Source: an uncultured bacterium
Lineage (GTDB): Bacteria > Zixibacteria > MSB-5A5 > CAIYYT01
Length of the DNA stretch: 64,000 nt
NCBI GenBank assembly: GCA_963726455.1
Contig: CAVSCK010000005.1
Coordinates: forward strand, 64,973 to 128,972
Direction: 5' to 3'
The position numbers were made by a program, and so were the translations under genes. Positions within the stretch are counted from its first letter, which is position 1. Every line of letters starts with the position of its first letter. The notes under the pieces are model-generated. The model did not search any database. It was not told the DNA's origin and saw only the letters and a list, made by a program, of their open reading frames with translations. Below, one piece after another: positions 1-64,000 of the stretch.

Positions 1-207
1 CCCCGCGTCTTTCAAGTTTTCCGGCTGCATGACCTCCAAATTTCGCTTGAGGGCGTATTCCTTGACCTCGGACATCGCCACTTGTCTTCCTCTCCCTTTG
101 GGTTTGTCCGGTGTCGTAACCACCGCTTCAACCTTATGCCGGGAGTTCAGAAGGCGTTCGAGCGCGATCTGTGCGAATTTTGGTGTACCGAAGAAGATCA
201 ACCGCAT
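1..207 (-). CDS. fmt: methionyl-tRNA formyltransferase, N-terminal part (3' end lies beyond window start)
   Basis: Minus-strand translation from ATG at 207 gives MRLIFFGTPKFAQIALERLLNSRHKVEAVVTTPDKPKGRGRQVAMSEVKEYALKRNLEVMQPENL, the typical Fmt N-terminus; lies directly downstream of def. Not in the ORF track because it runs off the window edge. Confidence 0.8.
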   Translation of the reverse strand, partial: MRLIFFGTPKFAQIALERLLNSRHKVEAVVTTPDKPKGRGRQVAMSEVKEYALKRNLEVMQPENLKDAG

Positions 208-223
208 CCAATGGTTAATATAT

Positions 224-727
224 TTATGAAACCTTTATTTTTTTCAACTTGCCGGCGATCATTTCCCGATCGGCGGCGTTAATGTAATCGATAAACAACT
301 TACCGTCCAAATGGTCGGTCTCGTGCGAGATCGCGCGAGCAATCAAACCCTCGGCCGTCACCGACCGTCTCTTACCATCGAGATCGGTGTAACGGCAGGT
401 CACTTTGTTGGGGCGCGCGATGTCCAGGTAGAGACCCGGAAACGACAGACAGCCCTCTTCGCCGGTTTGCTCGCCCGAGGTCGAGACGATCTCGGGATTG
501 ATCAGCACCAAGCTATCAAAGTCGAGCGAAGACGAGGAAAGGTCAAGAATAAAGAATCTTTCATTTCGACCGACCTGCGGCGCAGATAGTCCGAGTCCCT
601 TTGCGCGCCGGAGGGTTTTGAACATCTCCTCGATAAAAGCGCGCAGTTCGGAAGTGATCTCACCGACCGGCGTTGACACTTTTCTCAGTATCGGATCGCC
701 GTAAAGAACTATCTGCTGTTTGGGCAC
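224..727 (-). CDS. def: peptide deformylase
   Basis: 167 aa with the three deformylase motifs GLSAPQVG, EGCLSFPG and HETDHLDG. Confidence 0.95.
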   Translation of the reverse strand: MPKQQIVLYGDPILRKVSTPVGEITSELRAFIEEMFKTLRRAKGLGLSAPQVGRNERFFILDLSSSSLDFDSLVLINPEIVSTSGEQTGEEGCLSFPGLYLDIARPNKVTCRYTDLDGKRRSVTAEGLIARAISHETDHLDGKLFIDYINAADREMIAGKLKKIKVS

Positions 728-728
728 A

Positions 729-1043
729 CTAACTTACTTTCTGTGCAATCGCGGACTTAAGGAACTCCATTTTGACTTCATCGGAAATCTTCAGGATTAC
801 TTTATTTTCATCATCGCTGAAGCCAAAGACGGTGGCGTACATTCCGCCGGTGGTTAAGACCTTGTCGCCTTTCTTCAGATCGCCGAGCATTCTTTGATGT
901 TCCTTCTGCCGTTTCTGCTGAGGCCGGATCATGAAAAAGTAAACGACCAGAATAATCAGAACGAACGGGAGAAACATGCCTATCAGGCCGCTCCCGCCAC
1001 CACTCTGCGCCCCCTGCGGCGCCGCCATCAACAAGAAACCCAT
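729..1043 (-). CDS. yajC: preprotein translocase subunit YajC
   Basis: 104 aa, single TM helix followed by a YajC-like C-terminus (MIRPQQKRQKEHQRMLGDLKKGDKVLTTGGMYATV). Confidence 0.9.
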   Translation of the reverse strand: MGFLLMAAPQGAQSGGGSGLIGMFLPFVLIILVVYFFMIRPQQKRQKEHQRMLGDLKKGDKVLTTGGMYATVFGFSDDENKVILKISDEVKMEFLKSAIAQKVS

Positions 1044-2198
<1,155 letters not shown>

Positions 2199-2382
2199 TC
2201 AATATAGTCTTATCTTCTCAACAATCAAGGAGCATCGATTTCGACAGGCGCCTTCCTCAGAGACTATTAGTAAAGTGAAGGATTGCACAACGTTTGATCT
2301 ATTAGTAAGTTTCGGCACAACGACAGCGAGAACTGTCGGCGCTTGAAACTTGTGCATGCGGGGACAAAAAGAAGGGAGCAAC

Positions 2383-3030
2383 ATGAAGAGGATATTCGAG
2401 CAATTGGTGCTTGCGGGTCTTATGGCGGTGGTCATCATGGCGGGTATTACCCAGACCGCGGCTGCAGGAAAGATTCGCGCCGGCGCTAAAGCCGGGGCCG
2501 GGTTCGCAACCTTGACCAGCGGCGAATTGCAGGCATTCGACTGGCGGCTGGGATTGTCCGGCGGTGCATTTGTAAATATTCCGCTGACCCATGGCTTGTC
2601 AATTCAACCGGAGTTGACCTATGCCCAGAAGGGGGCGAAGCAAACGACCTTTTGTAACGGCACCTGGACGGAATTTACTGCCAAGCTCGATTATGTCGAG
2701 GCACCGGTTCTACTGGTGATGGCTTTGACTGACCAGGGAAACATTACGCCGCGGGTGTTCGCGGGTCCGGCGCTGGCGTTCAAGGTGTCGTTCAAGGAAG
2801 AAGCTAGCAACCAATTCGGTTCGTCGACCGTTGAATTCAAGGGGTTGCACAGCAGCGAATTCTGCCTGATCATTGGGATGGGAATGGATTTTCGGGTTGG
2901 TTTCGGAATTCTGTCTCTGGAAGGAAGGCTAACGCCGAGTTTGAGGACAATTCGGCAGGCAATCCCCGATCTCGATCAGAAAAATGTTAATGTATCTTTG
3001 CTCATAGGTTTTTCTCCCAGCAGCCGATAA
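2383..3030 (+). CDS. outer-membrane beta-barrel protein (porin-like)
   Basis: ATG at 2383 preceded by AAGGGAG; signal peptide MKRIFEQLVLAGLMAVVIMAGITQTAAA; alternating amphipathic strands and C-terminal aromatic-rich end typical of small OM barrels. Confidence 0.55.
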   Translation: MKRIFEQLVLAGLMAVVIMAGITQTAAAGKIRAGAKAGAGFATLTSGELQAFDWRLGLSGGAFVNIPLTHGLSIQPELTYAQKGAKQTTFCNGTWTEFTAKLDYVEAPVLLVMALTDQGNITPRVFAGPALAFKVSFKEEASNQFGSSTVEFKGLHSSEFCLIIGMGMDFRVGFGILSLEGRLTPSLRTIRQAIPDLDQKNVNVSLLIGFSPSSR

Positions 3031-3264
3031 TTAAGAGTGTGGTGGCAACGGCCACCTCAGATCAGTGTTCCGGCTTCGGCTGACACAATGCTCGTCGGTT
3101 TGGACGCCGGACCCCTATCGGTCTCGTCGTCGGCGGCTTGAAATGCTCCCGATACAGAGGAAAGAGGGCTATACAAAGTACCTTGCTTTTTGGTGTGTTT
3201 TTTGTATGTTTTTGGTAACGCAAACATATCTTTTTGCTGTCGTTAGTTTAACACCGGGGAGGTT

Positions 3265-5451
3265 TTGATGAAGCTTAATCGCTATTGGAATTTTGTACTG
3301 GCGGTGGTGGCAATGTCGTGTCTATCACCGGCTGCTAATTGCCTGACGTTCACTGATGGCTTTAGCAATCTCGATAACTGGACTTTGTACGGCACGCCGA
3401 CGCCGCAACGGCTGGCGTCGATTCATGGCAAAACTGGAGTTTTCGACAACAACGGTGATGGCACCGATAAGAGCGGCGCTATCTCTGTCAAGACATTCGG
3501 TTTGACGGGTGGCTTTACGATTACGTCGCAGGTGTATCTCGATTTCACCGACACTACTTTGTGCAACGGTGCTGCTTCGATCGGTATCGCCAATCCGACG
3601 CTACAGGCATGGGGCGGTTACGATCCTTATGTATACTTCAGCATCGGAGGCATGGGTGTGGCCTGCACTTCGATTGCCGAGTCACTGCGCGGTCACGCCT
3701 ACTTCTTCGGCGAGTTCCAGTCGACCACCGGCAAAGAGACTTTCGAACCGAACGAAGGCGATCCCAGTATGTTCCTGGCGGACACCTACAAGAACACCTG
3801 GGTCACTCTGAAAATTGAAGTCTCAGCGGCGTCAGTGATCAAGTTTTACGTGGACACGGTTCTTGTCTATACCGGAGCGCATAATCTTTCCAATACGATC
3901 GCTACCGGAGCCTATCCGCTGTGGATCGGTTCATCGTCTGACGGCGCCGGCGACAAGGCCTATCACGATAGTCTGACTCTGGTGGCAAGCTGCGATCCAC
4001 CGGTGGCACCGACTCTGAGTAGCCCTGCCAATGCTGCGGTGGTCTGCAACACCCTGGTTCAGTTTGTGTGGGGCGATGTAACCGGCGCGACTTACTATCA
4101 GTTGCAGGTGGACAACAACTCGAATTTTGGCAGTCCGGAATCGGATCTGCAGTTCACTCCGCCTACGCATTCGGTGTCAATCGTCAAGTCCGATGACTGC
4201 CTGCCGCAATATTGGCGGGTGCGCGCCAAAAACGGCTGTAATTGGGGCGACTGGAGTTCCACGCGAACCGTAACCGTCTGCAGCAGTCCGGCAGTGCCGA
4301 CTCTGGCAACTCCGGACAGTGGTGTGACCAATGTGACGCAGCCGATCGTTCTTGACTGGAGCGACGTTGACGGCATCACCTATTATGACCTGGAGCTGGA
4401 CACTTCGGCCAGTTTCGCAACACCTGTACATTATCAACCGACCGTGTCGATCGATACAATTTCGCAGCTCGCCGGCAGCACCGACTATTACTGGCGTGTG
4501 CGTGCCCACAACGGTTGCGCCAACAGTTTGTTTAGTGAAGTGCACGGATTTACGACCGAGGTCTGCAATTTGCCGGTGGTGGCAACATTGTTCGCACCGG
4601 GCGACGCCGACTCCGCCGTAATTCAGCCGGTCGATCTCTACTGGTCCACTACGGCAGAGGCGACCTGGTATCAGGTCCAGGTCGACACCGCCGCCAACTT
4701 TGCGACCATCATTGACAGCACTTCCCTCGCCGACACGACTCTGCAACTGTCAGGATTGGCGGGTCGCTCCGTCTACTACTGGCGGGTGCGTGGGGCCAAC
4801 GGTTGCGGGTTCGGTGATTGGAGCGATACCATTTGGTTCAAGACGTGTTATATGTCGGCGGTAGCCAACTTGACCGCGCCGGTGGACGGCGATACGATTG
4901 ATCCCAAACCGATTGCATTTGATTGGGACAATGTCGCGGGAGCCAGCAAGTATCGTTTCCAGGTGGATGACACGATCAGCTTTGCGCATCCGATAATCAG
5001 TGAACAGTTGGTGGCCTCTCAATTCGGCACCTACGATCTCGACTACGAGACCAAGTACTATTGGCGGGTTCAGGCCTATGATACCTGCGGTTGGGGTGAT
5101 TGGACTCCGGTGCGATCTTGTTCAACGATTACGTCCCTGCTCGTCGGCGTACACGATGAAACCAATTTGCCGACGGAATTCGCGTTGTCACAGAATTATC
5201 CGAATCCGTTTAATCCGACAACGGTGATCGAGTTCGCGCTGCCCAAGACCTGCCAGGTCAGTTTGGATGTTTTCGACATCATCGGCCGCAAGGTGCGGAC
5301 GCTGGTCGCCGGCACTTTGACGGCAGGCCGACGGCAGGTGATCTGGGACGGCAGCAACACTGATGGTTCGGCGATGGCGTCAGGAGTCTACTTCTACCGG
5401 ATAAAGGCGGGCGACTACAACGAGACCCGCAAAATGCTGCTGTTGAAATAG
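3265..5451 (+). CDS. secreted LamG/ConA-like domain protein with four Fn3-like repeats and T9SS C-terminal sorting domain
   Basis: Signal peptide; N-terminal jelly-roll-like region; four ~95-aa repeats each ending YYWRVRA.NGC..GDW; C-terminus NYPNPFNPTTVIEF...GVYFYRIKAGDYNETRKMLLLK matches the T9SS CTD (Por secretion tail) pattern. Confidence 0.85.
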   Translation: MMKLNRYWNFVLAVVAMSCLSPAANCLTFTDGFSNLDNWTLYGTPTPQRLASIHGKTGVFDNNGDGTDKSGAISVKTFGLTGGFTITSQVYLDFTDTTLCNGAASIGIANPTLQAWGGYDPYVYFSIGGMGVACTSIAESLRGHAYFFGEFQSTTGKETFEPNEGDPSMFLADTYKNTWVTLKIEVSAASVIKFYVDTVLVYTGAHNLSNTIATGAYPLWIGSSSDGAGDKAYHDSLTLVASCDPPVAPTLSSPANAAVVCNTLVQFVWGDVTGATYYQLQVDNNSNFGSPESDLQFTPPTHSVSIVKSDDCLPQYWRVRAKNGCNWGDWSSTRTVTVCSSPAVPTLATPDSGVTNVTQPIVLDWSDVDGITYYDLELDTSASFATPVHYQPTVSIDTISQLAGSTDYYWRVRAHNGCANSLFSEVHGFTTEVCNLPVVATLFAPGDADSAVIQPVDLYWSTTAEATWYQVQVDTAANFATIIDSTSLADTTLQLSGLAGRSVYYWRVRGANGCGFGDWSDTIWFKTCYMSAVANLTAPVDGDTIDPKPIAFDWDNVAGASKYRFQVDDTISFAHPIISEQLVASQFGTYDLDYETKYYWRVQAYDTCGWGDWTPVRSCSTITSLLVGVHDETNLPTEFALSQNYPNPFNPTTVIEFALPKTCQVSLDVFDIIGRKVRTLVAGTLTAGRRQVIWDGSNTDGSAMASGVYFYRIKAGDYNETRKMLLLK
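3997..5131 (+). repeat. four tandem ~285-bp coding repeats (Fn3-like modules) inside the 3265-5451 CDS
   Basis: Protein-level periodicity PxxxAPxD...YYxxQVD...YYWRVRAxNGC...DWS repeated four times; nucleotide copies are diverged. Confidence 0.7.
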
Positions 5452-5512
5452 CAGGATTGCGGCGCGTGAGCATCAGAGTCACGTGGCTTGATTCCTAGAT
5501 TAAGGTACAAAA

Positions 5513-5546
5513 GCCCCTGCCGCGTCCGCGGCAGGGGCTTATTTTT
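5513..5546 (+). terminator. rho-independent terminator
   Basis: GCCCCTGCCGCG / CGCGGCAGGGGC stem followed by TTATTTTT, about 60 nt after the stop at 5451. Confidence 0.8.
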
Positions 5547-5850
5547 GTCACCGGCAGACGCATTGACGAGGGCACCAATAAACCCCACTAAATCGCACCG
5601 AATGGCGTGGTTTTGCTCGGCCCCAGCCGGAATCCTGAGTGAGGAGGCCACGCGGTTTGCTACTAAAGGCACAAGCGTTTAAACTTATGAACTCAAACTC
5701 GGAGTCGGTAGGTGTGAGCAGAGGCGCTCGCGACCTCTCTGCCATGCCAAGTGTAAGACCATGACATACAATCTATTACGTGAATTGTTGGATTAGAATT
5801 CCGGTCTGCAAGATGGTCTGAATGTCGATAAAAAAATTCGCAAAAAAATG

Positions 5851-5878
5851 TTGACAAGCGTATAGTGTCCGATATATT
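5851..5878 (+). promoter_or_regulatory. sigma-70-like promoter (TTGACA, 16-bp spacer, TATATT)
   Basis: TTGACA at 5851-5856 and TATATT at 5873-5878; about 225 nt upstream of the ATG at 6105. Confidence 0.45.
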
Positions 5879-6031
5879 AGTCGGCTTCAAGAAGGGATTA
5901 TGCGGAGGTTGCGGCCACATACAGTTCGGTACGTGACCAAAAAGGTAAGCGAAAGGAAAGCACGGATTCAGAGAGAGTCCGTTATTGGTAAGAAAACTAA
6001 ACAGAAACACGAATTGACCTGTGCGGGATGG

Positions 6032-6067
6032 GTGTAAGCTTCGAAGCTTTCGCGTGTCCTTTTTTTT
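6032..6067 (+). promoter_or_regulatory. hairpin plus T8 run in the 5' leader (candidate attenuator or small-RNA 3' end)
   Basis: Palindrome AAGCTTCGAAGCTT inside an imperfect extended stem, then TTTTTTTT at 6060-6067, about 40 nt before the start codon. Confidence 0.3.
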
Positions 6068-6104
6068 CACCCCTCACAAGCAGGCCCAGAAAGGATGTCA
6101 CAGT

Positions 6105-6704
6105 ATGAAGAAAGCATTGTTGTTAGCCGTCATCGCCTTTGGTTTATTGGCGATTGCGGGTTGCAGCAAACCGCCGGAGGCCGAAATGGCGTCGGCGAAA
6201 ACCGCGGTGGACAATGCCAGAGCGGCCGAAGCCGAGCAGTATGTTCCGCAGGAATTCCGCGGCCTCTCAGACAGCTTGAATGCGGCTAACGCCCTGAAGA
6301 CCGAACAGGACGGCAAGTTTGCCCTGTTCCGTAGCTATGGCAAGTCGAAAGAAGCGTTCATTCGCGTCGAAGCCCAGGGTAACAAGGTAACTGAGGATGC
6401 GAAGGCCGAAAAGGAACGCGTTCGTCAGCAAGTTATGACCATGATGGCCTCCGTGAAGGGCATGATTGATTCGGCCAACGTCGCGTGGGAGAAGGCTCCC
6501 AAGGGCAAGGACAACAAGGCAGATCTTGAACTGATCAAGAACGACCTGATGGGCCTTTCGTCCGCATATGCTGAAGCTGAAGCTGATTTCAACGCCGGCA
6601 AGTTTTTGTCTGCCAAGGCGAAGTTTGAGTCGGTACAATCCAGAACTCAGAACATCATGAATGAGATCGCTGCTGCCGTCGCCAAGAAAAAAGGCGGCAA
6701 GTAG
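6105..6704 (+). CDS. lipoprotein, DUF4398-like helical Ala/Lys/Glu-rich protein
   Basis: ATG at 6105; lipoprotein signal MKKALLLAVIAFGLLAIAGC; low-complexity helical sequence; family name recalled from memory, not verified. Confidence 0.5.
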   Translation: MKKALLLAVIAFGLLAIAGCSKPPEAEMASAKTAVDNARAAEAEQYVPQEFRGLSDSLNAANALKTEQDGKFALFRSYGKSKEAFIRVEAQGNKVTEDAKAEKERVRQQVMTMMASVKGMIDSANVAWEKAPKGKDNKADLELIKNDLMGLSSAYAEAEADFNAGKFLSAKAKFESVQSRTQNIMNEIAAAVAKKKGGK

Positions 6705-6740
6705 TAGGATAACATCTCCGTAGAATTTACGGATTACCTA

Positions 6741-6781
6741 GGGGGACGTTAGTTCTAGAACCGGCGTCCCCCAGTTATTTT
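6741..6781 (+). terminator. rho-independent terminator
   Basis: GGGGGACG ... CGTCCCCC stem followed by AGTTATTTT. Confidence 0.6.
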
Positions 6782-6810
6782 GAGATACTACTTCAGGACC
6801 AGTAGTTGAT

Positions 6811-7908
6811 TTGCGGGAATCAACGTTGACATTTACACCAAAGACAATTTGCGCAGTGTTCGTGATGTTCACGGGCTTAGCTTTGTCCGGCGCCGGCTGT
6901 GAGGATGCGCCGGTGGCGCGGTTGCAGAACGCCAAGGACGCATTGGCACATGCCGCCGATGCCGGAGCATTACGCTACGCAGAGCCGACATATCGAAATG
7001 CGGAGCAATGTTTGCAGACTGGCTGGATGGAGCTGGCACGCCAGAACGGTCATCTGGCGCCGCTACGCGACTATCAACTTGCCGATTCATTGCTGAAAAT
7101 GGCAACATCGCTGGCATTACAGGCGGAAGACAAGACACGCGACAGCATTTCCACCATGCAGAGTATGTCGGGCAACGAATTAAAGGAAATGAAGACCGAA
7201 CTGGCTGAATGGCTGGACGCCTTGAACGGCTCGCTGGCCGGCTTTAATGTAAAGGATTATTGGCTCCGGGCAGATATGAACATACAGATCGCCGAGGGGC
7301 TGATCAGCAAGGGCGAGTACGAGGAATCGCGCGTAAATATGGCGAAAGCGCGTACCTTCCTGACTCAGCTCGGAAAGGTCCTTGAGGCCCATGCCGATGA
7401 TGAAGCAAAGAAACTGGGAGTATGGCGCCGTTGGGTGCAGCAGACTCTTGACCAGTCGCGATCGGCCAACGGGTACGCAGTTATTGTAGATAAAGCGGCG
7501 CACCGGACTTATCTGGTCAAAGGCGGAAGATTATTACATACATACGGTTGTGAACTGGGGTATAACTCCTCACGCCAGAAGCTGTTTGCCGGCGATGCGG
7601 CAACGCCGGAAGGGATGTACGAAGTGACCTCGGCCCGGCATCGTGGCAGCAAGTATTACAAAGCGCTCCTCTTAAACTTCCCGAACGCGGCAGACAGAAA
7701 ACGGTTTGCGGAGAACAAATCCAAAGGTATAATATCACGGAGAGCGCGTATCGGCGATTGGATTGAAATACACGGCGAGGGCGGAAAGAGCAAAGACTGG
7801 ACTCAGGGGTGCGTCGCCCTTACGAATAAAGATATGGATCACATCATGCAATATGTAACCGTCGGAACGCCGGTTACCATCGTTAGAAAGTCGGATCAGT
7901 GGCCATGA
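6811..7908 (+). CDS. L,D-transpeptidase (YkuD domain) with N-terminal helical domain
   Basis: C-terminal catalytic region HGEGGKSKDWTQGCVALTNKDMDHIM with the His...GC motif; start uncertain (TTG 6811, GTG 6862 or ATG 6865). Confidence 0.85.
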   Translation: MRESTLTFTPKTICAVFVMFTGLALSGAGCEDAPVARLQNAKDALAHAADAGALRYAEPTYRNAEQCLQTGWMELARQNGHLAPLRDYQLADSLLKMATSLALQAEDKTRDSISTMQSMSGNELKEMKTELAEWLDALNGSLAGFNVKDYWLRADMNIQIAEGLISKGEYEESRVNMAKARTFLTQLGKVLEAHADDEAKKLGVWRRWVQQTLDQSRSANGYAVIVDKAAHRTYLVKGGRLLHTYGCELGYNSSRQKLFAGDAATPEGMYEVTSARHRGSKYYKALLLNFPNAADRKRFAENKSKGIISRRARIGDWIEIHGEGGKSKDWTQGCVALTNKDMDHIMQYVTVGTPVTIVRKSDQWP

Positions 7909-8552
7909 AAAAGGTCATCATTTTCACAGTTGCACCGATTGTATTTCTGGTCGGCGTCCTGGTTGTCTTCATGACGCTCACCAAAGAGAAACCGCCCGAG
8001 GGGATCAAGCTGGCAATTGCGGACACACTGGCTACCAACTTGCCCAAAGACGAGAAGGCAGCTCGTACGCAACTGCAGAATGCCGAGAAGGCGCTGGCCA
8101 AGTTGAAACCAGCGAAGCCCTACATCGTGATCGATACTCATGCCAATCGCATTTACTATCGCACGGAAGACTCTATTTATCTGGACGCGGTTTGTTCCAC
8201 GGGTTCCGGCAGCGAGTTGATTGATTCCGTTACCGGCCGCAAATGGATTTTCAATACGCCGCGCGGCGTGTTCAAGATACAGAACAAGATCAAGGATCCC
8301 TGGTGGCGCAAGCCGGACTGGGAATTTATCGAGACCGGTGAACCGATACCTAAGAGCGAATCCGACCGCATGGACGGCAATGTCATGGGCGACTTCGCGA
8401 TGGGTTTTGGTGACGGATTTTTCATTCACGGTACCATTTACGAAAGATTGCTGGGAATCAACGTGACGCACGGCTGCGTACGTCTCGGAACCGACGATCT
8501 CAAGAAGCTGGTGGACATGACGCCCATCGGCACATCGGTGTACATATTTTGA
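7905..8552 (+). CDS. L,D-transpeptidase (YkuD domain)
   Basis: ATG at 7905 overlaps the upstream stop (ATGA); N-terminal TM/signal; catalytic HGTIYERLLGINVTHGCVRL. Confidence 0.9.
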   Translation: MKKVIIFTVAPIVFLVGVLVVFMTLTKEKPPEGIKLAIADTLATNLPKDEKAARTQLQNAEKALAKLKPAKPYIVIDTHANRIYYRTEDSIYLDAVCSTGSGSELIDSVTGRKWIFNTPRGVFKIQNKIKDPWWRKPDWEFIETGEPIPKSESDRMDGNVMGDFAMGFGDGFFIHGTIYERLLGINVTHGCVRLGTDDLKKLVDMTPIGTSVYIF

Positions 8553-9247
8553 TGATGCGGCAAGTTCTGATGACTCTGAGAGGACAAGCGATTTCCGTTA
8601 TTGGGCTACTGGCATGCTCAGTGATGCTGTCATGTTCGGGCGGAACAGATGGAACCGGCACTCCGAAACAAGAGAAGTGGAGCCCTGACCAGGCGAAGCT
8701 CAATTACCAGGTGATGCAGGCCGAGTTGAAACTGGCGCAAACCAACAAGCCCTATCTGGTGCTGGACCTGAAACATGCCCGACTTGAAATCAAGCTGCAG
8801 GGAACCACCGTCTGGAATTATAAGATGACGCTGGAAAATACTGACGGTTCGGAACTGGAGAAATTCAGCGACCGGTTCATGGGCTCGGACGAGAAAGTAG
8901 TCCGGCCGGTATTGTACAAGTATTTGTTCGCGTCATCCAGCCGCACGCCCGACTCGATTCTGGCGATTGTCAGCGAAGCGACAACTTTCCCGCCGGAACT
9001 GTTGCAGCGCACAATCCCCGAGCGCTTTCAATTGAGGTGGAGTGATGATGCCGTGCTCGACATTCGCACTGACGTTGTCGGCAAGCCTGAATCGAAATGG
9101 AAAAATACGATAGTCGATATTCGCCAGGCAATTTCGCGTCCGCTTGGCGAGGCCTTCGTGGTCGTCAGGATGCCGAAGGATAATGCCATCACGCTTTATC
9201 GCGCCGCGACAATCGGCCTGCCAACGCTGATCTATCCCGCGTCCTGA
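8552..9247 (+). CDS. lipoprotein of unknown function (no YkuD catalytic His/Cys)
   Basis: Start overlaps the preceding stop; lipoprotein-type signal ...LLACSVMLSC; no Cys after the signal peptide, so not an active L,D-transpeptidase. Confidence 0.5.
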   Translation: MMRQVLMTLRGQAISVIGLLACSVMLSCSGGTDGTGTPKQEKWSPDQAKLNYQVMQAELKLAQTNKPYLVLDLKHARLEIKLQGTTVWNYKMTLENTDGSELEKFSDRFMGSDEKVVRPVLYKYLFASSSRTPDSILAIVSEATTFPPELLQRTIPERFQLRWSDDAVLDIRTDVVGKPESKWKNTIVDIRQAISRPLGEAFVVVRMPKDNAITLYRAATIGLPTLIYPAS

Positions 9248-9363
9248 CGAACTGTTCAGAGCTTCCTCACGTAACAGCAAACCAAGCCAAGTGGATAGTA
9301 AAGCTATCGATGCAGGTCTCATATCTTGGATTTCGCAGGCAACGTCTGAGGCGCGTGCTGTGG

Positions 9364-9798
9364 CTAGACGCGATAGGTGTCGGCGCGCCAGTTCTTGATA
9401 GATTTCTTGATCGCATCCTCGGACAACTTATCATCAACAGCTCTCTTACAGAGATCGAGATACTCCGCGTCGGACGCGAAGCGCAGGCCGATGACTTGTC
9501 GAATCGTCAACCGCGAATCGAGCAGTTTGCCGGTCATCGCGAAATGCCGCAGGTTTTCCTCGGCACGAATGGCTCGGTCTTGCGCCCTGAGAGCAAAATT
9601 GCGGGCGTAGATAAACAACGAGCTCAAGACGAGAAACGTCACGACCAGCAGTGATGCCGAATAGAGTCCCGTGTGCGAGCCGAGCGATTTGATCAAGTTG
9701 ACAACGGAACCGATCAGTGACAACACGATCAACAGAAACGTGACAATGTGATACATCGGCACATACCGCCGATGATTAGCGTAGTTCTGTTCAGTCAT
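9364..9798 (-). CDS. small membrane protein of unknown function (two TM helices)
   Basis: 144 aa, two hydrophobic segments then a charged C-terminal tail; no recognisable motif. Confidence 0.4.
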   Translation of the reverse strand: MTEQNYANHRRYVPMYHIVTFLLIVLSLIGSVVNLIKSLGSHTGLYSASLLVVTFLVLSSLFIYARNFALRAQDRAIRAEENLRHFAMTGKLLDSRLTIRQVIGLRFASDAEYLDLCKRAVDDKLSEDAIKKSIKNWRADTYRV

Positions 9799-9888
9799 TC
9801 TTTACCTTCCCTCCGGTTAAGATTTTTCCGCGAGAGAAGTATATGAGCTTTCACGCAGGCGGCAAATGAGTTCTTGCCTGTGCCTACC

Positions 9889-9921
9889 AAAAGAAGAGAG
9901 GCGGACATTGGTGTCCGCCTC
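9889..9921 (-). terminator. rho-independent terminator downstream of the M6 protease gene
   Basis: GAGGCGGACA / TGTCCGCCTC stem; on the minus strand it is followed by a T-rich run (TCTTCTTTTGG). Confidence 0.6.
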
Positions 9922-9950
9922 TTACATAAGTCGAAATCAATCACCGGCTA

Positions 9951-12872
9951 TCAGGGTTTACAAGGCGCCGGTCCACCGCTGAAGATGTAGGAAATCAGAT
10001 AGACGGCATCTGAGATATCAACCGAATGATCACAGTTGGCGTCACCGGCATCCAGCGGATTCGGCGCCGCGCCACCGGAGAAGATATAGCCGATAAGAAA
10101 GACCGCATCGGAGATGTCGATCCCGCCGCTACCGTCAGCATCACCGGGCACGAACAGCGGTCCTGCCGTGTACAAGTGGGCTGCCGCCCAACGTTTGGCC
10201 TTGACCATGTTACCCTTCAAATCTGCGAGTGTGCCGTCACGCACGGTTGACAGGGCGCTGTAAATGACGATTGTATCCTGTGGCCCGATGTTCCGATTGT
10301 TGATGAAGGTCATGGTGGCAAACTGGTCGGTGGGATTTGTCTCGGGCAAATAACCCGGATTCTGCATCAAGCCGTAAATCTGCACGGCAACGAAGCCGTT
10401 GGTGCCATAGATGTACTGAGAGGAACTGGCCGTAAAGGCACCATAAGGCACTTTGCTAGTGTCAATCACGCCGTCGGCATCGCTAATGCCAAGCAGTGCC
10501 TGTCCCGCAAACCGGCGCGAGCCATCGATACAGTCGAAGCCGCCGCCCTGCTGATATATCATCTTCGTACCGGCATCGAAGCCCCCGACATTTTCCTGAG
10601 GATTGCCGCCGCAGTCCCAGTCGATGGCATCACCGATGCCGATTCCCGTGTGCACGAGGGTATCGAACGAGGTGATTTCGACTCGCTGGATGACGAAGTT
10701 GCAGCTATCGGGATGCTTGGGCGCATACCACGATTTCTTGATTGCAAGGAATTGATCGAGGGTGACGAAAGTGCCGCTCCGGAAGACCTCGTAAGCGCCT
10801 GAATCCGCAGTCGGCGCCATCGGTTCACCGTGGCGAGGCGTGCGGTAGCTATTGCCGTAATACATGTTCCAGTTCGCGGCATACCATGGGCCATTTATGT
10901 AAGTGACCAGCAGCGTGCCGTCCCAAAGATAGTTGTTGACGCAATCGCCCTGACCAAGGTAATCAAGGGCAGCTCCGTACGTGCCTGCCTTGCCGAAATT
11001 GCCCAGATTATTTACGATCAATTTGGTGCAGGATGTGGCGACGGTATCATAGACTTGCACGTTGAAGAGTGCACAGGCGTCGCCAAAGCCATCCCCGTCG
11101 GAATCGGTTTGATCGGGATTGTATACATCGGGACAGTTGTCTATCTGGCACGTTGCTGAAGGATAACCGGGATTACCGAAGCCGTCGGCGTCGGGATCAA
11201 CGCAGTTGTCGCAGGCATCGCCGATGTTGTCATGGTCTATGTCGGCCTGATCAGGATTAGCGTAACCCGGGCAGTTGTCGCAAGCATCACCGGCACCATC
11301 TGCGTCACCGTCGGCCTGGTCGGGATTGGCAACCGCGGGGCAGTTGTCGGTGGCATCGGAAAAGCCATCGCCGTCTTTGTCGAAATCGACGTAGGCGTAC
11401 AGGCGGTCGCCACGGATTGAATCAACTCTGACTGTGATGCCGGTGGGACCATAATAGCCGGCGCTGCTGGGAAATGTAGTCGGACTGAAGGTCGACTGAC
11501 CGGGAACGTTATCGGAGAAGAGCGCGCCTTTGCGGGATTCGTAGGGGTACCACCACTGGGCCGTATCGCTTACGTGTCCACCGGGATTGTTATGATAGTC
11601 ATACGCTGGGTTGTAGCCGGCATCCTCGACCGCGACCGTGTAATGAGGATATGTTGGCGTTCCGTCGTTGATGCGGAAATAATCGGCTTTGAGCGAGTCA
11701 TGGACATGCGTTATTAGCAGCCCGCGATCGAGCGGATCGCAGCCAAGCGACAGGTCGGGATAGAAGTAACAACTGAAATCCGAATCAAACTTGTCGAACT
11801 GTGCCGTCGACTGAGGATTGCGATACTCCAGCATGAAGTATTCCCCCTGCGCCATGTTGATCGGCAGAATGTAATAGGAGCTGTCCTTCGTCGTCTCGCA
11901 GTTGCGAATCATGAGTGATGGATATTCTCGCTGCTCCAACACAGTCGGTGTAATCCAACCGGCCTCTTTCTTGGTCCAGCCGCAGTGATGCGACGGGATG
12001 ATGGACTTGATCGAGAGAATCCCGTAACCGCCATAACCCATTGTGCACCAGTCATAGACCGGATGATCGTTGTCGTCGTTCGGAGTAAAGAAAGTGGAGA
12101 CGGTGAGCTTCTCATCGTAATCGTACAAGTCGGGAACTCCCACGTTGTGTGAGAGCTCATGGCAGAACACTCTGATATAGTTCAAGGTATCAACGCCGGT
12201 AAAGTCGTAGGGGCTGTATGGGTCATGCAAAGGGCAGGTTTCCGGGCAGGTATTCACGCGCGGAAAGCGTTTGCCGTCAAACGGTCCATAGCCGGTACCG
12301 GGTGAGCCGACCTGGGCATATGACCAGATGTCCATCGGATTGTGCGAGTCCTCCTGGCCTCTGCCGGCGTGAATAAATGTGACGGCATCGACATCGCCGT
12401 CGTTGTTGCCGTCAAATTGCGAATAGTCAATTACGGGATTAAGTTCCGCCAAGAGTGAACCAAAGTTGACATAGCCATTGTAGCTGCCTTCGGTGTGCCA
12501 CTCAATCACCTGACCCGTTACAGTCAATTGACCGTATGACGCCTCATGAAAGTAGTCCGCTACGGAACCCATCGGCAACACATTGCGCGAAAAATAGAGC
12601 GTATCGAAGGCGCCGCGAGTCCAGGTGTGGGGGCGGTTGGTCCAGTCGATCAGAATTACGAGTACCTTGAGCGTGTCGCCCGTGAAACGAAATTCGTCCA
12701 TCGACCTTATTTCATCCGGAGTCAGCGTGGACGGGGGCATTTTACCGAATTGCCTCTCCATCACTTCATTGGGTACGTCGAGGATTCGCACCTTCGACAT
12801 GTCGAAGGCGAAGGATGTAGTAGCGACCAATAGACAAGCCAAGGCCACCAGCCCATTAACCATAGATCTCAT
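9951..12872 (-). CDS. secreted M6-family (immune inhibitor A-like) zinc metalloprotease with thrombospondin type-3-like repeats and C-terminal dockerin-like tandem module
   Basis: Signal peptide from ATG 12872 (AGAGGT upstream); HExxH site [19 protein letters not shown]; repeated DxDGDGxxDxxDNCP calcium-binding units; C-terminus [25 protein letters not shown]...[31 protein letters not shown]. Confidence 0.8.
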
Positions 12873-12984
12873 AGGTACCTCTAATTTCAGTGTCGGCAAG
12901 AAGAATGCTGACAGATGTCGATTCTACAAACGGCTGTATAAAGCGCGATTCGGTTAGCTTAGTATACGCAATTTTGGCGAATTT

Positions 12985-13052
12985 GGTACAAAAAAAGGCG
13001 GAAAAGTGTCTTGGCAGGTGTCCTGCGCGTCGTTGGCAGACGCGCAGGACAC
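12985..13052 (-). terminator. rho-independent terminator downstream of the 13074-14303 gene
   Basis: 14-bp stem GGTGTCCTGCGCGTC / GACGCGCAGGACAC; on the minus strand followed by CTTTTCCGCCTTTTTTT. Confidence 0.75.
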
Positions 13053-13073
13053 TAAATTGAGCTCAGGTAACAG

Positions 13074-14303
13074 CTATTCCTGCACCTCGAGGATGTTGAT
13101 ATTGCGCTTCTTCAGTTCGTCGATAAAGCGATCGTAGACTTTGCCCTTGATGGCGTCCTCGGGGGGGACAATCCCCTTCTCGGTGATCAGGCCTTCCATC
13201 ATGAGCACGGCGGTAATTGCGCAGGGGAAGCCGGTGACGCGCATCATGGCGGAAATGCCGTTGGCCTTGTCGGCTTCGTCCCACATGAAATGTTCGATCT
13301 TGACCTTTTTGCCGTTCTTGACGCCCGAGGTGGTGTTGTACATGACGCAGACGTCGCCTTCGCCGTCGCGGGCGCGCAGGCGCGGGGTGATCATCGACAG
13401 CAGCAGTTCACGCGGCACGATTTTCTGGCCGTTGAAATCGTGCGGGGTGATATCAAGCAAGCCGCATTCCTTCAGCGTGTCGACACCTTCCCAGTGTCCC
13501 GGCCAGCGCACAGTCTTTTCGGCGAATTCTTTAAGTTGTGGGCGCGAGAAAATGAAGCTCGGCATACCGGGGGTGACGGCGCACACCATTTCGTGATTCT
13601 TTCCGAACTTGTTGAAGAGGAATTTTTCGCGGTCGCCGATGGCGTCGACTTCCACGATCTTGCCGTTCTTCACGACGTTCAACTTGATCATGTATTCGCG
13701 CAGCACGTGCTCGAATTGCCAGGTGATCATATAGCGCAACGGGTGGTTCCTGGCATATTCGGGAGCGGGAACGCCACCGACGCGCGCGATGGCCGTATCC
13801 GCGTTATCCATCTTGCGAATCGCTTCGCCGACAGTGACGTTGCTCAGTCCGGGGGCGAAACCCATGCCGTCGACGAAGGTTACGCCGTTGGCAATCGCCG
13901 TGTTGTGAATCCAGTCGCCGTACTCGTTAAGCGCCATCCCTTGCGGGAGCTTGAGCCCTTCGGTTTCGTAAGCATCGGGACGGCGATGGTACTCTTCGAG
14001 CATGTCGATTATGTTAAGTCCGGCTTCGACGGCGTAGTGAATGATGGTGTAGCTGGTGCGCCGATCGGGCATGGCAATGATGCCGACATCGTATTGCTTC
14101 ATCAGTTTGGTGGCGGTGTCGCGGTCGGTCACGTCGAGAACGTGCGGAACGATACAGTCACTGCCGACCCATTTCTTGACTTTTTCGAGAGCATCCAAAC
14201 GTCTACCGGTAATCCCGATCGCATCAATCCGTTTGTCCTTTGCCAGATCCCATGCCACTGCGGAACCGATCTTGCCGGACCCGCCAAAAATCAGCGCTTT
14301 CAT
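13074..14303 (-). CDS. saccharopine dehydrogenase-family NAD(P)-binding oxidoreductase
   Basis: ATG at 14303 with GGAGG upstream; Rossmann N-terminus MKALIFGGSGKIGSAV; length and layout fit the saccharopine/lysine dehydrogenase family. Confidence 0.7.
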   Translation of the reverse strand: MKALIFGGSGKIGSAVAWDLAKDKRIDAIGITGRRLDALEKVKKWVGSDCIVPHVLDVTDRDTATKLMKQYDVGIIAMPDRRTSYTIIHYAVEAGLNIIDMLEEYHRRPDAYETEGLKLPQGMALNEYGDWIHNTAIANGVTFVDGMGFAPGLSNVTVGEAIRKMDNADTAIARVGGVPAPEYARNHPLRYMITWQFEHVLREYMIKLNVVKNGKIVEVDAIGDREKFLFNKFGKNHEMVCAVTPGMPSFIFSRPQLKEFAEKTVRWPGHWEGVDTLKECGLLDITPHDFNGQKIVPRELLLSMITPRLRARDGEGDVCVMYNTTSGVKNGKKVKIEHFMWDEADKANGISAMMRVTGFPCAITAVLMMEGLITEKGIVPPEDAIKGKVYDRFIDELKKRNINILEVQE

Positions 14304-14516
14304 CTTAGTCATCCTCCGTAAGATTAACTCGTTATCAGGGTAAATCGAAGATAACCCGTATGGCAACAGAGTCAAAGGCAATTCGGAATGCAGACCAATA
14401 TGGATCGGCTCTGTACAGATATGGCAGTTGAGATTGGCGCGTCGTGATCGCGACTCCACGCTCACCCATCCCACAGGCACTCGTAATGACGATTCAGGGC
14501 CGACGCGAATGGATTC

Positions 14517-17084
<2,568 letters not shown>

Positions 17085-17218
17085 TCACCCTCGTTTGATA
17101 TCAATGGCCGCTGTGGCTAACCTCTACCATTATTACAACGGAACATTCTCTGTCGTCAATGGAAAAATACTATTCACCAGCCGACGTCAACAGTCAGGAA
17201 GTCGAGGGGAGCCAGCCG

Positions 17219-19222
17219 CTATCTCAGCGAATTCACGAAGTCACGCACGCGAGCGTCGGACGGCACTAGGGCGAGATACTTGTTCAAATACACGAGCGCG
17301 TTGTCGCGGTCGTTCAGATTCTGGGCGTAAATCAAGCCGATATTGAGGAGCAGCTTGCTGTTGGTCGAGTCGTAATTGAGTGCTTCGATATAGTTGTCGA
17401 CAGCCAGAGTGAAGTTGCCGGTTTGATGCGCCGCGTTGCCGCGATCTTTGTAAACGTTTGATATGTTGAACAACAACTCCCTTCTATGCTTCTCACGCAA
17501 TAGCGGTTTGTTCAATCCAAGGTTGTAGGCCTCCAGCGCCAAATCTCCGAAACCGAAACGACGCAACTGCGCGCCGATCATGTTCAGGCATTCGCCGCGT
17601 GGTTCATTCTTCATCCGCGCAATCGCTAACCGACAATCTGCCAGCGCACCAGTCGAGTCCGGAGGAGCAAGCTGCAACCTTTCTTCGGCACTCGCCAGAT
17701 CGAGATTCGCCAACAGCAGCCGCGACAGAAAATCGCCCGGATCAAAGTCCGCAGGAAATGACGGCAGCGACGCTTTGGTTTCCGGCGGGCGCAGCAACGA
17801 GTAGAGTATGCCGTCGGAATACAGCGAATCCCGCCCAGGAAGCCAATTGGGTTCATTCCAAACAAGATTCTTCACCAGATAGTTCGGCTGCTTGTCGTTT
17901 GCGAAAATGGCGGCACGCGCTTGATAGTAGCTGCGTCCCGCACCGGGCTGATACGATTCCGCCTGCTGCAGCATTGCGTAACCGCGTATTGACAGGCGAT
18001 CGTATGCGGTGACGTCCGGCCGATAATTCTCGGCGTAACGCAGATAGAGTGGTCCGAAGCCGTCGACATCGCAGGAGGCGAACAGCACGCCGCTGTCAGC
18101 GGTATCGAGTATCAGGCGGGAGTATTGTTCGTACAGAGTGTATTTCGATTTGTCGCAGGAGCCATAGTGGGCTATCAACATGACAGCGGCTGCAACTACG
18201 CCAACGACGGCGGGAATCAACTTACCAAATTTCTTCATCCAGACAAAATTGCTGGAGATGAACAGCAGACATGCCAGCATCGCCGGCAGAAAATAAGGGT
18301 CATAGTCGGCGGCACTCTGTGCGGCAGCAAGTGCAAACGACGTGACGGTAAACAGCAAGAGAATTATCGCCTGTGAGACATTCTGGCGAAAGGCGATCAC
18401 GGCACCCGAAATAGCCGCGACTATTCCAATCCACCACCAGGAGGAAAATGCCAGAGTCCAAAGCAGTTTGGCCGAGTCTACAACACCGCCGGAGGCGCTG
18501 AGAACGACGTTGCGATATTGGCGCAGGGTCATGTGCTTGAGTGATGCCGCAACACCGACAGGATGCCCCCAATCCGAAATCGGGTCTTGCGCTGATCGCG
18601 CCCAGAGATAGAAATAGGTAGTGCCGGCCAGAACAAATAGCGCGACATAGACTGGCAACCGCCGCCAGTTACGATACTCCCGCTCCTTGATAAACACGAA
18701 GATAATCGCGGGCGCCAGGGATAGTGATGTCGGATGCCCGTCAAGACAAAGGCCGTAAAGGAAGAAGACCAGTAGCCACTTGTATCGTGCATCACTCATA
18801 AGCGCCAGCAATGTCAGCAAGATCAAGAGCAGGTTGAGACTGAAGACATCGACACTGACGGCCTGCACCCAAAATGCGGGCGTAAATGCCCAGACCAGAC
18901 TTACGGCAACGGCGGAAACGTCGTCAACATATTTGCGGCAGATCATGAAAAGTACCGAGACACCAGCCGCCGCACACAGAGCTGCAAACAGGTTGGCGGC
19001 AACTACCGGCCTTAGTGCGAAAAAGAGTTGCACGAACACGCTGCCGGTAAATGTGAACAACGGATAGCCGGGAGGATGAGCGATGCCGAGCGTCTTGAGC
19101 GCCAGAGCGAATTCGGCGCCATCGCCGATGTTGATCGACCGGCACAGCGTCAGCAGATAGACAATCAGCGCAATGCCGCCCGGTATAACGGGGAGATATC
19201 GTGAATAGCGCGAAGTCGTCAC
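17219..19222 (-). CDS. polytopic membrane protein, DUF2723/TMEM260-like (putative glycosyltransferase) with C-terminal TPR repeats
   Basis: N-terminal motif GDGAEFALALKTLGIAHPPGYPLF; about ten hydrophobic helices; C-terminal TPR-like repeats; GTG start. Confidence 0.6.
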   Translation of the reverse strand: MTTSRYSRYLPVIPGGIALIVYLLTLCRSINIGDGAEFALALKTLGIAHPPGYPLFTFTGSVFVQLFFALRPVVAANLFAALCAAAGVSVLFMICRKYVDDVSAVAVSLVWAFTPAFWVQAVSVDVFSLNLLLILLTLLALMSDARYKWLLVFFLYGLCLDGHPTSLSLAPAIIFVFIKEREYRNWRRLPVYVALFVLAGTTYFYLWARSAQDPISDWGHPVGVAASLKHMTLRQYRNVVLSASGGVVDSAKLLWTLAFSSWWWIGIVAAISGAVIAFRQNVSQAIILLLFTVTSFALAAAQSAADYDPYFLPAMLACLLFISSNFVWMKKFGKLIPAVVGVVAAAVMLIAHYGSCDKSKYTLYEQYSRLILDTADSGVLFASCDVDGFGPLYLRYAENYRPDVTAYDRLSIRGYAMLQQAESYQPGAGRSYYQARAAIFANDKQPNYLVKNLVWNEPNWLPGRDSLYSDGILYSLLRPPETKASLPSFPADFDPGDFLSRLLLANLDLASAEERLQLAPPDSTGALADCRLAIARMKNEPRGECLNMIGAQLRRFGFGDLALEAYNLGLNKPLLREKHRRELLFNISNVYKDRGNAAHQTGNFTLAVDNYIEALNYDSTNSKLLLNIGLIYAQNLNDRDNALVYLNKYLALVPSDARVRDFVNSLR

Positions 19223-19348
19223 TGCCCGTAGTCCCGATGGCTTCCAAGTAGTCTCATGTTAGCCAAGTTTACAGCAGGTCTGCATCTGAAGCAAGCGCTA
19301 ATAGAATCCTATCACACATATGCTTTCCGGCGTGTATATTGGCTGAGT

Positions 19349-20065
19349 ATGAAGATTCTGCGCTGTGTCGTTGTGATCGCACTGTTCGCATTAGGTGCGG
19401 AGTTGAGCGCCGCCCAGGATACTCCCCAGCAGAAGCAGCCCATGAATACGACTGTGAATGAATTGCACGGCACCTTGATAATCAGGGCGGACTCCGTGGC
19501 TGCGCCCGGATCGGTGATTGTCGTGGGCGTGGCATTTGCAGATACAACAATTTCGTTTGCGGGCTTTAGTCTCAATATCGAGTACGACCGCGGCGCGCTG
19601 GTCTTCGATTCTGCGACTCTCGGATCGTTGACAACCGGCGAGTGGGAGTATTTTATGACGAACTCTGGCCTATTAGACAAAGCAGATTCAGTCGGCAGTC
19701 CGGGATTCGTTCGCCTGGTCGGCCTGGCAGATCAACAGGATGAAGCCAAGAGGACTCCCAAACCACGTTCACTGGTTGGACCGGGGGAAATCGCCAAACT
19801 CTACTTCTATGTCGGGGACAGGGCGGAATATCAGGGTAAGTCGACATGGCTGAGATTTGCCTGGGGTAAGTGCGACGACAACTCCTTCTCTGACCCGAAG
19901 GGACTGCGATTGTTCCTGTGTCGCAAAGCATACGATGTCGAAGGGAAATTGATCTCATCAGGAACAGCCAGATATAGCGGCCCGTCCAACAACTGCTTTC
20001 GGTCCAAGCGCAACCCTCCGGAACGTTGGTTTGACTTCCGCAATGCCCGGATACTGATCAAGTAG
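19349..20065 (+). CDS. secreted protein with candidate cohesin-like domain
   Basis: Signal peptide MKILRCVVVIALFALGAELSAAQD; segment GSVIVVGVAFADTTISFAGFSLNIEYDRGALVFDSATLG ... GPGEIAKLYFYVGD follows the cohesin beta-sandwich pattern; assignment by eye only. Confidence 0.5.
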   Translation: MKILRCVVVIALFALGAELSAAQDTPQQKQPMNTTVNELHGTLIIRADSVAAPGSVIVVGVAFADTTISFAGFSLNIEYDRGALVFDSATLGSLTTGEWEYFMTNSGLLDKADSVGSPGFVRLVGLADQQDEAKRTPKPRSLVGPGEIAKLYFYVGDRAEYQGKSTWLRFAWGKCDDNSFSDPKGLRLFLCRKAYDVEGKLISSGTARYSGPSNNCFRSKRNPPERWFDFRNARILIK

Positions 20066-20094
20066 CCGTCAGAAGATCACGTATGTTTCACCGG

Positions 20095-20128
20095 ACAAAA
20101 TAAAACGGGCGAGTTTGTGACTCGCCCG
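20095..20128 (-). terminator. rho-independent terminator downstream of rplY
   Basis: CGGGCGAG / CTCGCCCG stem; on the minus strand followed by TTTTATTTTGT. Confidence 0.65.
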
Positions 20129-20177
20129 CGAGAATCCACGATCAGGACCGGGATTTGAATTCAGCGAAAGACTGGGG

Positions 20178-20870
20178 CTATTTCTTCTTCCCCTTCTCCG
20201 GCTCTTCCTCTTCCTTTTCCTTCTTCTTTTCCGTGATCACTTCCGGTTCGGTCGCTTCAGCACCCTCAACAACAGCGCCTTCAACCGCCTCAGCAGCAGG
20301 AGCAACTTCTTTAATGACCGTCGGCGGCTGCACGGTGACAACCGTGTGCGACTTGTCGGTCAGAATTTCGATATTGCCGACCTGGAGATCAGCCACGTGA
20401 ATGGCTTCGTTGATCTTAAGTGCGGTCACGTCAATAGTGATGTGACTGGGGATATCCATCGGCAGGCAGCTAACTTCAAGTTCGCGGCTGACGATTTCCA
20501 ACACGCCACCACCCCTGACACCTTCGGCAGTGCCGACGACATGCACCGGAACCATGACTTCGACCTTCTTGGTCAGGTCGATGCGCAGGAAATCAACGTG
20601 CACGATGCGCTCGGTGACCGGATTGTGCTGAACTTCTTTCAACAGCACCTTCTCGGCTTTGGTCTTGCCGACCACCAGATCCACCAACACGTTTTCGCCG
20701 CTGCCTTCATGGAGCAGACGCGTCAACGAGCGACTGTTGATATTCAGCATGATCGGCTTCTTGTCCATGCCGTACAGAACGGCAGGCAATTGGCCGTCCG
20801 CTCGCAACTTGCGCGTGAAACTTTTTCCGGAACCGGTTCTAACTTCCGCTTCCAGCACTAGCTCTTTCAT
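20178..20870 (-). CDS. rplY: 50S ribosomal protein L25 / general stress protein Ctc
   Basis: ATG 20870 with AAGGAG upstream; L25 beta-barrel domain and acidic/Lys-rich C-terminal tail. Confidence 0.9.
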   Translation of the reverse strand: MKELVLEAEVRTGSGKSFTRKLRADGQLPAVLYGMDKKPIMLNINSRSLTRLLHEGSGENVLVDLVVGKTKAEKVLLKEVQHNPVTERIVHVDFLRIDLTKKVEVMVPVHVVGTAEGVRGGGVLEIVSRELEVSCLPMDIPSHITIDVTALKINEAIHVADLQVGNIEILTDKSHTVVTVQPPTVIKEVAPAAEAVEGAVVEGAEATEPEVITEKKKEKEEEEPEKGKKK

Positions 20871-20890
20871 CACTTCTCCTTTATAACAAA

Positions 20891-21829
20891 CTAATCAAAT
20901 AACTTCGAAACTGATTCCTCATGCCAGATCCGCCGAATTGCCTCTCCGAAAATATCCGCCGTTGACAATACGACGAATTTGGACGGCAAGTTGAGACAGG
21001 CGCGATCAATGGTATCGGAAATAATCATCTCGGTGATTTGCGAATTCTGGATGCGTTCGACTGCCGGGCCCGACAAGACACCGTGGGTGACGCAAACATA
21101 GATCTCGCGCGCTCCCTGTTTCTTGAGAGCATCGGCACCCAGCACGATGGTGCCGGCAGTGTCGACGATGTCGTCGCGAATGATGACGTTCTTGCCGGAG
21201 ACGTCACCGATAATATTCATGACTTCCGCTTCGTTGGCGGCTTCGCGGCGCTTGTCGATAATCGCCAACGGGCACTTCAGCTCTTTCGCAAACGCCCGTG
21301 CGATCTTAATTGAACCGACGTCAGCAGAGACCGTGACCAGGTTCGTCAAGCTTTTGGAGCGGAAATATTCGTAGAAGATCTTGCTTGCATACAAGTGGTC
21401 ATGCGGAATATCGAAATAGCCCTGCAACTGAGAGGCATGCAAATCCATGGTGATAATGCGATCGGCGCCGGCGACGGTAATCAGGTTGGCGACGAGTTTC
21501 GCGGTGATCGGAACGCGCGGTTGATCTTTGCGATCCTGGCGGGCATAGCCATAGTAGGGGATGACCGCGGTGATACGCTTGGCCGAAGCGCGGCGGGCGG
21601 CATCGATCATAATCAGCAACTCAAAGAGATTCTCAGCCGGTGGATTGGTCGGCTGAATGATGAACAAATCCGAACCACGTATATTCTGATTGATCTGGAC
21701 TTTGACTTCCCCGTCCGCAAAGCGCTTCACCTCGCAGTCGGTCAAAGGCACGCCGCAATACTGGGAAATCCTTTGTGCCAGCGGCAAATTGCTGGTGCCT
21801 GAGATGATCTTTAACGCATTCTGCATCAT
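20891..21829 (-). CDS. prs: ribose-phosphate pyrophosphokinase
   Basis: 312 aa; PRPP synthetase motifs (DLHA.Q.QGYFD, PRPP-binding loop DDIVDTAGT). Confidence 0.95.
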   Translation of the reverse strand: MMQNALKIISGTSNLPLAQRISQYCGVPLTDCEVKRFADGEVKVQINQNIRGSDLFIIQPTNPPAENLFELLIMIDAARRASAKRITAVIPYYGYARQDRKDQPRVPITAKLVANLITVAGADRIITMDLHASQLQGYFDIPHDHLYASKIFYEYFRSKSLTNLVTVSADVGSIKIARAFAKELKCPLAIIDKRREAANEAEVMNIIGDVSGKNVIIRDDIVDTAGTIVLGADALKKQGAREIYVCVTHGVLSGPAVERIQNSQITEMIISDTIDRACLNLPSKFVVLSTADIFGEAIRRIWHEESVSKLFD

Positions 21830-22077
21830 AACTCCCTGTAATTCCCTCGAACAGAAACCTTCTATAATAGTGATTCCGGCTCAGAAATCAAGGTGAAAAT
21901 GGGCGAACTCACGCTGCACACGCCAAGGCGATCGCACACTGAACCTACCTAACCTCTTAATTGCCAAATAGTTACCTGACCGGGTCAGGTGACACAGTCG
22001 ACGACGTCTTCCACCGTGTATGAGCTGCAGCGCATAGATTCGGGAACTGCTCGCTACAGGCGTCCGCGAGATCATTC

Positions 22078-23076
22078 CTAAAGAATGATTGAGAGCAACA
22101 TGTAGGATGCGACGCCGAAGATTGCCGCACCGGGAATAGTGAAGAACCAAGCCAATACGATATTGCCGATTATCTTCCAGCGGAGATTGCCGAGTCGTCC
22201 GGCGATGGCGGTACCGGCGATAGAGCCGGTGGCGACTTGAGTCGTCGACTTGGGGATGCCGAGCAGGGCTGTTACCAAAATCACTGTCCCCGCCGATGCT
22301 TCGGCAGCGCAGCCGTCCAGAGGTTCGTGCAGCCTGGTCATCTTGTGTCCCATGGTCTTGATAATTCGCCAACCGCCTACCGAAGTCCCAAGTCCAATTG
22401 TGAATGCTGAAGCGATACGAACCCACAGGGGAACATGAAAGGTACTGATCGCTCCCGCAGACAAAAGCGCAATCGTCATTATACCCATGGCATTCTGCGC
22501 GTCGTTCATGCCATGAGCAAGCGACACATAGGCCGCGGAGAGGACCTGAAAGTGCTTGAAGACTTTAGCTGTCGCACGATACGGCAACTTCCAAGCCGCC
22601 CAGGAAAAGATGACTTTCAAGAGCAGGCCGCCGAGCAAGCCGATGAATGGCGCTACAATCATAGCGATACCGATTTTGAGAATTCCGGACATTACAAGTA
22701 TTTGGAAGTCGAAGTGATTTATGAACAGCCCCACTCCGATCAACCCGCCGACAAGGGCGTGAGTCGAGGAAGACGGCAAACCGAAATACCAGGTGAAGTA
22801 CCCCCAAAGCACCGCCCCCGTGACCGCCGCCAAAAGCAAAGGCAGCGTGACGACATTGCTTTCAATCACTCCCTTACCTATCGTGTAAGCCACGGCGGTA
22901 TTGAGCAGGCCACCGACGAAATTCAGGGTGCGTGCCATAATAATCGCCTTGCGGGGCGACATGGCGCGAGTTGCGATTGTCGTGGCGATGGCATTGGCGG
23001 CGTCATGGAAACCGTTGACGAAATCATACATCAATGAAGCCGCTATGATTAGAATCAGGAGAAGCTGATCAGACAT
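22078..23076 (-). CDS. pit: inorganic phosphate transporter, PiT family
   Basis: 332 aa polytopic protein with the duplicated PiT signature GFHDAANAIAT / GMNDAQNAMG. Confidence 0.9.
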   Translation of the reverse strand: MSDQLLLILIIAASLMYDFVNGFHDAANAIATTIATRAMSPRKAIIMARTLNFVGGLLNTAVAYTIGKGVIESNVVTLPLLLAAVTGAVLWGYFTWYFGLPSSSTHALVGGLIGVGLFINHFDFQILVMSGILKIGIAMIVAPFIGLLGGLLLKVIFSWAAWKLPYRATAKVFKHFQVLSAAYVSLAHGMNDAQNAMGIMTIALLSAGAISTFHVPLWVRIASAFTIGLGTSVGGWRIIKTMGHKMTRLHEPLDGCAAEASAGTVILVTALLGIPKSTTQVATGSIAGTAIAGRLGNLRWKIIGNIVLAWFFTIPGAAIFGVASYMLLSIIL

Positions 23077-23828
23077 TCTCGGCTACCAACCGTCTGAGAG
23101 TGCCGGTCAGTTCGGTGCAGGCGTCAATCGAGCGTTCGAGTTCCTCGTAGACCTGCCGCAGAATAAAGAATACGGCTGTGTGTCGCGTGTACTCAACATT
23201 GGCTTTGATAATTGGCAACATCTCTCCGGCGCTTTCGGAAGACTCGAATTGCTTGATACGGTTTTCCAGATTCTGCCGGTCGGCCCGGATCTCCTGAAAG
23301 CGACGACGCAGTCCCTCGTGATATATTTCATCCGCCTGTGTCTCGAGGTGGTCGACGGCGCGGAAATAGGGTTCGATCTTACGATCATGCGGCAAGCGAC
23401 TTGACCGCTTTGGCAATTTCCTCGCAGGCGCGCAGAATTAACGGCGCCAATTCACGCATTTCCTTGTCGCTGGTCGGGAAAGTCGTAGATGACATAGCGG
23501 TTGGCCGCATGGTTGACATGCTTCATAATGCGAAAGGCGTCGTCGTTAAACTGGCTGATCTCGGAGCGGTCGAACGGCGGTTGCTGCGAGCGATTAAGCA
23601 GGTCTTCGATCGATTCATTGATGCGATTACAGGTAGTCAGGCAGGTTTCGATCTTCTTGCCGATGACTTGTCGATCGCTCACCGGTGCGGCACAAAAGAT
23701 TCAACCAGCATGGACTTGCGTCGATCAGGTTGTCCATGGTCTCGTCGAAGAAGCTGATAGAATTCTTTGTCCCGAGGAGGAAGCAACCGGATATTCTTTA
23801 TACTCTTTAGAACATCTAACACACTCAT
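23069..23828 (-). pseudogene. DUF47-family (PhoU-related) phosphate transport regulator, split over three reading frames
   Basis: Three consecutive minus-strand ORF pieces (23679-23906, 23452-23682, 23069-23416) each resemble successive parts of a DUF47 protein; at least two frameshifts. Confidence 0.55.
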
Positions 23829-23951
23829 AATTTCGCCTTCATATTTGATGACCAATTGCTCTGTGGGAATGTTACATCCTGACGATCCGATTTCCCTCGA
23901 TATCAATCACTGTGGTCACCCGTGTCGAGCGAAGAACACCGACCGGTGCGA

Positions 23952-24717
23952 TCAATTCAGCGCCCGAAGATAGCAAAATTGTTGGACGCCAGTCGAACTC
24001 GATTTTGGATGCCAATCCGACAAGACAATCGACGGCGATTGGCAGGCGGTCAGCATAGGACGATTTGCCCCATGGCGGACAATTTCACCGTCGACCATGT
24101 AGATCACGTCTTCGGCAATGTTGGTGGTGTGGTCGGCGATGCGCTCGAGATTGCGGGAAACAGCGAGCATCTGAATGAGCGAGTCCATCCTTTCGGGAGT
24201 CTTGCGAATCTGTCCCTGCACGCACTCGTACATGCTGCGGTTGATCTCATCGACTTCGTCGTCGGCAGCCAGCACCGAATGCGCCAGCTGCCGAATCGAG
24301 ACTTACCAGCGAGTCGAGTGCAGTGTGCAACATGGACTCGACTTTTTCGGACATCTTGGGAAAGTCATACGGATGGACGACCGGCTCCTGCAGCGCCAGT
24401 GACACGGCGCGCTCGGCGATATTGGCGGAGAGATCACCGATCCGCTCCAGATCGTTGTTGATCTTCAGCACGGCGATAATAAACCGCAGATCGATCGCGA
24501 CCGGCTGATGCAACGCCAGAATCTTGAGGCAGTCCTCTTCCACTTCGACTTCCATGTTATCAATCAAGACGTCGTCGTCGACCACGCGGCGCGCCAGTTT
24601 TTCGTCACGGCTGACAATTGATTTCACGGCGCGGTGCAAAGAATCTTCGACCATGGCTCCGAGCGAAAGAATCTTGCGCTTAAGCCGATCAATTTCTCGT
24701 TGTAAATGCTGTGCCAT
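23952..24717 (-). pseudogene. phoU: phosphate signalling complex protein PhoU, interrupted by one frameshift
   Basis: N-terminal half in ORF 24247-24864 from MAQHLQREIDRLK; C-terminal half in ORF 23952-24275 (AADDEVDEINRSMYE...RIADHTTNIAEDVIYMVDGEIVRH); junction between 24247 and 24300. Confidence 0.75.
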
Positions 24718-24766
24718 CTTTCCTTCCCGTAGTTCCTGACGTCGATTGAATGACCTCAGACGATGA

Positions 24767-25591
24767 TCATCCGAACCGGCCGGTGACGTAGTCTTCGGTC
24801 TGCTTCTTGTCCGGCTTGGTGAATATCTTCGGCGTTTCGCCGAATTCCACCATGTGGCCTTCATAGAAGAAGGCCGTATAGTCCGAAATACGCGCCGCCT
24901 GCTGCATATTGTGCGTCACGATCACAATCGTGTATTGCTTTTTCAACTCGGCGATCAGGTCTTCGATCTTGGCGGTCGATATCGGATCGAGCGCCGATGC
25001 CGGTTCGTCCATCAGCAGCACTTCCGGCCGGACAGCCAACGCCCGCGCGATGCAGAGCCGCTGCTGCTGGCCGCCGGAGAGCATGTAGGCGCTGTTCTTG
25101 AGCTTGTCCTTAACCTCTTCCCACAGAAATGCCCTCTTGAGCGTGTCCTCCACCGCTTCACTGATCATCTGCTTGTCGTTGATGCCGTTAACTCGCAGAC
25201 CGTAGGCGACATTGTCGAAGATCGATTTCGGAAATGGGTTCGACTTCTGAAAGACCATGCCGACGCGCGTGCGCACAGTGGAAACATCCCTGATGTCCTG
25301 GTAAATATCGACGCCGTCGAGCTTGACGATGCCTTTCATCCGCGTTCCGGGAATGGTTTCGTTCATCCGATTGAGCGTGCGCAGAAATGTCGACTTGCCG
25401 CAGCCCGATGGGCCGATGAACGCCGTGACGCCGTTTTCCTCGATATCGAGAGACACGTTGTGCAATGCCTGGACGTTGCTGTAGAAGAAGTCCAGCTTGC
25501 GTATTTCGAATTTCACTCTGCCCGGTTGACGCGGCGGATGGCCGCGTGACACCACCGGACGTTCGCTCATTTCCAGTTCTGATTCAACCAC
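24767..25591 (-). CDS. pstB: phosphate ABC transporter ATP-binding protein
   Basis: Walker [13 protein letters not shown] signature LSGGQQQRL, and conserved PstB C-terminus. Confidence 0.95.
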
Positions 25592-26535
25592 TGATTCGCC
25601 TCGACCTAATTTTCGATCTGATCAGTATCGCTACAAAGTTCAGCAGAAATGTCAGCACCAGCAATACCAGCACCGTGCCATAGAGAATCGGTTTGGTCTT
25701 TTCGACATCTGGTGACTGGGTTGACATGACGTAGACATGATACCCCAGTTCCATGAACTGATCGTTGAGCGCCCGGGGTAGATACGGAAGATAGTAGGCG
25801 GCGCCCGTAAACATGATCGGCGCGACTTCGCCCGCGCCACGGCTGATTGCCAAGATCGCGCCGGTGAAGATGCCGGGGAGCGCCTGCGGAATTATCACTC
25901 GAATAATCGTCTGCAGTTTGGTCGCGCCCAGCGCATAGCTGGCGTCCTTGAGTTCGCGGGGAATTGCTCGCAGCGCTTCTTCTGTCGACACAATCACGAC
26001 CGGCAGACGTCAGCAGCGCGAGTGTCAGGGCCGCCCAGATTATCGCCGGTTGTCCCCAAACCGGTTTCTCCGCTCCCAGTAGTCCAGTGTCGATTCCATG
26101 TCCGATAAATCCGATGAAGAACCCCAGACCGAACAATCCGAACACGATTGACGGCACGCCGGCGAGATTGTTGATCGCGGTGCGAATCAGCCGCGTCGTG
26201 CGCGAGGTCGGGCTGGTGTATTCCGATAGGTAGATCGCCGTCAGTACGCCGACCGGAACACCGGTTATGACCATGAGCAGAACCAGGAACACGGTGCCAA
26301 AGATCGCCGGAAAGATACCGCCCGCTTCCATGCCGTCTTTCGGCGGCTGCGTGAGGAATTCCCAACTAATGATGCCGGTTCCGTGCAGCAATACATTGAA
26401 GAGTATAATGCCCAGCATCGCGACAATGATCAGCACCGCCGCCAGTGTCAGGCCTTGCGGAATCAGTCCGCGAGTTTTGGGACGAAATTGCAGTGGAGCC
26501 AGAGTCGGGGCGGTAGCAGTTGAAGGGTTGCTCAT
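25584..26535 (-). pseudogene. pstA: phosphate ABC transporter permease PstA, interrupted by one frameshift
   Basis: First ~178 aa of ORF 25606-26535 are PstA-like up to ...AALTLALLT, then nonsense; ORF 25584-25997 continues in another frame with IVSTEEALRAIPRELKDASYALGATKLQ; junction near 25997-26010. Confidence 0.8.
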
Positions 26536-27491
26536 GACGTCCTCCCCTGCAATCTGGTTTTGAGCCGTCCCAGGATGACTTCGCCGCCCAGATTAGTCAC
26601 GAACGTGAACAAGAACAGTACCGTGCCGATGAAGAAGAGCACAGAATAATGTGTGCTGCCGAAAACAACTTCCGCGAGTTCGGCAGCGATCGTCGCCGAA
26701 AGAGTGCGCGCCGAATCAAGGAAGCTCGCGGACACAATCGCGGCATTGCCGGATGCCATCAATACGATCATCGTCTCACCAATCGCTCGGCCAAAACCGA
26801 GCACGATTCCGGCGGCAATACCGGGAAGGGCCGCAGGCAACACCATCGTAAACGAAACCTGCCAGGGATTCGCTCCCAACGCTCGCGCGGCATCACGCAA
26901 CGATTGCGGCACCGAGGTCATCGCATCTTCGGCGACAGTGAAGACGATCGGAATGATCGCCAGACCGAGAGCAATGCCGGCATTTAGCACGTTCAGGCGA
27001 TAGGTCAAACCCAGTGTCTTCTGCAAGACGGTCGCCAAGACAATCAGCGCGAAGAAGCCCAATACCACCGAGGGAATGCCGGCGAGGAGTTCGATCACCG
27101 GTTTGATGATTTCCCGCATTCGTTTGGAGGCAAATTCCGCGGAGTAGATTGCAGCGCCGACAGCAAGCGGCGTCGCGAATAACATGGCGATGATTGCGGC
27201 CTTGATCGTGCCCAGCATCAGAGGCCAGAGCGAATACTTGGGCACTTCCGAATTCGGCTGCCAGCTCCATTTCGCGGGCTTGTCCTTCTGAAACTGCTGT
27301 TTGAACGTCATCTTGTCGAGACTGGCTTCCTGCTGAGCATCGGCTGACGTGAAAATCGGAGCGGCTTCCTTGAAGATGAAAATGAAGATTAGCAGTATCG
27401 CTATCAGCGCCACGAATGCGTTTACCGCAATGAACTTCTCACCGAGAAATTCCCGCCAACGCGATTTGGGCTTGAACTGATAAGGCGTCAT
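26532..27491 (-). CDS. pstC: phosphate ABC transporter permease
   Basis: 319 aa, six TM helices, permease core EAA-like loop; position between pstS and pstA. Confidence 0.9.
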   Translation of the reverse strand: MTPYQFKPKSRWREFLGEKFIAVNAFVALIAILLIFIFIFKEAAPIFTSADAQQEASLDKMTFKQQFQKDKPAKWSWQPNSEVPKYSLWPLMLGTIKAAIIAMLFATPLAVGAAIYSAEFASKRMREIIKPVIELLAGIPSVVLGFFALIVLATVLQKTLGLTYRLNVLNAGIALGLAIIPIVFTVAEDAMTSVPQSLRDAARALGANPWQVSFTMVLPAALPGIAAGIVLGFGRAIGETMIVLMASGNAAIVSASFLDSARTLSATIAAELAEVVFGSTHYSVLFFIGTVLFLFTFVTNLGGEVILGRLKTRLQGRTS

Positions 27492-27501
27492 ATTGCGATC
27501 C

Positions 27502-28326
27502 TCATTTCACCGGCAGCGGCACAAAGCCGGCCTTCTGTGCGAGGGCCTGGCCTTCAGACGACAAAACCCAATTCACGAAATCCCTAACTTCACCAGACGG
27601 GTCGCCATTGAGAAGAAAACAGAGGTCGCGAGCAATCGGATAGACACCGAGTGTTACATTTTCAACAGTCGGCGTCACGGGCTGCGCAGTGTCATTTTCG
27701 CTTATCGCTGCATACTTGATACCACTGGCCCAGGCAATGCCGCCATACCCGATACCGTTGGGATCGTGAGCGACTGCATGAACTACTGACGCCGTACCCG
27801 GCAACGGCTCACAGCGTTCGGCGAAATCCTCGCCGCCCAGGATGCGATCCCGAAAGAAAGTAAATGTGCCCGAATTGTTTTCGCGGCCGTAGAGGATGAT
27901 CGGATTGTCCTTGCCGCCAAGTTGGTTCCAGTTGTTGATGCTGTCGGTATAGATTTCGCGAAGCTGCTCGATTGTCAGATCACGAATCGGATTTTCTTTG
28001 TTGAGATAGACAGCAACGCCATCACGAGCAACCGCAAACCGCCGGAGATCGATTCCTTTCGCCGACATCATCTGTGTTTCCTGAGCAGACAGTTCGCGCG
28101 AGGTCATACAAATCTTGGTCGAACCGTTGACCAGCGCCGCGATTCCCGATGACGATCCGCCGCCGGAGACCTGAATCACTGTTTCTTTGTGATTCTTCAT
28201 GTAGTCCTCGGCCCAGCGCTGGCAGAGGCGAACCATGGTGTCCGAACCCTTAATAGTGATTTGCCCCGCGGATGCCATCTGAGACACGAGTAGAACACAC
28301 ACAGCGACAACAAGCACCCTCTTCAT
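27502..28326 (-). CDS. pstS: phosphate-binding periplasmic protein
   Basis: Signal peptide; PstS-like motifs (GSDTM, GGGSSSG, SRELS). Confidence 0.9.
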   Translation of the reverse strand: MKRVLVVAVCVLLVSQMASAGQITIKGSDTMVRLCQRWAEDYMKNHKETVIQVSGGGSSSGIAALVNGSTKICMTSRELSAQETQMMSAKGIDLRRFAVARDGVAVYLNKENPIRDLTIEQLREIYTDSINNWNQLGGKDNPIILYGRENNSGTFTFFRDRILGGEDFAERCEPLPGTASVVHAVAHDPNGIGYGGIAWASGIKYAAISENDTAQPVTPTVENVTLGVYPIARDLCFLLNGDPSGEVRDFVNWVLSSEGQALAQKAGFVPLPVK

Positions 28327-28364
28327 CAGTGATTCCCTTGCATAAAGGAAGTAACGACTCGGAA

Positions 28365-28382
28365 TGTTAGGATTTTGTTAGG
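28365..28382 (-). promoter_or_regulatory. Pho-box-like tandem direct repeat upstream of pstS
   Basis: On the minus strand CCTAACA-AAAT-CCTAACA: two 7-mers at 11-bp periodicity, about 40 nt upstream of the pstS ATG. Confidence 0.5.
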
Positions 28383-28423
28383 AATCAGTAAGATGTCGAC
28401 AAAGCGCGAATTTGGGGCAAGGA

Positions 28424-29800
28424 TTACTTCGATGGCAGATGGATTGTGAACGTGCTTCCCTGCCCCACTTTACTGTCTACGCTCAGCGTTCCGTTGTGTG
28501 CGATCACAATATGCTTTGATATCGCCAATCCGAGCCCGGTGCCGCCTTCGGCACGGCTGCGAGATTTGTCGACGCGGTAAAATCTTTCAAACAATCGCGT
28601 CAGATGTTCCGGTGCAATGCCACAACCCTGATCGCGGACGGCGATAGTTACGGAACTCTCGCCGCGTGCAGCGGCGACATCTATCCTTTTCCCCGGCTCA
28701 CTGTATTTCACCGCGTTATCAATCAGATTAATGACCGCCTGTTCAAGCAGCGGTTGATTTGCGCGCACGCGGAGATCTTCGGGACAGGACAAGGTAACGG
28801 AAATGTGCTTAGCGCTCGTGAGTGAATCACAGGCGGTAATGGCTGCCGCCAGAATGCTCCTTAGCCCGACCGGCTGCAGTACGATCTGGCCCCGTTCGGC
28901 ATCCTGTTCGATTCGTGACAGCCTGAGTAAGTCTTCGATTATGTTCTGCAACCGTGCCGCCTGCTTGCCGATGATTTCAAGAAACCGGCGCGACTCCACA
29001 GGGTTCTCCAGCGAACTGTCAAGCAAGGTCTCAATGTAGCCCTTGATCGAAGTGATCGGGGTTTTCAATTCGTGAGACACATTAGCGACAAATTCACGCC
29101 GCAGGTTTTCGAGTTTGCGTATGCGAGTGACATCATTGAGTACGATCAGTGCGCCGAGCCGTGCGCCAGAATTACTTCGCATGGCTGTGCCCGTCACCTG
29201 CAAGTATCGCTCGTCTCTGCCTGCCAGAATTATGTCTCCTTCTGCTGCCACATCCAGCGTCAGTGCCCGGCCTACCAATTTCTGTAGTTCGGCATGACGC
29301 ACCGTATCCTGAAGAGTGCGTCCGACGGTTGCCTTGAGATCGACATCGAACATCCGCGCAGCCGACTGATTGATGCTGACGATCTTTTCATCCGCGTCGA
29401 CAACCAGAACGCCTTCGATCATGTTCGCGGTGATCGTGTGGTATTCCTGGCTCTGCTGCGACAACACTCCGGAACGCGCGGCGAGCTGCTCAGCGATGCT
29501 ACTTAGCGAGTCCGCTACTTCATCCAGTTCCGAAATGCCCGAGTGCAAAGAGTAGGTGTCGTATTCGCCGTTGGCGATGTGTTTTGTCTTCTGCTTTAGC
29601 TGCGTTAACGAGCGCGATAGCCGGCGTGACACGATGATGCCGGTTACAATCGCGGTTGCCAGAACCAGGCAGAGAATGGTGACGAGCACGCTCAGTGAGA
29701 CGGGCGCGGATACTGCGACAATTACCGTTGCCGCTATCACGACCAGTGCGATCAGCAGAAACGGCCGCATAAATCGCCAGAACGTTCGATCGTGGAGCAT
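28424..29800 (-). CDS. phoR: phosphate regulon sensor histidine kinase
   Basis: 458 aa; two N-terminal TM helices, PAS-like region, HisKA H-box (VSHELKTPITSI) and HATPase_c domain; directly downstream of phoB. Confidence 0.85.
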   Translation of the reverse strand: MLHDRTFWRFMRPFLLIALVVIAATVIVAVSAPVSLSVLVTILCLVLATAIVTGIIVSRRLSRSLTQLKQKTKHIANGEYDTYSLHSGISELDEVADSLSSIAEQLAARSGVLSQQSQEYHTITANMIEGVLVVDADEKIVSINQSAARMFDVDLKATVGRTLQDTVRHAELQKLVGRALTLDVAAEGDIILAGRDERYLQVTGTAMRSNSGARLGALIVLNDVTRIRKLENLRREFVANVSHELKTPITSIKGYIETLLDSSLENPVESRRFLEIIGKQAARLQNIIEDLLRLSRIEQDAERGQIVLQPVGLRSILAAAITACDSLTSAKHISVTLSCPEDLRVRANQPLLEQAVINLIDNAVKYSEPGKRIDVAAARGESSVTIAVRDQGCGIAPEHLTRLFERFYRVDKSRSRAEGGTGLGLAISKHIVIAHNGTLSVDSKVGQGSTFTIHLPSK

Positions 29801-29802
29801 GG

Positions 29803-30489
29803 CTATTCCTTGAGCTTGTAGCCGACACCGCGGACGGTCTCGATAACCGCGCCCTGGATTCCCAGTTTGCGGCGCAAACCCACAATCTGCACGTCGACCG
29901 CGCGGTCGGTTACGATGGTCTCTTCACCATGGATTTCGTTGACGATTTGATAGCGGCTGAATACCCAGCCGGGATGGCGAGCGAGCAAATGCAGTATCTC
30001 AAATTCGGTCAGCGTCAACTCGACCGGTCTGCCCGCCAGCGTAACCTGATGACGTCCCGGATCAATCACTATGTCGTGGACTCTCAGCGTGGCGCCGTCC
30101 TTAACGTCCTTGCCTCCCTTGCGACGCAGGGCCGCGCGCACGCGCGCAATCAGGACTTTCGGGCTGAACGGCTTGGTGATGTAATCGTCCGCGCCAACTT
30201 CCAGGCCGGTGATGACATCGCTTTCTTCGCTCTTGGCGGTCAGCATGATTATCGGTATACGCTGAGTCTTCGAATCATTCTTGAGAATCTTGCAGACATC
30301 GAGGCCGTCGATTCCCGGCAGCATCAAATCGAGAATGATGAGATCAGGCAGATTATTGCGCGCTGCCTTCAAGGCCGCCTCACCGGTCGCGGCGCCGGCC
30401 ACACGATATCCCTCCTTGCCGAGGTTGAATTTGATAAGTTCGAGAATGTCTTCTTCATCCTCGACTACCAGAATCATTTCCTTAGCCAT
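29803..30489 (-). CDS. phoB: phosphate regulon response regulator (OmpR/PhoB family)
   Basis: Receiver domain (DLIILDLMLPGIDG) plus winged-helix output domain. Confidence 0.9.
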   Translation of the reverse strand: MAKEMILVVEDEEDILELIKFNLGKEGYRVAGAATGEAALKAARNNLPDLIILDLMLPGIDGLDVCKILKNDSKTQRIPIIMLTAKSEESDVITGLEVGADDYITKPFSPKVLIARVRAALRRKGGKDVKDGATLRVHDIVIDPGRHQVTLAGRPVELTLTEFEILHLLARHPGWVFSRYQIVNEIHGEETIVTDRAVDVQIVGLRRKLGIQGAVIETVRGVGYKLKE

Positions 30490-30599
30490 ACCGATCCCTT
30501 TACGACCTCCGAACGATGCTCAATTGACAATATAGTACTGCGACGGCAACGTTCAACATTAACTCTACCTCCCTGAAGTTAGTTTTCTACCAGCAATTT

Positions 30600-30617
30600 G
30601 TTAGAGAATCGTTAGAA
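30600..30617 (-). promoter_or_regulatory. Pho-box-like tandem direct repeat upstream of phoB
   Basis: On the minus strand TTCTAAC-GATT-CTCTAAC, sharing the CTAAC core and 11-bp periodicity with the pstS site. Confidence 0.4.
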
Positions 30618-30659
30618 TGGTTGGTCGGTCGCGACTAGACTGGCTCCTACGAATTTTGC

Positions 30660-31715
30660 TTAGCAAATGCGCGGCAATTGCTCGCCGGAAAGCATATCAA
30701 CGATGCGGGTGGAACCGATCGCATTGGTCATCGTAACAAGGCCGGATTGATCCGCAGTCGTACTTCCGATGATGGCTGCGGCCGCGCTGACAGACTGAGA
30801 ACGCAGGGCCGACAGAGCGCGTTCAGCATCGCGCTCCGGCACAAACGCAACAAAGCGTCCTTCGTTGGCAACGTAGAGTGGATCGAGCCCGAGCAGCTCG
30901 CAAGCACTTCGTACCGGTTCACTGATCGTAATTGACTGCTCCTGAATGTGCACTCCGAGCTTGGCCGATTGCGCGATTTCATTCAGGGAGCTCGCCAGGC
31001 CGCCGCGGGTGAGATCGCGCAGACAGTGTACTGCAATTCCCGCAGCCAGAAGCGCCTGCACCGCATTGTGCAAAGGTGCACAATCGCTGGTGATTGTTGT
31101 CTCAAACTTCAGCCCCTCCCTCTGCGCCATGATCGCGATTCCATGCCGGCCTATGTCGCCGGAGAGAATTATGGCATCTCCCGCGCACACAGTTGCTGGA
31201 GCTATGCTCAGAGAATGTTCAATGATGCCGATTCCGGCTGTGTTGGTATAGATGCCGTCGCCTTTGCCGCGATCAACAACCTTGGTGTCACCGGTAACGA
31301 CCTGCACGTTTGACTCAGCAGCGCTGGCTTTGATGGACTGCATGACACGTTCAAGAGTCTCCACCGGCAGGCCTTCCTCTAGGATCAGCCCCAGACTCAG
31401 GTAAAGTGGTTTCGCGCCGGCCATCGCCAGATCATTGATCGTACCGTTGACCGCCAGTGTGCCGATATCACCGCCCGGGAAGAACAGCGGACTTACGACA
31501 TACGAATCCGTCGTGAATGCCAGCCGTTGCCCGCCGATTTCAAACACGCTCGCGTCATGGCACGATTGCAGCATCTTGTTGTCCAACGCGGGAAGAATGA
31601 CGTTGTCAAGCAACTGATGCATCAATCTGCCACCACCACCATGTGCCAGTAATATCTGTTCATAATTCGATAACGGCGTCGGGCACGAAAGTAATATGTT
31701 ATTATCATCCGGCAT
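30660..31715 (-). CDS. hypE: hydrogenase expression/formation protein HypE
   Basis: ATG 31715; AIR-synthase-like fold, conserved C-terminal ...PRIC. Confidence 0.9.
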
Positions 31716-31726
31716 GATGTGTCTGC

Positions 31727-32836
31727 CTAACCTTTCGTCTTGTTCTGAACCGTGATACCACGGTAACGGTAATAGGCAGCACAGGCGCCCTCGGAGGACA
31801 CCATAGTAGCACCGAGCGGATGTTCCGGCGTGCATTTGCTGCCGAACACGGGACAGTCATGCGGCTTCTTGATTCCTTGCAGGATTACGCCACTGATACA
31901 ATCTTTCGATTCCTCGACTTTGCGATCGGTCAATTTGAACCTGGTTTCGGCATCGTAGGCGCGGTATTCGCCACGCAATGCCAGGCCGCTGTTGCCGATC
32001 TCACCGATGCCCCGCCACTTGCGCGGGACGATTTCAAACACCTCTTTCAGCAACTTCTGCGCGGGAACATTGCCCTCGCGAGTCACCAAGCGACTGTATT
32101 GATTCTCCACTTCGCAACTTCCGGCTTCAAGTTGAGTGACGCACATCAGGATGCCCTGCAAGATATCGATTGGCTCGAAACCGGTGACGACAATTGGCAC
32201 GCGATACTTCATGGCAATCGGCTCGTACTCATGATAACCCATCACGGTACACACGTGCCCGGCGGCGAGAAATCCCTGCACTTGATTATTCGGCGATCCG
32301 AGTATCGCCTCGATTGCAGGCGGAACCAGAACTTGCGACACCAGAAGCGAGAAATTCTTCACGTTTCGTTGCTGCGCTTGCACGACTGTCATACCAATTG
32401 CGGGAGCGGTCGTTTCAAAACCGACGGCAAAGAAGACTACTTGTCTCTCCGGATTCTTTGTCGCTAACTCAAGCGCATCCAGCGGTGAATACACGACGCG
32501 CACGTCAGCACCCGCTGCCTTGACACTGAGCAAGTCACACCGTGATCCCGGTACGCGCAGCATATCTCCAAACGAACACAAGATCACTTCGGGCTGCGCC
32601 GCAATCTCAATCGCCTTGTCGATCAATTCAATGGGCGTCACACAGACCGGACAACCGGGTCCGTGAACAAGAGTAATCTGTGGCGGCAGTAATTCGTCAA
32701 TTCCGAAACGGACAATCGCGTGCGTCTGCCCGCCACATATTTCCATGATCGTCCAGGGTTTGGTGACGACGGCGGCGATTTGATCGGCCAATTTATGCGC
32801 TGAGGCGGCATCGCGATATTCATCAACGAATTTCAC
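31727..32836 (-). CDS. hypD: hydrogenase formation protein HypD
   Basis: 369 aa; motifs GPGCPVC and CTVMGY; C-terminal Cys cluster. Confidence 0.9.
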
Positions 32837-33087
32837 TGTGACTCCTCGCTGCGGGCGTCGGCTTCATCCATTTCTCGCAGATATTGAAACACTTTCTGCG
32901 CTTCGTCCTCGTCAATGATATTGAGCGCGAATCCGACATGGATCACCACGTAATCGCCAATCTTTACCTCCGGGACGTAACACAGATTCACATCTTTGAT
33001 CACGCCGCCGAAATCCACCCTGCCTGTCCGAAACACGGGATCATCGCCCGTAATGCTGATCACTTTTCCCGGAACTGCGAGACACAT
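32833..33087 (-). CDS. hypC: hydrogenase assembly chaperone HypC
   Basis: Starts MCLAVPGKV (conserved Cys2), ~84 aa. Confidence 0.85.
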
Positions 33088-33092
33088 TTGCG

Positions 33093-35420
33093 TTAATTCC
33101 TTCTTGTTGTTCGCGCTGCGGCCACAATCTGACCCAGTGCGATGCCGCCGTCGTTGGGTGGAATCCGCTGATGCCAATAGGGCTGGAATCCTTCGGCGCG
33201 CAGTCGTGCAATAACATGCTCAGTCAGATACCTGTTTTGAAAACTACCGCCGCTAATCACAATTCTCTGCTGCCCGAATTCTCTCGCTACCGCAATCATC
33301 ATTTCGACCAGTGCGTTGTGAAACTTCGCGGCAGGGACCGACACCGGTGTGCCGTTGTCCCTCTCGGCAAGAACGCTCTCGACGAGCGGTTGCCAGTCCA
33401 CAATGAATGTAGTCTCGTTCTTGACAATTTCAAACGGATAGGATTCATCCGTTTGCGCGTCACCGATTGCGAATTCCAGCGCCATTGCCGCCTCGCCCTC
33501 GAACGTAGCTCGTTGACAAAGTCCAAGCAAAGACGCAACGGCATCAAACAGTCGCCCGGCGCTTGATGTCAGAGGTGCGTTGAGTTGCCGGCTGAGCATA
33601 CCCCGCATTACCGAAAGTTCGGAACTGTTGAATACTATCGTCTTCAGGAGATCGCCCCTGTCGAACATCCGTTCTCCGTACAATTCAAACAACACTCCCA
33701 GCGCCGACCGGCGCGGTTCACGGATTGCGGAATCTCCGCCCGGCAATGGAAACGTTCTCAAATGTGCTACTCGCCTAAAATTCGTGTCGTTGATCTGCAG
33801 AAATTCTCCACCCCAGATTGACCCATCCGGGCCGAGACCGGTGCCATCCCAGGCGATACCCAACACCGGTGCTTCGACTTCATTGTCCGCCATGCAACTC
33901 AAGATATGTGCGTATTGATGCTGTACGGTTAGGACAGGAACCACATATTCGTGTGCCTTGCGAGTCGAGAGATAATCGGGGTGAAGATCACACGCGACAA
34001 CTTCGGGCGTGACGTCATATAAAGCAGGCAAATCTGTGAGCACATTAACGAAAGCCTCATAGGCCTCTGCCGTTTCCAAGTCTCCGATATGTTGGCTGAC
34101 GAAAACGTCCCGCCCCAGCGACAACGCCACGCTGTTCTTAAGCTGTGCTCCGACTGCGATGGCTGACGGCAAGGAATGACTCAGCGTTATCGGCAGTGGC
34201 GCGTACCCACGGGCGCGACGGGTAACCTGCTCGCGGCCTGCCACGATTCGCACGATTGAATCATCGACATGACGCCTGATCGGCCGGTCGTGCACCAGAA
34301 ACGAATCGGCAATCTCTGCAAGCCGACGCAGCGCCTCGAATTCGTCGGTGCATATTGGTTCTTCCGCCAAATTGGCGCTGGTTGCTACGACCGGAAATCC
34401 AAGCTCTTGCATCAACAAGTGGTGCAGTGGTGTGTAAGGCAGCATGACGCCCAGGTATGGATTGCCGGGTGCAACATCGGGGTCGACCAGAGCAGCGCCG
34501 CGTAGTCTGCGTAACAAAACGATCGGCGACTCAACTGAGGTCAGCGAACATTGTTCAATCGCGCTCAGTTCACATGCTTCTTCTACCGATTCCAGTGTCG
34601 GAAACATCAGGGCGAACGGTTTGGCGCTGCGATGCTTTCGTTCGCGCAGCCGCATTATCGCGTCGCGATTGCGCGCGTCGACCATCAAATGAAATCCGCC
34701 GAGGCCTTTAACCGCGACAATATCGCCCGCCTTGATAGCATCTGCGGCCGCCAGCAGTGCTTCATCCTTGCGTGCCTGAACTGCACCGCCACCGTCCCAC
34801 CATTCCAGTTGCGGGCCGCAGTCGGGACAGGCATTCGGTTGTGCATGGAAACGCCGGTCCGAAGGATTCTCGTACTCTTCCCGGCAGAGCTGACACATGA
34901 CGAACTTCTTCATCGTCGTGTTGGCCCGGTCATACGGCAGCGACTCAATAATCGTGTATCTCGGCCCGCAGTTGGTACAATTCGTGAACGGATAGCGAAA
35001 GCGGCGGTTGCTCGGATCACGAATATCGCCGAGGCAGTCGGGGCACGTGGCAATATCCGGCAAGACATAGGCCGACTTACCGCCAGTCGCCACGCTGGCG
35101 CGGATTTCGAAAACTGAATAACCAACGGGATCGAGTTGCGACACTTCGCAACTCTGCACAAAGGCGCGTGGCGGTAACTCCGATATCAGACGCTTGCGAA
35201 ACATATCCAGCGCTTCTTGTGACGCCTCGATTTCGATAATCACTCCCTGCGAAGTGTTGGTGACGTAACCCCGCAATTCCAGATCCTGCGCCAGCCGATA
35301 TACGAACGGCCGAAATCCGACGCCCTGCACGGCGCCACGAATAGCAAATCGCAGCCGCTGCTGCTCATACTTCGGTATTGACTGTGCGGATTTCGGAATC
35401 ATACTGTTCATGCGCGGCAA
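33093..35420 (-). CDS. hypF: carbamoyltransferase HypF
   Basis: 775 aa; acylphosphatase domain, two CxxC zinc fingers, YrdC and Kae1-like domains. Confidence 0.95.
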   Translation of the reverse strand: MPRMNSMIPKSAQSIPKYEQQRLRFAIRGAVQGVGFRPFVYRLAQDLELRGYVTNTSQGVIIEIEASQEALDMFRKRLISELPPRAFVQSCEVSQLDPVGYSVFEIRASVATGGKSAYVLPDIATCPDCLGDIRDPSNRRFRYPFTNCTNCGPRYTIIESLPYDRANTTMKKFVMCQLCREEYENPSDRRFHAQPNACPDCGPQLEWWDGGGAVQARKDEALLAAADAIKAGDIVAVKGLGGFHLMVDARNRDAIMRLRERKHRSAKPFALMFPTLESVEEACELSAIEQCSLTSVESPIVLLRRLRGAALVDPDVAPGNPYLGVMLPYTPLHHLLMQELGFPVVATSANLAEEPICTDEFEALRRLAEIADSFLVHDRPIRRHVDDSIVRIVAGREQVTRRARGYAPLPITLSHSLPSAIAVGAQLKNSVALSLGRDVFVSQHIGDLETAEAYEAFVNVLTDLPALYDVTPEVVACDLHPDYLSTRKAHEYVVPVLTVQHQYAHILSCMADNEVEAPVLGIAWDGTGLGPDGSIWGGEFLQINDTNFRRVAHLRTFPLPGGDSAIREPRRSALGVLFELYGERMFDRGDLLKTIVFNSSELSVMRGMLSRQLNAPLTSSAGRLFDAVASLLGLCQRATFEGEAAMALEFAIGDAQTDESYPFEIVKNETTFIVDWQPLVESVLAERDNGTPVSVPAAKFHNALVEMMIAVAREFGQQRIVISGGSFQNRYLTEHVIARLRAEGFQPYWHQRIPPNDGGIALGQIVAAARTTRRN

Positions 35421-35438
35421 TTGCGCCCGGAAAGAAGT

Positions 35439-35945
35439 TTAGACCGTCTCTGTGAACGCCATCTCGTTGAGATCGTTCATAACCCGCGCGACCACGTCGT
35501 TGACCGCACTCACCACCGATTGCGTCAGTCCGTTGCCTGCGGAAAAATCGGCCCCCTCGATACCGTAAACCACCAACCGTTCCGGCAATCGCCCGAGTGC
35601 GCGCGCCAACTCCACGGCCTCAGCGACACTGAAGGCATGCGTGGAGTAATTGAAGAAATCGCTCGGAATTGGAACCCGGGCGGCATCAAATCGATAGATG
35701 AGTCCCGGCGTTGACGACGATTGTGCTGCGTCTATGATGATAACTGTATCTGCTTCGCCAAAACGCTCCAACAGTGACACGCCCTCACCTGAATGGACGA
35801 CGGCGTTTACGCGCGGCAGTGTCAGCGCCGCGATTCGGTTCGCAACCGCAATACCGGCAGCGTCATCGTGTCGGAACTCGTTGCCGACCCCAATTACCAA
35901 AGCAGTGTTGCGCCGGACGGTCGAGTCGTCATCAGTCGCCGCCAT
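35439..35945 (-). CDS. hydrogenase maturation endopeptidase
   Basis: 168 aa; LVIGVGNEFRHDDAAG motif. Confidence 0.8.
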   Translation of the reverse strand: MAATDDDSTVRRNTALVIGVGNEFRHDDAAGIAVANRIAALTLPRVNAVVHSGEGVSLLERFGEADTVIIIDAAQSSSTPGLIYRFDAARVPIPSDFFNYSTHAFSVAEAVELARALGRLPERLVVYGIEGADFSAGNGLTQSVVSAVNDVVARVMNDLNEMAFTETV

Positions 35946-35951
35946 TTTGCA

Positions 35952-37244
35952 TCACCGCCTGTCGATCTTCAGTTTCAGGAAATGTGTCGCGCAGGAAATG
36001 CACGGATCATAGTTGCGCACCGCCTGCTCGCATTGCCAGGTCAGATTCTCGTCCGACAGATGGATATGCCGTGGCACGAATTCCGCCAGATCATTCTCGA
36101 TTGTCTTTTGGTTCTGCGATGTCGGCGGCACGATCTTGGCCTCGGTTATCTTGCCTTTTTCGTCGACACGATACCGATGATAGCAGATACCGCGGGGTGC
36201 TTCCGAGCAGCCGCATCCGACCCCGGCGCGTTTCTTAAATTCGACTGCCGGTTTCTCCGGCTTCTCATAATTTGCGATAATTCGTAATGCCTCATCACAG
36301 GCATAGACCGTCTCAATGCTGCGCACGATTATGCCTTTGAAGGGATTGCGACAGCTATTGCCCAGGCCGACCTCTCTGGCGACCTGCTGCGGCACCGGCG
36401 ACAGTCGGTCGAAATTGAGATTGAAGCGCGCCAACGGCCCCACGAAGTAAGCGCCACGCGCTCTGATTACGGAGTGTAGAGCGTGAGAATGCTTGACGTG
36501 CTCCTCCGCAAAATGCTGCTCGTACTCCTTGATCTCGATATCCAGCCCGCGATTCGACACCAGTCGTCCTTCGATGAGTGGATACTCATCCGGATGCCGC
36601 ATGGCGACGAATTCGTAGTCACGCTCAAAATCCGGAAACTTGAAGGTCGCCACCCATTTTGACGTTTCGATTGCGGCATCGCGAGCCCATTTGAGTTCCT
36701 CCGCGATCGAAGCCAATTGCGACTTTTCCGGCGCCTTGTAGAATCCGCCGACGCGCACGTTGATCGGATGAATTTCGCGTCCGCCAATCAGCGTCATAAG
36801 ATCATTCCCGCATTTCTTGAGGCGCAGACCCCGCTTGACGATGTCGGGATAATCCTTCGCCAGTTGAATGGCGTCGGGATAGCCAAGGAAATCAGGCGCG
36901 TGCAGCATGTAGATATGCAGCGCGTGGCTTTCGATCCACTCGCCGCAGTATATTAGGCGCCGCAGCGCGCGTAGTTGTCCATCGACCGTGACACCGAATA
37001 TCTGTTCCATCGCGCTCACCGCGCTCATTTGATAGGCAATCGGGCAGATTCCGCAGATGCGTGCGGCAATGTCGGGCGCTTCGGCATAATGACGGCCACG
37101 CATAAATGCCTCGAAGAAACGCGGCGGTTCGAAAATCTTCAGTTTCACGTCTTCCACGCGGTCGTCTTTGATCTTCACATAGAGCGATCCTTCGCCTTCG
37201 ACTCGCGCCAGATAATCGACCTTGATCGTTCTGCTATCTTTCAT
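35952..37244 (-). CDS. hydA: [NiFe]-hydrogenase large (alpha) subunit, group 3b-like
   Basis: N-terminal RICGICP and C-terminal DPCISCATH nickel-binding motifs; 430 aa. Confidence 0.93.
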
Positions 37245-38013
37245 GAGCTTCGCTCTCTTTCCGGAAGGTCTCCGAATAGGAGTTGTAACTCCGATACAGC
37301 CGCACGAGATAATCTTCGTTGACGCCGATTTTGCTGAATTGCTCGCTCATCGACATGGTATTCGGGGTCTCTTTCGGTCCGAAACAACCGTAGCAGCCAC
37401 GGCTGAATGACGGGCAGATGGCGCCGCAACCGGCCTGCGTCACCGGTCCCATGCAGGGTTTCCCCTGCGCCACCATCACACAAGGCGTGCCTTTCAATTT
37501 GCATTGCAGGCAGACGGAATGCGGCGGCGTGTTCGGCTTGCGGCCGTTGAGGAAAGCGCTGAGCACTTCCACCAACTGCGCTTTGTTGATCGGGCAGCCA
37601 CGCAATTCGAAATCGACCAGCACGTGGTAGCCGATCGGAGTTGACTTGTGCAGCGTCTCGATGTACTGCGGCGACGCATAGACGTAATTCGCGTAATCCA
37701 TGACGTTCGCAAAATTGCGAAGCCCCTGAATTCCTCCCGCCGTGGCACAGGCGCCAATCGTGATTAAGAGCTTTGACATCTTGCGCACTTTCTGAATGCG
37801 CTCGGCATCGTGCGAGGTCGTGATCGAGCCTTCGACCAGCGATATATCGTAGGGTCCCTTGACCAAAGCGCGCGTCGCCTCCGGGAAATTGGCGATCTCC
37901 ACCGCATCGGCGATGGCCAGTAGCTCATTTTCGCAATCGAGCAGACTCAGTTGACAGCCGTCACAAGACGCAAATTTCCAGACTGCCACTTTCGGTTTGG
38001 TTTTGGTTGCCAT
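37234..38013 (-). CDS. hydD: [NiFe]-hydrogenase small (delta) subunit
   Basis: ATG 38013; FASCDGCQ and C-terminal Cys clusters of the FeS-carrying small subunit. Confidence 0.88.
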
Positions 38014-38014
38014 A

Positions 38015-38884
38015 TCAGATTTCCCGCCTTCCCAGCAATTCAATTACCTTATCGTAACTGAACACCGGCCCGTCCTTGCAGACGAAGGTCGGCCCGAACT
38101 GGCAATGTCCACACAGCCCGACGCCACACTTCATATTTCGCTCCATCGATACGTAGATTCGTTCCAGCCCGAGGTCCTGCTTGATCAAACCCATCGCCAC
38201 GAAGCGCATCATGATTTCCGGGCCGCAAATCATCGCCGTGGTGTTTTCGGGATCGAAAGCCGCCTTCCTGAGCAGTGAGGTCACGACGCCGACATTGCCC
38301 CGCCAGCCGCTCGATGCGCGGTCGACGGTGACGTGTACTTCCAGGTCAAAGCGGGAGCGCCACTTTTCCAGTTCCGTGACATAGAGCATGTCATCCGGCG
38401 TTCTGGTGCCGTACAGCAGGAAAACCCGGTTGTATTTTTTGCGCTCGGCCAGAACCTGATAGACTACCGGCCGCAAAGGCGCCAGTCCAATACCGCCCGC
38501 GATTATCAGTACATCCCCACCGGCTGCCTGTGTCACCGGCCAGGCGGCGCCAAAGGGACCGCGCACGCCGATGGTGTCACCGGCCTTTAGCTTCGCCATC
38601 GCTTTAGTGACCGAACCGACGGCACGGATTGTATGAATCAAGGTTGCCGGCTTGGTCGGATCGCCGCTGATCGAGATTGCCGCTTCGCCAACGCCGAACT
38701 TGTATAGCATATTGAATTGCCCCGCGACGAATTTATGTTCTGCCGTTCCGTCAACGGGTTTGAGTTCCAGAGTGAACGTATCGTGTGTCTCTTTGCGATA
38801 CTTTTCGATGCGATACGTCCTCGGCAGCATCGAGTTGCTGCGGCCTGCCGGTGTTGAGGCCTTAGTTTCAAGCACGGGTTCCAT
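38015..38884 (-). CDS. hydG: hydrogenase gamma subunit (FAD/NAD-binding with C-terminal 2Fe-2S)
   Basis: Ferredoxin-reductase-like fold; C-terminal [10 protein letters not shown]. Confidence 0.8.
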
Positions 38885-39329
38885 ATATGTCCAACAATTG
38901 AAGTCTGGTTGCCGACAGGCGCTCGGCGATAATCTTCACGAAGCGCTTGAGTAACTCATATCCGAGGTCATGGTCTTCATCCAGCTTGCTGCGCAGGCAC
39001 AAGGCATCGAATCGAATTGCACGTGTGAGTTCCACCGCCCGCGCGTCGAAGTGCGCCCGATACGGAGGTAGCAGCCACGACCAGCCGGTGACGTCGCCGT
39101 CCTCCAAAGTTTCGACGGTTATCGGACCGTGCGTAGGGCTGAATAGCTCCAGCGCGACTTTGCCTTGACGAATGATGTAAAATTCGGATGCTTCCTGACC
39201 TTCGCGGGAAATAAACTCGCCGGCATCAAACTTGACATTCGAGGCGCAGCCCAGGAGCAAATGCAATTGCTCATGGGGCAAGCCCTTAAAGAACGGATGT
39301 GCCGCCAGTATCGGTTCCAATGTCTCCAT
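38868..39329 (-). CDS. cyclic nucleotide-binding domain protein (stand-alone, no HTH)
   Basis: 153 aa; cNMP-binding beta-roll (FISREGQEASEFYIIRQGKV); sits between the beta and gamma subunit genes and overlaps the gamma start. Confidence 0.75.
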   Translation of the reverse strand: METLEPILAAHPFFKGLPHEQLHLLLGCASNVKFDAGEFISREGQEASEFYIIRQGKVALELFSPTHGPITVETLEDGDVTGWSWLLPPYRAHFDARAVELTRAIRFDALCLRSKLDEDHDLGYELLKRFVKIIAERLSATRLQLLDIYGTRA

Positions 39330-39330
39330 C

Positions 39331-40530
39331 CTAATGCTCCTTTATTGCCATTGTCGCTTTTTCTCGCTTGTCGCTCGCCCGGATCGCCCGCGCTTCCTCC
39401 GTGATATCGATACCAACCGGGCACCAGGTAATACACCGACCGCAACCGACGCATCCCGACATGCCGAACTGATCCTGCCACGCCGCCAGCTTATGCGTCA
39501 TCCACTGCCGATACCGCGCCCTGGTGGAGGTCCTGATGCTGCCACCGTGTATGTAAGAGAAGTCCAGCGTGAAGCAAGAGTCCCATCGCCTGATGCGTTC
39601 TGCAGTTGTTCCAGCCAGATCGGTGATGTCATTGACCGTCATGCAGAAACAGGTCGGGCAGACCATTGTACAATTGCAGCAGGTAAGACAACGCGCCGCA
39701 ACATTGTCCCAGCGCGGATGTTCGATATTGCGATACAGCAATTCGTAGATACCGTTCGTGTCCAGTTGGCGTCCCATGTTCTCGGACGACTTCTTCATGA
39801 GTTCAAACACGGTCTGCTTTTCTTCGGCGGTAGCGATTTGATTACTGACTTTGCTGATCACCGCGGCGCCTTTGTCGCTTCCCGATTCCACCACAAAATA
39901 GTGACGGGCCTTATCGACAACTTCCGTTAGCGCCAGGTCAAATCCCGAGGAAACTCTCGGACCGGTCCTCATCGAAACGCAAAAACAGGTTCCCCGCGTC
40001 ACGGTGCAGTTGACGGCCACGATGAATACTTTCTCACGGCGGGCTCGGTAAACCGGATCGGCGTGTTCTCCCTGCATAAAGATCTTGTCCTGCGTCGCGA
40101 TGGCATTTAACTCGCATGAACGCACGCCGATAAAGGCGTACTTGGGAGTTTCCTCTTTCTCTTCAATGATGGTCACTTGCCGATTTTCCAGATTCGCCTT
40201 CCACAAACGCAGAGTCGGTGGAAACAGGAACTTCTTCCATGATTGCGGACCGACTACATAGCCAAAGAATGCCGAATCCTTACGCTGAATCAGACGATAG
40301 TATCCGCCGTCCTGCTCGTCAGTCCACCCGATCGGAAGGTCGTCGGTTGAGTTCAACTCGTCATACACGATCGCTTCATCGCGAACGGTCGGCCCCATCA
40401 ACCGGTAGCCCTGCTCCTGCAGCACTGTGAACAGCGTTTGCAGTTGTTCACGTTGCAACGTAACTTGCTGATCAGTCTCTACTGCCGATTCCAACATTTG
40501 ATTATCTTCCTTCGTGAAGTTAGTCCCCAA
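39331..40530 (-). CDS. hydB: hydrogenase beta subunit (4Fe-4S protein, AsrA-like)
   Basis: 399 aa; Cys clusters [16 protein letters not shown] and [12 protein letters not shown]. Confidence 0.8.
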
Positions 40531-40735
40531 TGATTTCCCCCGCAGCGTTCATCAATTCTGAATTCAGCCGACTAATGATAACGACTGGACTTCCTAATAT
40601 CACTGAATTGCAGACAGCGATCATCAACTATTCACCACTTGTCCGATCCGCGCCGTTCCTGCCAACCATTCTGGCCGGCAGGCGGATCGTCGCGAATCAC
40701 TTTTCCGCATTGAAAATAGCTTAGTTTGGGCCAAA

Positions 40736-40775
40736 TGTCACGGGGAAAAAGTGACAGATTGTGAAAAAAATCGCA
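40736..40775 (-). promoter_or_regulatory. paired inverted repeats upstream of the hydrogenase operon (candidate CRP/FNR-type operator)
   Basis: TGTCAC-N9-GTGACA at 40736-40756 followed immediately by TGTGA-N6-TCGCA at 40760-40775 (one mismatch to TGTGA-N6-TCACA); about 200-240 nt upstream of the first hydrogenase gene. Confidence 0.4.
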
Positions 40776-40911
40776 ATCTCTGCACGCAATGCGTTGCGCC
40801 ACAACATATTCTGCATTAAAGAAATAACTATAATGTGGCAAACCGAGGAAGGCAAGTGAGACTTCCAAAGCCATAATGTCTATCGGGAGGAATTTAGTTG
40901 TCCAGTGTTAA

Positions 40912-40954
40912 TGCTGCAAATGAAAACGGACGAACATTGCTTGTCCGTCCGTTT
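40912..40954 (-). terminator. rho-independent terminator downstream of the cytochrome gene
   Basis: AACGGACGAACA / TGTCCGTCCGTT stem (one mismatch); on the minus strand followed by TTTTCATTTG. Confidence 0.55.
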
Positions 40955-40998
40955 AGAAATCTAATCTACGCACCACCAAGCGCTTCGTTAAGCCGTCG

Positions 40999-42546
40999 TC
41001 ACGGCTGCACGCCCGTGTGACACTCGGAGCAATTCATTTCCTTCCAGGCATCGCTGATGTCAACCGGATGCGAAAACTCCAGACCGGCCTCGGTAGTTGC
41101 GACCTGCAAACTGTCGGGCCTTCCCTGCAGCAAGATGGCATGACACGAATTGCATTCACGCGTCACGATCAAACCATCCGAGCTTTTGTGCTTGCCGTCG
41201 TGGCAACGGAAACATCCCTTGTTAATGAAATGCCCAATGTTGTTCGGATACACTGCCCAGCGAGCTTTCATCGTCGGGAAAATATTCTTCGAATACGCTT
41301 CCTGTGCGGCCGCAATCGCCTTATCGATGTTTGCTTCATTCGCCGAGAAGTATGCCGCATCCCGCGCTTTATAGAAATCGTTGATCGTGCTGGCGATTCC
41401 GGCATAAGCGTCATCCTTGGTGTCGTATTCCTTCGCAATCGCTTCGACCGCAATTTTCTTGATCTCCGGCAGCTTCCGATCGATTCGTTCTTCCAGCAGC
41501 ATTTCGTCGATGGCATAATCCGGGGAATTAAAGATATGGCTCGGGCGGTTGTGGCAATCTACGCAGTCCATTCTCCGCTTGACGGCTTTGTTGATTTCAT
41601 CCTCAGTGAGCGGAGTCTCGGTATCCTGATAGACTGTCACTCGCTTGGTCCGCTTGTCGGTGATTCTCACCCAGGGAATATCCTGCCGCTTTTCGTCGCG
41701 CGGGATGTACTCGATGTCGACGCCGACATTCATATGCCAGTGAATTCCTGCGGTGTATCCCGGTTTGGGATCGCTGCCGCCGACCTTGACCAGCATATTG
41801 ATCGTCCAGGGCGTGCTCGTTTCGTCGTATTGGTACTGTTTGAATTCACGCTGCTGGGAACCGAATCTTTTCTCGGGCCAATGGCAGCGCTCGCACGTTT
41901 CCTGGGCCGGGCGCAGGTTGGTGATCGGCGTCGGAATCGGCCGCGGATATTTGTTCGCGACAACGGCGTAAACCTGATAAGCGCCCGACAATTTCGATTT
42001 GGCGTACCAACTGGCGCCATACCCGACATGGCACTCGGCGCACGACACCCGCGCATGCGGCGACTGCTGATAGGCCGTGTGTTCCGGTTCCATGACGGAG
42101 TGACAGGTCAGCCCGCAGAAGGCCACCGACTCCGTGTAATGATAGGCCTGATAACTTCCCACCGCGCTGATAACCAGAATCAACACTGTTCCCGACAAAA
42201 AGATGATCGTAGCGTTGCGGTGTCCGGTGCGGTTAAGATCCACCAGCGGCCACTTGGGAATCTCCTGCTCGCCGGTCTTCCGCCAACGCCGCCATTGCCG
42301 GTACATTCCTACCGGAATCAAAAACAATCCAAACACAAACCCGGCGGGTAATACCATGTAAACGAATATTCCGAGGTAGGTGTTCGGCTCCTCGGCGCCG
42401 GCGCTGATAATGAGCAGTACGACAATCGCCAGACCCACGATAACTGCGATGGTAGCGCCCAGGGCGCTCGTCCAGTTCTGAGTGAGGCGCGGTAGTTTAG
42501 GTCTTTCCATAGCTAATTCATTCTCTCCAAAAAATGCACCGACCAT
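40999..42546 (-). CDS. membrane-anchored multihaem c-type cytochrome (seven CxxCH motifs)
   Basis: Two N-terminal TM helices; haem sites CGLTCH, CAECH, CERCH, CVDCH, CFRCH, CNSCH, CSECH; alternative ATG at 42510. Confidence 0.85.
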   Translation of the reverse strand: MVGAFFGENELAMERPKLPRLTQNWTSALGATIAVIVGLAIVVLLIISAGAEEPNTYLGIFVYMVLPAGFVFGLFLIPVGMYRQWRRWRKTGEQEIPKWPLVDLNRTGHRNATIIFLSGTVLILVISAVGSYQAYHYTESVAFCGLTCHSVMEPEHTAYQQSPHARVSCAECHVGYGASWYAKSKLSGAYQVYAVVANKYPRPIPTPITNLRPAQETCERCHWPEKRFGSQQREFKQYQYDETSTPWTINMLVKVGGSDPKPGYTAGIHWHMNVGVDIEYIPRDEKRQDIPWVRITDKRTKRVTVYQDTETPLTEDEINKAVKRRMDCVDCHNRPSHIFNSPDYAIDEMLLEERIDRKLPEIKKIAVEAIAKEYDTKDDAYAGIASTINDFYKARDAAYFSANEANIDKAIAAAQEAYSKNIFPTMKARWAVYPNNIGHFINKGCFRCHDGKHKSSDGLIVTRECNSCHAILLQGRPDSLQVATTEAGLEFSHPVDISDAWKEMNCSECHTGVQP

Positions 42547-42733
42547 TCTGGTCGATGCTCGCGCCAGAATACTATTCTAAGCGGACAAAATCAAGGGATT
42601 TTTCCCGGCCTGCGAGCGACACAATGCCCGCGAACATTCTCCTGAAGAAAGCACTTGCCAAAGCAGACAAGAACTACTATGTTATGTCGTCGCGAGTCAT
42701 TGACCAGATACAATACCCTGCCGGGAGGACAAT

Positions 42734-43723
42734 ATGAGAAGAGCTGTATTGATCGCGCTTGCCATCGTTTCGTTGTCGTTCATCTCATTTCTGACATCGC
42801 CGCAACCCGCCACTGCCGCCGCGATTGTCGCCGATCACACGACGGTCGCGAAGTTCGCGCAGATTCCGCAGGAATATTTCGACCAGATTCGCGCCAATTA
42901 CCGGTTCTTCTATGGCCACACATCTCACGGCAGCCAGATATTGACCGGAATCGGCATGTTGGCGTACGAGTATCCGCTGCAATGCGGCTCGCCGTCATTC
43001 TTCGAGTACGGCGACGATCTTGGCGCCGCCGGAGACATTACCTGGGTGCAGCCGACGCGCGATTTTCTCAATTCCAACCCGGATTACAATGTCGTGATGT
43101 GGTCATGGTGCGGCGGCGTATCCGACAATACTGAGGCCGGTATTAACAGTTATCTCAACGCGATGGAGCAACTCGAAAACGAATTTCCGAATGTCCGATT
43201 CGTATACATGACCGGCCATCTCGACGGCACCGGCGCCGCAGGAAACCTGTATGCGCGGAACAATCAGATTCGCCAGTGGTGTGCCGCAAACGGGAAAGTG
43301 CTTTTCGATTTTGCCGACATCGAGAGCTACGATCCGGATGGCGCGTATTACCCCGACGGCAGCGACGCCTGCGAATGGTGCTATACTTGGTGCGCTACCC
43401 ACACCTGCACTGACTGCGGAGGAAGTTGCGCGCATTCGCATTGTTTCAATTGCTATCAGAAGGCCAAGGCGTGGTGGTGGATTATGGCGCGTGTCGCCGG
43501 CTGGAACACGGATCCGGTTGGCTGCGGAGACGCCAACTCGGACGGTGGCATTGATATCAGTGACGCGGTATTCCTGATTGCCTACATCTTTTCAGGCGGC
43601 CCGGCGCCAAATCCGCTCAATTATGGCGATGCCAACTGCGACGCAGCCATTGACATCTCCGACGCGGTCTACCTGATAAGCTACATCTTCGCCGGCGGCC
43701 CTGCCCCTTGTGCAAGTTGCTAG
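42734..43723 (+). CDS. secreted protein with Cys-rich N-terminal domain of unknown function and C-terminal dockerin-like tandem module
   Basis: Signal peptide; Cys-rich stretch CEWCYTWCATHTCTDCGGSCAHSHCFNCY; C-terminus [27 protein letters not shown]...[32 protein letters not shown]. Confidence 0.6.
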   Translation: MRRAVLIALAIVSLSFISFLTSPQPATAAAIVADHTTVAKFAQIPQEYFDQIRANYRFFYGHTSHGSQILTGIGMLAYEYPLQCGSPSFFEYGDDLGAAGDITWVQPTRDFLNSNPDYNVVMWSWCGGVSDNTEAGINSYLNAMEQLENEFPNVRFVYMTGHLDGTGAAGNLYARNNQIRQWCAANGKVLFDFADIESYDPDGAYYPDGSDACEWCYTWCATHTCTDCGGSCAHSHCFNCYQKAKAWWWIMARVAGWNTDPVGCGDANSDGGIDISDAVFLIAYIFSGGPAPNPLNYGDANCDAAIDISDAVYLISYIFAGGPAPCASC

Positions 43724-43816
43724 CGCACGCAACCCGTCATTGCGAGGCGTGCCCTTGAAGGTGGGAACGAGCGGGGACACGATAAGGCAATCTCTGTTCT
43801 CATTGGTGACGGAAAA

Positions 43817-44251
43817 TCATTTCGCCGTCTGCAACCGGCAGTAGGCAAAGAGCGCGTCGTATACAATCGATTCCTCCGCCAGCACTTCATGGTCGTCATT
43901 TAGTCCCAGATGCCGGAAACCCTCAGCTATCGCACCCAGTCCGGCGGCCTCGGCACGGCCATAGAGATCATTTTCGCAATCGGCGCCATGAACTATCTGT
44001 GCCAGCAATTTGATCGCCGGATCTTCTATCCCGTATTTGCTCACAATGGCTTCGAAACTGCACTTACCGTCGTGATGTCCCAGCTCGGCGCCGGCAACAT
44101 CAAACGGGATAGCGTGCTCTCGCGCCGCTGTTTCCTGAACCATGTCTTTCGGCACGAATAGAAATTCTGCATGCGGATCGACGAATTTCCTGATCAACCA
44201 CGGGCATGCCACACGGTCAACCTTTACGTGTTCACGGGTCACCCATTTCAT
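43817..44251 (-). CDS. small cytoplasmic protein, possibly chromate-resistance (ChrB-domain) family
   Basis: N-terminus MKWVTREHVKVDRVACPWLIRKFVDP resembles the Chrome_Resist family; recalled from memory, low certainty. Confidence 0.35.
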   Translation of the reverse strand: MKWVTREHVKVDRVACPWLIRKFVDPHAEFLFVPKDMVQETAAREHAIPFDVAGAELGHHDGKCSFEAIVSKYGIEDPAIKLLAQIVHGADCENDLYGRAEAAGLGAIAEGFRHLGLNDDHEVLAEESIVYDALFAYCRLQTAK

Positions 44252-44294
44252 ACAACACCTCCGACCAATGACGGTCGCCTATTTGATGATGCTA

Positions 44295-45503
44295 TTACGA
44301 AGCGACTTCTTTGCCGCGTAACGCAAACCAGATCGTGCCTATGATTCCGAAGGCAAATGCGGTCAGCAAGTTTGTTTTCGGGCTGATCATCCAGAGTGCC
44401 GCCCCACCGAATGCCGCCAGCGCCACAATCGTATCGCGAATCAGATAATATAGCCCGAACATCCCGGCCTCGCGTCCGGCCGGGGCCAGATCCATAATCA
44501 TCGCCTTGCGCGTCGGTTCGCCAAATTCCTTGAGGCCGCGCAATATGAACGCGATTACCAATGGCCAGAACGAATGGCAGAAGAGCAGCACCAACGGGAA
44601 CAGCGTAAAGTTCACGAAGGTAATGACGACAAAGGGCTTCTTCTGAGTCTTGTCCGCAAAGTAGGCAACCGGAATGTAGACGAGCACCGCGGTGACCATT
44701 TCCACAGTGGTGAGAATTCCAAATTGCACGCCGTCAACCGGAGCTGCAATTACCTTCATGCACCACACAACCACAAAGGCATAAGGAATCTGCTCGCAAA
44801 AACGAATTAGAATATCGGACACCAGCAGGTTTCGCAGCGGCTGGCTCATTTCCTTGAACAACTTCAAAGGATTGGCAATTGCCTTCTTCTGACTTTCGAC
44901 AACATGCTGCCGATCGTCATCGATCATGAACTGTTGAACGATCGCGGCAATTATCGCCATCGCCAGCGCCGTCAGAAACGCCAACCGCACGCCGGTGCGC
45001 ACACCCCACTGATCGATGAAGAACCCACCGCACAACGGCCCCAGCGCCATTGGAATTCGCCGAATGAGGGAGTGCATCGTCACTCCCATCGTGCGTTTGG
45101 CTTTCGGCAAGACTCGCGCTACGAGACCCATGGTGGCTGGCAGTGATATCGCCGACCAGGTCAGAAAGAAAAATGCGCCGGCGATTACTGCCCATACCGT
45201 GGGAACCAGTATCACCAGCACGTAGCCGGCCATTGCCAGAAGATTGAAGGCCAGCAGCGACCGTTTGACGCCAAACCGATCCGAGAGATAGCCCCCGCCG
45301 AAAGAATAGACAGCTCCAACCTGGTTCTGCAACCAGCCAAGCAGTCCGATGGCAAGATCGCCTCCACCCAGGGCCAGCAAATAGATGGGCAGAAATCGTT
45401 CTGCCATCCGCTCGCCCATCCCGACGAGAATCACCATACCCATTAAGGCGACGATACTTCGCCTTAACCCAAAGAACTCGATGAACCGCCGGAAGAAGGT
45501 CAT
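44295..45503 (-). CDS. MFS transporter
   Basis: 402 aa, about 12 TM helices, MFS-type loop motif between TM2 and TM3. Confidence 0.85.
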   Translation of the reverse strand: MTFFRRFIEFFGLRRSIVALMGMVILVGMGERMAERFLPIYLLALGGGDLAIGLLGWLQNQVGAVYSFGGGYLSDRFGVKRSLLAFNLLAMAGYVLVILVPTVWAVIAGAFFFLTWSAISLPATMGLVARVLPKAKRTMGVTMHSLIRRIPMALGPLCGGFFIDQWGVRTGVRLAFLTALAMAIIAAIVQQFMIDDDRQHVVESQKKAIANPLKLFKEMSQPLRNLLVSDILIRFCEQIPYAFVVVWCMKVIAAPVDGVQFGILTTVEMVTAVLVYIPVAYFADKTQKKPFVVITFVNFTLFPLVLLFCHSFWPLVIAFILRGLKEFGEPTRKAMIMDLAPAGREAGMFGLYYLIRDTIVALAAFGGAALWMISPKTNLLTAFAFGIIGTIWFALRGKEVAS

Positions 45504-45620
45504 GTCTCTGCTATCCCGATTCGTACGAGAACGTACCAGTAACGTCTCTCTTCAACGCGAGAGGCAACCAACTTACCGAATTGGGGAATACTGCACAAGG
45601 AATTGGTCGGGAGAATATAC

Positions 45621-45653
45621 ATACAAAGAGAAAGGGCACGCATAGCGTGCCCT
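45621..45653 (-). terminator. rho-independent terminator downstream of rpmG
   Basis: GGGCACGC / GCGTGCCC stem; on the minus strand followed by TTTCTCTTTGTAT. Confidence 0.6.
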
Positions 45654-45708
45654 GCAATAGCTCTTCCAAGGCCGTTCGGCAGCCACGCCGGTCAAGCCCA
45701 TGGCCGCC

Positions 45709-45894
45709 TTAGCGGACTTCTTTATGAATTGTATGCCGGCGCAGATAAGGATTGTACTTCTTGATCTCCATTCTGTCCGGGGTATTGCGCTTGTTCTTGG
45801 TCGTCGTGTACCGTGAAGCTGTCTTGCCCTCTTTGGCCGCCTCAGTACACTCGATGGTGATCATCCCACGCGCATCCGTTTTCTTCTTAGCCAT
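45709..45894 (-). CDS. rpmG: 50S ribosomal protein L33
   Basis: 61 aa with the L33 core [21 protein letters not shown]; lacks the paired Cys of zinc-ribbon L33 forms. Confidence 0.9.
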
Positions 45895-46026
45895 TATCTA
45901 TCTCCTCAATCTCACATTCTATCTGTGTCAACCTGACGGATGGCATCCCACCGCAGGAAGCATATCAATATATATCGAAAGCTCCGGAGCGCAAGTCATT
46001 TCCATAACAAACTAATTAATAACAGG

Positions 46027-47856
46027 TTACACCGGCGGGCAGGCAGCGCATGGCACCGGTCCCCCGCCAAATATGTATTGAATAAGGTACACCGCGTCCG
46101 CGATGTCGATCGACTTGTCACAGTTGGGATCCCCGGCTGTGGCTGTGACCGGCGCCGGTCCCCCCGCAAAAATGTAATTTATGAGGTAGACCACGTCGGC
46201 GATATCGACTCCACCGTCACCGTTGGCGTCGCCGCAAGTGAATTCAACCAGAGTAGTCCCCCACCAAGTGCCCCAGCGCGTGTCAGCAGGGTTCGGTCCA
46301 ACCGGTGTCGCCGCATATTCCTGAATCGTCCAGAAGCTGGTGCTATCCTTGGGGTCTACGACTGTGGCACTAAAATCCCCCCAGCGAACCTCAGTTCCGC
46401 CGAAGGTCTTGGTATAGATGCCCTCGCCGGCCTTGATCGTTGCCACGGTGCTCGTCGTCCCGATTGGATCGGTTGACCTGCGGCCGGTGTAAGCCGCTTC
46501 GACAAAGATGTTGGGATTCGAATGCGAGAACCCGAGAAAGACATCATTCCCGGAATTGACTGCAATACTGGGAAAGAACAGAAAGTCATTCGTGCCCATA
46601 TCAACCACGCCCGATTGCACAATCGGATTCGGTAGCGTCGCCGGATCGAGTTCATACCAGAAGACGGAAACGTGGTTGGGAGAATTCACCGGCAGGCCTG
46701 CACTGTGCGTGCACCAAATCCTGCCGTTACGGAAGACGGCATTGAGCATACGCGAATCGTTGGTTGACACCAGTGTGGCTGTGCCCTGTTGCTTGGCGTC
46801 TGGCTGATTATTCGAGAAATTATGTGCTACCGAGAATAACCCCGAGCCGCCAATCGTCGAACCAGGCACAGCGGCCCAAACCGGCGCCGGTCCCGTACCG
46901 GTGATTTGTGTCAATCTGAGGAGAGCTACTCCTCCCGAGGTGAATCCGGCATTATCGACCAGATATAGTGTCGGCTCATTACCGAATGTCTGACAGACGC
47001 GAAGCGCGAAACCTGAACCGACATTGCCGAAATTGTCTGATCCCACCGGAAAACTCGTGAAGGTCAACGGTCCCCCGGCAAGCGCCGTCGATTTTTCAAT
47101 TACCCACATCGACGTTCCGGAGAAAGTATTCCCCGTCACTTTGAACATGTTGGCCGTAATGGCAATCCAGGTTCCATTATACCCGATGTCCGGATAATCA
47201 GCCCAGCTAATGTGCGAGGTGTCCGCAGGTATGCGGTAGAATTTCCAGGTCCCCATCGGATTGGCGCTGTCGCTGACCGCCATCACCACAGCGGAATTCA
47301 CGGTTTGGAAGTCCGCGATGGACGACGCATACCAACGGTTGACGCTCGGGTCGTACAGAACGTGGGGATCACTAACATTGGTCGAACCCGTTGGCGACCA
47401 GAATGTCGGATAGGAGATTGTACTCAGGATATTCCCAAACTTGTCCTGCACCCTGATTTGTGAATTCAGCATCGTCATCACCCGGTTCAGACTTACGGCG
47501 CCGTGCGAATCCGGAGGGATCACGTGAAGGTTATCGGGCAAGGCCTGGAAATTTCTGACTACCGGCGGCACCTGCATCGGCGAAAGAAATTGCTCTGTCC
47601 CCAGACTCCCTGCACTACCCAACTTACCCAGTGGCCCACCAACCTCTCTCGGCGCCGGCATCAGCAATAGCGGTTTTACTTCCTGCACCTCCGCGGTCTT
47701 TGCCAGCGGTGCCCTCGCCTCCATGTTCTCCAAGTCCTGCCAGCTCACCTGAGCTACCGGATCAATCTGCATTTGTTGTCCGGAGACGCCAAAACTTGCC
47801 GCAGTCAGCAACAGTATTAGAACGAGCGTCGCCCGCGACGTTTGCCATATCGACAT
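46027..47856 (-). CDS. secreted protein of unknown function (paralog of 48164-50620) with C-terminal dockerin-like tandem module
   Basis: ATG 47856 with AAGGAG upstream; signal peptide; ~500-aa N-terminal domain shared with the next gene (...RWGDFSATVVDP...WGTWWGTT); C-terminus CGDANGDGGVDIADVVYLINYIFAGG...[32 protein letters not shown]. Confidence 0.6.
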   Translation of the reverse strand: MSIWQTSRATLVLILLLTAASFGVSGQQMQIDPVAQVSWQDLENMEARAPLAKTAEVQEVKPLLLMPAPREVGGPLGKLGSAGSLGTEQFLSPMQVPPVVRNFQALPDNLHVIPPDSHGAVSLNRVMTMLNSQIRVQDKFGNILSTISYPTFWSPTGSTNVSDPHVLYDPSVNRWYASSIADFQTVNSAVVMAVSDSANPMGTWKFYRIPADTSHISWADYPDIGYNGTWIAITANMFKVTGNTFSGTSMWVIEKSTALAGGPLTFTSFPVGSDNFGNVGSGFALRVCQTFGNEPTLYLVDNAGFTSGGVALLRLTQITGTGPAPVWAAVPGSTIGGSGLFSVAHNFSNNQPDAKQQGTATLVSTNDSRMLNAVFRNGRIWCTHSAGLPVNSPNHVSVFWYELDPATLPNPIVQSGVVDMGTNDFLFFPSIAVNSGNDVFLGFSHSNPNIFVEAAYTGRRSTDPIGTTSTVATIKAGEGIYTKTFGGTEVRWGDFSATVVDPKDSTSFWTIQEYAATPVGPNPADTRWGTWWGTTLVEFTCGDANGDGGVDIADVVYLINYIFAGGPAPVTATAGDPNCDKSIDIADAVYLIQYIFGGGPVPCAACPPV

Positions 47857-48086
47857 AAGCTTGTCTCCTTTCATCCCTTTGGACACTTCTCTTGTTATAA
47901 AGAAACCGATTCGCTCCCTCACAGTTCCCTGTGATCGGTTGTCATGAGTCTTTCTGGCTCTACGATTAAGGTACGCGGCACCCTGCCCCATTTGTGGCGT
48001 CTAATTGACCTCCATAAACACAAGTTCCTGGCGGAGTAAGCGGGCTGATTTCTGGGGGCAAGAGGCGATTCTTAAGGGTCTGCGCT

Positions 48087-48123
48087 CAAAAAGAATGCCG
48101 TCCGGAGAGACTCTCCGGACGGC
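48087..48123 (-). terminator. rho-independent terminator downstream of the 48164-50620 gene
   Basis: 13-bp palindromic stem GCCGTCCGGAGAG / CTCTCCGGACGGC; on the minus strand followed by ATTCTTTTTGA. Confidence 0.8.
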
Positions 48124-48163
48124 ATTACAGTCAATGCAGATGTAGGTTATCTAGTATCGTACC

Positions 48164-49020
48164 TCAACAGCCGGCACACGGAGCCGGACCGCCGGAGAAG
48201 ATGTACGCGATCAAGTAGACGGCGTCCGAGATGTCAATTGAATGATCACAGTTGGCATCTCCCGCCTCCACCGGATTTGGTGCCGGACCGCCAGAGAAAA
48301 TGTAGGCGATCAAATAGACAGCATCCGAAATGTCAACGCTGCCACTGCGATCGGCATCACCGCAAACGTAAGGCGGATCGACGACTCTAAGGTTGACCGC
48401 TACTGTGTCTGTCAACGCCGGAGCGCTGCCGTCCTGCAAAGCGATCGAGAAATAGAAGGTAGATTTATAGGTTGGAGTACCTGTGATCGTCCCGACCAGG
48501 CCATCATTAAACGTGAGGCCGTACGGCAAGTCTCCACCGACGAATGACCAGGTGTAGGGTGGAATGCCGCCCGAGTGCAGGAACTGGAATTCGTATGGCT
48601 TGTGATAATAGGCATCGGGCAGAGCTGGGTTCACATGCAGCAGTGGCTCGATGTGCAGGAATCCGTCGCATGCGTCGCCGACGCCGTCCGTATCCGAATC
48701 CCATTGATCATTGTTGCTCACCAGAGGACAATTGTCGCAGGCATCACCAAACAAGTCACCATCAGCGTTCACTTGCGACAAATTGGGCGTATATGGGCAA
48801 TTGTCGACTGCATTCAGAATGCCATCATTATCAATATCGGGATCGCAAACATCACCCAGACCGTCACCGTCAGTATCCTTTTGATTCGCGTTGGCCACTG
48901 TCGGACAGTTGTCGCAGACATCACCGATGCCGTCGTGGTCGGTGTCAAGCTGATTGGCATTTGCCGTCATCGGGCAGTTGTCCACGGTGTCTGCAACTCC
49001 GTCTCGATCCATATCTACCA
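48164..49020. repeat. copy A of a ~850-bp near-identical 3' coding module (TSP3 + Ig-like + dockerin-like)
   Basis: Long runs nearly identical to 51059-51920 when aligned by eye; encoded peptides differ only at scattered positions. Confidence 0.8.
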
Positions 49021-50620
49021 TAGTCGTTCCCCACCACGTGCCCCAACGGCTGTCATCGACGCCCGGACCGACTTTCATCCCCGCATATTCCTGAATGGTC
49101 CAGAAGCTCAGACTATCCATCGGATCTACCACGGTAGCGCTGTAGTCTCCCCAGCGCACGCGTGTGCCACCGAAATTCTTGGTGTAGGTCGACTCACCTA
49201 ATTTGAGCACCTTAATCGGCGCCATGGTGCCCAGCGGGTCGGATGCCTGGCGGCTGGTGTATGCCGCCTGCGCGTAGATCGTCGGATTGGAACGCGAAAA
49301 CCCAATCATCGCATCATCATTGGCATTGGCATTTATGCTCGGGTAGAACAGATATGTATTCGCGCCCTCATCCAGTACGCCCGATTGCACGATCGGATTC
49401 GGCATTGCCGTCGGGTCGAGTTGATACCAGAATACGGCATCGCGATTGGCTGAAGATACCGGCAAACCTGCGGCATGCGTGCACCAAATCTTGCCGTTGC
49501 GGAAGACTGCATTAATGATTCGCGAATCATTGGTTGTGATCTTGGTCGTGGTACCAAGCTGGGACGCATTGAGCATTGAGCCGTTGAAATTATTGGCAAC
49601 CGCGAACAGCCCGGATTCGGCAATAGTGGATCCCGCTGTCGCGTTCCAGACCGGCGCCGGTCCGGTGCCGGTTATCTCAGTTATGCGCAGTTGATGGATA
49701 CTGGAGATCGTGATATTGTTATTGTCAACCACATACAACTTCGGCTCTGAACCGTAGGTCTGACATACGCGCAGAGTCCAACCGTTGAATCCACCGAAGA
49801 TTCCTGATCCCACCGGAAAATAAGTGACTGTCAGTGGGCCGCCCGAAAGCGCTGTGGATTTGTCGACCACCCACATCGCTGGTCCCGCCTGAGATCCGCC
49901 GGCAACCGGAAACATATTTGCAGTCAGCGCGATCCAGGTGTCGTTATAGCCAATGTCCGGATAGTCCGCCCAGTTGATGTTGCTCATGTCTGCCTTGATC
50001 GTGAAGTACTTCCAGACGCCCATTGGATTACCATTGTCCGTCACCGCCAACAGCACTTCTGAACTCGCCGACTCGTAATTGGCGATGGAGGTGGCGTAAA
50101 ACCGCCCTGTGCCCGGATCGAACAGTACGCGCGGATCGCTTAGCGTTGAGGCCCCGACCGGCGCCCAGAATGCTCCGTACGAAATCGTCGAGAGAACCGT
50201 GCCCATGCGATTTTGCACCCGCACTTCGGAATTCAGGAATGTCATGATGTATGAAACACCGACGCCGCCGTCGGTATCGGGAGGAATAACAGCGCCGTTA
50301 TCCGGAATCGCCTGGAAACTTCTCACCACCGTGGGCGCTTGCACATTCTGGCTTACACCTGCGACACTAAGCGCATCCAGAATGTTGTTTTGACCGGTCG
50401 GTTTTGCTATCTCTGTTTCTGCAGGCATCAGCATCAGCGGCGGCACTCTGTGAACCTGCTTTTGCGCCGGCGTCATATTCTGGTCTATGGCCATCAGGTC
50501 ATTCCAGCTCACCGATGCAGCAGGTGACAGAGTCACTCTCTGACCGGTCACAGCCAATAGTGATGTGATTGAGGTCAACGAAAGAAACAGAAATACAACG
50601 AACATTCGCTTTGCACTCAT
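48164..50620 (-). CDS. secreted protein: unknown N-terminal domain (paralog of 46027-47856), thrombospondin type-3-like repeats, Ig-like domain, dockerin-like tandem module
   Basis: Signal peptide [23 protein letters not shown]; TSP3-like DxDxDGxGDxCDNCP units; Ig-like region [21 protein letters not shown]; C-terminus ...[32 protein letters not shown]. Confidence 0.65.
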
Positions 50621-50689
50621 GGCAAAGACTCCTTTCCTGGCACTAGCACCCTAGTTCCGTAATTGCAGTAGATTTCCTTCCGGTCCGTT

Positions 50690-50850
50690 GGCTGCCGGAA
50701 TGGTTTGCGGGCAGACATTGGCGCACGGTAATACTACGCTTGCCAATCAATTATGAAGAACGACATCGTAGGCCTATTCTTGTAAGTAACTAGCACTTAA
50801 GATATACATTTTGTCTTGTTTGTCAAGCCGGATGTCAGCGAAGTGCAGGA
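50690..50850 (-). promoter_or_regulatory. conserved upstream element, copy 1 (shared with 53545-53705)
   Basis: About 150 nt of non-coding sequence upstream of the 50620 start is largely conserved with the region upstream of the 53452 start; contains TTGACA on the sense strand and an inverted repeat ATTGGC-N19-GCCAAT (50716-50746). Confidence 0.5.
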
Positions 50851-50971
50851 CTTGGGAAGCCCTGTGCAAAGCCGCTAAACCCGCAGCGATGGCGCGGAAT
50901 ACTTGTGCGGCATGCCTTCCCCCCGGTGCGCGGAAGACATAGTTACGAGGTGTATGCGATCGAACACCACA

Positions 50972-51005
50972 CTAAAAAAGCACCGTCAGGAACTCTTCCT
51001 GACGG
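50972..51005 (-). terminator. rho-independent terminator downstream of the 51059-53452 gene
   Basis: CCGTCAGGAA / TTCCTGACGG stem; on the minus strand followed by a T-run. Confidence 0.7.
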
Positions 51006-51058
51006 CACAAATTGCGAAAGCCGCGCACAAGCGTGCGCCGCATGCTGGCTCTATCTTA

Positions 51059-51920
51059 TCAGCACCCCGCACATGGCGCCGCGCCACCACTGAAGATGTA
51101 TTGGATCAAGTACACCGCATCCGAGATGTCGGCTGTATGATCGCAGTTGGCGTCTCCCGCCTCTGCCGGGTTGGGCGCCGGACCACCGGCGAAGATGTAA
51201 GCTATCAAATAGACAGCGTCCGAGATGTCGACGCTGCCGCTGTGGTCGGCATCCCCGCAAACGTAAGGCGGATCGACGACTGAAAGAGTGAGTGAGACCG
51301 TGTCTGTCAACGCCGGGACGCTGCCGTCCTGCAGAGCAATCGAGAAATAGAAAGTAGATTTATAGGTCGGTGTACCGGTGATCGTACCGGTCAAACCATC
51401 ATTAAACGTGAGGCCGTATGGCAAATCCCCGCCTACAAAAGTCCAGTTATATGGGGGCGTGCCGCCGGCGTGCAGAAACTGGTAGGTATATGGCTTGTGG
51501 TAGTAGGCATTGGATAATATAGGATGCAGGTTCAGTTCGGGCTCGATGTGTACTGAGTCGTCGCACCAGTCGCCGAGTCCGTCCGCATTTGAGTCCCACT
51601 GATCGTTGTTCGCCAAAAGCGGGCAATTATCGCAGGCGTCGCCGAGGCTATCGGCATCGCTGTTCTCCTGACCCGGATTGACGGCGTACTTGCAATTGTC
51701 GGCGGCGTTAGGCAATCCGTCGTTGTCAATATCGGGATCGCATGCATCGCCCAGGCCGTCGCCGTCGACGTCGTTCTGAGTCGCATTGACCACAGTCGGG
51801 CAGTTGTCACAGGCATCGCCGATACCGTCATTATCGGTATCGAGCTGGTTGCTGTTGGCCAGACTCGGGCAATTGTCAACCGTATCAATAACCCCGTCGG
51901 CATCGAAATCGCCCACAACG
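51059..51920. repeat. copy B of the ~850-bp near-identical 3' coding module
   Basis: See copy A at 48164-49020. Confidence 0.8.
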
Positions 51921-53452
51921 CCGACCTTCAAATTGGCAATCATTGTTGAGGCGCATGACGACGAGAGGACTTTAACTTCCACCAAAGTTGGCGAACCGGT
52001 GTAGGAATTGCTGTTCGGAGCACTGGCCCCGTTAAATGTCTTGTTAATCCATAGATCGCCGGCTTGCGTGGGCGGATTGTTGTCCGCACACTCGATATCG
52101 ACCCAGCGGTGAGTATCGTTCGAGTTATTGTTCTGGGTGTCATCGATATGCCAGATCGCGATTCCGCATCCGGGAAGGTAGGCATCAAAGCCAACTTGTT
52201 GCCGATTCTCTACGAGAAAGTATTGAGTACTGGGCAATACGCTGCTTCTGAGCTTAAAGCATGACTGATTGGTTTCCGCTTGATCGAGATGAACGCCGTA
52301 GGCATTGACTGACGGCTGAGTCACCGGAAGCCAACCTTTCCGGATCTTACACCAGGCACTCATGTGCGCCGGAGATGCACCGTTCTGGCCCGGACCATTC
52401 CAACTTCCTCCCGCCATCAAACACCAGTTGCCGATTCCATCGCTGCTGTAATCAGTGTCATAAAGATCGGGAAGTCCGATGGCATGCCCGTATTCGTGCG
52501 CGAAGACGCCGATCGTTGAACGTACGCCCGACCAGACCATTTCCGGTTCCATGGTGTAACCACTGACCGTCTTGCCGCTCGCCGAGATGGAGGGGGAAAG
52601 ATGACCGGAATGTGACCAGGGATAATTGGTATAACCAGCTTCGGCGCCCGGCCCGACGTGTACGATAAACAGACCGTCTACGATGCCGTCATTGTTGTTA
52701 TCGAATGGCGCAAAATCGACTCCCGCGTCGCGGGCTGCGGTCACGGCCTCGGCGGCCAATATGGCGGCCCGCCCCATCCCGGAGGCATAGCCATAGTAGT
52801 TTCGATTCTGGCTCGCGGTGTAAAATCCTACGACCGTGCCCGTCACCGTGAAGGCATCGTATGATGTCTCCAGATAGAATTTGTGCAAGGAACCCAAATC
52901 GAAATTCGCGCCGTTGAATAACGAGTCGAAATCGCTTGGCGGGTAAGTATTGCCTTCATCCGGATACTTGATGAGAATCACCAGCACGTTGTTTGTCGTC
53001 GTTCTGGTCGCGCGCTGAGTCAGAGTCGGATCATCCGGGAACGAATAAAAGGACGGATCAGGTCTTCCGACCGTACTGGTGGCTGCCAGACTAAGCGGCA
53101 TCTGGGCCAAAAAACTTCTCTCGGCGCCGGATCGCCTGTCCGCCGCGGTGGCTCTGAAATTCGATGCCTTGAGGTTTCCGTCTGCATCCAGAACGGCATA
53201 GCAATACCAGCCGTCAGTATCCCGGGCGACAGTGTATCCGTCCTCGGTAATCATACGTCCGTTTCTTTCATCACCAATGACCCTAAGAGTGAGCTTTGAT
53301 ACTCCGTCCGGCTGGGTCACTTCAAACGCCCGATCGGGATTTGCCGGGACAGACAGCGCAGGTTGAGCAATCAAGACCACGCAAAAGGCCATCATCGTCA
53401 GCAAGTGCCCGAGCATCGGCCAGGCGTGAGCAATAGCGCTTCTCTGCTTCAT
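51059..53452 (-). CDS. secreted M6-family zinc metalloprotease with TSP3-like repeats, Ig-like domain and dockerin-like tandem module
   Basis: Signal peptide; HExxH site [19 protein letters not shown]; C-terminal ~280 aa almost identical to those of 48164-50620; ends ...[32 protein letters not shown]. Confidence 0.8.
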
Positions 53453-53544
53453 CGATTTTTCTCCATTAATATGAAATCATCGTTATTCACCGGGGATAAT
53501 TCTTTCCGAGACATCGAGATGACTGGGTACATCTGCCAAAACAG

Positions 53545-53705
53545 CTCCCGGAATGGCTTGGTCGGACGGACATTGGCGACCAATTATGCTATGCCTGCCA
53601 ATCAATTATGAGGAACGACACAGTAGGTACATTCTCGCAAGTATCTGGTACTTAAGATATACATTTTGCTCCATTTGTCAAGGCAGATGTAAGCGAAACG
53701 CCCGT
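53545..53705 (-). promoter_or_regulatory. conserved upstream element, copy 2
   Basis: Aligns by eye with 50690-50850, including ATTGGC-N19-GCCAAT at 53572-53602 and the TTGACA-containing block. Confidence 0.5.
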
Positions 53706-53810
53706 TTTGCGGTTACAAAGAGAGACCGTCAGACGTGCTCAAGCCACCTGCAACGCGGATAAACCCCGTAGTCATTCACGATCGCGAAAGTGGCGTATGA
53801 ATTTGCCTGC

Positions 53811-56800
53811 CTAACACCCTGCACACGGCGCCGGTCCACCGGCGAAGATGTACTGTATCAGATAGACCACGTCTGAGATGTCCACCGCCTGATCGCAATT
53901 GGCATCACCGGCCGCAATCGGATTCGGCGCTTGCCCGCCGGCGAAAATATACTGAATGAGAAAGACAGCATCCGAGATATCAATTGCCCCGTCACCGTTG
54001 GCATCACCGCAAAGGTAAGTCGGCACAGTTTCGTAGATGGTCAGGAACGTATCAGCAGGAATCGACGTAAATACCCGAACGGTATCAGAAGGCCAGCGAG
54101 CAATCAGAGAGTCGATCATCGTGTTCGACCCCAGTCCGAATGCGGCTATCGGCGGGCTCTGATTCCATCCCCCGGAAACCGTCGTGATTTCGCGAATCTG
54201 CTGCTTGCCTCCAGCAACGATGCGGACTCGCGCTCCGATGCTATTCTTGTTGGATGTCGTGCCGACAAGTTTCGCCTGCAGCCAATGATTATTGTCGCCA
54301 ATCTCGTTTCGAAGGAGCCGACTGCGGCAATTGTATCCGTACATATTCGACAGGTAAATGTCCAGATCGCCGTCGCGATCATAATCGGCCCAGACGCCAC
54401 CCCGACCGGTGCAACCCAAATCGGTAAGAGGATTGATCAGGTTTCCGGTATAGGCCACGGCAAAGTTACCGCTCCCGTCGTTGCGGAAGAGCTTGTTGGC
54501 TTCATTGGAACCGTTCGTTACGAAAAGATCCAAATCACCATCATTGTCGTAATCGCCCCACGCACAGCCCTGCGTGTAATCCCAAGCAGTCATCACGGCG
54601 GGCGTCACGTCCGTGAAGACTCCGTTCCCATCGTTACGAAACAACTTGTCGCTCAGCCCCGACCAGTAGACGGCAACAAACAGGTCGAGATCTCCGTCGT
54701 TGTCATAGTCGCCCCAATCCGCTGCGAAACTATGGGAGGCAATCGCCAGAGCTGGAGGTGTGACGTCGGTAAAGGAGCCGCCGTCATTGCGCAACAGTCT
54801 GTTCGGACCGTTGAAGTTTACGATGAATACGTCGGGGTCATTGTCGTTATCATAGTCGGCCCAAGTCGACATATGAGTACTAAACGTATCTCCCAGGGGG
54901 CCGCTAGTAGCGTCAACGAATGTTCCAGCGCCGTCGTTACGAAACAGCTTATTCGCTGAAGTCAGTTGCGATAGATACAGATCGAGGTCACCGTCCGTGT
55001 CGTAGTCGACCCAGGCGGCACCACTGCCATTGTTAGCATCATTTAGAGGCGCGCTGGAAACATCTGTAAAGGCGCCTCCGCCATCGTTGCGATAAAGCTT
55101 GTTAGCTCGGCTATCGTTGCGGGAGACATAGATGTCGACATCTCCGTCGTTGTCGTAGTCGCCCCAGACTCCGACTATTCCAGTCGCCGCAGCGCCCATG
55201 CTATTTGGAGTAACCTCCACGAAAGAGCCGGCATCATTCCTGAACAGATGGCTGGAGTCCGGGTCGTACATCTGCGTCAGTAGAAGATCGAAATCGTTAT
55301 CATTATCGTAATCCGCCCATGCTGCCGACGAGATTGAGCCGTATCGTGACAAAACTCTGGGAGTGACGTCGTTCCATTCTGGCGGTGCTGAAATGAATGG
55401 AAACGCGGCCAGCAAATTCGGTCTGCCGCCGATGTTCCCAGCCGGAGGCGTGACTTGTGCCGTAGCGGTATTTTTGAGAACCGTGCGCAGAATCGCTGGA
55501 GTGAGGGTCCCGCCCAGTCCGCCGACTCCCTTCCAGCGGCCCACACAGCACGCCACTGCGCCGGCAACAATTGGAGATGCGCTTGACGTGCCCGCGAAGA
55601 CGCTGGTGTATGCGTAATCAGTGCCATCGGCATTGTACAGATCTCCATAACCCGTGGTCACGACGTTCTCGCCCCAACCTTGAAGATCATAGCGAGTGCC
55701 GTAGCTGGCAAACGACAGTCGCTGCAGGTCGCCTTCCACATACGTGCCACCCGGATAAACACCACTTGCTCCGACAACAATTGCTCCCGATCCATTTGGA
55801 TGCCAGTTGAGCATGTCAGTATCATAGGCGCCATTTCCGCCGGCTTCGACCACATGAATCCCGTTTGTTACCGCGTTTACAATGGCGGTGAAGACGGGAT
55901 TCCATGACTGATTGTTCACGTCGCCCCACCATTCTATGGGGATATAAGACCCTCCGCCGTAGTCCCATTGCTGTTCGAGCAGGATAATATCGCCGGCATT
56001 CAGGCTGGCAGTCGCCAGCGCAATGGCGCCAGCAACATTCCAGCTCGGCGTGGGACTTCCATAGTAAGTGCCGCATGTCTTGAGATTCGCACCGTAGCAG
56101 ATTCCGGTAGTGCCCCAGCCGTTATTGTCCGCGACCATAACTCCGATGACGGCAGTCCCATGATCGTCGTCGCTGAAAGGATCGACGACATTGCTGTTTA
56201 TCTGCGACCCCACTACCTTACTGATGTCTGCATGATTGTAGTTCCAGCTATATTCCAGGTCACAGACCGTGACCCCGGAACCGTTACCCCCTGTTTGCGT
56301 CCACGCGTATTGCGCATCAATCCCCACCGGAGCTGAACTCGCCGGACGCATGTATCGCTGGCCGGTGTCATAAGGGGGCGGTATCATCGGCAGCATCATT
56401 GGTTTGGGAACCGGACGCGCCCACATGATTTCGGGTAGAAACTCGAGATCGCGGCAGAGCCCCCAAAGATCATGGCCTTTGCCAAGGCGTAATCGGTAGA
56501 TGTTGTTGAGATTGTACACCGGCTGTCCCGAGTTCTGCTCGCCTACGGCTTGCATCTCATCGAGCTTCTCCTCCGAAACATTGCACGTGCGCTGCCATTC
56601 GACCGGCCCCACCGCGGCAAGCGTGCTCAACACGGAACTCAGGGACCTACCAGTAATATCCACCGGCACTCCCAGTCGTAATCTTACAGTCAGGTATGGC
56701 TCGAAGATCACCTCGATAAGGTCATCTTCATGTCCATATTCTCCGACGGCCTGCCTGCTCACCGACTGCGGCCCGACCGCCAGTGCCTCCGGATCCACGG

Positions 56801-56909
56801 CGATACTATTTCCGAAAGTCGGGGTGATAATCACGAGCCCTACCAGGAACGCCGCCACCAGTGAGCAGACGTGCGGAACTGTTGACCTGCAATTCACAAT
56901 AACCTCCAT
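53811..56909 (-). CDS. secreted S8 subtilisin-like serine protease with FG-GAP/VCBS repeats, ASPIC/UnbV-like domain and dockerin-like tandem module
   Basis: Signal peptide from ATG 56909 (alternative start 57035); S8 triad regions (VTVCDLEYSW, DDDHGTAVIG, GTSSASPIVAG); multiple WGDYDNDGDLDLFV repeats; C-terminus [26 protein letters not shown]...[32 protein letters not shown]. Confidence 0.85.
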   Translation of the reverse strand: MEVIVNCRSTVPHVCSLVAAFLVGLVIITPTFGNSIAVDPEALAVGPQSVSRQAVGEYGHEDDLIEVIFEPYLTVRLRLGVPVDITGRSLSSVLSTLAAVGPVEWQRTCNVSEEKLDEMQAVGEQNSGQPVYNLNNIYRLRLGKGHDLWGLCRDLEFLPEIMWARPVPKPMMLPMIPPPYDTGQRYMRPASSAPVGIDAQYAWTQTGGNGSGVTVCDLEYSWNYNHADISKVVGSQINSNVVDPFSDDDHGTAVIGVMVADNNGWGTTGICYGANLKTCGTYYGSPTPSWNVAGAIALATASLNAGDIILLEQQWDYGGGSYIPIEWWGDVNNQSWNPVFTAIVNAVTNGIHVVEAGGNGAYDTDMLNWHPNGSGAIVVGASGVYPGGTYVEGDLQRLSFASYGTRYDLQGWGENVVTTGYGDLYNADGTDYAYTSVFAGTSSASPIVAGAVACCVGRWKGVGGLGGTLTPAILRTVLKNTATAQVTPPAGNIGGRPNLLAAFPFISAPPEWNDVTPRVLSRYGSISSAAWADYDNDNDFDLLLTQMYDPDSSHLFRNDAGSFVEVTPNSMGAAATGIVGVWGDYDNDGDVDIYVSRNDSRANKLYRNDGGGAFTDVSSAPLNDANNGSGAAWVDYDTDGDLDLYLSQLTSANKLFRNDGAGTFVDATSGPLGDTFSTHMSTWADYDNDNDPDVFIVNFNGPNRLLRNDGGSFTDVTPPALAIASHSFAADWGDYDNDGDLDLFVAVYWSGLSDKLFRNDGNGVFTDVTPAVMTAWDYTQGCAWGDYDNDGDLDLFVTNGSNEANKLFRNDGSGNFAVAYTGNLINPLTDLGCTGRGGVWADYDRDGDLDIYLSNMYGYNCRSRLLRNEIGDNNHWLQAKLVGTTSNKNSIGARVRIVAGGKQQIREITTVSGGWNQSPPIAAFGLGSNTMIDSLIARWPSDTVRVFTSIPADTFLTIYETVPTYLCGDANGDGAIDISDAVFLIQYIFAGGQAPNPIAAGDANCDQAVDISDVVYLIQYIFAGGPAPCAGC

Positions 56910-57113
56910 GCAAATAGACAGTATCACGGTCAATCCGTCCGGCAGACGGCTCGATCGCGTGCCCCTGTAGTAGTTGTTGTCAGCAGAGATGTCGTTGTCT
57001 ATGTTAAAGATACTGCCCTTACGGAGAAATGTCAATTGGAAAAGTGGAGTCGCGGGTACTGATTGCCGGTTCTTCTAACCGTTGATTGGGCATTCGGTTG
57101 CGCTCATAGGCAC

Positions 57114-57143
57114 TAAAAAAAGAGGCGACACCGCGTCGCCTCT
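57114..57143 (-). terminator. rho-independent terminator downstream of the sigma factor gene
   Basis: AGAGGCGAC / GTCGCCTCT stem; on the minus strand followed by TTTTTTT. Confidence 0.8.
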
Positions 57144-57170
57144 TCTAATACTAAACTCTTTAGCTGTGGG

Positions 57171-58025
57171 TCAGGTCAGATACGCCCGCAAACTTCGTGA
57201 GCGCGAGGCGTGCCGCAACCTCCTTATGGCTTTTTCTTTTATTTGTCTTACTCGTTCGCGAGTTAAGTTAAAGCGGGCGCCAATCTCTTCCAATGTTAGT
57301 GCCTTCTCATGATTCAGGCCAAAGTATAGATTGATCACCTCCGCCTCGCGGGGAGTAAGAGTGTCAAGCGCTTTTTCGATCTCCACTCTCAACGATTGAT
57401 CGAGTAAAGCTTCATCGGGAGCCGGTTGGAATTCATCCTCGAGCACATCGATCAGGCTGTTGTCCTCGGACACCGAAAACGGCGCGTCCAAAGACAGATG
57501 CGAATTGGAAATCTTCAGAGTGTCGGATACTTCCGCTTCCGAGAGTTCCAGTTCGTGCGCGATTTCCTCCGGCGATGGTTCACGTCCGTATTCCTGCTCC
57601 AACGACGACGACACCTTGCCAATCTTGTGCAACGTGCCGACGCGATTGAGCGGAAGACGAACAATGCGCGACTGCTCGGCCAACGCCTGCAGAATCGCTT
57701 GCCGGATCCACCAGACCGCGTACGATATGAACTTGAATCCGCGCGTCCAGTCGAAACGCTTTGCCGCCTTGATCAGTCCGATGTTCCCCTCGTTGATCAA
57801 ATCCGCCAGCGACAGACCCTGGTTCTGATACTGCTTGGCGACGCTCACCACGAAACGCAAATTGGCCTTGGTTAGTGCTTCCAACGCCGATTGATCGCCT
57901 TCATGGATTCGCTTCGCCAGGCGTACTTCCTCCTCTGCGTCGATCAACGGCGTTTCGCCGATTTCGCGCAAATAGAGGTCCAGCGACCTGTCTTCATCCC
58001 GATACTTTTTGGACTGTCTCGCCAA
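57171..58025 (-). CDS. rpoD: RNA polymerase sigma-70 family factor, short Bacteroidetes-type primary sigma (no region 1.1)
   Basis: 284 aa with regions 1.2, 2, 3 and 4 ([14 protein letters not shown]; [13 protein letters not shown]; C-terminal HTH). Whether it is the primary sigma cannot be proven from this window. Confidence 0.7.
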
Positions 58026-58112
58026 GTCTACTCCGTCCTCATGTTAAAGTTAGACAAAATGCCACCTGTCTCCTCCTCTGAACAGGTCGGACCAAAGATC
58101 ATTGCTCTATCA

Positions 58113-59637
58113 CTAATTGGGCTTAATCGCAAAATACTTCACATTGCCTTTGTAATCGTAACCGATCATCGCTATCGCCTTCGTCCGCCCCTGCAACTGC
58201 GACTTGATACGGTCGAAATCACCGGCCGTCTTAATCGTTTCGTGATTGATCTCGAACAGGATCGTGCCGGGCGTAATGCCTTCGATATCTGCCGGACTCC
58301 CCTGATCAACACCAACCACCATTACACCATCGTGGAAGTCAACGCCGTACTGGTCGGCCAAGTTCTGACTGGCAGTCTGTATCGACATTCCCAGCCAACC
58401 GGCATCGACCGACTGTTGATCGTTACGGGTTGGGCGCTGCGGCATCGTTCGCTGGGCCTCTGCCATTCCGGCGTCCCGGTCACCGATCGTGACCTTCACG
58501 TCCGTCGGCCTGCCCTTGCGATATACTTCCAAATCTATCACACTTCCCGAATGTTCACTGGCAACGAGGTAACGGAAATGGTTCTGGTCTTCGACATTGA
58601 CGCTATTGAATTTCGTGACGATGTCGCCGTCATGCAATCCGGCTTGCTGCGCCGGCGAATCCGACCTTACCTGCTCGATCAGCACGCCGCGCGGACTCGG
58701 CAATCCGTTCGCCTCGGCCATGTTGTTGTCGATATCTTTCAGCGTCACGCCCAGCCAGCCACGTTCGACTTTGCCCTTGGTCATCAGGTCGGTCACCACC
58801 GATTTGACGAAGTTAGACGGAATCGCAAAGCCGATCCCCGCCGATTGCCCGGAGGAGGACGCGATAGCCGCATTAATGCCGATCACATAGCCGTCAAGAT
58901 TGACCAGCGGCCCTCCTGAGTTACCAGGGTTGATCGCTGCGTCGGTTTGTATATAGTCCTGAAAATCAGGTGTGTCTTCACCGAAGTTTAGACCCCTGCG
59001 ACCCTTCGCCGATACCACACCCACTGTCACCGTGCGGTCGAGTCCCTGTGATGGGAACGGATTACCTATCGCCATCACCCATTCGCCTACTTTGATCGAG
59101 TCGGAGTCTCCCAACTCAATGTATGGATAACCGCTGCCGGGTATCTTCAGAGACCGCCAGGTCGCTCGCAGCATCCTCGCCCACTATCTTCGCTTTGACA
59201 TCGGAACGATCCGCCAGCGTAATGGTCACATCCCGAGCACCTGCAATTACATGGTGGTTGGTCAGAACATAGCCGTCTTCCCTAAAGAAGAAACCGGTGC
59301 CCATCGACACCTCGCGTGGATTATCACCTTGCCAACCCCAAAACTGCATCCACCGACGCTGCGACGGGGTAAGCTGTTCGACCCGTTCGGCGCGGATGTT
59401 AAGCACGGCATCGCGTACTTTCTCCACCACTCCGACGAACGGTGATTTGCCTTCCTGGGTAATCGGATAGATTGATTTGGGAGCAGGCGTAGCGCGGGCG
59501 AACTGCGTTTGGCTGGCCGCGGTGTTGACCCAACCGGTGTTGCTGGAGATAACAAAGCCGATTACGACACCAACCAATACAAATGACAAGATTACACCCC
59601 AACGTCTAAGCGAGGAATAAACGGACACACCCTTCAC
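58113..59637 (-). pseudogene. htrA: HtrA/DegP serine protease (two PDZ domains), interrupted by one frameshift
   Basis: ORF 59116-59637 has the N-terminal protease half with His (TNHHV); ORF 58113-59174 has Asp, catalytic GNSGGPL and two PDZ domains; frames meet at ...SDLAV / [10 protein letters not shown] near 59150-59165. Confidence 0.8.
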
Positions 59638-59980
59638 TACGACCTCCTAAGCGATAGACCAGTATTATAGCCAAATTGGGACCGAAAGTCAAGCGAATTA
59701 TCACATGTTCTCATCGTCTGCGCAGACTATCCTAGCAAGTCTGAAATCCCAAATAGCGCCAATTTCCGTCTAAGCGGAAATCCCAAGACTATCATTAGTA
59801 CGCTCTTACACCCTTGGCGTTGCAAGTTTCTGCCTATTTGACAGTCTCTTTCTGCAAACAGGTCTTGCTTGCGGTCTGGCTGTACAGGAGCTCCGGCAGA
59901 CCGAAAGCGACCGTAAACGTCCGCCCAGAAGGAGTGACTCAGGATATCTAAAGGGGATTAAGAACCGCCCGACGGCGGAA

Positions 59981-62152
59981 TTACGATTTTACCGTAAAGT
60001 GGTAGGCGCGGGAGTCAAGATTCCCCAGCGAGAAATACAGCCCCTCACGAAGTTCCTCTGTGGTCGTGATGATTTCCTCATCCGTAAAAACATCAACCAT
60101 ATTTACTTTTGTCCCACGGTAGCCGTATGCCTTAAGGTCAACCTGCACAACTACTTTAGTAGCACCGGATCGTGTGCGCCGGAATGGCTGTGACGGCGAG
60201 GAATTAAGCAGGTAGAACATCCCACTCTTCTCCCCCTTGTGGATGACAGCCCGTACACTCGGGTGGGAAGTCTTGATTCTGAACGATACGCCGAGATCAG
60301 AAAGTATGCTCTTCAGGAAACTGATCTTGGCATGGTTGCCCTGGGACGAGCAATCGAATGACAACAAAATGATAGTTCCCTTGAAACGATTTATCCGTAT
60401 TCCCACGGTCTTGCCGGAATAGGTCGCCAGCTTCTTGCTCTTCTTCTCGGTCGAAACAATCGAACCGTAGACATAGCCCGGGAATTCTTCTTCGCCGGCG
60501 ACGACATTGCCAATCTTGCCGAGCGGTTGCGTCTTGCAGTGAATGGCGCTGGCCAGAACCTGGCAGTTATCCAAGTTGGAGTCGTACTTCGGCAGCAATC
60601 CGACTAGAATCAAATTCGTGCCTTCTCTTGCCTTCTCCAGCAGGAACTCTTGCTTGTCGGCATCCATGATCTCGCTTACGGGGACGACAACATTTTTGAG
60701 TTTGTCGAACGAAAGCGGATTATCGAGGTCGGGAATCACAAAGTCCTGCTTGATCCGGTCGAGGTCTCTTCCCAGTTCCGGCATGGTGAAATCGTTCAGC
60801 GTCTGCACGTAGCCGAATGGGCCGGCGTCCTCCAACAATGAAACCCAATTGTGCACCTTGTAGCAGGCCATGCCCAGCGAGGTTTGCGGCTCATAGGCGC
60901 CGATATCGGTTTGTGTCGTGAAGGTCATCAACTTGCGCACGATTTCGTAAGATTCCTGGATAGCGCCGTCCGCTCCCAGAGGCGAATCATACCAGTTTTC
61001 GGACTCCACGAACTTGTACTGATTGAATCCCTTGATCCCACCGGCCAGTCCCAGAGTGAGCAGATATTTGGTCGCATCACCGGATATATGGAAATGCTTT
61101 TTCGATGTCGTCGAGTCAGAGGTGCTATTGCCGACCGACACGGATGATCCCCACGGGAACTCCGAATTGGCACGCAGATAGCGAATCTTTTGCAAAGTAG
61201 CCGCCGAGGTGCGGTCCCAACCGATACTCACCGTCGGGAAGATTTCGCCATCGGAATCGATTATCGGCGTCATTGGCGCCTGGAACGATTTGTGAAACGC
61301 CAACGTCTGATAGAACAACGGCTCACAGGAATAGCTCTTATACTGCTCGATGAGATGTGCCGCGTACTCTTTAATCAGATGTTCTTTGAAACGGAACCAG
61401 TCCAGAAGCTTCGTCAACGGCCGATCTTTGGAAATGATAAAATCACGCGGCGGCTGCACCGACGCAAAATCAGCTGCGCTTTCACCGTAGGCAAGATTAA
61501 GCTTCTTGATAGTCTCGTACCGCTTCTCCAAGAACTGCGGATAAAGAGTGGTGACAACATAGGGGTTGTAGTCGGACTTCCATGGATAGGGATCGCCGCC
61601 GAAGTAGTTGCCCGCGTCCAACTCCACCAGGAACAACGGACCGCGCGGGTAGATGTAATTTTTCACGATTTCCGTCAGCCCGTTGAAATAATGCTTAACG
61701 AAATTCTCCATGCGAGGATGCATATTCGAGGGGTACGAAAATTCGGGCAGGCCGTTCTGCAGATCCGTCAAGGTGAGGGCGCCTTCGGAATCGAGCGAAA
61801 AGATCTCCGGATACTTGGATAAGAAAATCGGCAGTCCGCCATTTTCCACTTCGGCCAGAACCATCGGCCCGGGGCGCAAGATGATCTTAAACCCGAATTC
61901 ACGAGCCAGTTCGATAAACACTATCAAATCCTTGGCAGGATCAGTGTAACCTGAGAAATCAAACTCGCGGCGAATATCTTCGTGGATCGACCAGGGAACG
62001 GCAGTCGAAATGACCTTGAAGCCGGCGCGACGGATGCGCTCAAAACAAATCGACCAATAACGCTTACTTACCCTAAAGTATTGCATCTCAACGCAATAGG
62101 GCAAGTATTCCTCTTTGCCGATTGTAAATTTATGTCCCGTTACTGCTATCAT
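59981..62152 (-). CDS. glycoside hydrolase family 35-like beta-galactosidase (cytoplasmic, no signal peptide)
   Basis: N-terminal TIM-barrel region VPWSIHEDIRREFDFSG...ILRPGPMVLAEVENGGLP follows the GH35 pattern; the region looks more AT-rich than its surroundings. Confidence 0.7.
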   Translation of the reverse strand: MIAVTGHKFTIGKEEYLPYCVEMQYFRVSKRYWSICFERIRRAGFKVISTAVPWSIHEDIRREFDFSGYTDPAKDLIVFIELAREFGFKIILRPGPMVLAEVENGGLPIFLSKYPEIFSLDSEGALTLTDLQNGLPEFSYPSNMHPRMENFVKHYFNGLTEIVKNYIYPRGPLFLVELDAGNYFGGDPYPWKSDYNPYVVTTLYPQFLEKRYETIKKLNLAYGESAADFASVQPPRDFIISKDRPLTKLLDWFRFKEHLIKEYAAHLIEQYKSYSCEPLFYQTLAFHKSFQAPMTPIIDSDGEIFPTVSIGWDRTSAATLQKIRYLRANSEFPWGSSVSVGNSTSDSTTSKKHFHISGDATKYLLTLGLAGGIKGFNQYKFVESENWYDSPLGADGAIQESYEIVRKLMTFTTQTDIGAYEPQTSLGMACYKVHNWVSLLEDAGPFGYVQTLNDFTMPELGRDLDRIKQDFVIPDLDNPLSFDKLKNVVVPVSEIMDADKQEFLLEKAREGTNLILVGLLPKYDSNLDNCQVLASAIHCKTQPLGKIGNVVAGEEEFPGYVYGSIVSTEKKSKKLATYSGKTVGIRINRFKGTIILLSFDCSSQGNHAKISFLKSILSDLGVSFRIKTSHPSVRAVIHKGEKSGMFYLLNSSPSQPFRRTRSGATKVVVQVDLKAYGYRGTKVNMVDVFTDEEIITTTEELREGLYFSLGNLDSRAYHFTVKS

Positions 62153-62285
62153 AATAAAAACAGGCGTACAATTTATGCAAAATGGACAATAAGTCAACCA
62201 AATAAATGTATATTGCCGACAATTCCCTCCAATTCGATATACGGCAATACATTAGAGACTTCGCACCATGGCTGCCATTTTGGCA

Positions 62286-62321
62286 TAAAAAAAGCTCCTC
62301 GTGACAGATCACGAAGAGCTT
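62286..62321 (-). terminator. rho-independent terminator downstream of the 62341-63330 gene
   Basis: Imperfect stem AGCTCCTCGTGA / TCACGAAGAGCT; on the minus strand followed by TTTTTTTT. Confidence 0.7.
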
Positions 62322-62340
62322 AATTTAGAATTTCTGCTAA

Positions 62341-63330
62341 TTACTTCAACAGTAACATCTTCTTAGTTTCGGTGAAGTCTCCTGATGACATGCGATAGAG
62401 GTAGACACCGGAGGCCACCGAAGAACCATTCTGGTCGTTGCCGTCCCATTCGACGCGTTTGTAGCCGGCTTTCTCGTAATCGTCAAGCAAAGTCCTGACC
62501 TTCTGGCCAAGCATGTTGAACACTTCAACTTTCACATTGCCGGATTTGGGAATCGCAAACTGAATTGTGGTCGAAGGGTTGAACGGATTGGGCACATTCT
62601 GGCTCAACTCATACTTCGTCGGAAGATTCAAATCAGCATTGCCTTCCACCGGTAACGCGATGTCGCATGGAGGAGTGAACTGCTTGCACATGGCGAATTT
62701 CGGGGTAGACTTCTTTGTCACTGTGTTGGACGCGGAGACGCCCGGTACTGGGGGCAAAGTCCAGGGAAAGATATTGGTCTCAATGAACGGGCCGGCAGGC
62801 GGATACAAAGAGACTGAGTCCAGCCGTACCACTTGCCGAACGGTGTCAATCATCTTGATGATTATACTGCCAAGATATTGTCCGGTATCACCGGTACAGG
62901 CCGGAATAGGGGATTCACCCGAAAAGTCAGCCCAACCGAACAAGAGTGAGTCTCCCGCCGCCGACACCTTTAATTGCATGGAGCCGCCGAACAGGATGGC
63001 ATTATTCTTTTTGAAGTTCTTGCTGAACTTGAGTTGTTGACCGTTCTGCCTCACTCCGAAATTGAACCCGCCAACGGGGTAATCGTTAAACAGATAGACC
63101 GGTACGTAGAAAGAATCGCCCTTGGAAGTCGGCGAAAACGTTATACAGACGGGGCATCCAATTCGAAGCGTATCGCAAATACCCAGATCCAACTCCTTCA
63201 AGTTGGTGCTGTCGGCGTCCGCGATGCCTCCGTGTACCACATAGCACGTGTCGACCGCGTAGACGCTGGCGCCCGGCACCACCGCCGCAACCGATAGCAC
63301 GAATAGCACTAGCAAAACCTTCAACTTCAT
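62341..63330 (-). CDS. secreted protein with candidate cohesin-like domain and T9SS C-terminal sorting domain
   Basis: ATG 63330 with GGAGG upstream; signal peptide; cohesin-like segments GDSFYVPVYLFNDYPVGGFNFGV and LFGWADFSGESPIPACTGDTGQYLGSIIIKM; C-terminus NVPNPFNPSTTIQFAIP...GVYLYRMSSGDFTETKKMLLLK. Confidence 0.55.
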   Translation of the reverse strand: MKLKVLLVLFVLSVAAVVPGASVYAVDTCYVVHGGIADADSTNLKELDLGICDTLRIGCPVCITFSPTSKGDSFYVPVYLFNDYPVGGFNFGVRQNGQQLKFSKNFKKNNAILFGGSMQLKVSAAGDSLLFGWADFSGESPIPACTGDTGQYLGSIIIKMIDTVRQVVRLDSVSLYPPAGPFIETNIFPWTLPPVPGVSASNTVTKKSTPKFAMCKQFTPPCDIALPVEGNADLNLPTKYELSQNVPNPFNPSTTIQFAIPKSGNVKVEVFNMLGQKVRTLLDDYEKAGYKRVEWDGNDQNGSSVASGVYLYRMSSGDFTETKKMLLLK

Positions 63331-63518
63331 TTTACCTCCTATGTAGGGAAACATATTCCATTCACTGCCTGACCTTCGCATTCCAATCTCTCCTTCCTAC
63401 CGCGTCAAGGATAACAGCGTTATACCTTAACTTTCTCCACTACCCACGAACGCAAAGTATTCCGAATATATATCCGTTTCCGAAACTCCAGTCAACAATT
63501 TTTTCAAAAATAATTGCC

Positions 63519-64000
63519 TCAGCAACCCGCGCATGGCGCCGGACCGCCGGAGAAAATGTACGATATCAGATAAACAGCATCGGAAATATCAATCGAGCCG
63601 TCGCAGTTCACCTCTCCAGTGCTATATGGCGAAGGCGCCGGGCCGCCGGAGAAGATATAGGCGATCAAATAGACGGCGTCGGAAATATCAACCCCGCCAT
63701 CTCCGTTAGCGTCGCCGCAGACTGCGGGACTGCCGACGGTGACGCACGCACCCTGAAACGCCCCCTGATAAGTAAATAAACCGTGCGTGAGCGACTGCGT
63801 GAAGCTGGAATAAACCGTGTCGCGAATGCAGATTTTCTGGTTTTTCAACGCATTAGTAACCTGGAATCTGACTTTGCAAATCACGCCGCTGCCTGCCGCC
63901 AGAGGCGCGTGTCCCCCGCCCATGTTCGCTCTCAGGTCAAGGGTGGCTACCTTGCCGCCGTTGTAGATGTTGCTGAAGATCGCCTGCTCAAAGCCGGCGC
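63519..64000 (-). CDS. C-terminal part of a protein with cohesin-like segment followed by dockerin-like tandem module (5' end beyond window)
   Basis: Frame stays open to the window end (...FEQAIFSNIYNGGKVATLDLRANMGGGHAPLAAGSGVICKVRFQVTNALKNQKICIRDTV...); ends [26 protein letters not shown]...[32 protein letters not shown]. Confidence 0.5.
   Translation of the reverse strand, partial: AGFEQAIFSNIYNGGKVATLDLRANMGGGHAPLAAGSGVICKVRFQVTNALKNQKICIRDTVYSSFTQSLTHGLFTYQGAFQGACVTVGSPAVCGDANGDGGVDISDAVYLIAYIFSGGPAPSPYSTGEVNCDGSIDISDAVYLISYIFSGGPAPCAGC

Follow-up and report, generated by a model that had tools for sequence, protein, structure and literature searches.

Genes B and C, neighbors on the minus strand of the 64-kb stretch of DNA analyzed here (hereafter, the window), ended in the same C-terminal cassette behind unrelated cores. 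The alignments indicated that this cassette is a mosaic, of which the 3′-terminal 450–500 nt, comprising He_PIG and dockerin, were evidently derived from one copy in both genes. The two cassettes resembled each other much more than chance would produce, although the resemblance was an old one. Comparison of silent sites indicated that an intragenomic exchange between B and C happened at a depth of dS above 1, after which purifying selection acted on both copies as they diverged. As the best explanation as a whole, in which we place somewhat better than even confidence, B and C were regarded as genes of a Zixibacteria-like bacterium that are transcribed separately and encode secreted proteins. 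The finding is ordinary module shuffling or occasional gene conversion, which are well known, and adds a new example from a little-studied phylum. Its meaning is that, in two lineages belonging to this uncultured phylum, a non-catalytic C-terminal cassette provides the homology for tail swaps between unrelated secreted enzymes, and probably for core swaps too.

Domain composition and similarity of the two cassettes

Gene B (48164–50620, minus strand) encoded 818 aa, and gene C (51059–53452, minus strand) encoded 797 aa; both proteins had signal-peptide-like N-termini. In the Pfam search, TSP_3, He_PIG, and Dockerin_1 exceeded the gathering score in B and C, and Peptidase_M6 did so in C alone. 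Based on Pfam and the mutual alignment, the cassette spanned 48164–49015 in B (aa 536–818 and the stop codon) and 51059–51910 in C (aa 515–797 and the stop codon), both on the minus strand. It consisted of TSP3 repeats (B, 48662–49015; C, 51557–51910), a linker with He_PIG (B, 48368–48661; C, 51263–51556), and a dockerin (B, 48167–48367; C, 51062–51262). The TSP3 repeats (PF02412) formed three stretches in each protein and scored 99.7 bits in B (E = 6.8e-29) and 63.9 bits in C (E = 1e-17) against a cut-off of 25. The corresponding scores were 29.2 bits (E = 1.3e-06) and 30.7 bits (E = 4.3e-07) against 24 for He_PIG (PF05345), and 28.1 bits (E = 2.3e-06) and 24.1 bits (E = 4.3e-05) against 22.9 for the type I dockerin (PF00404). 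The dockerin was built of two tandem segments of ~22 residues, each with a D/N-rich calcium-binding loop followed by a helix ([25 protein letters not shown] and [25 protein letters not shown]).

TSP3 repeats are calcium-binding and serve as an extended linker, the Ig-like He_PIG domain acts as a spacer or in adhesion, and the binding of type I dockerins to cohesins depends on calcium. From what is known of these families, the cassette likely serves for the tethering or display of secreted enzymes at the cell surface or on a scaffold or partner protein. A profile search found no cohesin domain in the 33 window proteins scanned. Searched against the PDB with phmmer, the TSP3 part matched COMP (3fby; E = 3e-55) and thrombospondin-2 (E = 3e-40). 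As in COMP and thrombospondin, the motif DxDxDGxxDxxDNCP occurred ~4 times in the cassette, whereas the cassette stands in a bacterial extracellular linker context. Against NCBIfam, the MtsC and Omp28-related selenoprotein models fell far below their cut-offs for the cassette.

The cores of the two proteins were different. In C, the signal peptide and the catalytic region of an M6 (InhA-like) metalloprotease occupied 51911–53452 (minus strand). The M6 domain (PF05547) scored 83.5 bits against a cut-off of 22 (E = 2e-23) and was absent from B, the NCBIfam model TIGR03296 scored 207.8 bits against 110.8, and the HExxH zinc motif could be read in the translation as HEYGHAIG. The original prediction had described C as an M6 metalloprotease sharing a 3′ module of TSP3-like, Ig-like, and dockerin parts with B; the profile searches, together with self-blastn for the module and its position, agreed with this description. 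In B, the signal peptide and N-terminal domain (49016–50620, minus strand; the first ~535 aa) matched no Pfam or NCBIfam model. An AlphaFold model of this domain, built with 46 homologues, was all-beta with a pLDDT of 88.8, and the domain was confidently predicted to be a seven-bladed beta-propeller of an uncharacterized family. Trp, Asp, and Arg were invariant at many of its positions, and the family comprised 305 members at E ≤ 1e-20 among 8000 candidates scored. Foldseek matches were loose only, to sialidase and GH43 propellers. Assignment as a sialidase-like or GH43-like catalytic propeller, for which we looked for a close structural match with conserved catalytic residues, was rejected.

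Self-blastn of the window paired 48164–49003 with 51059–51898 in a match of 842 nt (75.3% identity, 204 mismatches, E = 4e-166); the first 300 nt of the match reached 82%, and the longest exact run was 27 nt. At the protein level, aa 536–818 of B and aa 515–797 of C aligned without gaps over 283 aa at 78% identity, and nucleotide identity by codon position was 84/86/54%. By the Nei–Gojobori method (NG86), pS was 0.65 (dS about 1.5) and pN was 0.14 over the whole cassette. The TSP3 part was 68–70% identical in nucleotides with a pS of 0.77, which is at saturation by this method; He_PIG was 79% identical with a pS of 0.53, and the dockerin was 80% identical with a pS of 0.62–0.64. Among 220 conserved degenerate codons in the whole cassette, 43% differed, compared with ~60% expected at saturation when synonymous codons are drawn independently from local codon usage. 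In the TSP3 half, 49% differed against the expected 60%.

The original prediction had called the two 3′ ends almost identical at the nucleotide level and the exchange recent, and these values contradicted both statements: silent sites of the B–C cassettes were more diverged than those of orthologues taken from two separate related species (pS of 0.41–0.46; 82% identical in DNA). Protein-level likeness over saturated synonymous sites, which had been named as the pattern that would speak against the prediction, was closely approached in the TSP3 half and nearly so in the rest. The self-comparison it proposed thus recovered the pairing of the two segments but not their near-identity. A recent segmental duplication or an assembly-collapsing repeat, for which we looked for stretches of hundreds of bases with at least ~95% identity, was rejected on the same figures. 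Recent recombination with near-identical 3′ ends, or a duplication that is an artefact of assembly, was accordingly considered extremely improbable. Nothing in the window spoke for either, although such an account fits a related species described below; against it stood the number of mismatches, the short exact runs, and the low third-position identity, as well as the open frames and independent substitutions of both copies and the source contig record of 667,840 bp. The first reading is corrected in that neither recent recombination nor an assembly risk applies at the B–C locus.

The window contained seven dockerin-ended genes (9951–12899, 42734–43723, 46027–47991, 48164–50620, 51059–53452, 53811–57035, and 63519–64000), whose dockerins all scored 24–37 bits in Pfam and were 67–89% identical to one another in amino acids. 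The B–C dockerin pair was the most similar of the 21 pairs, as had been predicted, but the margin was small (80% nucleotide identity vs 62–76% for the others) rather than large, and its pS fell within the range of the other pairs (0.53–0.96). Six of the seven genes stopped within one to three residues of a conserved P-C-x-x-C or P-C-K-P, and the gene at 46027–47991 (gene A) stopped seven residues after it; this terminal cysteine motif lies outside the Pfam dockerin model.

Distribution and mosaic ancestry of the cassette

In the protein database, C, B, and A of the window corresponded to P0121, P0241, and P0245 on one 667,840-bp contig, and the named organisms among the matches belonged to candidate division Zixibacteria. 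The full cassette was present in orthologues of C (P0122–P0125 and P0131–P0134; catalytic part 65–71% identical) and in orthologues of B (P0242–P0248; 54–71% identical), and therefore both fusions are older than the divergence of all sampled relatives. The M6 orthologues P0126–P0129 contained TSP3 and dockerin without He_PIG, and more distant homologues of the B and C cores ended in T9SS sorting domains. The whole cassette was also found at 50–63% identity on other N-terminal domains (Peptidase_C39_2, C10, M28, M43, PKD, and LVIVD) by a word-indexed search, in which TSP3 words were dominant and the matches listed were all shorter than 500 aa, B and C being absent from them. A contig scan with B detected only distant N-domain relatives at 31–54% identity; the cassette was absent from all of them, and no genome close to this one was found. 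An exhaustive representative search with the He_PIG–dockerin tail yielded more than 52,000 matching representatives at E ≤ 0.001; as evidence on nearest neighbors it was uninformative and was set aside, since giant multi-He_PIG proteins at 31–46% identity dominated the result.

In a neighbor-joining (NJ) tree of 16 cassettes (281 columns, 500 bootstraps), the cassettes were not sorted by gene type, and those of B and C in the window were sisters with 100% bootstrap support. Their amino acid identity was 78%, compared with 62–71% for either against any orthologue cassette. In sub-domain trees, all of which were NJ trees with 67–118 columns each, the B+C grouping received 94–96% support from He_PIG and 85–86% from the dockerin, compared with 6–7% from the TSP3 repeats. 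In the TSP3 half, B and C were no closer to each other than to the cassettes of relatives, and their nearest neighbors were mixed. In sliding windows, B–C did not become the best pair until about residue 686 of B, placing the switch point at the protein level at about aa 671–686 of B. The tract with within-genome ancestry shared by the two genes accordingly extended over 48167–48610 in B (aa 671–818) and 51062–51505 in C (aa 650–797), both on the minus strand, and included most of He_PIG and the dockerin. The recombination of a C-terminal cassette between unlike enzymes, as originally predicted, was thus supported by the sister relationship of the tails, but the exchange covered only ~450–500 nt and not 850.

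The last 148 codons of B and C were identical at 80.4% of nucleotides and 87% of amino acids. Within this tail, 39% of conserved degenerate codons differed between B and C, compared with 55–65% in eight between-genome comparisons (Fisher p = 0.0002–0.03). Since the tails were sisters and their silent codons were closer to each other than those between genomes, they descend from a single copy that postdates the divergence from all sampled relatives. The silent divergence was lower in the tail than in the TSP3 half, but this difference by itself fell short of significance (Fisher p of 0.17; scan permutation p of 0.087). A younger core at aa 696–760 of B (711–755), where the sliding-window pS was 0.34–0.44, is not claimed in view of the same permutation scan. 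Within this genome, the search for a third, closer cassette was confined to the 64-kb window of the 667-kb contig.

Vertical divergence from an ancient duplication, with the likeness maintained by co-evolution with, or convergence on, a shared genome-specific cohesin-like partner, would account for these data without any exchange, and we regard it as improbable. Dockerins are short and highly constrained and were alike across all seven window copies, and the B+C grouping was missing from the TSP3 part, as such a history would allow. However, B and C resembled each other at the silent codons of the tail more closely than any between-genome pair did, the strongest B+C signal resided in He_PIG rather than in the dockerin, and the non-coding flanks of B and C were also homologous (see below). 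Moreover, the dockerin of gene D, the upstream neighbor of C, followed its orthologue rather than its own genome: it was closest to the dockerin of that orthologue in another genome (84%), which argues against genome-wide homogenization of dockerins.

A second case of close cassettes on the two gene families was found in a relative, here called species X. Contig L007 carried an M6 gene (P0124), and contig L008 (ENA ERZ27247850, k141_2555172) carried a B-type gene (P0243; 1860–4316). These contigs were 98.3% identical over 1098 nt, corresponding to the cassette and 252 nt downstream, and all 19 mismatches were inside the first 250 nt. Downstream of the cassette, L008 matched the LptC–LptB genes of the M6 locus, in contrast to the L33 gene and MFS transporter gene that follow B-type genes in other relatives. 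Contig L009, from the same sample as L008, contained an M6 gene followed by LptC, LptB, and RpoN, and matched L008 at 87.5% over 4.2 kb, with the match beginning exactly at the 5′ edge of the cassette. P0361, the second member of the P0243 cluster, had the same N-domain with its own cassette: P0243 was the same as P0361 over residues 1–631 and the same as P0124 over residues 622–818. Judging from these identities, L008 is a clean single-crossover mosaic of B-type and M6-type genes. Misassembly is its most likely origin, probably caused by two cassettes that are ~90% identical, and true recombination a less likely one.

The chimeric contig and the identical flanks suggested a single species of origin for P0361 and P0124, in which the two genes are at unlinked loci. 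Their cassettes were 89% identical (96% in He_PIG) and grouped with 100% bootstrap support, and no upstream block was shared by the pair. Exchange through the cassette is therefore recurrent in these two gene families. The identity of the pair also bears on the assembly hazard mentioned in the original prediction, which does not apply to the window, at 75–80% identity and without a run above 27 nt, but is real in this relative. In relatives with ~90% identical copies, the cassette yields chimeric public metagenome contigs, from which false gene fusions and false synteny are possible.

Gene order and flanking sequences at the B–C locus

To the 3′ side of B, gene A (46027–47991, minus strand) was a 654-aa ORF with Dockerin_1 as its sole Pfam domain and an N-terminal part without an assigned family. 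Because the database version of A is annotated with 609 aa, translation probably begins at the ATG near 47856 and not at the first codon of the 654-aa ORF. The N-terminal parts of A and B were about 67% identical in nucleotides and 56% in amino acids, and A is a tandem paralogue of the B propeller that is fused straight to the dockerin, with neither TSP3 nor He_PIG. To the 5′ side of C, gene D (53811–57035, minus strand; 1074 aa) encoded Peptidase_S8 (subtilase), FG-GAP repeats, UnbV_ASPIC, and Dockerin_1 according to Pfam.

Contig L011 of a relative was syntenic with the window, sharing GH35, HtrA, sigma-70, the D orthologue, and a B-type gene. In L011, the D orthologue was directly upstream of the B-type gene; there was no M6 gene between the D and B orthologues, and A was absent. 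M6 orthologues were found in several other gene contexts, and C therefore represents an insertion at the B locus. In the window, A was followed by L33 (45709–45894) and an MFS gene, as after B-type genes in relatives. As a separate feature of the two loci, genes for YkuD L,D-transpeptidases and an fn3/T9SS-tail protein were located ~4–9 kb from the B-type gene in L011 (16374–20819) and ~40 kb from B in the window (3265–9247), which indicates a rearrangement or an insertion of ~35 kb.

The homology between B and C extended outside the coding regions. Upstream blocks of ~150 nt (B, 50700–50850; C, 53555–53705; both minus strand) were 78–79% identical over 135–154 nt. Located ~70–90 nt before the start codons, they comprised identical promoter-like sites, TTGACA-16-TATCTT, at 50826–50799 and 53681–53654, and a leader of about 100 nt. 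This block was not found before orthologues or other window genes. The leader had no Rfam match and folded no better than shuffled sequences (z-scores of −0.7 and −0.9). Downstream, strong hairpins resembling intrinsic terminators followed B (48094–48126, minus strand; 15-bp stem and T run) and C (50980–51008, minus strand; 13-bp stem and T run). These were alignable with a score of 29 against a shuffle maximum of 26 (0/500 shuffles), with compensatory change in the stems (GTCCGG/CCGGAC vs GTCAGG/CCTGAC), and the B–C homology therefore reaches beyond the stop codons. The offsets between homologous blocks were 2855 nt for the promoter, 2882 nt for the terminator, and 2895 nt for the cassette.

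With the cassette present on both gene families before the relatives diverged and the tails exchanged long ago, we consider it probable that C originated through a duplicated B unit followed by core replacement. Most economically, a tandem duplication would have copied the whole B unit from the promoter/leader to the terminator, as one also did for A. An M6 core that brought its own TSP3 repeats would then have taken the place of the propeller in the upstream copy, with a 3′ crossover inside the shared cassette near the border between TSP3 and He_PIG. This route carries several caveats. The illegitimate 5′ junction that it calls for has left no visible trace. The TSP3 part gives no indication of whether the C repeats arrived with the M6 core because its nearest neighbors are mixed. 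The promoter/leader block, at 79% identity (distance ~0.25), has changed much less than the tail has at its silent sites, and therefore it has been either constrained or copied later.

Gene conversion alone provides a less likely account, in which an M6 gene with a complete cassette moved beside B, the tail was later overwritten non-reciprocally (B to C or C to B), and the likeness of the promoter blocks and terminators resulted from separate events. The 5′ limit of the tract was recognizable near aa 671–686, and the unlinked B-type and M6-type cassettes of species X clearly recombine or convert without a shared upstream block, both of which agree with conversion. It requires, however, three independent copyings, of promoter/leader, tail, and terminator, split by non-homologous sequence, and the three blocks sit at nearly equal offsets. 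Duplication followed by core replacement thus remains our preferred route to C.

Comparison with known systems and the dockerin genes of the window

In cellulosome-forming Clostridia and in non-cellulosomal dockerin proteins, C-terminal type I dockerins occur on secreted enzymes with unrelated cores. The proteins described here resemble cellulosomal enzymes in having two calcium-binding segments at the C-terminus and in the number of such genes per genome (seven in the window alone). They differ in their cargo, which consists of proteases and a propeller protein and not mainly of glycoside hydrolases, and in the packaging of the dockerin with TSP3 and He_PIG in copies that end in P-C-x-x-C or similar. 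Unlike in cellulosomal systems, the organism also has T9SS-sorted proteins. M6 peptidases of the immune inhibitor A family that bear T9SS C-terminal sorting domains occur in Bacteroidota and relatives. The core of C resembles these proteins in being an M6 domain with HExxH, and its homologues are secreted and multidomain; many of them end in Por_Secre_tail or FlgD_ig, whereas those of the Zixibacteria-like clade end in TSP3, with or without He_PIG, and dockerin.

Concerted evolution by ectopic gene conversion is known for duplicated tuf genes and for repeat families of surface proteins. The present case is similar in that a paralogous tract is closer within a genome than between orthologues, independently in two lineages, but it differs in that homogenization is rare and old (dS above 1) instead of ongoing, and is confined to a sub-domain tract of otherwise unrelated genes. 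A full-text literature search for Zixibacteria and dockerin found no paper, and a search for gene conversion and dockerin found nothing relevant.

On a broader and more tentative reading, which we hold to be rather doubtful, the cassette could be a lineage-wide, interchangeable surface-display tag and recombination handle of Zixibacteria-like bacteria. It would be carried mainly by proteases (M6, with C39-like, C10, M28, and M43 together with non-protease modules among the database hits) and would take the place of the T9SS domain, with swaps of cores and repeated homogenization of tails. If this were true, the cassette would define an undescribed, non-cellulosomal, protease-centered dockerin system.

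Two proteins of the window (3265–5451 and 62341–63381) carried T9SS sorting domains (Por_Secre_tail and FlgD_ig), and the presence of these domains together with dockerin tails in the window indicates that the organism uses both tags. Homologues of the B propeller and the M6 core in Bacteroidota and Ignavibacteria had the T9SS tag in place of the cassette. Just outside the dockerin cluster, a gene at 40999–42546 encoded a multihaem cytochrome with a NapC/NirT-like N-terminus and c7/c3-type haem domains.

What the first reader, a model, noticed from the sequence alone, without database searches (positions are those of the whole stretch)
50690..50850. Conserved ~150-nt non-coding element upstream of two dockerin-protein genes
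The regions upstream of the start codons at 50620 and 53452 share a long conserved block (second copy 53545-53705) containing TTGACA on the sense strand and an inverted repeat ATTGGC-N19-GCCAAT at identical spacing. Non-coding conservation of this length between two genes with different N-terminal coding sequences suggests a shared promoter/operator or a structured 5' leader that co-regulates the secreted enzymes.
Basis: seen in the sequence. Interest (0 to 1): 0.55.

Follow-up and report, generated by a model that had tools for sequence, protein, structure and literature searches.

The report
Shared promoter and leader of two paralogs
Two neighbouring genes for secreted, dockerin-tailed proteins in an uncultivated Zixibacteria-like bacterium carry the same ~154-bp promoter and early leader; it is real and better kept than silent sites, but it is a private two-copy sequence, not a widespread regulatory element.

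Summary
Window 50691-50842 and 53544-53697 (genes on the minus strand) align over 154 columns with 121 identities (78.6%) and one 2-nt indel. TTGACA and ATTGGC-N19-GCCAAT sit in register in both.

The 5' third is a canonical sigma-70-type promoter (TTGACA-16-TATCTT). It lies after the upstream gene's terminator, 206 and 229 nt before the start codons. The other ~105 nt are the start of a long 5' leader.

The two genes share this block, a 283-aa C-terminal module and possibly their terminators. Their catalytic N-domains are unrelated, so they are mosaics.

Synonymous sites of the shared module are near saturation (dS 1.0-1.5; lowest segment 0.5). The block's distance is 0.24-0.25. It is therefore either constrained or a younger conversion tract.

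There is no third copy in the window. Five ortholog upstream regions lack it. Exact-word scans of GTDB genomes and JGI metagenomes found nothing related, and Rfam gave no hit. Folding is no more stable than shuffles, and two sequences cannot test covariation.

A 10-codon uORF and a 10-bp flanking inverted repeat are at chance level.

Verdict: an ordinary but real paralog-shared promoter and leader. Co-regulation is plausible, and a structured RNA or operator is unproven. Interest is low to moderate.

The parts
50691..50842 (-). Conserved block, copy A: promoter plus the first ~105 nt of the 5' leader of gene A
   Evidence: Alignment and nhmmer profile
53544..53697 (-). Conserved block, copy B: promoter plus the first ~105 nt of the 5' leader of gene B
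50799..50826 (-). Promoter-like site of gene A: TTGACA (50826..50821), 16-nt spacer, TATCTT (50804..50799). Inferred transcription start near 50792.
   Evidence: Hexamers are invariant between copies.
53654..53681 (-). Promoter-like site of gene B: TTGACA-16-TATCTT. Inferred transcription start near 53647.
50714..50756 (-). Bipartite invariant motif TCATAATTGATTGGCA-N17-CGCCAATGTC, containing ATTGGC-N19-GCCAAT (arms 50717-50722 and 50742-50747). Arms and flanks are 26/26 identical; the spacer is 9/17 identical.
   Evidence: RNAalifold draws it as a 6+2-bp hairpin with one GC>AU compensatory pair.
53569..53611 (-). The same bipartite motif in copy B (arms 53572-53577 and 53597-53602)
50734..50766 (-). 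Candidate 10-codon upstream ORF, ATG..TAG, MSFFIIDWQA (weak hypothesis)
   Evidence: It is the only small ORF with the same start and stop positions in both copies.
53589..53621 (-). Candidate upstream ORF in copy B, GTG..TAG, (M)SFLIIDWQA
   Evidence: It has no Shine-Dalgarno-like sequence, and no relatives were found.
48164..50620 (-). Gene A, 818 aa: uncharacterised N-domain (aa 1-535) followed by TSP3 repeats, He_PIG and dockerin
51059..53452 (-). Gene B, 797 aa: M6 (immune inhibitor A-type) metallopeptidase domain followed by TSP3, He_PIG and dockerin
48164..49015 (-). Shared C-terminal module of gene A (aa 536-818). It is 78% aa and 74.7% nt identical to that of gene B, with dS 1.0-1.5.
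51059..51910 (-). Shared C-terminal module of gene B (aa 515-797)
50980..51008 (-). Intrinsic terminator of gene B (13-bp stem plus T-run). It separates gene B from block A, so gene A has its own transcription unit.
48094..48126 (-). Intrinsic terminator of gene A (15-bp stem). The stem sequence resembles that of gene B's terminator.

Best explanation
The block is the promoter and the promoter-proximal ~105 nt of the 5' untranslated leader of two adjacent, separately transcribed paralogous genes. Both genes encode secreted, dockerin-tailed proteins of an uncultivated Zixibacteria-like bacterium.

Shown:
- Each copy begins 16 nt upstream of TTGACA-16-TATCTT and ends 70 or 91 nt before the start codon.
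- Gene A's copy follows the terminator of gene B.
- The two genes are mosaics. They share this 5' block and a 283-aa C-terminal module, but their catalytic N-domains and RBS-proximal leaders are unrelated.
- The C-modules are closer to each other than to their orthologues.
- The block is 2-6 times less diverged than synonymous sites of the shared module.

Inferred:
- The flanks were copied or homogenised between the two genes by tandem duplication or gene conversion. The central part was either exchanged or never converted.
- The housekeeping RpoD-type sigma factor starts transcription about 7 nt after TATCTT. This gives both genes the same promoter strength.
- Both mRNAs then begin with the same leader. 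It carries a small 5'-terminal hairpin (UAAGUR...UACUUA) and the invariant bipartite motif TCATAATTGATTGGCA-N17-CGCCAATGTC at about +40 to +82.
- That motif is either a weak hairpin or a protein-binding site, kept by selection so that the two genes are expressed together.

The molecular role of the leader part is not established.
For: - Two-copy identity of 78.6% over 154 columns; no other copy in the window.
- Promoter hexamers match the consensus 10/12, are identical in both copies, and lie in intergenic DNA after a 13-bp-stem terminator.
- The same TTGACA / TATCTT-like arrangement lies 173-284 nt upstream of gene D and of related genes in other genomes: L010, L012 and L036, with L013 less clear.
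- An RpoD-type sigma gene lies at 57171-58025.
- Every difference in the 41-nt promoter stretch (-35 to just past -10) falls in the spacer.
- Shared C-module: 4-fold sites 49% identical; dS 1.0 (YN00) to 1.5 (NG86); by segment 0.50 to >3. Block Jukes-Cantor distance is 0.24-0.25.
- The 3' UTR spacers between stop codon and terminator are essentially unalignable.
- An independent calibration: orthologues L010 and L012 keep promoter plus ~140-nt leader at roughly 80% by eye in the alignment (not computed), against 70% at 4-fold sites. Long constrained leaders are therefore typical of this gene family.
- C-modules of A and B are 78% identical to each other, versus 64-70% to orthologues.
- Motif arms and flanks have 0/26 differences versus 8/17 in the spacer (a post hoc test).
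Against: - There are only two sequences, so constraint cannot be separated from a more recent conversion tract. The lowest-dS segment of the C-module (0.50, aa 711-760) is only about twice the block's distance.
- Clustering of identities is marginal: P=0.24 for the longest run and 0.05 for the top two runs.
- There are no transcription data.
- The block is not found upstream of A or B orthologues at 62-71% aa identity, or in GTDB genomes or JGI metagenomes by exact 19-mer.
- The 25-bp centre-to-centre spacing of the half-sites is unusual for a dimeric regulator. As a hairpin the motif is weak.
Confidence: 0.55

Rival explanations
1. Neutral remnant. The block is a comparatively recent gene-conversion or duplication tract between two tandem paralogs. 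Only the promoter hexamers are functional, and the ~105-nt leader similarity is simply not yet erased.
For: - The C-modules show concerted evolution and patchy dS of 0.5 to >3, so conversion between A and B has happened at different times.
- Identity runs are barely non-random.
- There is no stable fold.
- No homologue exists elsewhere.
Against: - The block's distance (0.24-0.25) is lower than dS in every segment of the shared module.
- The block is an island between non-homologous DNA on both sides. Conversion needs pre-existing homology there.
- Orthologous leaders of this gene family are demonstrably constrained.
- Differences avoid the hexamers and the bipartite motif.
Confidence: 0.25
2. 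Structured cis-regulatory RNA leader, such as a riboswitch-like element, a thermometer or a protein-binding leader, that controls translation or stability of both mRNAs.
For: - A long conserved 5' leader.
- The conserved-arms, variable-loop pattern of ATTGGC-N19-GCCAAT, with one GC>AU compensatory inner pair.
- A small 5'-terminal hairpin kept through a G.U>A-U change.
Against: - No Rfam family matches even at E<=10.
- MFE z-scores are +0.74, +0.67, +0.17 and -1.28.
- The consensus fold is only -12.5 kcal/mol for 120 nt.
- The MFE structures of the two copies differ.
- There is no terminator or SD-sequestering helix common to both.
Confidence: 0.08
3. Leader-peptide control. A 10-codon uORF (MSF[F/L]IIDWQA) inside the block is translated. 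Its ribosome occupancy opens the overlapping ATTGGC/GCCAAT hairpin and so modulates downstream expression.
For: - It is the only small ORF with start and stop in register in both copies.
- Its 4 nt differences are ATG>GTG, one F>L change and two synonymous third-position changes.
- The uORF's last codons overlap the left arm of the inverted repeat.
Against: - Copy B has no Shine-Dalgarno-like sequence, and the 3 nt that would form one in copy A are the least conserved spot.
- There is no similar peptide elsewhere in the window or in related loci.
- A degenerate back-translated scan of 185,579 genomes gave only 20 unrelated hits, none of them a short ORF in a relative.
- No downstream terminator is available to attenuate transcription.
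- The pattern is within what multiple testing allows.
Confidence: 0.07
4. Invertible promoter (inverton). The promoter-bearing block is flipped by a site-specific recombinase between short inverted repeats, giving phase-variable expression.
For: - In copy B a perfect 10-bp inverted repeat, TACATCTGCC/GGCAGATGTA (53682-53691 and 53528-53537), brackets the promoter and leader block.
- Two of the paired positions differ between the copies in a complementary way.
Against: - A repeat that long appears in 6% of shuffles.
- The equivalent arms in copy A match only 6/10.
- No recombinase domain was found among the window ORFs scanned.
- No opposite-orientation sequence was seen.
Confidence: 0.03
5. 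A dispersed repeat or miniature mobile element that happens to carry a promoter.
For: It is a short, AT-richer block (45% GC versus 54% for the window) with sharp borders.
Against: - There are only two copies. Both sit in the same orientation at the same place relative to two adjacent paralogs.
- It has no terminal inverted repeats or target duplications.
- Exact-word scans found no copy in GTDB genomes or JGI metagenomes.
Confidence: 0.02

Closest known systems
Canonical sigma-70 (RpoD) promoter with a long 5' UTR, as in front of secreted-protease genes such as Bacillus subtilis aprE, whose 5' stem-loop leader stabilises the mRNA (own knowledge, not tested here)
   Same: Near-consensus -35 and -10 hexamers with a 16-nt spacer. 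A long untranslated leader. A small hairpin predicted at the very 5' end. The downstream gene encodes a secreted peptidase.
   Different: No sequence relationship. The transcription start and any stabilising role are inferred only. Here the promoter and leader are duplicated in front of two genes with different catalytic domains.
Shared promoters of cellulosomal (dockerin-bearing) genes in Clostridium (Acetivibrio) thermocellum, recognised by alternative sigma-I factors (own knowledge)
   Same: Several genes for dockerin-tailed secreted enzymes carry a common upstream motif that allows co-regulation.
   Different: Those are short alternative-sigma -35/-10 motifs spread over a regulon. This is a 154-nt homologous block with housekeeping-type hexamers, in two copies only, in a different phylum. 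No anti-sigma or sigma-I-like gene was seen.
Concerted evolution (gene conversion) of flanking regions in tandem paralogs
   Same: The 5' block and 3' module are more alike within the genome than between orthologues, and divergence is patchy.
   Different: Here the homogenised flanks enclose unrelated catalytic domains. The non-coding flank is better preserved than silent coding sites.
Invertible promoters of Bacteroidota and fimS of E. coli (own knowledge)
   Same: A promoter bracketed by short inverted repeats upstream of a surface or secreted protein gene (copy B).
   Different: The repeat is at chance level and degenerate in copy A. No recombinase was found in the window, and no evidence of inversion was seen.
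Leader-peptide (uORF) attenuators such as ermC, cat or tnaC leaders (own knowledge)
   Same: A very short ORF in the leader overlaps one arm of a hairpin.
   Different: There is no conserved ribosome-binding site, no terminator or SD-sequestering alternative structure, and no homologues.

Membership tests
Sigma-70 (RpoD)-type promoter | -35 hexamer close to TTGACA | tested here: met
   TTGACA, 6/6, in both copies
Sigma-70 (RpoD)-type promoter | -10 hexamer close to TATAAT at a 16-18-nt spacing | tested here: met
   TATCTT (4/6, with A2 and T6 present) at a 16-nt spacing in both copies. The same hexamer lies in front of gene D at 57035..57007.
Sigma-70 (RpoD)-type promoter | Intergenic position upstream of, and co-oriented with, a gene and downstream of the preceding terminator | tested here: met
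   The sites lie 206 and 229 nt before the start codons. Gene B's terminator at 51008..50980 precedes block A. The four sites scoring >=10/12 in 20 kb are all intergenic and upstream of minus-strand genes. The total number of promoter-like matches does not exceed shuffles.
Sigma-70 (RpoD)-type promoter | Mapped transcription start | not testable with these tools
   No transcriptome or 5'-end data are available.
Described structured RNA family (Rfam 15) | Covariance-model match at or above the gathering score | tested here: not met
   0 matches in the whole window. At E<=10 in 50500-54000, only three chance hits outside the block.
Structured cis-regulatory RNA (generic) | Fold more stable than shuffled sequence | tested here: not met
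   z = +0.74, +0.67, +0.17 and -1.28
Structured cis-regulatory RNA (generic) | Covariation supporting a common structure | tested here: inconclusive
   Only two sequences. 25 predicted pairs, 1 compensatory, 5 one-sided.
Regulon-type operator or repeated regulatory motif | The same motif upstream of further genes | tested here: not met
   No further copy in the window by nhmmer or by motif searches. Absent from ortholog and paralog upstream regions in L010-L014 and L036. The rest of the source genome could not be searched.
Leader peptide / uORF attenuator | ORF with conserved start and stop and a coding-type substitution pattern | tested here: inconclusive
   Start and stop are in register. 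The 4 differences are a start-to-start change, 1 conservative change and 2 synonymous changes. There are too few changes to be significant.
Leader peptide / uORF attenuator | Ribosome-binding site, and conservation of the peptide in relatives | tested here: not met
   No SD-like sequence in copy B. No similar peptide in related loci or in GTDB genomes.
Invertible promoter (inverton) | Inverted repeats bracketing the promoter, beyond chance, in the copies | tested here: not met
   Copy B has a 10-bp perfect repeat, but 30/500 shuffles do as well. The aligned arms in copy A match 6/10.
Invertible promoter (inverton) | Associated site-specific recombinase; both orientations present in sequence data | tested here: inconclusive
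   No integrase or resolvase domain in the 40 window ORFs scanned. About nine ORFs of 150 aa or more between 28 and 39 kb were left unscanned.
Dispersed repeat / MITE | Many dispersed copies with terminal inverted repeats | tested here: not met
   Two copies only, both in a gene-specific position. The 19-mer is absent from genome contigs, and its hits in metagenome contigs are unrelated.

The most novel reading that the evidence does not exclude
The leader part of the block is a lineage-specific cis-regulatory device of a kind not yet catalogued. Two forms are not excluded. In the first, a short translated leader peptide (MSF[F/L]IIDWQA) stops inside an invariant hairpin or protein site, coupling translation or a bound factor to expression of secreted dockerin-tailed proteases. 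In the second, the block is a phase-variable promoter cassette bracketed by short inverted repeats. Either would have been copied between genes so that different catalytic domains come under one switch.
Probability: 0.1. Interest if true: 0.5.

Novelty: new member of a known kind. Interest (0 to 1): 0.27.

Why it matters
If the leader is truly constrained, it gives a concrete and testable case of how an uncultivated FCB-group bacterium wires two different secreted enzymes to one control region, by sharing flanks around exchangeable catalytic domains. It also gives a first look at promoter architecture in Zixibacteria-like genomes: near-consensus TTGACA / TATCTT-type hexamers with 170-280-nt leaders. 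Beyond that it is an ordinary consequence of paralogy. It does not define a new RNA family or a regulon.

Tried and rejected
- **Rfam.** A gathering-threshold scan of the whole window and a permissive scan of 50500-54000 found nothing in the block.
- **Single-sequence folds.** Four leader segments were no better than shuffles. RNAalifold on the pair gave a weak consensus with one compensatory pair.
- **Further copies in the window.** Searches with the 19-mer, the 16-mer, CTTGACAAA, TTGGC-N17-23-GCCAA and an nhmmer profile found only the two known copies. One additional hit is coding, at 61273.
- **Public collections.** The exact 19-mer gave 0 hits in 185,579 GTDB genomes. It gave 9 hits in JGI metagenomes, all unrelated AT-rich sequences. 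These scans need exact words, so diverged copies would be missed.
- **Source contig.** The source (a 667,840-nt NCBI/ENA contig) could not be fetched. The look-up of encoding contigs has no record for proteins A or B.
- **Ortholog and paralog upstream regions.** These were L010/L011, L012 and L013 for B; L014 for A; and L036 for a paralog on the same contig as L013. None carries the block. Only B's RBS-proximal leader, outside the block, is significantly similar. An apparent CCAAT(T)GTCT(T)GCCC resemblance to the L010/L012 leader did not beat shuffles.
- **uORF.** A back-translated degenerate pattern found 20 unrelated sites in genome contigs. No similar peptide exists in the window or in related loci.
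- **Inverton.** The flanking repeat is at chance level and no recombinase was found.
- **Other regulator sites.** Sigma-54, ECF, Bacteroidetes-type (-33/-7), Fur, CRP/FNR and Pho-box readings were checked by eye against remembered consensus sequences. None fitted. These are not tool results.
- **Literature.** No paper in the library holds both 'Zixibacteria' and 'dockerin'.

Full report
**1. Observation**

Genes in this part of the window run on the minus strand.
- Gene A is 48164-50620 (818 aa).
- Gene B is 51059-53452 (797 aa).

Read on the sense strand, the regions upstream of both start codons share a block at 50842..50691 and 53697..53544.
- It spans 154 aligned columns with 121 identities (78.6%) and one 2-nt indel.
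- A profile built from the pair finds only these two places in the 64-kb window (E 1e-51 and 1e-53; the next hit has E>1).
- The invariant 19-mer CAAAATGTATATCTTAAGT occurs twice against 0.00 expected.
- TTGACA and ATTGGC-N19-GCCAAT are present at the stated positions and identical spacing.

**2. What surrounds it**

Domain content:
- Gene B is an M6 (immune-inhibitor-A-type) metallopeptidase followed by thrombospondin-type-3 repeats, a He_PIG Ig domain and a type I dockerin.
- Gene A has an N-terminal 535-aa domain followed by the same C-terminal architecture. That N-domain has no Pfam, NCBIfam or PDB sequence match. It has more than 300 homologues, many with T9SS sorting tails.

The last 283 aa of A and B are 78% identical without gaps. 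The N-domains are unrelated.

Closest relatives of both proteins are metagenomic. Where they are named, they come from candidate division Zixibacteria. The source is a 667,840-nt NCBI/ENA contig that I could not retrieve.

Strong intrinsic terminators follow gene B (51008..50980) and gene A (48126..48094). Gene A is therefore a separate transcription unit that starts within or just upstream of its block. No terminator was detected between gene D and block B.

**3. The promoter third**

The block begins 16 nt upstream of TTGACA-16-TATCTT. This matches the consensus at 10 of 12 positions and is identical in both copies.

In a 20-kb scan, the overall count of promoter-like matches equals the shuffle expectation. 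The four best matches (>=10/12) all lie in intergenic DNA upstream of minus-strand genes: htrA, gene D, gene B and gene A.
- Gene D carries the same hexamers, TTGACA-17-TATCTT.
- Related genes in other genomes also have a single TTGACA 173-284 nt before the start, followed by a -10-like hexamer. Examples are L010 and L012 (TTGACA-17-TATCCT) and L036 (TTGACA-17-TATATA). L013 is less clear.
- An RpoD-type sigma gene lies next door at 57171-58025.

Between the two copies, every difference in the stretch from the -35 hexamer to just past the -10 hexamer falls in the spacer.

I regard the promoter reading as well supported, although no start site has been mapped. It implies leaders of about 172 nt (A) and 195 nt (B), of which the first ~105 nt are the conserved part.

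**4. Is the conservation more than passive duplication?**

The only internal clock is the co-duplicated C-terminal module.

| Measure | Value |
|---|---|
| Third codon positions identical | 54% |
| 4-fold sites identical | 49% |
| dS, whole module | 1.0 (YN00) to 1.5 (NG86) |
| dS, aa 536-710 | >3 |
| dS, aa 711-760 | 0.50 |
| dS, aa 761-818 | 1.56 |
| Block Jukes-Cantor distance | 0.24-0.25 |

Other points bearing on this:
- The 3' UTR spacers between stop codon and terminator are essentially unalignable. The terminator stems themselves look related.
- As a calibration from relatives, the B orthologues L010 and L012 have dS 0.63 and 70% identity at 4-fold sites. They keep promoter plus ~140 nt of leader at roughly 80% identity (read from the alignment, not computed), with unalignable DNA further upstream. 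Constrained long leaders are therefore a property of this gene family.
- The C-modules of A and B are closer to each other (78%) than to any orthologue (64-70%). This shows within-genome homogenisation at some time in the past.

Taken together, the block is either under purifying selection (my preferred reading) or is a conversion tract younger than any part of the coding module. With two sequences I cannot separate the two.
- The run-length test is marginal: P=0.24 for the longest run and 0.05 for the top two.
- The contrast between the invariant 26 nt of TCATAATTGATTGGCA/CGCCAATGTC and the 8/17 changes between them (Fisher P=1.7e-4) was chosen after looking at the data.

**5. Is it a wider element?**

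No.
- No third copy lies in front of the other dockerin genes in the window: 9951-12899, 42734-43723, gene C (46027-47991), gene D, and the one running off the window end.
- Upstream regions of B orthologues (L010/L011, L012, L013), of an A orthologue (L014) and of a B paralogue (L036) lack it.
- Only B's RBS-proximal leader, which lies outside the block, is significantly similar to its orthologues.
- The exact 19-mer is absent from 185,579 GTDB genomes. It hits only unrelated sequences in JGI metagenomes.

**6. Structured RNA?**

- Rfam gives nothing.
- Four folds of the leaders are no more stable than shuffles, and the two MFE structures differ.
- RNAalifold gives -12.5 kcal/mol for 120 nt. 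It draws a 5'-terminal hairpin (one G.U>A-U change) and the ATTGGC/GCCAAT stem extended by two pairs, one of them GC>AU.

This is compatible with small local hairpins. It is not evidence for a riboswitch-like fold.

**7. Other readings tested**

*uORF.* The only small ORF kept in register in both copies is ATG/GTG-TCG-TTC-(T/C)TC-ATA-ATT-GAT-TGG-CA(A/G)-GC(G/A)-TAG, encoding MSF[F/L]IIDWQA.
- The substitution pattern looks like coding sequence.
- Against it, there is no ribosome-binding site in copy B.
- No similar peptide occurs elsewhere.
- A degenerate back-translated scan of the genome collection returned only 20 unrelated sites.

*Inverton.* A perfect 10-bp inverted repeat brackets block B.
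- It is matched by 6% of shuffles.
- It is degenerate in copy A.
- No recombinase was found among the 40 window ORFs scanned.

*Mobile element.* This origin is unlikely. The two copies occupy the same gene-relative position in tandem paralogs.

**8. Mechanism proposed**

An RpoD-type promoter and the early leader were duplicated or homogenised between two tandem genes, together with the C-terminal anchoring module. The catalytic parts differ.

Both mRNAs therefore start identically. They share promoter strength, a 5' hairpin (a possible stability determinant) and an invariant bipartite motif at about +40 to +82 that could bind a regulator or form a weak hairpin.

Co-expression of the M6 peptidase and the uncharacterised A-domain protein is the expected outcome.
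- Shown: the sequence facts, the promoter-like architecture, the separate transcription units, the mosaic gene structure and the lower divergence than silent sites.
- Inferred: the transcription start, selection rather than recent conversion, and any role of the leader.

**9. Comparison and novelty**

The block works like an ordinary housekeeping promoter with a long leader, shared by paralogs through concerted evolution.
- It resembles the shared sigma-I promoters of clostridial cellulosome genes only in the idea of co-regulating dockerin proteins, not in motif or sigma type.
- It fails the membership tests for Rfam families, regulon motifs, invertons, uORF attenuators and MITEs.

I rate it a new member of a known kind, with interest about 0.27. 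The most novel reading left open is a lineage-specific leader switch or a phase-variable cassette, at about 10%.

Noticed in passing
L014:3471-7659 versus L010:2530-6718 (both ENA sample ERZ27247850): Two contigs are 87.5% identical over 4.2 kb. The identity starts exactly at the boundary of the C-terminal module and runs through lptC, an ABC ATPase gene and rpoN. Upstream of that boundary, one contig has the A-type N-domain and the other the M6 (B-type) N-domain, with unrelated upstream DNA. This is either a catalytic-domain swap at a fixed locus between related populations or an assembly chimera at the repeated module.
   Followed up: partly
window 48164-49015 and 51059-51910: The C-terminal modules of genes A and B are 78% identical to each other but only 64-70% identical to the modules of their orthologues. 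dS varies from 0.5 to >3 along the module. This points to concerted evolution with patchy conversion.
   Followed up: yes
window 49016-50620 (-): The 535-aa N-domain of gene A has no Pfam, NCBIfam or PDB sequence match. It has more than 300 homologues at E<=1e-10, many ending in T9SS sorting domains, and a paralogue next door, gene C at 46027-47991 (55% aa). It is an uncharacterised secreted domain family.
   Followed up: partly
window 58113-59174 and 59116-59637 (-): An HtrA-like serine protease (Trypsin_2 plus PDZ) is split into two overlapping ORFs. This may be a frameshift, a pseudogene or a sequencing error. Its upstream site TTGACT-17-TATAAT (59692..59664) is the best promoter match in the region.
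   Followed up: no
window 57007-57035 (-): The mechanically listed TTG start of gene D (57035) is the TTG of a TTGACA-17-TATCTT promoter-like site. The real start must lie further downstream, and gene D also has a leader of more than 100 nt.
   Followed up: partly
window 53453-53510 (-); L010, L012 and L013 just upstream of the start codons: The RBS-proximal ~40-55 nt of gene B's leader (…GTGAATAACGATGATTTCATATTAATGGAGAAAAA) is conserved in B orthologues at 62-67% protein identity (local alignment P<=0.017 against shuffles). This is a second conserved leader segment, outside the block.
   Followed up: partly
L010:~700-900 versus L012:~9800-10060: The orthologous promoter (TTGACA-17-TATCCT) plus ~140 nt of leader is roughly 80% identical (by eye), while 4-fold sites of the genes are 70% identical (dS 0.63). 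DNA further upstream is unalignable.
   Followed up: yes
window 53528-53537 and 53682-53691: A perfect 10-bp inverted repeat, TACATCTGCC/GGCAGATGTA, brackets block B. Two paired positions co-vary with copy A, where only 6/10 positions pair. It is at chance level by shuffling (30/500).
   Followed up: yes
window 48094-48126 and 50980-51008 (-): The terminators of genes A and B share TGCCGTC.GGA…GACGG plus a T-run, while the 3' UTR spacers before them are unalignable. The terminators may belong to the same duplicated unit.
   Followed up: partly
window 3265-5451 (+), 62341-63381 (-) versus 9951-12899, 42734-43723, 46027-57035, 63517-end: The same genome region encodes proteins with T9SS Por_Secre_tail sorting domains and at least seven proteins with C-terminal type I dockerin modules. 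Two different C-terminal tags therefore coexist on secreted proteins.
   Followed up: no

Follow-up and report, generated by a model that had tools for sequence, protein, structure and literature searches.

The minus strand of the window, i.e. the whole 64-kb stretch of DNA that was analysed, contains a single unbroken ORF (53811..57035, with its stop codon at 53811-53813) in which a subtilase is followed by a β-propeller and a dockerin-like end. The question raised by this locus is whether such a mosaic encodes an active enzyme and whether this enzyme belongs to a modular, surface-organised proteolytic system, as proposed in the first-pass annotation. The gene is real and codes for a predicted secreted subtilisin-type protease, the features of which are collected in Table 1. 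Positions 56909 and 57035 had been retained as the possible starts, but neither was the best: GTG 56897, with GGAGG 5 nt upstream, is favoured over ATG 56909 and TTG 57035. GGAGG or AGGAG also precedes the start of other secreted-protein genes of the window (3268, 42734, 50620, 47856 and 63330). TTG 57035, which serves as the start in the annotation of database protein P0001 (100% identical), was set aside since it is the opening base of the -35/-10-like site TTGACA-17-TATCTT and the homologs have short N-termini, with just 20-55 residues upstream of the conserved Y-x-C-E-D-D-L-I-E-V block. ATG 56909 is considered less probable than the GTG codon, as no GGAGG-type Shine-Dalgarno site is found ahead of it. 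With GTG 56897 as the best start, the product would therefore contain about 1028 residues (1032 from ATG 56909).

A promoter-like site near-identical to that of the S8 gene, TTGACA-16-TATCTT, is present ahead of the neighbouring M6 gene (53654..53681). The S8-propeller gene is predicted to be a stand-alone transcription unit because a terminator of the upstream sigma-factor gene was read at 57115-57143, the gene has its own promoter-like site and no neighbours are conserved. A conserved operon or neighbourhood was rejected, the sigma-70, HtrA and M6 genes being missing beside the orthologs, including a 78% ortholog (L004).

Table 1. Positions in the window of the features of the S8-propeller gene and of the candidate docking-partner ORF.
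Feature	Position	Strand	Basis or remark
Promoter-like site TTGACA-17 nt-TATCTT	57007..57035	(-)	10/12 matches; consensus match only
Shine-Dalgarno GGAGG (56903-56907), 5-nt spacer and GTG 56897	56895..56907	(-)	preferred translation start
Signal-peptide-like N-terminus, residues 1-29, MNCRSTVPHVCSLVAAFLVGLVIITPTFG	56811..56897	(-)	by eye from sequence
Pro-domain, alpha/beta fold, residues 55-165	56403..56735	(-)	pLDDT 80-93; Foldseek
Pro-rich disordered linker, residues 171-189	56331..56387	(-)	pLDDT <50
S8 catalytic domain, residues 190-505	55383..56330	(-)	PF00082, alignment, Foldseek
Asp213	56259-56261	(-)	codon checked
His246	56160-56162	(-)	codon checked
Oxyanion Asn355	55833-55835	(-)	codon checked
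Ser438	55584-55586	(-)	codon checked
Seven-bladed FG-GAP (FG-GAP_3/VCBS) beta-propeller, residues 508-865	54303..55376	(-)	Pfam, model
UnbV_ASPIC beta-sandwich, residues 871-955	54033..54287	(-)	PF07593; model strands 871-955; CRTAC1 alignment
Type I dockerin-like module, residues 962-1028	53814..54014	(-)	PF00404; PDB dockerin matches
Candidate docking-partner ORF: divergent cohesin-like module and T9SS CTD	62341..63381	(-)	homologs; likely start ATG 63330
Cohesin-like module of ORF 62341-63381	~62776-63198	(-)	transitive homology
T9SS type A C-terminal sorting domain of ORF 62341-63381	62353-62592	(-)	TIGR04183, PF18962/PF13860

The S8, FG-GAP/VCBS, UnbV_ASPIC and dockerin domains claimed at first reading were all found to be correct by Pfam, alignment, model and Foldseek. 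All Pfam matches of the window protein exceed the curated cut-offs: in 1074-aa numbering, Peptidase_S8 (PF00082) was located at 252-527 (49.4 bits vs 21.8, with 276 of the 288 profile positions covered), UnbV_ASPIC (PF07593) at 933-999 (55.1 bits, E 6.9e-15) and Dockerin_1 (PF00404) at 1010-1063 (37.2 bits vs 22.9), and FG-GAP_3 was matched in 7 stretches (177.6 bits). The AlphaFold model (pLDDT 80.5, pTM 0.65) bears out this layout, in the order pro-domain, linker, S8, propeller, ASPIC and dockerin. Some eight FG-GAP repeats had been announced; both the motif count (seven W-x-D-Y-D-x-D-[GN]-D-x-D repeats) and the model (seven four-stranded blades) give seven, and the DxDxD[GN]xxD calcium motif is present in every blade. 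The signal-like segment forms a helix of low pLDDT (residues 8-24) and similar hydrophobic segments open the homologs. The pro-domain has no match in Pfam; in Foldseek, unautoprocessed pro-subtilisin E (3whi_B; 460 columns) and pro-Tk-subtilisin (2z2z) align across both the pro-domain and the catalytic domain. By analogy with subtilase maturation, the linker 171-189 is presumed to be the autoprocessing region. The dockerin consists of two near-identical 22-residue calcium-loop/helix repeats with four Cys, and the chain terminates in PCAGC; direct reading of the repeats, DANGDGAIDISD and DANCDQAVDISD, places D/N at positions 1, 3, 5, 9 and 12 in both, and the model contains helices at 974-985 and 1007-1019. 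A T9SS sorting domain (PF18962/TIGR04183) was not found in the window protein by Pfam or NCBIfam, the Pfam scan gave no EGF match and the protein has no cohesin of its own.

Asp213, His246 (H-G-T), Asn355 and Ser438 (G-T-S-x-A-S-P) align with the corresponding residues of AK.1 protease (1dbi) and are invariant in 40/40 homologs of 46-80% identity, so that the refuting condition named at first reading, a catalytic triad that is not conserved, did not hold in either comparison. The H-G-T and G-T-S motifs are also invariant in the 40 homologs, and the A-S-P after the serine is at least 90% conserved. The S8 triad order Asp-His-Ser and the oxyanion Asn are intact, and activity is predicted on this basis. 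One could still regard the protein as a catalytically dead pseudo-protease serving only as a scaffold, given its weak S8 Pfam match (E 5e-13) and its unusual Asp motif, C-D-L-E-Y-x-W in place of D-T-G. However, this motif is invariant among the homologs, indicating a subfamily signature rather than decay, and the conservation of the triad, the oxyanion Asn and the surrounding motifs stands against such a loss. The pseudo-protease was set aside on triad conservation, and we consider it extremely improbable.

Compared with known S8 subtilases, the catalytic domain is very divergent, both by its Asp motif and by its best PDB sequence match (E 7e-4); its predicted structure matches subtilisins with TM 0.72-0.75 (Foldseek). 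With S8 subtilases carrying C-terminal accessory domains, such as fervidolysin (1r6v), the window protein has in common the pre-pro layout, the Asp/His/Ser triad, the subtilisin fold and non-catalytic C-terminal modules, whereas its own accessory module is a CRTAC1-like propeller followed by ASPIC. This combination with S8 is absent from a survey of the architectures of prokaryotic serine proteases published in 2008 (PMC2605481) and from the other literature found. The terminal type I dockerin is shared with S8 peptidases found in clostridial cellulosomes and in Ca. Stygibacter (Cloacimonadota; PMC8542988). The best structural match of the propeller was the crystal structure of murine CRTAC1, 9etn_A (Foldseek, E 3.6e-29, TM 0.70, 512 columns), which is also matched by sequence (E 1.1e-15). 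As in CRTAC1 (cartilage acidic protein 1) and the bacterial CRTAC1 family/ASPIC-UnbV, the propeller with its calcium blades is directly followed by UnbV_ASPIC. In contrast to CRTAC1, to which it is ~21% identical, the window protein lacks an EGF-like tail and carries the module behind a protease and before a dockerin; judging from the sequence, it has a CRTAC1 module but is no CRTAC1 ortholog. The S8-propeller junction is devoid of a long linker (pLDDT 72-87), and the model, with its pTM of 0.65, predicts that the CRTAC1-like unit (propeller and ASPIC) is rigidly attached to S8.

The description of this combination as unusual was overstated, because full-length homologs with the S8/FG-GAP/ASPIC core make up no fewer than 120 sequence clusters, which come from several phyla, the taxa being Zixibacteria, Eisenbacteria, Krumholzibacteriia and Planctomycetota. 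Among 579 confirmed genome matches, distributed across many phyla, the majority span only residues ~500-960 (propeller and ASPIC). The pro-S8 cassette also exists without propeller, in 55-64% identical proteins of roughly 480-800 residues (most of 555-600) whose C-terminal module may be a dockerin, a T9SS CTD, RCC1 or another, and a rough tree of the cassette revealed that long (propeller) and short forms interleave. The C-terminus of the homologs varies: it may be a dockerin, a T9SS sorting domain, or a dockerin with a cohesin-fold module and a T9SS domain. The sorting domain is present in orthologs from Eisenbacteria and one Zixibacteria subclade; in the subclade homologs, the dockerin is internal and is followed by the cohesin-fold module, then by the T9SS domain. 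The first dockerin Cys is missing in many orthologs. The cohesin fold of the post-dockerin module was seen only after structure prediction (best fold match 2w1n). Direct Pfam and PDB sequence searches with this spacer were negative and a profile search gave one insignificant cohesin match; the spacer type was not found in the window, and a database search with its profile added just three fragments. As far as these sequences indicate, the family arose by shuffling of a conserved pro-S8 cassette with varied targeting or anchoring modules. In the literature, nothing specific was found on subtilase with FG-GAP and dockerin, on Zixibacteria with dockerin or on the function of ASPIC/UnbV.

Seven ORFs of the window are dockerin-ended: the S8 gene, two M6 genes and four of non-catalytic or unassigned function, proteases accounting for 3/7. 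All seven tags are at the extreme C-terminus and have a common Cys pattern. Sequence comparison revealed no cohesin in the N-terminal part of two of these dockerin ORFs, 42734-43723 and 46027-47991. A candidate docking partner is encoded by ORF 62341-63381, 5 kb from the S8 gene. Its CTD matches TIGR04183 (42.3 bits vs 23) and PF18962/PF13860, and the protein is predicted to be surface-anchored by this domain. The N-domain, for which 48 relatives were found among 1.84 billion representatives, gives no Pfam match itself; Pfam Cohesin matches coincide with copies of it in P0256 (42 bits) and P0273, and the same model is matched by 2 of the 30 aligned relatives of the module. When a profile of the module was compared with the PDB, the five best matches were CipA cohesins without exception, with marginal E values (0.03-0.19, best 0.033). 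Relatives of the module are often associated with dockerins or T9SS domains, and several of them occur in the same protein, an arrangement known from scaffoldins. When compared by hhalign, the two cohesin-like families gave a weak result (probability 12%) and the post-dockerin spacer profile did not match ORF 62341; the 6-10 kb around the orthologs fetched contained no window-type cohesin module. We regard the product of ORF 62341-63381 as a likely docking partner for the S8 dockerin. The proposal of a modular surface-organised proteolytic system is supported in part, by the three proteases among seven dockerin ORFs and by the cohesin-like/T9SS ORF; cohesin-dockerin binding and a role of the propeller in proteolysis are inferred.

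On balance, we lean slightly towards a secreted pre-pro-subtilase held by a cohesin at the surface, with the propeller as binding module, beside M6 proteases. The protein would be exported by the Sec pathway, and its pro-domain would act as folding chaperone and inhibitor before being lost by self-cleavage in the linker. The dockerin would bind a cohesin module in a Ca-dependent manner, e.g. that of the T9SS-anchored protein of ORF 62341-63381, tethering the active enzyme to the surface. The calcium-stabilised propeller may bind a ligand or substrate and hold the protease to a polymer, whether protein or glycoprotein, substrate binding being the default role of an accessory propeller, and the S8 enzyme would act together with the adjacent dockerin-tagged M6 metalloproteases in a protein-scavenging lifestyle. 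Against a surface location, the window protein is without a T9SS domain and would have an outer membrane to cross, the cell being presumably diderm; against tethering, the orthologs fetched have no counterpart of ORF 62341-63381 in their vicinity.

Another distribution of roles would make the CRTAC1-like propeller/ASPIC the working part, as an adhesin, a lectin or a matrix-binding module, with S8 acting in cis or as a narrow-target maturation or shedding protease and not in nutrition. Proteins in which propeller and ASPIC occur without a protease far outnumber the fusion, accounting for the majority of the 579 genome matches, and the pro-S8 cassette is joined to several C-terminal modules, which would fit a general-purpose processing cassette. 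We nevertheless find this unlikely, since no disordered cleavable linker is present at the S8-propeller junction (pLDDT 72-87), the gene lies among other dockerin-tagged degradative enzymes, M6 proteases included, and the short forms of the family are simply proteases that are secreted or T9SS-anchored. The dockerin-like end, for its part, could be a lineage-specific tag for Ca-dependent folding, sorting or wall/polysaccharide binding rather than a cohesin ligand, the signal being the four-Cys pattern with the terminal P-C-x-x-C. The C-terminal position and common Cys pattern of 7/7 window tags are compatible with such a tag, as are the T9SS sorting domain held by orthologs in the same position and the presence of one weakly supported cohesin-like module in the window and none near orthologs. 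However, the full calcium-ligand set and the type I dockerin helices are kept in both repeats, many orthologs are without the first Cys, and relatives of the window cohesin-like module show the scaffoldin-like associations described above. Moreover, the dockerin is internal in the subclade, with the cohesin-fold module and T9SS domain after it, and is therefore not itself a terminal sorting signal there. A sorting-type tag is, in our opinion, quite unlikely.

Cohesin-held peptidases, the reading that we prefer, have precedents, as cohesin-dockerin peptidase complexes were proposed earlier in Cloacimonadota, with the cellulosome-like complex and T9SS-CTD scaffoldin of Ca. Stygibacter (PMC8542988), and in freshwater Planctomycetes, with the 'planctosome', a non-cellulosomal complex for peptide degradation (PMC6461901). 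Dockerin-tagged peptidases and the absence of a cellulose link are common to these systems and the window, and the candidate ORF 62341-63381 would supply the counterpart of their surface-anchored cohesin-bearing protein. The differences are the phylum, here Zixibacteria-like, the single candidate cohesin module missed by the Pfam Cohesin model, a cargo including the S8-propeller fusion and M6/TSP3 proteins, and a sister-subclade protease bearing its own dockerin, cohesin and T9SS domain. The S8-propeller fusion itself is not rare, dockerin protease complexes had been proposed in other phyla, and current ideas are not overturned by our findings. These add a large subtilase family, with 120 or more sequence clusters from several candidate phyla, that combines the pro-S8 cassette with a CRTAC1-type propeller. 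They also indicate that cohesin-like modules of these phyla can escape the Pfam Cohesin model, so that surveys of cohesin-less dockerins in uncultured FCB-group bacteria may undercount partners. If the pairing is true, Zixibacteria would display surface proteases via cohesin-dockerin contacts, the anchor being provided by the type IX secretion system, with a bearing on protein scavenging by these sediment and soil bacteria.

A bolder extension, which we hold to be very doubtful, is that of self-scaffolding surface protease arrays. Subclade members with dockerin, cohesin and T9SS anchor on a single chain would be attached to the outer membrane and would take up dockerin-only members, of which the window protein is one, or bind each other head to tail, with no dedicated scaffoldin. 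The cohesins involved would belong to a class missed by current profile libraries, and the CRTAC1-type propeller would serve for substrate capture; if true, this would offer a first clue to what the CRTAC1/ASPIC module does. In the glycoside hydrolase/toxin complexes of Clostridium perfringens (GH84C, 2w1n), the cohesin is likewise borne by an enzyme and not by a dedicated scaffoldin, as in the subclade homologs, but the former are Gram-positive glycosidases and not proteases, and the sequence similarity is ~10%.

The S8 gene forms a single reading frame on the minus strand, extending uninterrupted between 57035 and its stop codon (53811-53813), and a 100% identical protein, annotated with a TTG start, is present in the public databases on a 667,840-bp contig. 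The first-pass annotation had hesitated between starts at 56909 and 57035. Since GGAGG is located 5 nt upstream of the GTG at 56897, a promoter-like site, TTGACA-17-TATCTT (57007-57035, minus strand), opens with the TTG at 57035, and homologs have 20-55 residues, including a hydrophobic signal-like segment, between their start and the first conserved block, GTG 56897 was taken as the preferred start over both, giving a product of 1028 aa; ATG 56909 (1032 aa) is possible and TTG 57035 unlikely. GGAGG or AGGAG is used likewise by other secreted-protein genes of the window. A near-identical promoter-like site (TTGACA, 16-17 nt, TATCTT) is found at 53654-53681 (minus strand), ahead of the neighbouring M6 gene, both sites being matches to the consensus only. 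At the 3' end of the upstream sigma-70 gene, a clear hairpin followed by a T-run was read from the sequence (AGAGGCGAC-GCGGT-GTCGCCTCT-TTTTTT; 57115-57143, minus strand); it is absent from the listing of the terminator scan. By computation, the S8 gene is a stand-alone transcription unit, and the gene neighbourhoods around its orthologs generally differ.

Coordinates of the segments of the S8 protein (1028-aa form unless stated) and of the other dockerin-ended ORFs of the window
Feature	Position	Strand	Basis or remark
Peptidase_S8	252-527 (1074-aa numbering)		Pfam, 49.4 bits
FG-GAP_3, seven stretches			Pfam, 177.6 bits
UnbV_ASPIC	933-999 (1074-aa numbering)		Pfam, 55.1 bits
Dockerin_1	1010-1063 (1074-aa numbering)		Pfam, 37.2 bits
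Signal-like helix	8-24		AlphaFold model
Pro-domain, folded alpha/beta	55-165		AlphaFold model
Pro-rich linker, disordered	171-189		AlphaFold model
S8 domain	190-505		AlphaFold model
Propeller, seven four-stranded blades	508-865		AlphaFold model
Beta-sandwich	871-955		AlphaFold model
Dockerin helices, two	974-985 and 1007-1019		AlphaFold model
M6 metalloprotease	9951-12899	-	thrombospondin type 3 repeats
ORF	42734-43723	+	
ORF	46027-47991	-	
ORF	48164-50620	-	
M6 metalloprotease	51059-53452	-	thrombospondin type 3 repeats
ORF	63519-63998	-	cut by window end

The four Pfam families, all scoring over their curated cut-offs, were found in the order proposed by the first-pass annotation, and the window protein is a genuine mosaic, rightly described as such. 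Exactly seven copies of the calcium motif W-x-D-Y-D-x-D-[GN]-D-x-D are present, one in each blade, instead of the "about eight" repeats first counted. Computation gives the protein this layout together with an intact catalytic site, seven calcium blades and a canonical dockerin; in the features tested, it agrees with the S8 family and with type I dockerins. When the AlphaFold model (built on 40 homologs; mean pLDDT 80.5) was compared with the PDB, the top fold match was the CRTAC1 crystal structure 9etn_A (E 3.6e-29, TM 0.70, 512 columns), followed by fervidolysin, site-1 protease, many subtilisins (TM ~0.74) and unprocessed pro-subtilisins. CRTAC1 was also matched by sequence (E 1.1e-15) over the last blades and ASPIC. 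The propeller-ASPIC module is common to both, but the window protein is not a CRTAC1 ortholog. No T9SS sorting domain was found in the window protein, which is itself not T9SS cargo.

The catalytic domain is a distant S8 member, as the nearest solved subtilase by sequence, AK.1 protease, was matched with only E 7e-4. Asp213, His246, Ser438 and the oxyanion Asn355 line up with their catalytic counterparts in AK.1 protease and are, like the H-G-T and G-T-S motifs, invariant in 40 homologs (46-80% identity); the C, D, E, Y and W of an unusual C-D-L-E-Y-x-W motif around the Asp are equally invariant. The S8 protease reading, which had been staked on triad conservation, thus stands in both alignments. 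The invariance of the triad and oxyanion Asn makes the protein very probably active as a protease, and the pseudo-enzyme reading was rejected.

Among 5.8 billion proteins searched, at least 120 clusters (90% identity) carry the S8/FG-GAP_3/UnbV_ASPIC core at high coverage, in Zixibacteria, Eisenbacteria, Krumholzibacteriia, Planctomycetota and one WOR-1 bin, so that a fusion formerly called unusual is not rare. In one-genome-per-species representatives, about 10 loci cover most of the protein (best 78% identical) and belong to one Gemmatimonadetes bin and to Zixibacteria, part of them under the label "uncultured Ignavibacteria"; the remaining confirmed genome matches are mostly propeller and ASPIC only, from many phyla. 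The bacterium that carries the window is accordingly of Zixibacteria type, and its species is not represented among these genomes. A literature search found no published description of the S8/FG-GAP/ASPIC fusion, and a 2008 survey of protease architectures has Subt-(Dockerin_1)2 and Tryp-(FG-GAP)3 without this combination (PMC2605481).

Searching with the pro-domain and S8 domain alone revealed proteins of ~480-800 aa (most 555-600), 55-64% identical over 98-100% of the query, whose C-terminal part is a dockerin, T9SS sorting domain, GEVED, RCC1 repeats or another module, and which originate from Latescibacteria, Aegiribacteria, Fermentibacteraceae, Bacteroidales, Planctomycetota and Verrucomicrobiota. 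In a rough neighbour-joining tree of 220 such cassettes, built without support values and in which truncated genes may account for part of the short forms, long and short forms are intermixed, with at least 10 changes. Full-length members end in a terminal dockerin (the window protein), in a T9SS sorting domain straight after ASPIC (Eisenbacteria), or in a dockerin followed by a conserved ~150-aa module and a T9SS sorting domain. Module shuffling across the whole family is a computed result.

The third tail defines a subclade (database proteins P0014, P0016, P0019, P0023, P0027, P0030, P0032, P0035, P0039, P0040, P0042, P0045, P0061, P0068 and P0009; homologous loci L005, L008 and L011), in which P0009 (1756 aa) has a second propeller-ASPIC unit. 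Its ~150-aa module gave no match in Pfam or PDB sequence searches, and the profile search gave a cohesin match only, which was insignificant. The PDB matches of the predicted tail structure (pLDDT 74) are nearly all cohesins, among them C. perfringens GH84C cohesin-FN3 (2w1n, E 4e-9), C. thermocellum 1ohz_A (TM 0.69), C. cellulolyticum 2vn5_A (TM 0.67) and the non-cellulosomal cohesin of Archaeoglobus fulgidus (2xdh, TM 0.67). The module, as predicted, has a cohesin fold; in some family members, a single chain therefore combines a protease, a propeller, a dockerin, a cohesin and a surface anchor. Within the 64-kb window, no module of this kind was found.

A candidate docking partner is encoded at 62341-63381 (346 aa), on the same strand as the S8 gene and 5.3 kb away. 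The protein combines a T9SS type A sorting domain (TIGR04183, 42.3 bits vs 23) with an N-terminal domain that has no Pfam match; 48 relatives of this domain came out of an exhaustive phmmer search. Among those aligned, 12/30 have a dockerin end, 11/30 a T9SS end and 2/30 a Pfam Cohesin match. In the database protein P0256, the third of three copies (601-726) overlaps a Cohesin match at 615-717 (42 bits), and in P0273 the copy at 514-639 overlaps one at 521-622. In the relatives, the domain is repeated up to three times per protein and accompanied by dockerins or T9SS domains, a scaffoldin-like arrangement. The top five PDB matches of the family profile are all CipA cohesins, at marginal E (0.03-0.19). 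With moderate support, these comparisons point to a putative divergent single-cohesin surface anchor; no such cohesin neighbour is conserved beside the S8-gene orthologs at the loci examined.

Seven ORFs of the window have a dockerin end: the S8 protein, two M6 metalloproteases and four others. The six further ORFs share its dockerin-like tag, with four Cys at constant positions and GGPAPC-x(1-2)-C at the end, except that the tag of 9951-12899 finishes in PCKP without the final Cys; in three of them, the N-terminal region has no family match. The neighbours 48164-50620 and 51059-53452 are 78% identical over their last 283 residues (TSP3 repeats, He_PIG, dockerin) and unrelated in their N-terminal parts, a pattern suggesting that the C-terminal block was recently duplicated or exchanged. 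The second T9SS-CTD protein of the window, encoded at 3265-5451 (plus strand), contains fibronectin type III-like repeats; with the dockerin ORFs, it indicates that the genome employs T9SS sorting domains alongside dockerin tags.

The S8 protein would be exported via Sec and its pro-domain cut off within the linker, after which the dockerin could dock, in a calcium-dependent manner, onto a T9SS-anchored cohesin; the propeller may be a ligand- or substrate-binding element, and the protein may cooperate with the neighbouring dockerin-tagged proteases. At the system level the idea is not new: from metagenome-assembled genomes, peptidase-bearing cohesin-dockerin complexes were proposed earlier for Cloacimonadota, where an S8 carries a dockerin and the scaffoldin a T9SS CTD (PMC8542988), and for Planctomycetes as the "planctosome" (PMC6461901). 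What is new is the description of the S8-CRTAC1-like fusion, the dockerin/cohesin/T9SS tail variants of the S8-propeller fusion and the cohesin-like modules overlooked by standard profiles. Self-scaffolding protease arrays using the CRTAC1-type propeller as capture element are conceivable, if improbable. The minus-strand regions 30660-37244, 40999-42546, 14517-17084 and 59981-62197 hold ordinary chromosomal content, jointly the hydrogenase maturation genes for HypF and a HypE-like protein, the large subunit of a NiFe hydrogenase, a multihaem cytochrome, ClpB and a gene resembling a GH35/42 beta-galactosidase.

What the first reader, a model, noticed from the sequence alone, without database searches (positions are those of the whole stretch)
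62341..63330. Cohesin-like domain fused to a T9SS C-terminal sorting domain
This protein combines a signal peptide, cohesin-like segments (GDSFYVPVYLFNDYPVGGFNFGV; LFGWADFSGESPIPACTGDTGQYLGSIIIKM) and a canonical T9SS CTD (...KMLLLK). T9SS cargo is normally exported across, and often anchored to, the outer membrane, so this would be a surface-anchored docking platform able to display dockerin-tagged proteases. The dockerin proteins themselves lack a T9SS tag, so how they cross the outer membrane is an open question.
Basis: partly seen in the sequence, partly recalled or inferred. Interest (0 to 1): 0.8.

Follow-up and report, generated by a model that had tools for sequence, protein, structure and literature searches.

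The report
Surface cohesin anchor with T9SS tail
This gene encodes a small secreted protein with one very divergent cohesin module and a type IX secretion sorting tail, most likely an outer-membrane docking post for the dockerin-tagged proteases encoded next to it; similar systems have already been predicted in related uncultured bacteria, so it is a good example, not a new kind.

Summary
Window 62341-63330 (-) is a real 329-aa gene with its own AGGAGG ribosome-binding site and a strong terminator. It has a Sec signal peptide. Residues 247-329 are a type A T9SS C-terminal domain, scoring above the curated cut-offs.

Pfam's Cohesin model misses residues 27-227. Three results still identify this stretch as a cohesin:
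- A family profile hits only cohesins among PDB sequences.
- Distant relatives pass Pfam Cohesin on the same segment.

The window holds seven proteins with near-identical C-terminal dockerins, including S8 and M6 peptidases. Each of the six with a complete N-terminus has a signal peptide, and none has a T9SS tail. In all four related loci with enough upstream sequence to read, a dockerin-ending gene sits directly upstream of the cohesin-T9SS gene.

Best reading: a single-cohesin anchor, like Clostridium OlpA/OlpC but attached through T9SS instead of SLH. Binding, anchoring and the presence of T9SS machinery are inferred, not shown. The concept was already published in silico for Cloacimonadota in 2021, so this is a new member of a known kind. 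Interest is moderate, about 0.4.

The parts
63335..63340 (-). Shine-Dalgarno AGGAGG, 4 nt upstream of the ATG at 63330
   Evidence: Read directly from the DNA.
63256..63330 (-). Sec (SPase I type) signal peptide, residues 1-25: MKLKVLLVLFVLSVAAVVPGASVYA
   Evidence: By inspection: positive n-region, hydrophobic core, V-Y-A cleavage motif. No signal-peptide predictor was available.
62650..63252 (-). Divergent cohesin module, residues 27-227. It carries conserved cysteine pairs (C59/C215 and C62/C222) that probably staple the first strand to the C-terminal strand.
62593..62649 (-). Linker, residues 228-246 (VEGNADLNLPTKYELSQNV)
   Evidence: Lies between the two domain matches.
62344..62592 (-). 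T9SS type A C-terminal sorting domain, residues 247-329, ending KKMLLLK. Stop codon at 62341-62343.
   Evidence: TIGR04183 42.4 bits (cut-off 23). PF18962 32.2 bits (cut-off 27). FlgD_ig 34.8 bits. CHU_C 29 bits.
62292..62321 (-). Intrinsic-terminator-like hairpin (13 bp stem, then TTTTT) 20 nt after the stop codon
63522..63998 (-). 3' end of the gene directly upstream. It runs off the window and ends in a type I dockerin (...[13 protein letters not shown]).
   Evidence: Dockerin_1 34.4 bits. Its pre-dockerin segment is 32% identical to the S8-PKD-dockerin peptidase at the same position in L005.
53814..57074 (-). Candidate ligand: S8 subtilase + FG-GAP repeats + UnbV_ASPIC + C-terminal dockerin. 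Signal peptide, no T9SS CTD.
51062..53476 (-). Candidate ligand: M6 metallopeptidase + TSP3 repeats + He_PIG + C-terminal dockerin
48167..50650 (-). Candidate ligand: TSP3 repeats + He_PIG + C-terminal dockerin
46030..48000 (-). Candidate ligand: protein of unknown family with a C-terminal dockerin
42704..43720 (+). Candidate ligand: small (about 329 aa) secreted protein with a C-terminal dockerin
9954..12923 (-). Candidate ligand: M6-like + TSP3 + C-terminal dockerin. The tail is PAPCKP and the first and last cysteines are missing.
3247..5448 (+). Second T9SS type A cargo in the window: fn3-containing, 734-aa stop-to-stop frame (about 727 aa from the likely ATG), tail RKMLLLK. It shows that the sorting signal is used repeatedly in this genome.

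Best explanation
The gene encodes a monovalent anchoring scaffoldin adapted to a diderm cell. The steps below are marked as shown or inferred.

1. Export across the inner membrane (inferred from sequence). The 329-aa precursor is exported by Sec through an SPase I signal peptide.
2. Folding (fold shown by modelling, disulfides inferred). Residues 27-227 fold in the periplasm into a type-I-like cohesin beta-sandwich, probably stapled by two disulfides (C59-C215 and C62-C222).
3. Crossing the outer membrane (inferred from established T9SS biology). The type A C-terminal domain (residues 247-329) directs the folded protein through the type IX secretion translocon. As in Porphyromonas and Flavobacterium, the tail is then removed by the PorU sortase and the protein is attached to a surface lipopolysaccharide, or it is released.
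4. Docking (inferred from homology, co-occurrence and conserved gene order). On the surface the cohesin binds, in a Ca2+-dependent way, the near-identical duplicated dockerins at the C-termini of many secreted proteins of this genome. Seven such proteins lie in this window, including S8 and M6 peptidases. The effect is to hold proteolytic and adhesive proteins on the cell.

Functionally it corresponds to Clostridium thermocellum OlpA/OlpC (one type I cohesin plus a cell-surface anchor), with the T9SS C-terminal domain replacing the SLH module.
For: - T9SS CTD above curated cut-offs.
- Signal peptide and RBS-supported start.
- Cohesin homology by profile: all 10 PDB sequence hits are cohesins, best E 3.1e-4.
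- Transitive link: Pfam Cohesin passes its cut-off on the same segments that match the family profile in P0018 (599-728 vs 615-717, 42 bits), P0043 (350-468 vs 356-448, 34 bits) and P0076.
- Ligands: seven Dockerin_1 proteins in the window with almost identical Ca-loop and helix repeats. Only one cohesin-like module is present in the window.
- Gene order: the gene directly upstream ends in a dockerin in the window, in L005 (S8+PKD+dockerin, only 36% identical cohesin), in L006 and in L009. Two S8+PKD genes lie upstream on the P0003 contig.
- Wider family: it includes multi-cohesin scaffoldin-like proteins and carries either a T9SS CTD (33 of 107) or a dockerin (47 of 107).
- Published precedent for the same logic in Cloacimonadota (PMC8542988).
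Against: - No binding data and no complex model.
- Pfam's Cohesin model does not hit the protein itself.
- No T9SS core gene in the 64-kb window, and the rest of the genome could not be inspected.
- The dockerin proteins have Sec signal peptides but no known route across the outer membrane, so co-localisation with the cohesin on the surface is assumed.
- One cohesin per protein against many dockerin proteins means the anchor would be limiting unless it is highly expressed or other cohesins exist elsewhere in the genome.
- Whether the C-terminal domain leads to covalent anchoring or to release is unknown outside the Bacteroidota.
Confidence: 0.62

Rival explanations
1. Export adaptor (piggyback) model. 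The cohesin-CTD protein meets the dockerin proteins in the periplasm. Because T9SS moves folded cargo, it carries the CTD-less proteins across the outer membrane as a cohesin-dockerin complex. The cohesin would then be a secretion adaptor as well as an anchor. This would answer the first reader's open question.
For: All six dockerin proteins with a complete N-terminus have Sec signal peptides and none of the seven has a T9SS CTD. The cohesin-CTD gene sits directly downstream of a dockerin-protein gene in four divergent loci. Otherwise orthologous cohesin proteins carry either a CTD or a dockerin, and both forms occur in the same MAG (L001+L002, L006+L003). That T9SS transports folded proteins is established knowledge, not tested here.
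Against: No precedent for hitchhiking through T9SS is known to me. The cargoes are large (800-1090 aa, with beta-propellers). The same gene order is explained equally well by plain surface docking. A type II secretion system or another route elsewhere in the genome was not excluded.
Confidence: 0.1
2. Cohesin-fold module with a different ligand. The N-terminal domain keeps the cohesin beta-sandwich but binds something other than a dockerin, for example a polysaccharide, another surface protein or a host or prey surface. The protein would be an ordinary T9SS-secreted adhesin, and the nearby dockerin genes would be coincidental.
For: Pfam Cohesin does not score the protein itself. Identity to solved cohesins is only 8-18%. 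Cohesin-like folds with other partners exist among the structural neighbours, such as the C. perfringens glycosidase modules 2w1n and 2vo8 and the adhesin domain 9ifr. Many family members carry cohesin and dockerin in one small protein, which is hard to reconcile with simple one-to-one docking unless they act as adaptors.
Against: The most conserved motifs of the family (GFSLGF, LxGWxD, IDxDSxF) lie on predicted strands. I infer, without a residue-level test, that these correspond to the dockerin-binding sheet of classical cohesins. The tight and conserved linkage to dockerin genes across genomes and the co-occurrence of the module with dockerins in 47 of 107 relatives point to the classical partnership.
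Confidence: 0.18
3. The C-terminal domain is not a working T9SS signal here. The FlgD-Ig-like tail is only a structural Ig domain, the organism lacks T9SS, and the protein stays periplasmic or leaves by another route.
For: The tail also scores for FlgD_ig (34.8 bits). No T9SS core gene is present in the window.
Against: TIGR04183 scores nearly twice its curated cut-off, and PorU and T9SS-dependent protease models match the same tail. The domain sits at the extreme C-terminus with the typical K-M-L-L-L-K last strand, and the same tail recurs on a second, unrelated protein in the window and on 33 of 107 relatives. Relatives come from Zixibacteria and Ignavibacteria MAGs, which I place in the FCB group from my own knowledge. 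T9SS is described as specific to that group (PMC12398890 highlights).
Confidence: 0.08

Closest known systems
Clostridium (Acetivibrio) thermocellum OlpA and OlpC, single type I cohesin anchoring proteins (PDB 3ul4, 4dh2)
   Different: OlpA and OlpC anchor through SLH repeats to a Gram-positive wall. This protein has a T9SS type A C-terminal domain for a diderm envelope. Identity is only 10-17%. It also has conserved cysteine pairs and an N-terminal Cys-rich extension. Its likely partners include peptidases and adhesin-like proteins, with no cellulase among the seven dockerin proteins in the window.
Cellulosome-like complex predicted in Cloacimonadota 'Ca. Stygibacter' (Williams et al. 2021, PMC8542988)
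   Same: An FCB-group bacterium with a cohesin-bearing protein that carries a conserved C-terminal domain (T9SS) for surface attachment, together with signal-peptide-bearing S8/S53 and C25 peptidases and glycosidases ending in dockerins. This is the same logic, also inferred only from genomes.
   Different: The Stygibacter scaffold is one giant protein (3,755 aa) with tandem cohesins and CBMs that InterPro detects. Here the protein is 329 aa with a single cohesin that Pfam misses. It comes from a different lineage (relatives in Zixibacteria and Ignavibacteria MAGs) and sits in a conserved position next to dockerin-peptidase genes.
T9SS type A cargo proteins of Bacteroidota (e.g. P. gingivalis RgpB; TIGR04183 / PF18962)
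   Same: N-terminal Sec signal, functional domain, and a C-terminal Ig-like sorting domain of about 80 aa above the family cut-offs.
   Different: The passenger is a protein-docking module rather than an enzyme or adhesin. The organism lies outside the Bacteroidota, where cleavage by PorU and attachment to A-LPS have not been shown.
Non-cellulosomal cohesin-dockerin systems (Peer et al. 2009; 'planctosome' of freshwater Planctomycetes, PMC6461901; Archaeoglobus cohesin 2xdh)
   Different: Those reports do not involve the small single-cohesin plus T9SS-CTD architecture or the gene order seen here.
Ruminococcus flavefaciens ScaC-type adaptor (one cohesin + one dockerin)
   Same: Paralogues of this protein (P0005, P0008, L002, L003, L004) have the same cohesin followed by a dockerin instead of the CTD. 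This is a monovalent adaptor architecture.
   Different: The window protein itself has a CTD, not a dockerin. No adaptor role has been tested.

Membership tests
Cohesin domain (Pfam PF00963) | Significant match of the protein itself to the Pfam Cohesin HMM | tested here: not met
   No Cohesin hit at E<=1 for residues 1-329.
Cohesin domain (Pfam PF00963) | Homology to bona fide cohesins through intermediate sequences or a profile | tested here: met
   16 of 107 relatives pass Pfam Cohesin, on the same segments that match the family profile. The 56-sequence profile hits only cohesins among 177,635 PDB sequences, best E 3.1e-4.
Cohesin domain (Pfam PF00963) | Nine-stranded flattened beta-sandwich superimposable on solved cohesins | tested here: met
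Cohesin domain (Pfam PF00963) | Ca2+-dependent binding of a dockerin | not testable with these tools
Cohesin domain (Pfam PF00963) | Dockerin-bearing partner proteins in the same genome | tested here: met
   Seven proteins with Dockerin_1 above cut-off in the 64-kb window, with near-identical duplicated Ca-loop and helix segments.
T9SS type A cargo (TIGR04183 / PF18962) | C-terminal domain scoring above the curated cut-off, at the extreme C-terminus | tested here: met
   TIGR04183 42.4 bits vs 23. PF18962 32.2 bits vs 27. Residues 247-326 of 329.
T9SS type A cargo (TIGR04183 / PF18962) | N-terminal Sec signal peptide | tested here: met
   By inspection only: MKLKVLLVLFVLSVAAVVPGASVYA|VD, after an RBS-supported ATG.
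T9SS type A cargo (TIGR04183 / PF18962) | T9SS machinery (SprA, PorV, PorU, GldK/L/M/N) encoded in the genome | tested here: inconclusive
   None among the window's ORFs. The only hint is a sub-threshold PorT/SprT-like outer-membrane barrel at 2347-3027, 22.6 bits vs 125. The rest of the 667,840-bp contig could not be fetched.
T9SS type A cargo (TIGR04183 / PF18962) | CTD cleavage and covalent attachment to surface LPS | not testable with these tools
   Needs experiment.
Anchoring scaffoldin of cellulosomes (OlpA/OlpC/SdbA/ScaE type) | Cohesin(s) combined with a cell-surface anchoring module | tested here: met
   Cohesin plus T9SS CTD. This is a functional analogy.
Anchoring scaffoldin of cellulosomes (OlpA/OlpC/SdbA/ScaE type) | SLH repeats or an LPXTG sortase signal as the anchor, with cellulolytic enzyme partners | tested here: not met
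   No SLH or LPXTG-type domain in the Pfam or NCBIfam scans. The identifiable partners are S8 and M6 peptidases and repeat proteins; two of the seven carry no identifiable family; none is a cellulase. It therefore works like an anchoring scaffoldin but is not a member of the clostridial families.

The most novel reading that the evidence does not exclude
The single-cohesin T9SS protein is a secretion adaptor. It captures CTD-less, dockerin-tagged proteins in the periplasm and carries them through the type IX translocon as a folded complex, then holds them on the surface. Cohesin-dockerin paralogues extend the chain. This would be the first 'hitchhiker' route through T9SS. It would explain why whole sets of exoproteins in Zixibacteria-like bacteria carry dockerins instead of T9SS tails.
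Probability: 0.08. Interest if true: 0.85.

Novelty: new member of a known kind. Interest (0 to 1): 0.4.

Why it matters
The result shows how a diderm, uncultured FCB-group bacterium could build a cellulosome-style display system for proteases. The anchor is a 329-aa protein that standard domain annotation misses.

It extends the T9SS-anchored cohesin idea from Cloacimonadota to a Zixibacteria/Ignavibacteria-related lineage. It also provides a compact cohesin/dockerin pair, both apparently stapled by disulfides, that could be tested biochemically or used as an orthogonal docking pair.

It sharpens a real open question, namely how dockerin proteins that lack a T9SS tail cross the outer membrane. 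It does not answer that question. The general concept has been published, so the advance is incremental.

Tried and rejected
- Direct Pfam and NCBIfam scans of the protein gave no cohesin hit. phmmer and a 9-sequence profile against PDB sequences gave nothing for the N-terminal part.
- AlphaFold with the 9-sequence full-length alignment gave an unusable model, pLDDT 41.8. Only the 56-sequence domain alignment worked.
- Fetching the source contig by exact protein look-up failed for the target and for the GH35-like neighbour. The upstream dockerin gene therefore could not be completed and the genome could not be searched for T9SS genes.
- Organism identification failed. Exact look-ups gave unnamed singletons on a 667,840-bp NCBI/ENA contig. 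A ClpB search was uninformative: the nearest relatives at 80-87% identity are unnamed, and named hits at about 72-76% come from many phyla. The record of the closest long contig carries no name.
- I tested whether the truncated upstream ORF, or the equivalent region of the L005 S8 peptidase, holds another cohesin. There was no support.
- I scanned the whole window with the family HMM for more cohesins. Only the target hits.
- The afdb50 fold library was not available.
- Literature searches for Zixibacteria with dockerin or with type IX secretion returned nothing.
- I considered a chance ORF or mis-called gene and rejected it: the gene has an RBS, a terminator, conserved homologues and a confident fold.

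Full report
**1. The observation**

The minus strand carries an ORF at 62341-63381. AGGAGG lies at 63340-63335, four bases before that ATG. The longer 346-aa public gene call (P0001) begins upstream. Its seemingly conserved peptide '...YIGGK' in homologues is the translated ribosome-binding site. A 13-bp hairpin followed by TTTTT lies 20 nt after the stop codon, at 62321-62292. The gene is therefore the last, or only, gene of its transcript.

The product begins with a typical SPase I signal peptide, MKLKVLLVLFVLSVAAVVPGASVYA|VD (by inspection).

**2. The C-terminal domain**

Residues 247-329 match the T9SS type A sorting domain above curated cut-offs. TIGR04183 scores 42.4 bits against 23, and PF18962 scores 32.2 against 27. 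The usual overlapping hits are also present: FlgD_ig, CHU_C, and the tails of PorU and T9SS-dependent peptidases.

A second, unrelated protein in the window (3247-5448, fn3-containing) ends in the same tail.

**3. The N-terminal domain**

Pfam and NCBIfam give nothing for residues 1-246. A single-sequence search and a 9-sequence profile search of PDB sequences also give nothing for that region.

- *Close family.* A word-indexed search of 5.8 billion proteins found only nine close clusters of about 320-357 aa. Seven carry the T9SS tail. Two (P0005, P0008) have the same N-terminal domain followed by a dockerin instead.
- *Wider family.* A profile of the domain searched against 1.84 billion representatives found 127 proteins at E<=1e-3 and 54 at E<=1e-10. 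Some have several copies of the module. Of 107 relatives scanned with Pfam, 47 have Dockerin_1, 33 have Por_Secre_tail and 16 pass the Cohesin model.
- *Transitive link.* The Cohesin hits lie on the same segments that match my profile: P0018 599-728 against 615-717 (42 bits), P0043 350-468 against 356-448 (34 bits), and P0076 670-743 against 672-776.
- *Profile against PDB.* A 56-sequence domain alignment (A4) hits ten PDB sequences at E<=10. All are cohesins, the best being 4dh2 at E 3.1e-4, followed by 1anu, 2ccl, 1ohz and 1aoh.

The closest structures are type I cohesins, including the single-cohesin anchoring proteins OlpA and OlpC.

*Cysteines.* Unlike the clostridial modules it matches best (cysteine-poor, from my own knowledge; not tested here), this family has conserved cysteines.
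- C59 (GCP) and C215 occur together in 47 of 52 informative sequences.
- C62 and C222 covary: 11 sequences have both, 32 have neither, and only 2 have one.

This suggests two disulfides tying the first strand to the C-terminal strand, which fits a protein that folds outside the cytoplasm. That reading is an inference, because I had no access to the model coordinates.

**4. Context**

The window is ordinary chromosome. It carries def, tgt, clpB, prs, pst genes, hyp genes and a NiFe hydrogenase, rpoD and htrA.

- *Dockerin proteins.* Seven proteins in the window end in a type I dockerin:
  - an S8 subtilase with FG-GAP repeats;
  - an M6 metallopeptidase and an M6-like protein;
  - TSP3/He_PIG repeat proteins;
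  - two proteins of unknown family, plus the truncated gene directly upstream of the target.
- *Their dockerins.* They are almost identical, following [31 protein letters not shown]...[32 protein letters not shown]. Both repeats are alike and four cysteines are conserved.
- *Their export signals.* All six complete proteins have Sec signal peptides. None has a clear lipobox or a T9SS tail.
- *Cohesin count.* Only one ORF in the window matches the cohesin family HMM.

*Conserved gene order.* The same arrangement recurs in other genomes.
- The cohesin-CTD gene is followed by the same GH35-like gene in L001, L005 and L007, with the same htrA further on in L005 and L007, as in the window. L006 probably shares the GH35-like gene, but it is cut off there and was not annotated.
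- The gene directly upstream ends in a dockerin in the window, in L005 (S8+PKD+dockerin; the cohesin is only 36% identical), in L006 and in L009.
- On the longer contig carrying P0003, two S8+PKD genes precede it.
- Two MAGs each hold both a cohesin-CTD and a cohesin-dockerin paralogue: L001 with L002, and L006 with L003.

Relatives come from Zixibacteria MAGs, an Ignavibacteria MAG and unnamed sediment bins. The organism of the window itself could not be named.

**5. Mechanism**

Shown by computation: signal peptide, cohesin fold and homology, a T9SS type A C-terminal domain, many matching dockerins, and a conserved dockerin-gene to cohesin-gene order.

Inferred from established T9SS and cellulosome biology: the protein is exported by Sec, folds in the periplasm, crosses the outer membrane through T9SS, and is attached to the surface (or released) after the tail is removed. 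Its cohesin then binds the dockerins of secreted peptidases and repeat proteins in a Ca2+-dependent way. It would thus be the diderm counterpart of OlpA/OlpC.

The cohesin-dockerin paralogues would act as monovalent adaptors or chain extenders.

*Weak points.*
- No binding evidence.
- No T9SS machinery gene in the window. There is only a sub-threshold PorT-like barrel at 2347-3027.
- No known route for the dockerin proteins across the outer membrane.

*Rivals.* I give the anchor model 0.62. The alternatives are:
- a non-dockerin ligand for the fold, 0.18;
- a piggyback export role, 0.10;
- a non-functional tail, 0.08.

**6. Comparison with what is known**

Cohesin and dockerin modules outside cellulosomes are long known (Peer et al. 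2009, cited in PMC8542988).

Williams et al. 2021 (PMC8542988) described genomes of the Cloacimonadota genus 'Ca. Stygibacter'. [quoted passage not shown] They also encode S8/S53 and C25 peptidases and glycosidases that end in dockerins. The same paper cites a 'planctosome' for polypeptide degradation in Planctomycetes.

Public databases already hold Pfam-detectable Cohesin + Por_Secre_tail proteins, such as P0071 and P0018. No paper in the library links Zixibacteria with dockerins or T9SS.

The features new to this case are:
- the small single-cohesin form;
- divergence beyond Pfam's reach;
- the cysteine staples in both cohesin and dockerin;
- the conserved position next to dockerin-peptidase genes;
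- the paired CTD and dockerin paralogues.

These are refinements of a known kind of system.

**7. Verdict**

The docking function is plausible and circumstantially supported but untested. Novelty: a new member of a known kind. Interest: 0.4.

The most novel reading still open is that the cohesin-CTD protein carries CTD-less dockerin proteins through T9SS. I put its probability at about 0.08. It would be of high interest if true.

Noticed in passing
window 9954-12923, 42704-43720, 46030-48000, 48167-50650, 51062-53476, 53814-57074, 63522-63998: The dockerins carry four conserved cysteines: C before the first Ca loop, C at position 4 of the second loop (GDANCD), and the terminal PCAGC. The two repeats are almost identical ([19 protein letters not shown]). 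This suggests a disulfide-stapled, symmetric (dual-binding-mode?) dockerin type. NCBIfam's 'GC-type dockerin' model, tested on only one of the seven (the 63522-63998 protein), matches weakly: 16 bits vs 29.
   Followed up: partly
P0005, P0008; L002 9735-10535; L003 677-1588; L004 257-1180: Paralogues with the same cohesin module end in a dockerin instead of the T9SS CTD. Among relatives of 400 aa or less, a regex count gives about 26 with a CTD tail and about 22 with a dockerin tail. Two MAGs hold one of each form, so anchor and adaptor appear to come as a pair.
   Followed up: partly
window 59981-62197 (-); L001 2261-4513; L005 10936-13146; L007 1141-3393: A GH35/GH42-like protein (exo-beta-D-glucosaminidase-like, GLMA_2nd domain, no evident signal peptide) always lies directly downstream of the cohesin-CTD gene, with htrA further on in the window, L005 and L007 and rpoD after htrA in the window. 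A terminator and a promoter-like site separate it from the cohesin gene, so the link may be positional only.
   Followed up: partly
window 2347-3027 (+): A 227-aa outer-membrane beta-barrel lies directly upstream of the second T9SS cargo gene. It scores 52.9 bits on the TDE1717 family model (cut-off 135), with a weak PorT/SprT (T9SS component) match of 22.6 bits (cut-off 125).
   Followed up: no
window 63331-63381 (-): Public gene calls extend this gene and several homologues about 17 codons upstream. The 'conserved' peptide SEWN..YIGGK is the translated RBS and leader region, not protein.
   Followed up: yes
window 63467-63495 (-): TTGACT-17 nt-TATATA lies in the 137-bp gap between the upstream dockerin gene and the cohesin gene. 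It is a possible own promoter. The scan tool did not report it because the second hexamer ends in A.
   Followed up: partly
window 63522-63806 (-); L005 9183-9461 (aa 691-783 of the 7113-9644 protein): The roughly 90 residues before the dockerin in the truncated upstream gene resemble the same region of the L005 S8-PKD-dockerin peptidase (32% over 93 aa). They also weakly resemble part of the multi-cohesin protein P0071. No family could be assigned.
   Followed up: partly
window 42704-43720 (+): A small secreted dockerin protein with a sub-threshold match to the haem-binding haemophore domain MHB (19 bits vs 27.4). It sits next to a multihaem cytochrome gene (41002-42576).
   Followed up: no
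window 30663-42576 (-): A cluster of hypE, hypD and hypF, a NiFe-hydrogenase large subunit, a 4Fe-4S protein and a NapC/NirT-type multihaem cytochrome. This points to hydrogen metabolism in the organism.
   Followed up: no
P0018 (1083 aa, NCBI MFH2057187.1): A relative combines three copies of this cohesin type, two dockerins and a T9SS CTD in one protein. This is a true multivalent T9SS-anchored scaffoldin in the same family.
   Followed up: partly

What the first reader, a model, noticed from the sequence alone, without database searches (positions are those of the whole stretch)
63519..64000. Partial ORF at the window edge carries a cohesin-like segment and a dockerin-like module (adaptor-scaffoldin-like)
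Upstream of its dockerin-like C-terminus the open frame encodes GSGVICKVRFQVTNALKNQKICIRDTV, resembling the last strands of a cohesin domain. A protein with both cohesin and dockerin would act as an adaptor, allowing hierarchical assembly. The gene continues beyond position 64000, so only the tail is visible.
Basis: inference. Interest (0 to 1): 0.6.

Follow-up and report, generated by a model that had tools for sequence, protein, structure and literature searches.

The report
Protease tail with cohesin-fold and dockerin
The cut-off gene at the window edge is very probably the tail of a secreted subtilisin-type protease that ends in a cohesin-shaped module plus a dockerin, next to a gene for a surface-anchored cohesin-like protein: a non-cellulosomal member of the known cohesin-dockerin docking system, not a true scaffoldin.

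Summary
On the minus strand, window 63519-63998 is an open frame of 159 codons that runs off the window edge. Residues 95-148 are a Pfam type I dockerin (34.4 bits, cut-off 22.9).

The 93 residues upstream get no Pfam Cohesin match. They do belong to a rare ~150-residue module family:
- exhaustive HMMER against 1.8 billion proteins: E 2.3e-16;
- independent profile built without the window sequence: E 6.7e-11;
- hhalign between the two subfamilies: 99.6% probability.

The "adaptor scaffoldin" reading is only partly right. The closest homologue is 60% identical over all 159 residues with no gaps. It and three other relatives, three of the four in conserved gene order, are ~800-residue enzymes built as S8 subtilase-PKD-cohesin fold-dockerin, with one cohesin-fold module each.

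The downstream gene (62341-63330, minus strand) encodes a T9SS-sorted protein. A 43%-identical homologue of it passes Pfam's Cohesin threshold, which suggests a surface anchor. Actual binding is inferred, not shown.

This is a new member of a known kind, of moderate interest.

The parts
63519..63998 (-). Partial CDS: the last 159 codons plus the TGA stop (63519-63521). The N-terminus lies beyond the window edge.
   Evidence: Translation. 60% identity with no gaps to the last 159 residues of the 801-residue P0121, with the same C-terminus ...APCAGC.
63720..63998 (-). C-terminal ~62% (93 residues) of a cohesin-fold module ('X' module). It includes the family signature RANMGGGHAPLAAGSGVICKVRFQV.
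   Evidence: family membership. (cohesin fold of the family model). (mapping onto predicted strands).
63522..63719 (-). Type I dockerin with two near-identical calcium-loop/helix repeats ([22 protein letters not shown] and [22 protein letters not shown]) and four conserved Cys (C94, C131, C156, C159). The Pfam match itself spans 63555-63716.
   Evidence: Pfam Dockerin_1, 34.4 bits against GA 22.9. PDB dockerin hits. Alignment with the six other dockerins of the window.
63331..63518 (.). 188-bp intergenic spacer between the partial CDS and the downstream gene. It holds GGAGG 4 nt before the ATG at 63330. No terminator-like or sigma-70-like site was found.
   Evidence: Sequence; scan.
62341..63330 (-). 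Downstream gene, 329 residues: signal peptide, cohesin-like N-domain (about 62731-63195) and a T9SS C-terminal sorting domain (about 62344-62592). Candidate cell-surface anchor for dockerins.
   Evidence: Por_Secre_tail / TIGR04183 / FlgD_ig. The 43%-identical homologue P0138 passes Pfam Cohesin at 31.2 bits against GA 24.1. Orthologues sit downstream of S8-PKD-X-Doc genes in L001, L002 and L004. The protein's own AF2 model is poor.
62292..62321 (-). Terminator-like hairpin (13-bp stem plus a T run) just after the downstream gene. It is consistent with the two genes forming one transcription unit.
59981..62197 (-). GH35/GH42-like gene. It is the third member of the gene order conserved with locus L002.
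   Evidence: Pfam. L002:6933-9131 has the same domains in the same position.

Best explanation
The open frame is the 3' end of a gene of about 800 codons. The gene encodes a secreted subtilisin-type (S8) protease with a C-terminal cassette of PKD, a cohesin-fold module and a type I dockerin.

The dockerin most likely plugs the enzyme into cohesin modules. The first candidate is the protein encoded immediately downstream, which has a cohesin-like N-domain and a T9SS sorting domain. That protein would be exported and fixed to the outer surface, so the protease would be displayed on the cell.

The protease's own cohesin-fold module would offer a further docking site for another dockerin. The partner could be a second copy of the same protein (head-to-tail multimers, as shown for Ruminococcus bromii Amy4) or one of the six other dockerin-bearing proteins in this window, three of which carry recognisable peptidase domains (S8 or M6).

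Shown here: the dockerin; membership of the upstream segment in a module family with a cohesin fold; the architecture of the homologues; the conserved gene order; the T9SS tail.

Inferred: the unseen N-terminal S8-PKD part; every binding event; surface display.
For: - Dockerin above the Pfam threshold.
- The upstream 93 residues match P0121 at E 2.3e-16 in an exhaustive search. The whole tail is 60% identical, without gaps, to the P0121 C-terminus.
- P0121 = Peptidase_S8 + PKD + X + Dockerin. Its S8 catalytic motifs DSGV, HGT and GTSFAAP can be read.
- Gene order is conserved. L001 has two S8-PKD-X-Doc genes followed by a T9SS-tailed gene 46% identical to the window's neighbour. L002 has S8-PKD-X-Doc, then cohesin-like+T9SS, then GH35-like, which matches three consecutive window genes. 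L004 shows the same pair.
- The PKD-X-dockerin cassette is present in nearly all of the two dozen X-module proteins found at 20 loci.
- The window tail belongs to that family independently of the alignment used for the model (E 6.7e-11; hhalign 99.6%).
- The neighbour's homologue P0138 has Pfam Cohesin above the cut-off plus a T9SS tail.
- No terminator lies between the two genes, and a strong one follows the second.
- All seven dockerins in the window are near-identical, so they could share partners.
- Precedents: Amy4 carries a catalytic module, a cohesin and a dockerin and binds itself (PMC4611034). Dockerin-bearing S8 peptidases with a CTD-anchored cohesin scaffold were proposed for Cloacimonadota (PMC8542988).
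Against: - The N-terminal ~640 residues are not in the window, and the contig could not be extended. The S8-PKD part therefore rests on homologues and gene order.
- No X module reaches Pfam's Cohesin cut-off. Identity to solved cohesins is only 10-18%.
- The X profile's only PDB sequence hits are cohesins, but at E about 1.
- The model is of homologue P0128, which is 25% identical to the window tail, not of the window protein itself.
- The neighbour's own N-domain has no Pfam Cohesin hit and a poor AF2 model, pLDDT 45. Its orthologue profile does not find cohesins, and it does not align significantly with the X family.
- The T9SS-tailed cohesin-like neighbour follows the X-Doc gene in only 3 of the 20 other loci.
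- The linker between the X module and the dockerin is only a few residues long. That could mean a fixed structural dyad and not a free docking site.
- No binding data exist.
Confidence: 0.6

Rival explanations
1. The cohesin-fold module is only a structural or ligand-binding beta-sandwich. It could be a spacer, a substrate-binding module, or a support that packs against the adjacent dockerin, like the X module of type II X-dockerin dyads. It does not bind dockerins. Only the dockerin mediates assembly.
For: - No Pfam Cohesin hit in any X module.
- Only 10-18% identity to real cohesins.
- X is always fused to the dockerin through a very short linker and always follows a PKD domain, which suggests a fixed cassette.
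Against: - The only PDB sequences the X profile touches at all are cohesins.
- Cohesin plus dockerin in one enzyme has a proven self-binding precedent (PMC4611034).
Confidence: 0.27
2. The X module binds its own dockerin within the same chain. This would be an intramolecular clasp or autoinhibited state, keeping the dockerin masked until it is displaced or processed.
For: Invariant adjacency of X and the dockerin. The X subfamily and the dockerin type change together, as seen when P0124, P0127 and P0128 are compared with the window and P0121.
Against: - The linker is only about 3-5 residues. From general knowledge of cohesin-dockerin complexes, that seems too short to reach the canonical binding face. 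This was not tested here.
- The co-variation can be explained by shared ancestry.
Confidence: 0.08
3. One reading: a non-catalytic adaptor scaffoldin with one or more cohesins and a dockerin, bridging enzymes to an anchoring scaffoldin.
For: - Cohesin fold plus dockerin in one chain.
- One distant family member, P0124, has two PKD-X units before its dockerin and no recognised catalytic domain.
- Five proteins of the metagenome loci (loci L085, L087, L088, L091 and L094) lack a match to my S8 profile.
Against: The four closest homologues all carry a Peptidase_S8 domain and a single X module: P0121, L001 gene 1, the L002 gene and the L004 gene. Three of them lie in conserved gene order with the window.
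Confidence: 0.05

Closest known systems
Ruminococcus bromii Amy4 (amylosome enzyme with catalytic module, cohesin and C-terminal dockerin; PMC4611034)
   Same: One secreted enzyme chain carries a catalytic domain (in the homologues here), a single cohesin-type module and a C-terminal dockerin. A separate single-cohesin protein with a cell-surface anchor is also encoded (Sca2 there, the T9SS-tailed neighbour here).
   Different: - The enzyme class is S8 protease, not GH13 amylase.
- The host is a diderm of the FCB group (probably Zixibacteria). The candidate anchor uses a T9SS sorting domain, not a sortase signal.
- The cohesin-fold module is too divergent for Pfam and sits directly against the dockerin.
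- Self-binding is demonstrated for Amy4 and untested here.
Cellulosome-like system proposed for Cloacimonadota 'Ca. Stygibacter' (PMC8542988)
   Same: An FCB-group bacterium with dockerin-bearing S8 peptidases and a cohesin protein carrying a T9SS-type C-terminal domain for surface attachment. The system is non-cellulolytic and aimed partly at polypeptides.
   Different: There the cohesins sit in one 3,755-residue multi-cohesin scaffoldin. Here the anchor candidate has a single cohesin-like domain, and the protease itself carries a cohesin-fold module.
Adaptor scaffoldins of cellulosomes (e.g. Acetivibrio cellulolyticus ScaB, R. flavefaciens ScaC; PDB 4uyp, 5lxv)
   Same: Cohesin fold plus dockerin in one polypeptide. 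The best structural matches of the X model are type I cohesins of these scaffoldins.
   Different: Adaptor scaffoldins are non-catalytic and usually hold several cohesins. The homologues here are enzymes with a single module, and there is no Pfam-level sequence membership.
Non-cellulosomal cohesin/dockerin proteins of archaea and bacteria (Archaeoglobus fulgidus cohesin, PDB 2xdh; Peer et al. 2009 as cited in PMC9012536 and PMC8542988)
   Different: Different lineage and partner domains. Binding was verified for the archaeal pair but not here.

Membership tests
Type I dockerin (Pfam PF00404) | Sequence match to the family model above the curated cut-off | tested here: met
   34.4 bits against 22.9, E 2.5e-8, residues 95-148, profile positions 2-56 of 57.
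Type I dockerin (Pfam PF00404) | Two tandem ~22-residue segments, each a Ca2+-binding loop (D/N at positions 1, 3, 5, 9, 12) followed by a helix | tested here: met
   Direct reading shows DANGDGGVDISD+AVYLIAYIF and EVNCDGSIDISD+AVYLISYIF. Position 1 of the second loop is E, not D. Aligned with solved dockerins.
Type I dockerin (Pfam PF00404) | Ca2+-dependent binding to a cohesin | not testable with these tools
   Needs binding assays or multimer modelling.
Cohesin (Pfam PF00963) | Sequence match to the family model above the curated cut-off | tested here: not met
   No hit on the visible 93 residues even at E 10. No hit in the full modules of P0121 or the L001, L002 and L004 genes. P0124 gives only E 0.056.
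Cohesin (Pfam PF00963) | Nine-stranded flattened beta-sandwich (jelly-roll) fold of solved cohesins | tested here: met
Cohesin (Pfam PF00963) | Binds a dockerin | not testable with these tools
   No complex prediction or assay was available.
Adaptor scaffoldin | Non-catalytic protein whose role is to bridge (cohesins plus dockerin, no enzyme domain) | tested here: not met
   The window lacks the N-terminus. The closest homologue and the syntenic relatives all carry Peptidase_S8 with an intact catalytic triad.
Adaptor scaffoldin | Repeated cohesin modules | tested here: not met
   There is one X module per protein in all homologues found at the 20 loci. The exception is the distant P0124, which has two.
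Subtilase (Peptidase_S8) with C-terminal extension | S8 catalytic domain in the same polypeptide | tested here: inconclusive
   The domain would lie beyond position 64000. It is present in P0121 (E 1.2e-32) and in the L001, L002 and L004 genes (E 1e-39 to 1e-45). The contig could not be extended.
T9SS-anchored cohesin protein (downstream gene 62341-63330) | T9SS type A C-terminal sorting domain | tested here: met
   TIGR04183 42.3 bits against 23; Pfam Por_Secre_tail 32.1 against 27; FlgD_ig 34.7 against 27.
T9SS-anchored cohesin protein (downstream gene 62341-63330) | Cohesin domain | tested here: inconclusive
   For: the 43%-identical homologue P0138 scores Pfam Cohesin 31.2 against 24.1; the L002 orthologue gives E 0.09; the A3 profile's top PDB hit is a cohesin at E 0.42. 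Against: no hit on the window protein itself; AF2 pLDDT 45, whose Foldseek hits are mostly cohesins but at E 0.03 or worse; the A8 profile finds no cohesin; hhalign to the X family gives 0.4-8.7%.

The most novel reading that the evidence does not exclude
The dockerin-bearing enzymes of this organism have no T9SS sorting domain of their own. They might cross the outer membrane by piggyback. In the periplasm, the dockerin would bind the cohesin-like domain of the co-transcribed T9SS-tailed protein. The folded complex would then be exported and anchored together. The protease's own cohesin-fold module would let further dockerin enzymes join, building a surface 'proteosome'.

The data neither support nor exclude the export step. 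They show only a locally conserved gene pair, a cohesin fold, a dockerin and a T9SS tail.
Probability: 0.05. Interest if true: 0.7.

Novelty: new member of a known kind. Interest (0 to 1): 0.38.

Why it matters
Cohesin-dockerin assembly is best known from cellulosomes of Gram-positive bacteria. This locus adds a protease-centred case in an uncultured diderm lineage (probably Zixibacteria).

- The enzyme itself carries a cohesin-fold module that standard domain models miss.
- A T9SS-sorted cohesin-like protein is encoded next door.
- Seven dockerin-bearing proteins lie within 64 kb. Three have recognisable peptidase domains (S8 or M6) and a fourth has a weak M6-like match.

If binding is confirmed, these bacteria would build surface multi-protease complexes by the cellulosome principle.

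In practice, the PKD-X-dockerin cassette is a sequence family that could be added to domain databases, so that cohesins in such genomes are no longer under-counted.

Tried and rejected
- **Extending the contig.** An exact 32-mer from the window end was absent from genome contigs and metagenome contigs. Exact-protein look-ups of three window proteins found nothing.
- **First homology search.** The dockerin dominated it. The upstream coverage of most hits turned out to be unrelated N-domains. Only P0007, P0064 and P0056 aligned weakly.
- **Spurious hits.** Four of the six hits in the exhaustive search (P0122, P0123, P0125, P0126) are low-complexity repeat proteins and were discarded.
- **Profile search with A1.** It found only four proteins.
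- **Neighbour N-domain.**
  - The accepted run gave pLDDT 45, so its fold hits count only as a hint.
  - The orthologue-only profile A8 did not find cohesins in the PDB.
  - hhalign of A3 and A8 against the X family was not significant.
- **Unavailable resources.** The afdb50 fold library was not on the machine. Peer et al. 2009 (PMC3035643) is not held. No paper mentions both Zixibacteria and dockerin.
- **Plus-strand ORFs under the region** (63533-63709 and 63817-63966) are short, Arg/Pro-rich mirror frames, and the homology evidence for the minus-strand frame explains the region. They were rejected.
- **Other modules in the window.** No other X-type or neighbour-type module occurs in the window.

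Full report
**1. What is in the sequence**

The feature lies on the minus strand. Translating window:63519-63998:- gives 159 sense codons ending in TGA (63519-63521), and the frame is open to the window edge. The other two frames are full of stops.

Pfam places a type I dockerin at residues 95-148 (E 2.5e-8, 34.4 bits, cut-off 22.9). The best PDB sequence matches are dockerins from cohesin-dockerin complexes. Read directly, it has two near-identical loop-helix repeats, [21 protein letters not shown] and [21 protein letters not shown].

The 93 residues upstream give no Pfam or NCBIfam hit, even at E 10.

**2. Recovering the missing part**

The contig could not be extended. A 32-mer from the window end is absent from the genome and metagenome collections. 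Three window proteins are not on record as exact sequences.

A first homology search with the whole tail returned 932 hits. The dockerin drove nearly all of them, and several carried Zixibacteria names. The upstream segment matched almost none of them.

I then searched the 93 upstream residues alone against 1.8 billion representative proteins. Two hits are real:
- P0121: 801 residues, E 2.3e-16.
- P0124: 713 residues, E 3.5e-5.

The other four hits are low-complexity repeat proteins.

P0121 is built as Peptidase_S8 (183-471), PKD (502-579), an unassigned ~150-residue module, then a dockerin. The whole window tail aligns to the last 159 residues of P0121 at 60% identity. There are no gaps, and both end in APCAGC.

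**3. Gene order**

| Locus | Source | Genes in order |
|---|---|---|
| L001 | P0121's contig | two tandem S8-PKD-X-dockerin genes (37% identical to each other), then a 357-residue T9SS-tailed protein |
| L002 | GTDB MAG | S8-PKD-X-dockerin (789 residues), cohesin-like+T9SS (294 residues), GH35-like (732 residues) |
| L004 | Zixibacteria MAG | the same first two genes |
| Window | - | partial ORF, 62341-63330, 59981-62197 |

- The L001 T9SS-tailed protein is 46% identical (E 3e-103) to the window's downstream gene at 62341-63330.
- The L002 order matches all three window genes.
- In the window, no terminator-like site lies between the partial ORF and the downstream gene. A 13-bp hairpin with a T run follows the downstream gene. 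The pair is probably co-transcribed.

I therefore infer, at about 85-90%, that the unseen part of the window gene encodes a signal peptide, an S8 subtilase and a PKD domain. The catalytic motifs (DSGV, HGT, GTSxAxP) are intact in the homologues.

**4. Is the upstream module a cohesin?**

I aligned eight copies of the module, including the window tail (A2).

- By sequence, the profile touches only two PDB sequences. Both are R. flavefaciens cohesins, but at E about 1.
- AlphaFold2 on the P0128 copy, with A2 as the alignment, gave a confident model (pLDDT 86.5, pTM 0.77).
- Foldseek against the PDB: the top 50 hits are all cohesins, with E down to 1.9e-9 and TM 0.61-0.79.

The window tail belongs to this family independently of the modelling alignment:
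- An HMM built only from the other subfamily (A6) hits the tail at E 6.7e-11.
- hhalign between the two subfamilies gives 99.6% probability and E 1.5e-24.

Mapped onto the model, the window shows the C-terminal 62% of the module. The quoted peptide is the long strand, the loop after it and the next strand.

Membership of the Pfam Cohesin family by sequence was tested and not met. I call it a cohesin-fold module.

**5. How general is the architecture?**

A metagenome scan with the module alignment gave 17 further loci. I annotated them with home-made profiles.

- Nearly every X module is preceded by a PKD domain and followed, within a few residues, by a dockerin.
- The N-terminal part matches the S8 profile in most proteins.
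- Five of the proteins (loci L085, L087, L088, L091 and L094) have no S8 match to my profile.
- There is one X module per protein. P0124, which has two, is the exception.
- The cohesin-like T9SS-tailed neighbour follows only in L001, L002, L004 and the window. The pairing is therefore a feature of the subclade closest to the window, not of the whole family.

**6. The downstream gene**

It encodes 329 residues, starting from the ATG at 63330 with GGAGG upstream. It has a signal peptide, an N-domain and a T9SS type A sorting domain.

Evidence that the N-domain is a cohesin:
- It is homologous to the N-domains of many ~260-residue 'domain + dockerin' proteins.
- It is 43% identical to P0138, a Zixibacteria protein that passes Pfam Cohesin (31.2 bits against 24.1) and also has the T9SS tail.

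Evidence that leaves this open:
- There is no Pfam hit on the window protein itself.
- The AF2 model is poor (pLDDT 45). Its fold hits are mostly cohesins but not significant.
- One profile's top PDB hit is a cohesin at E 0.42, while the orthologue-only profile finds none.
- It does not align significantly with the X family.

I rate 'cohesin + T9SS tail' as probable but not settled.

**7. Context**

The window holds seven dockerin-bearing genes:

| Gene | Recognised domains |
|---|---|
| 9951-12899 | TSP_3 + dockerin; weak M6-like match (E 0.005, below cut-off) |
| 51059-53452 | M6 peptidase |
| 53811-57035 | S8 / FG-GAP protein |
| 48164-50620 | TSP3 / He_PIG protein |
| 42734-43723 | none recognised |
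| 46027-47991 | none recognised |
| 63519-63998 (this tail) | see above |

Their dockerins are near-identical and share four cysteines. No other X-type or neighbour-type module occurs in the window.

**8. Mechanism**

The best-supported reading is a secreted S8 protease whose dockerin attaches it to cohesins. The first candidate is the co-transcribed T9SS-anchored protein, which would display the protease on the cell surface. The protease's own cohesin-fold module would provide a second docking site, giving self-multimers or mixed enzyme complexes.

Each element has a published precedent:
- R. bromii Amy4 combines a catalytic domain, a cohesin and a dockerin. Its cohesin binds its own dockerin, and Sca2 anchors it to the surface (PMC4611034).
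- In Cloacimonadota, dockerin-bearing S8 peptidases and a cohesin scaffoldin with a T9SS-type C-terminal domain were proposed to form a cellulosome-like complex (PMC8542988).
- Non-cellulosomal cohesins and dockerins are widespread, and the archaeal pairs bind (PMC9012536, citing Peer 2009 and Haimovitz 2008).

**9. Verdict**

- Observation: confirmed.
- Interpretation: partly supported. Cohesin fold plus dockerin is right. 'Adaptor scaffoldin' is not, because the homologues are single-module enzymes.
- Novelty: a new member of a known kind. It is a divergent cohesin-fold family, on proteases of an uncultured FCB-group lineage, that standard domain models miss.
- Interest: moderate.

Noticed in passing
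window 58113-59637 (-), shift near 59149-59153: An HtrA/DegP-like serine protease is split into two overlapping ORFs in different frames. ORF 59116-59637 ends ...[17 protein letters not shown], and ORF 58113-59174 reads ...[19 protein letters not shown]. Deleting one T in 'gtc t ctg' would restore the HtrA motif DLAVLKIPGSG. This is either a one-base assembly error or a real pseudogene.
   Followed up: partly
window 9951-12899(-), 42734-43723(+), 46027-47991(-), 48164-50620(-), 51059-53452(-), 53811-57035(-), 63519-63998(-): Seven genes in 64 kb end in near-identical type I dockerins. They include an M6 peptidase, a gene with a weak M6-like match, an S8 / FG-GAP / ASPIC protein and TSP3 / He_PIG proteins. 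No recognised glycoside hydrolase carries a dockerin, so the system looks protein-directed and not cellulolytic.
   Followed up: partly
C-termini of the seven dockerin genes, e.g. window 63522-63719 (-): All seven dockerins share four cysteines in fixed positions: C just before GDAN, N-C-D in the second calcium loop, and P-C-x-x-C at the very C-terminus. This suggests two disulfide bonds that clasp the module. The pattern also recurs in many hits.
   Followed up: no
proteins P0008, P0026, P0029, P0034, P0035, P0036, P0071, P0130-P0137: A family of small (~250-270 residue) secreted proteins consists only of a signal peptide, a domain homologous to the neighbour's cohesin-like N-domain (motif DSIGVPIYIWADDTLGGFS) and a dockerin. 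These look like minimal 'cohesin-like + dockerin' connectors. None has a Pfam Cohesin hit.
   Followed up: partly
window 62292-62321 (-): A strong terminator-like hairpin (13-bp stem, T run) sits 20 nt after the stop of the T9SS-tailed gene. None lies in the 188-bp spacer upstream of that gene.
   Followed up: partly
L084 5681-7201 and 7514-8500; L001 55-2412: In L084 the S8-PKD-X-Doc gene is followed by two T9SS-tailed genes whose N-domains do not match the neighbour profile. In L001 and L092 the S8-PKD-X-Doc gene is tandemly duplicated.
   Followed up: no
P0124, P0127, P0128: The second X-module subfamily is followed by an atypical Cys/His-rich dockerin-like tail (e.g. CHGDPACDGQLDIVDLVETVNVSFRG). 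The module subfamily and the dockerin type change together.
   Followed up: no
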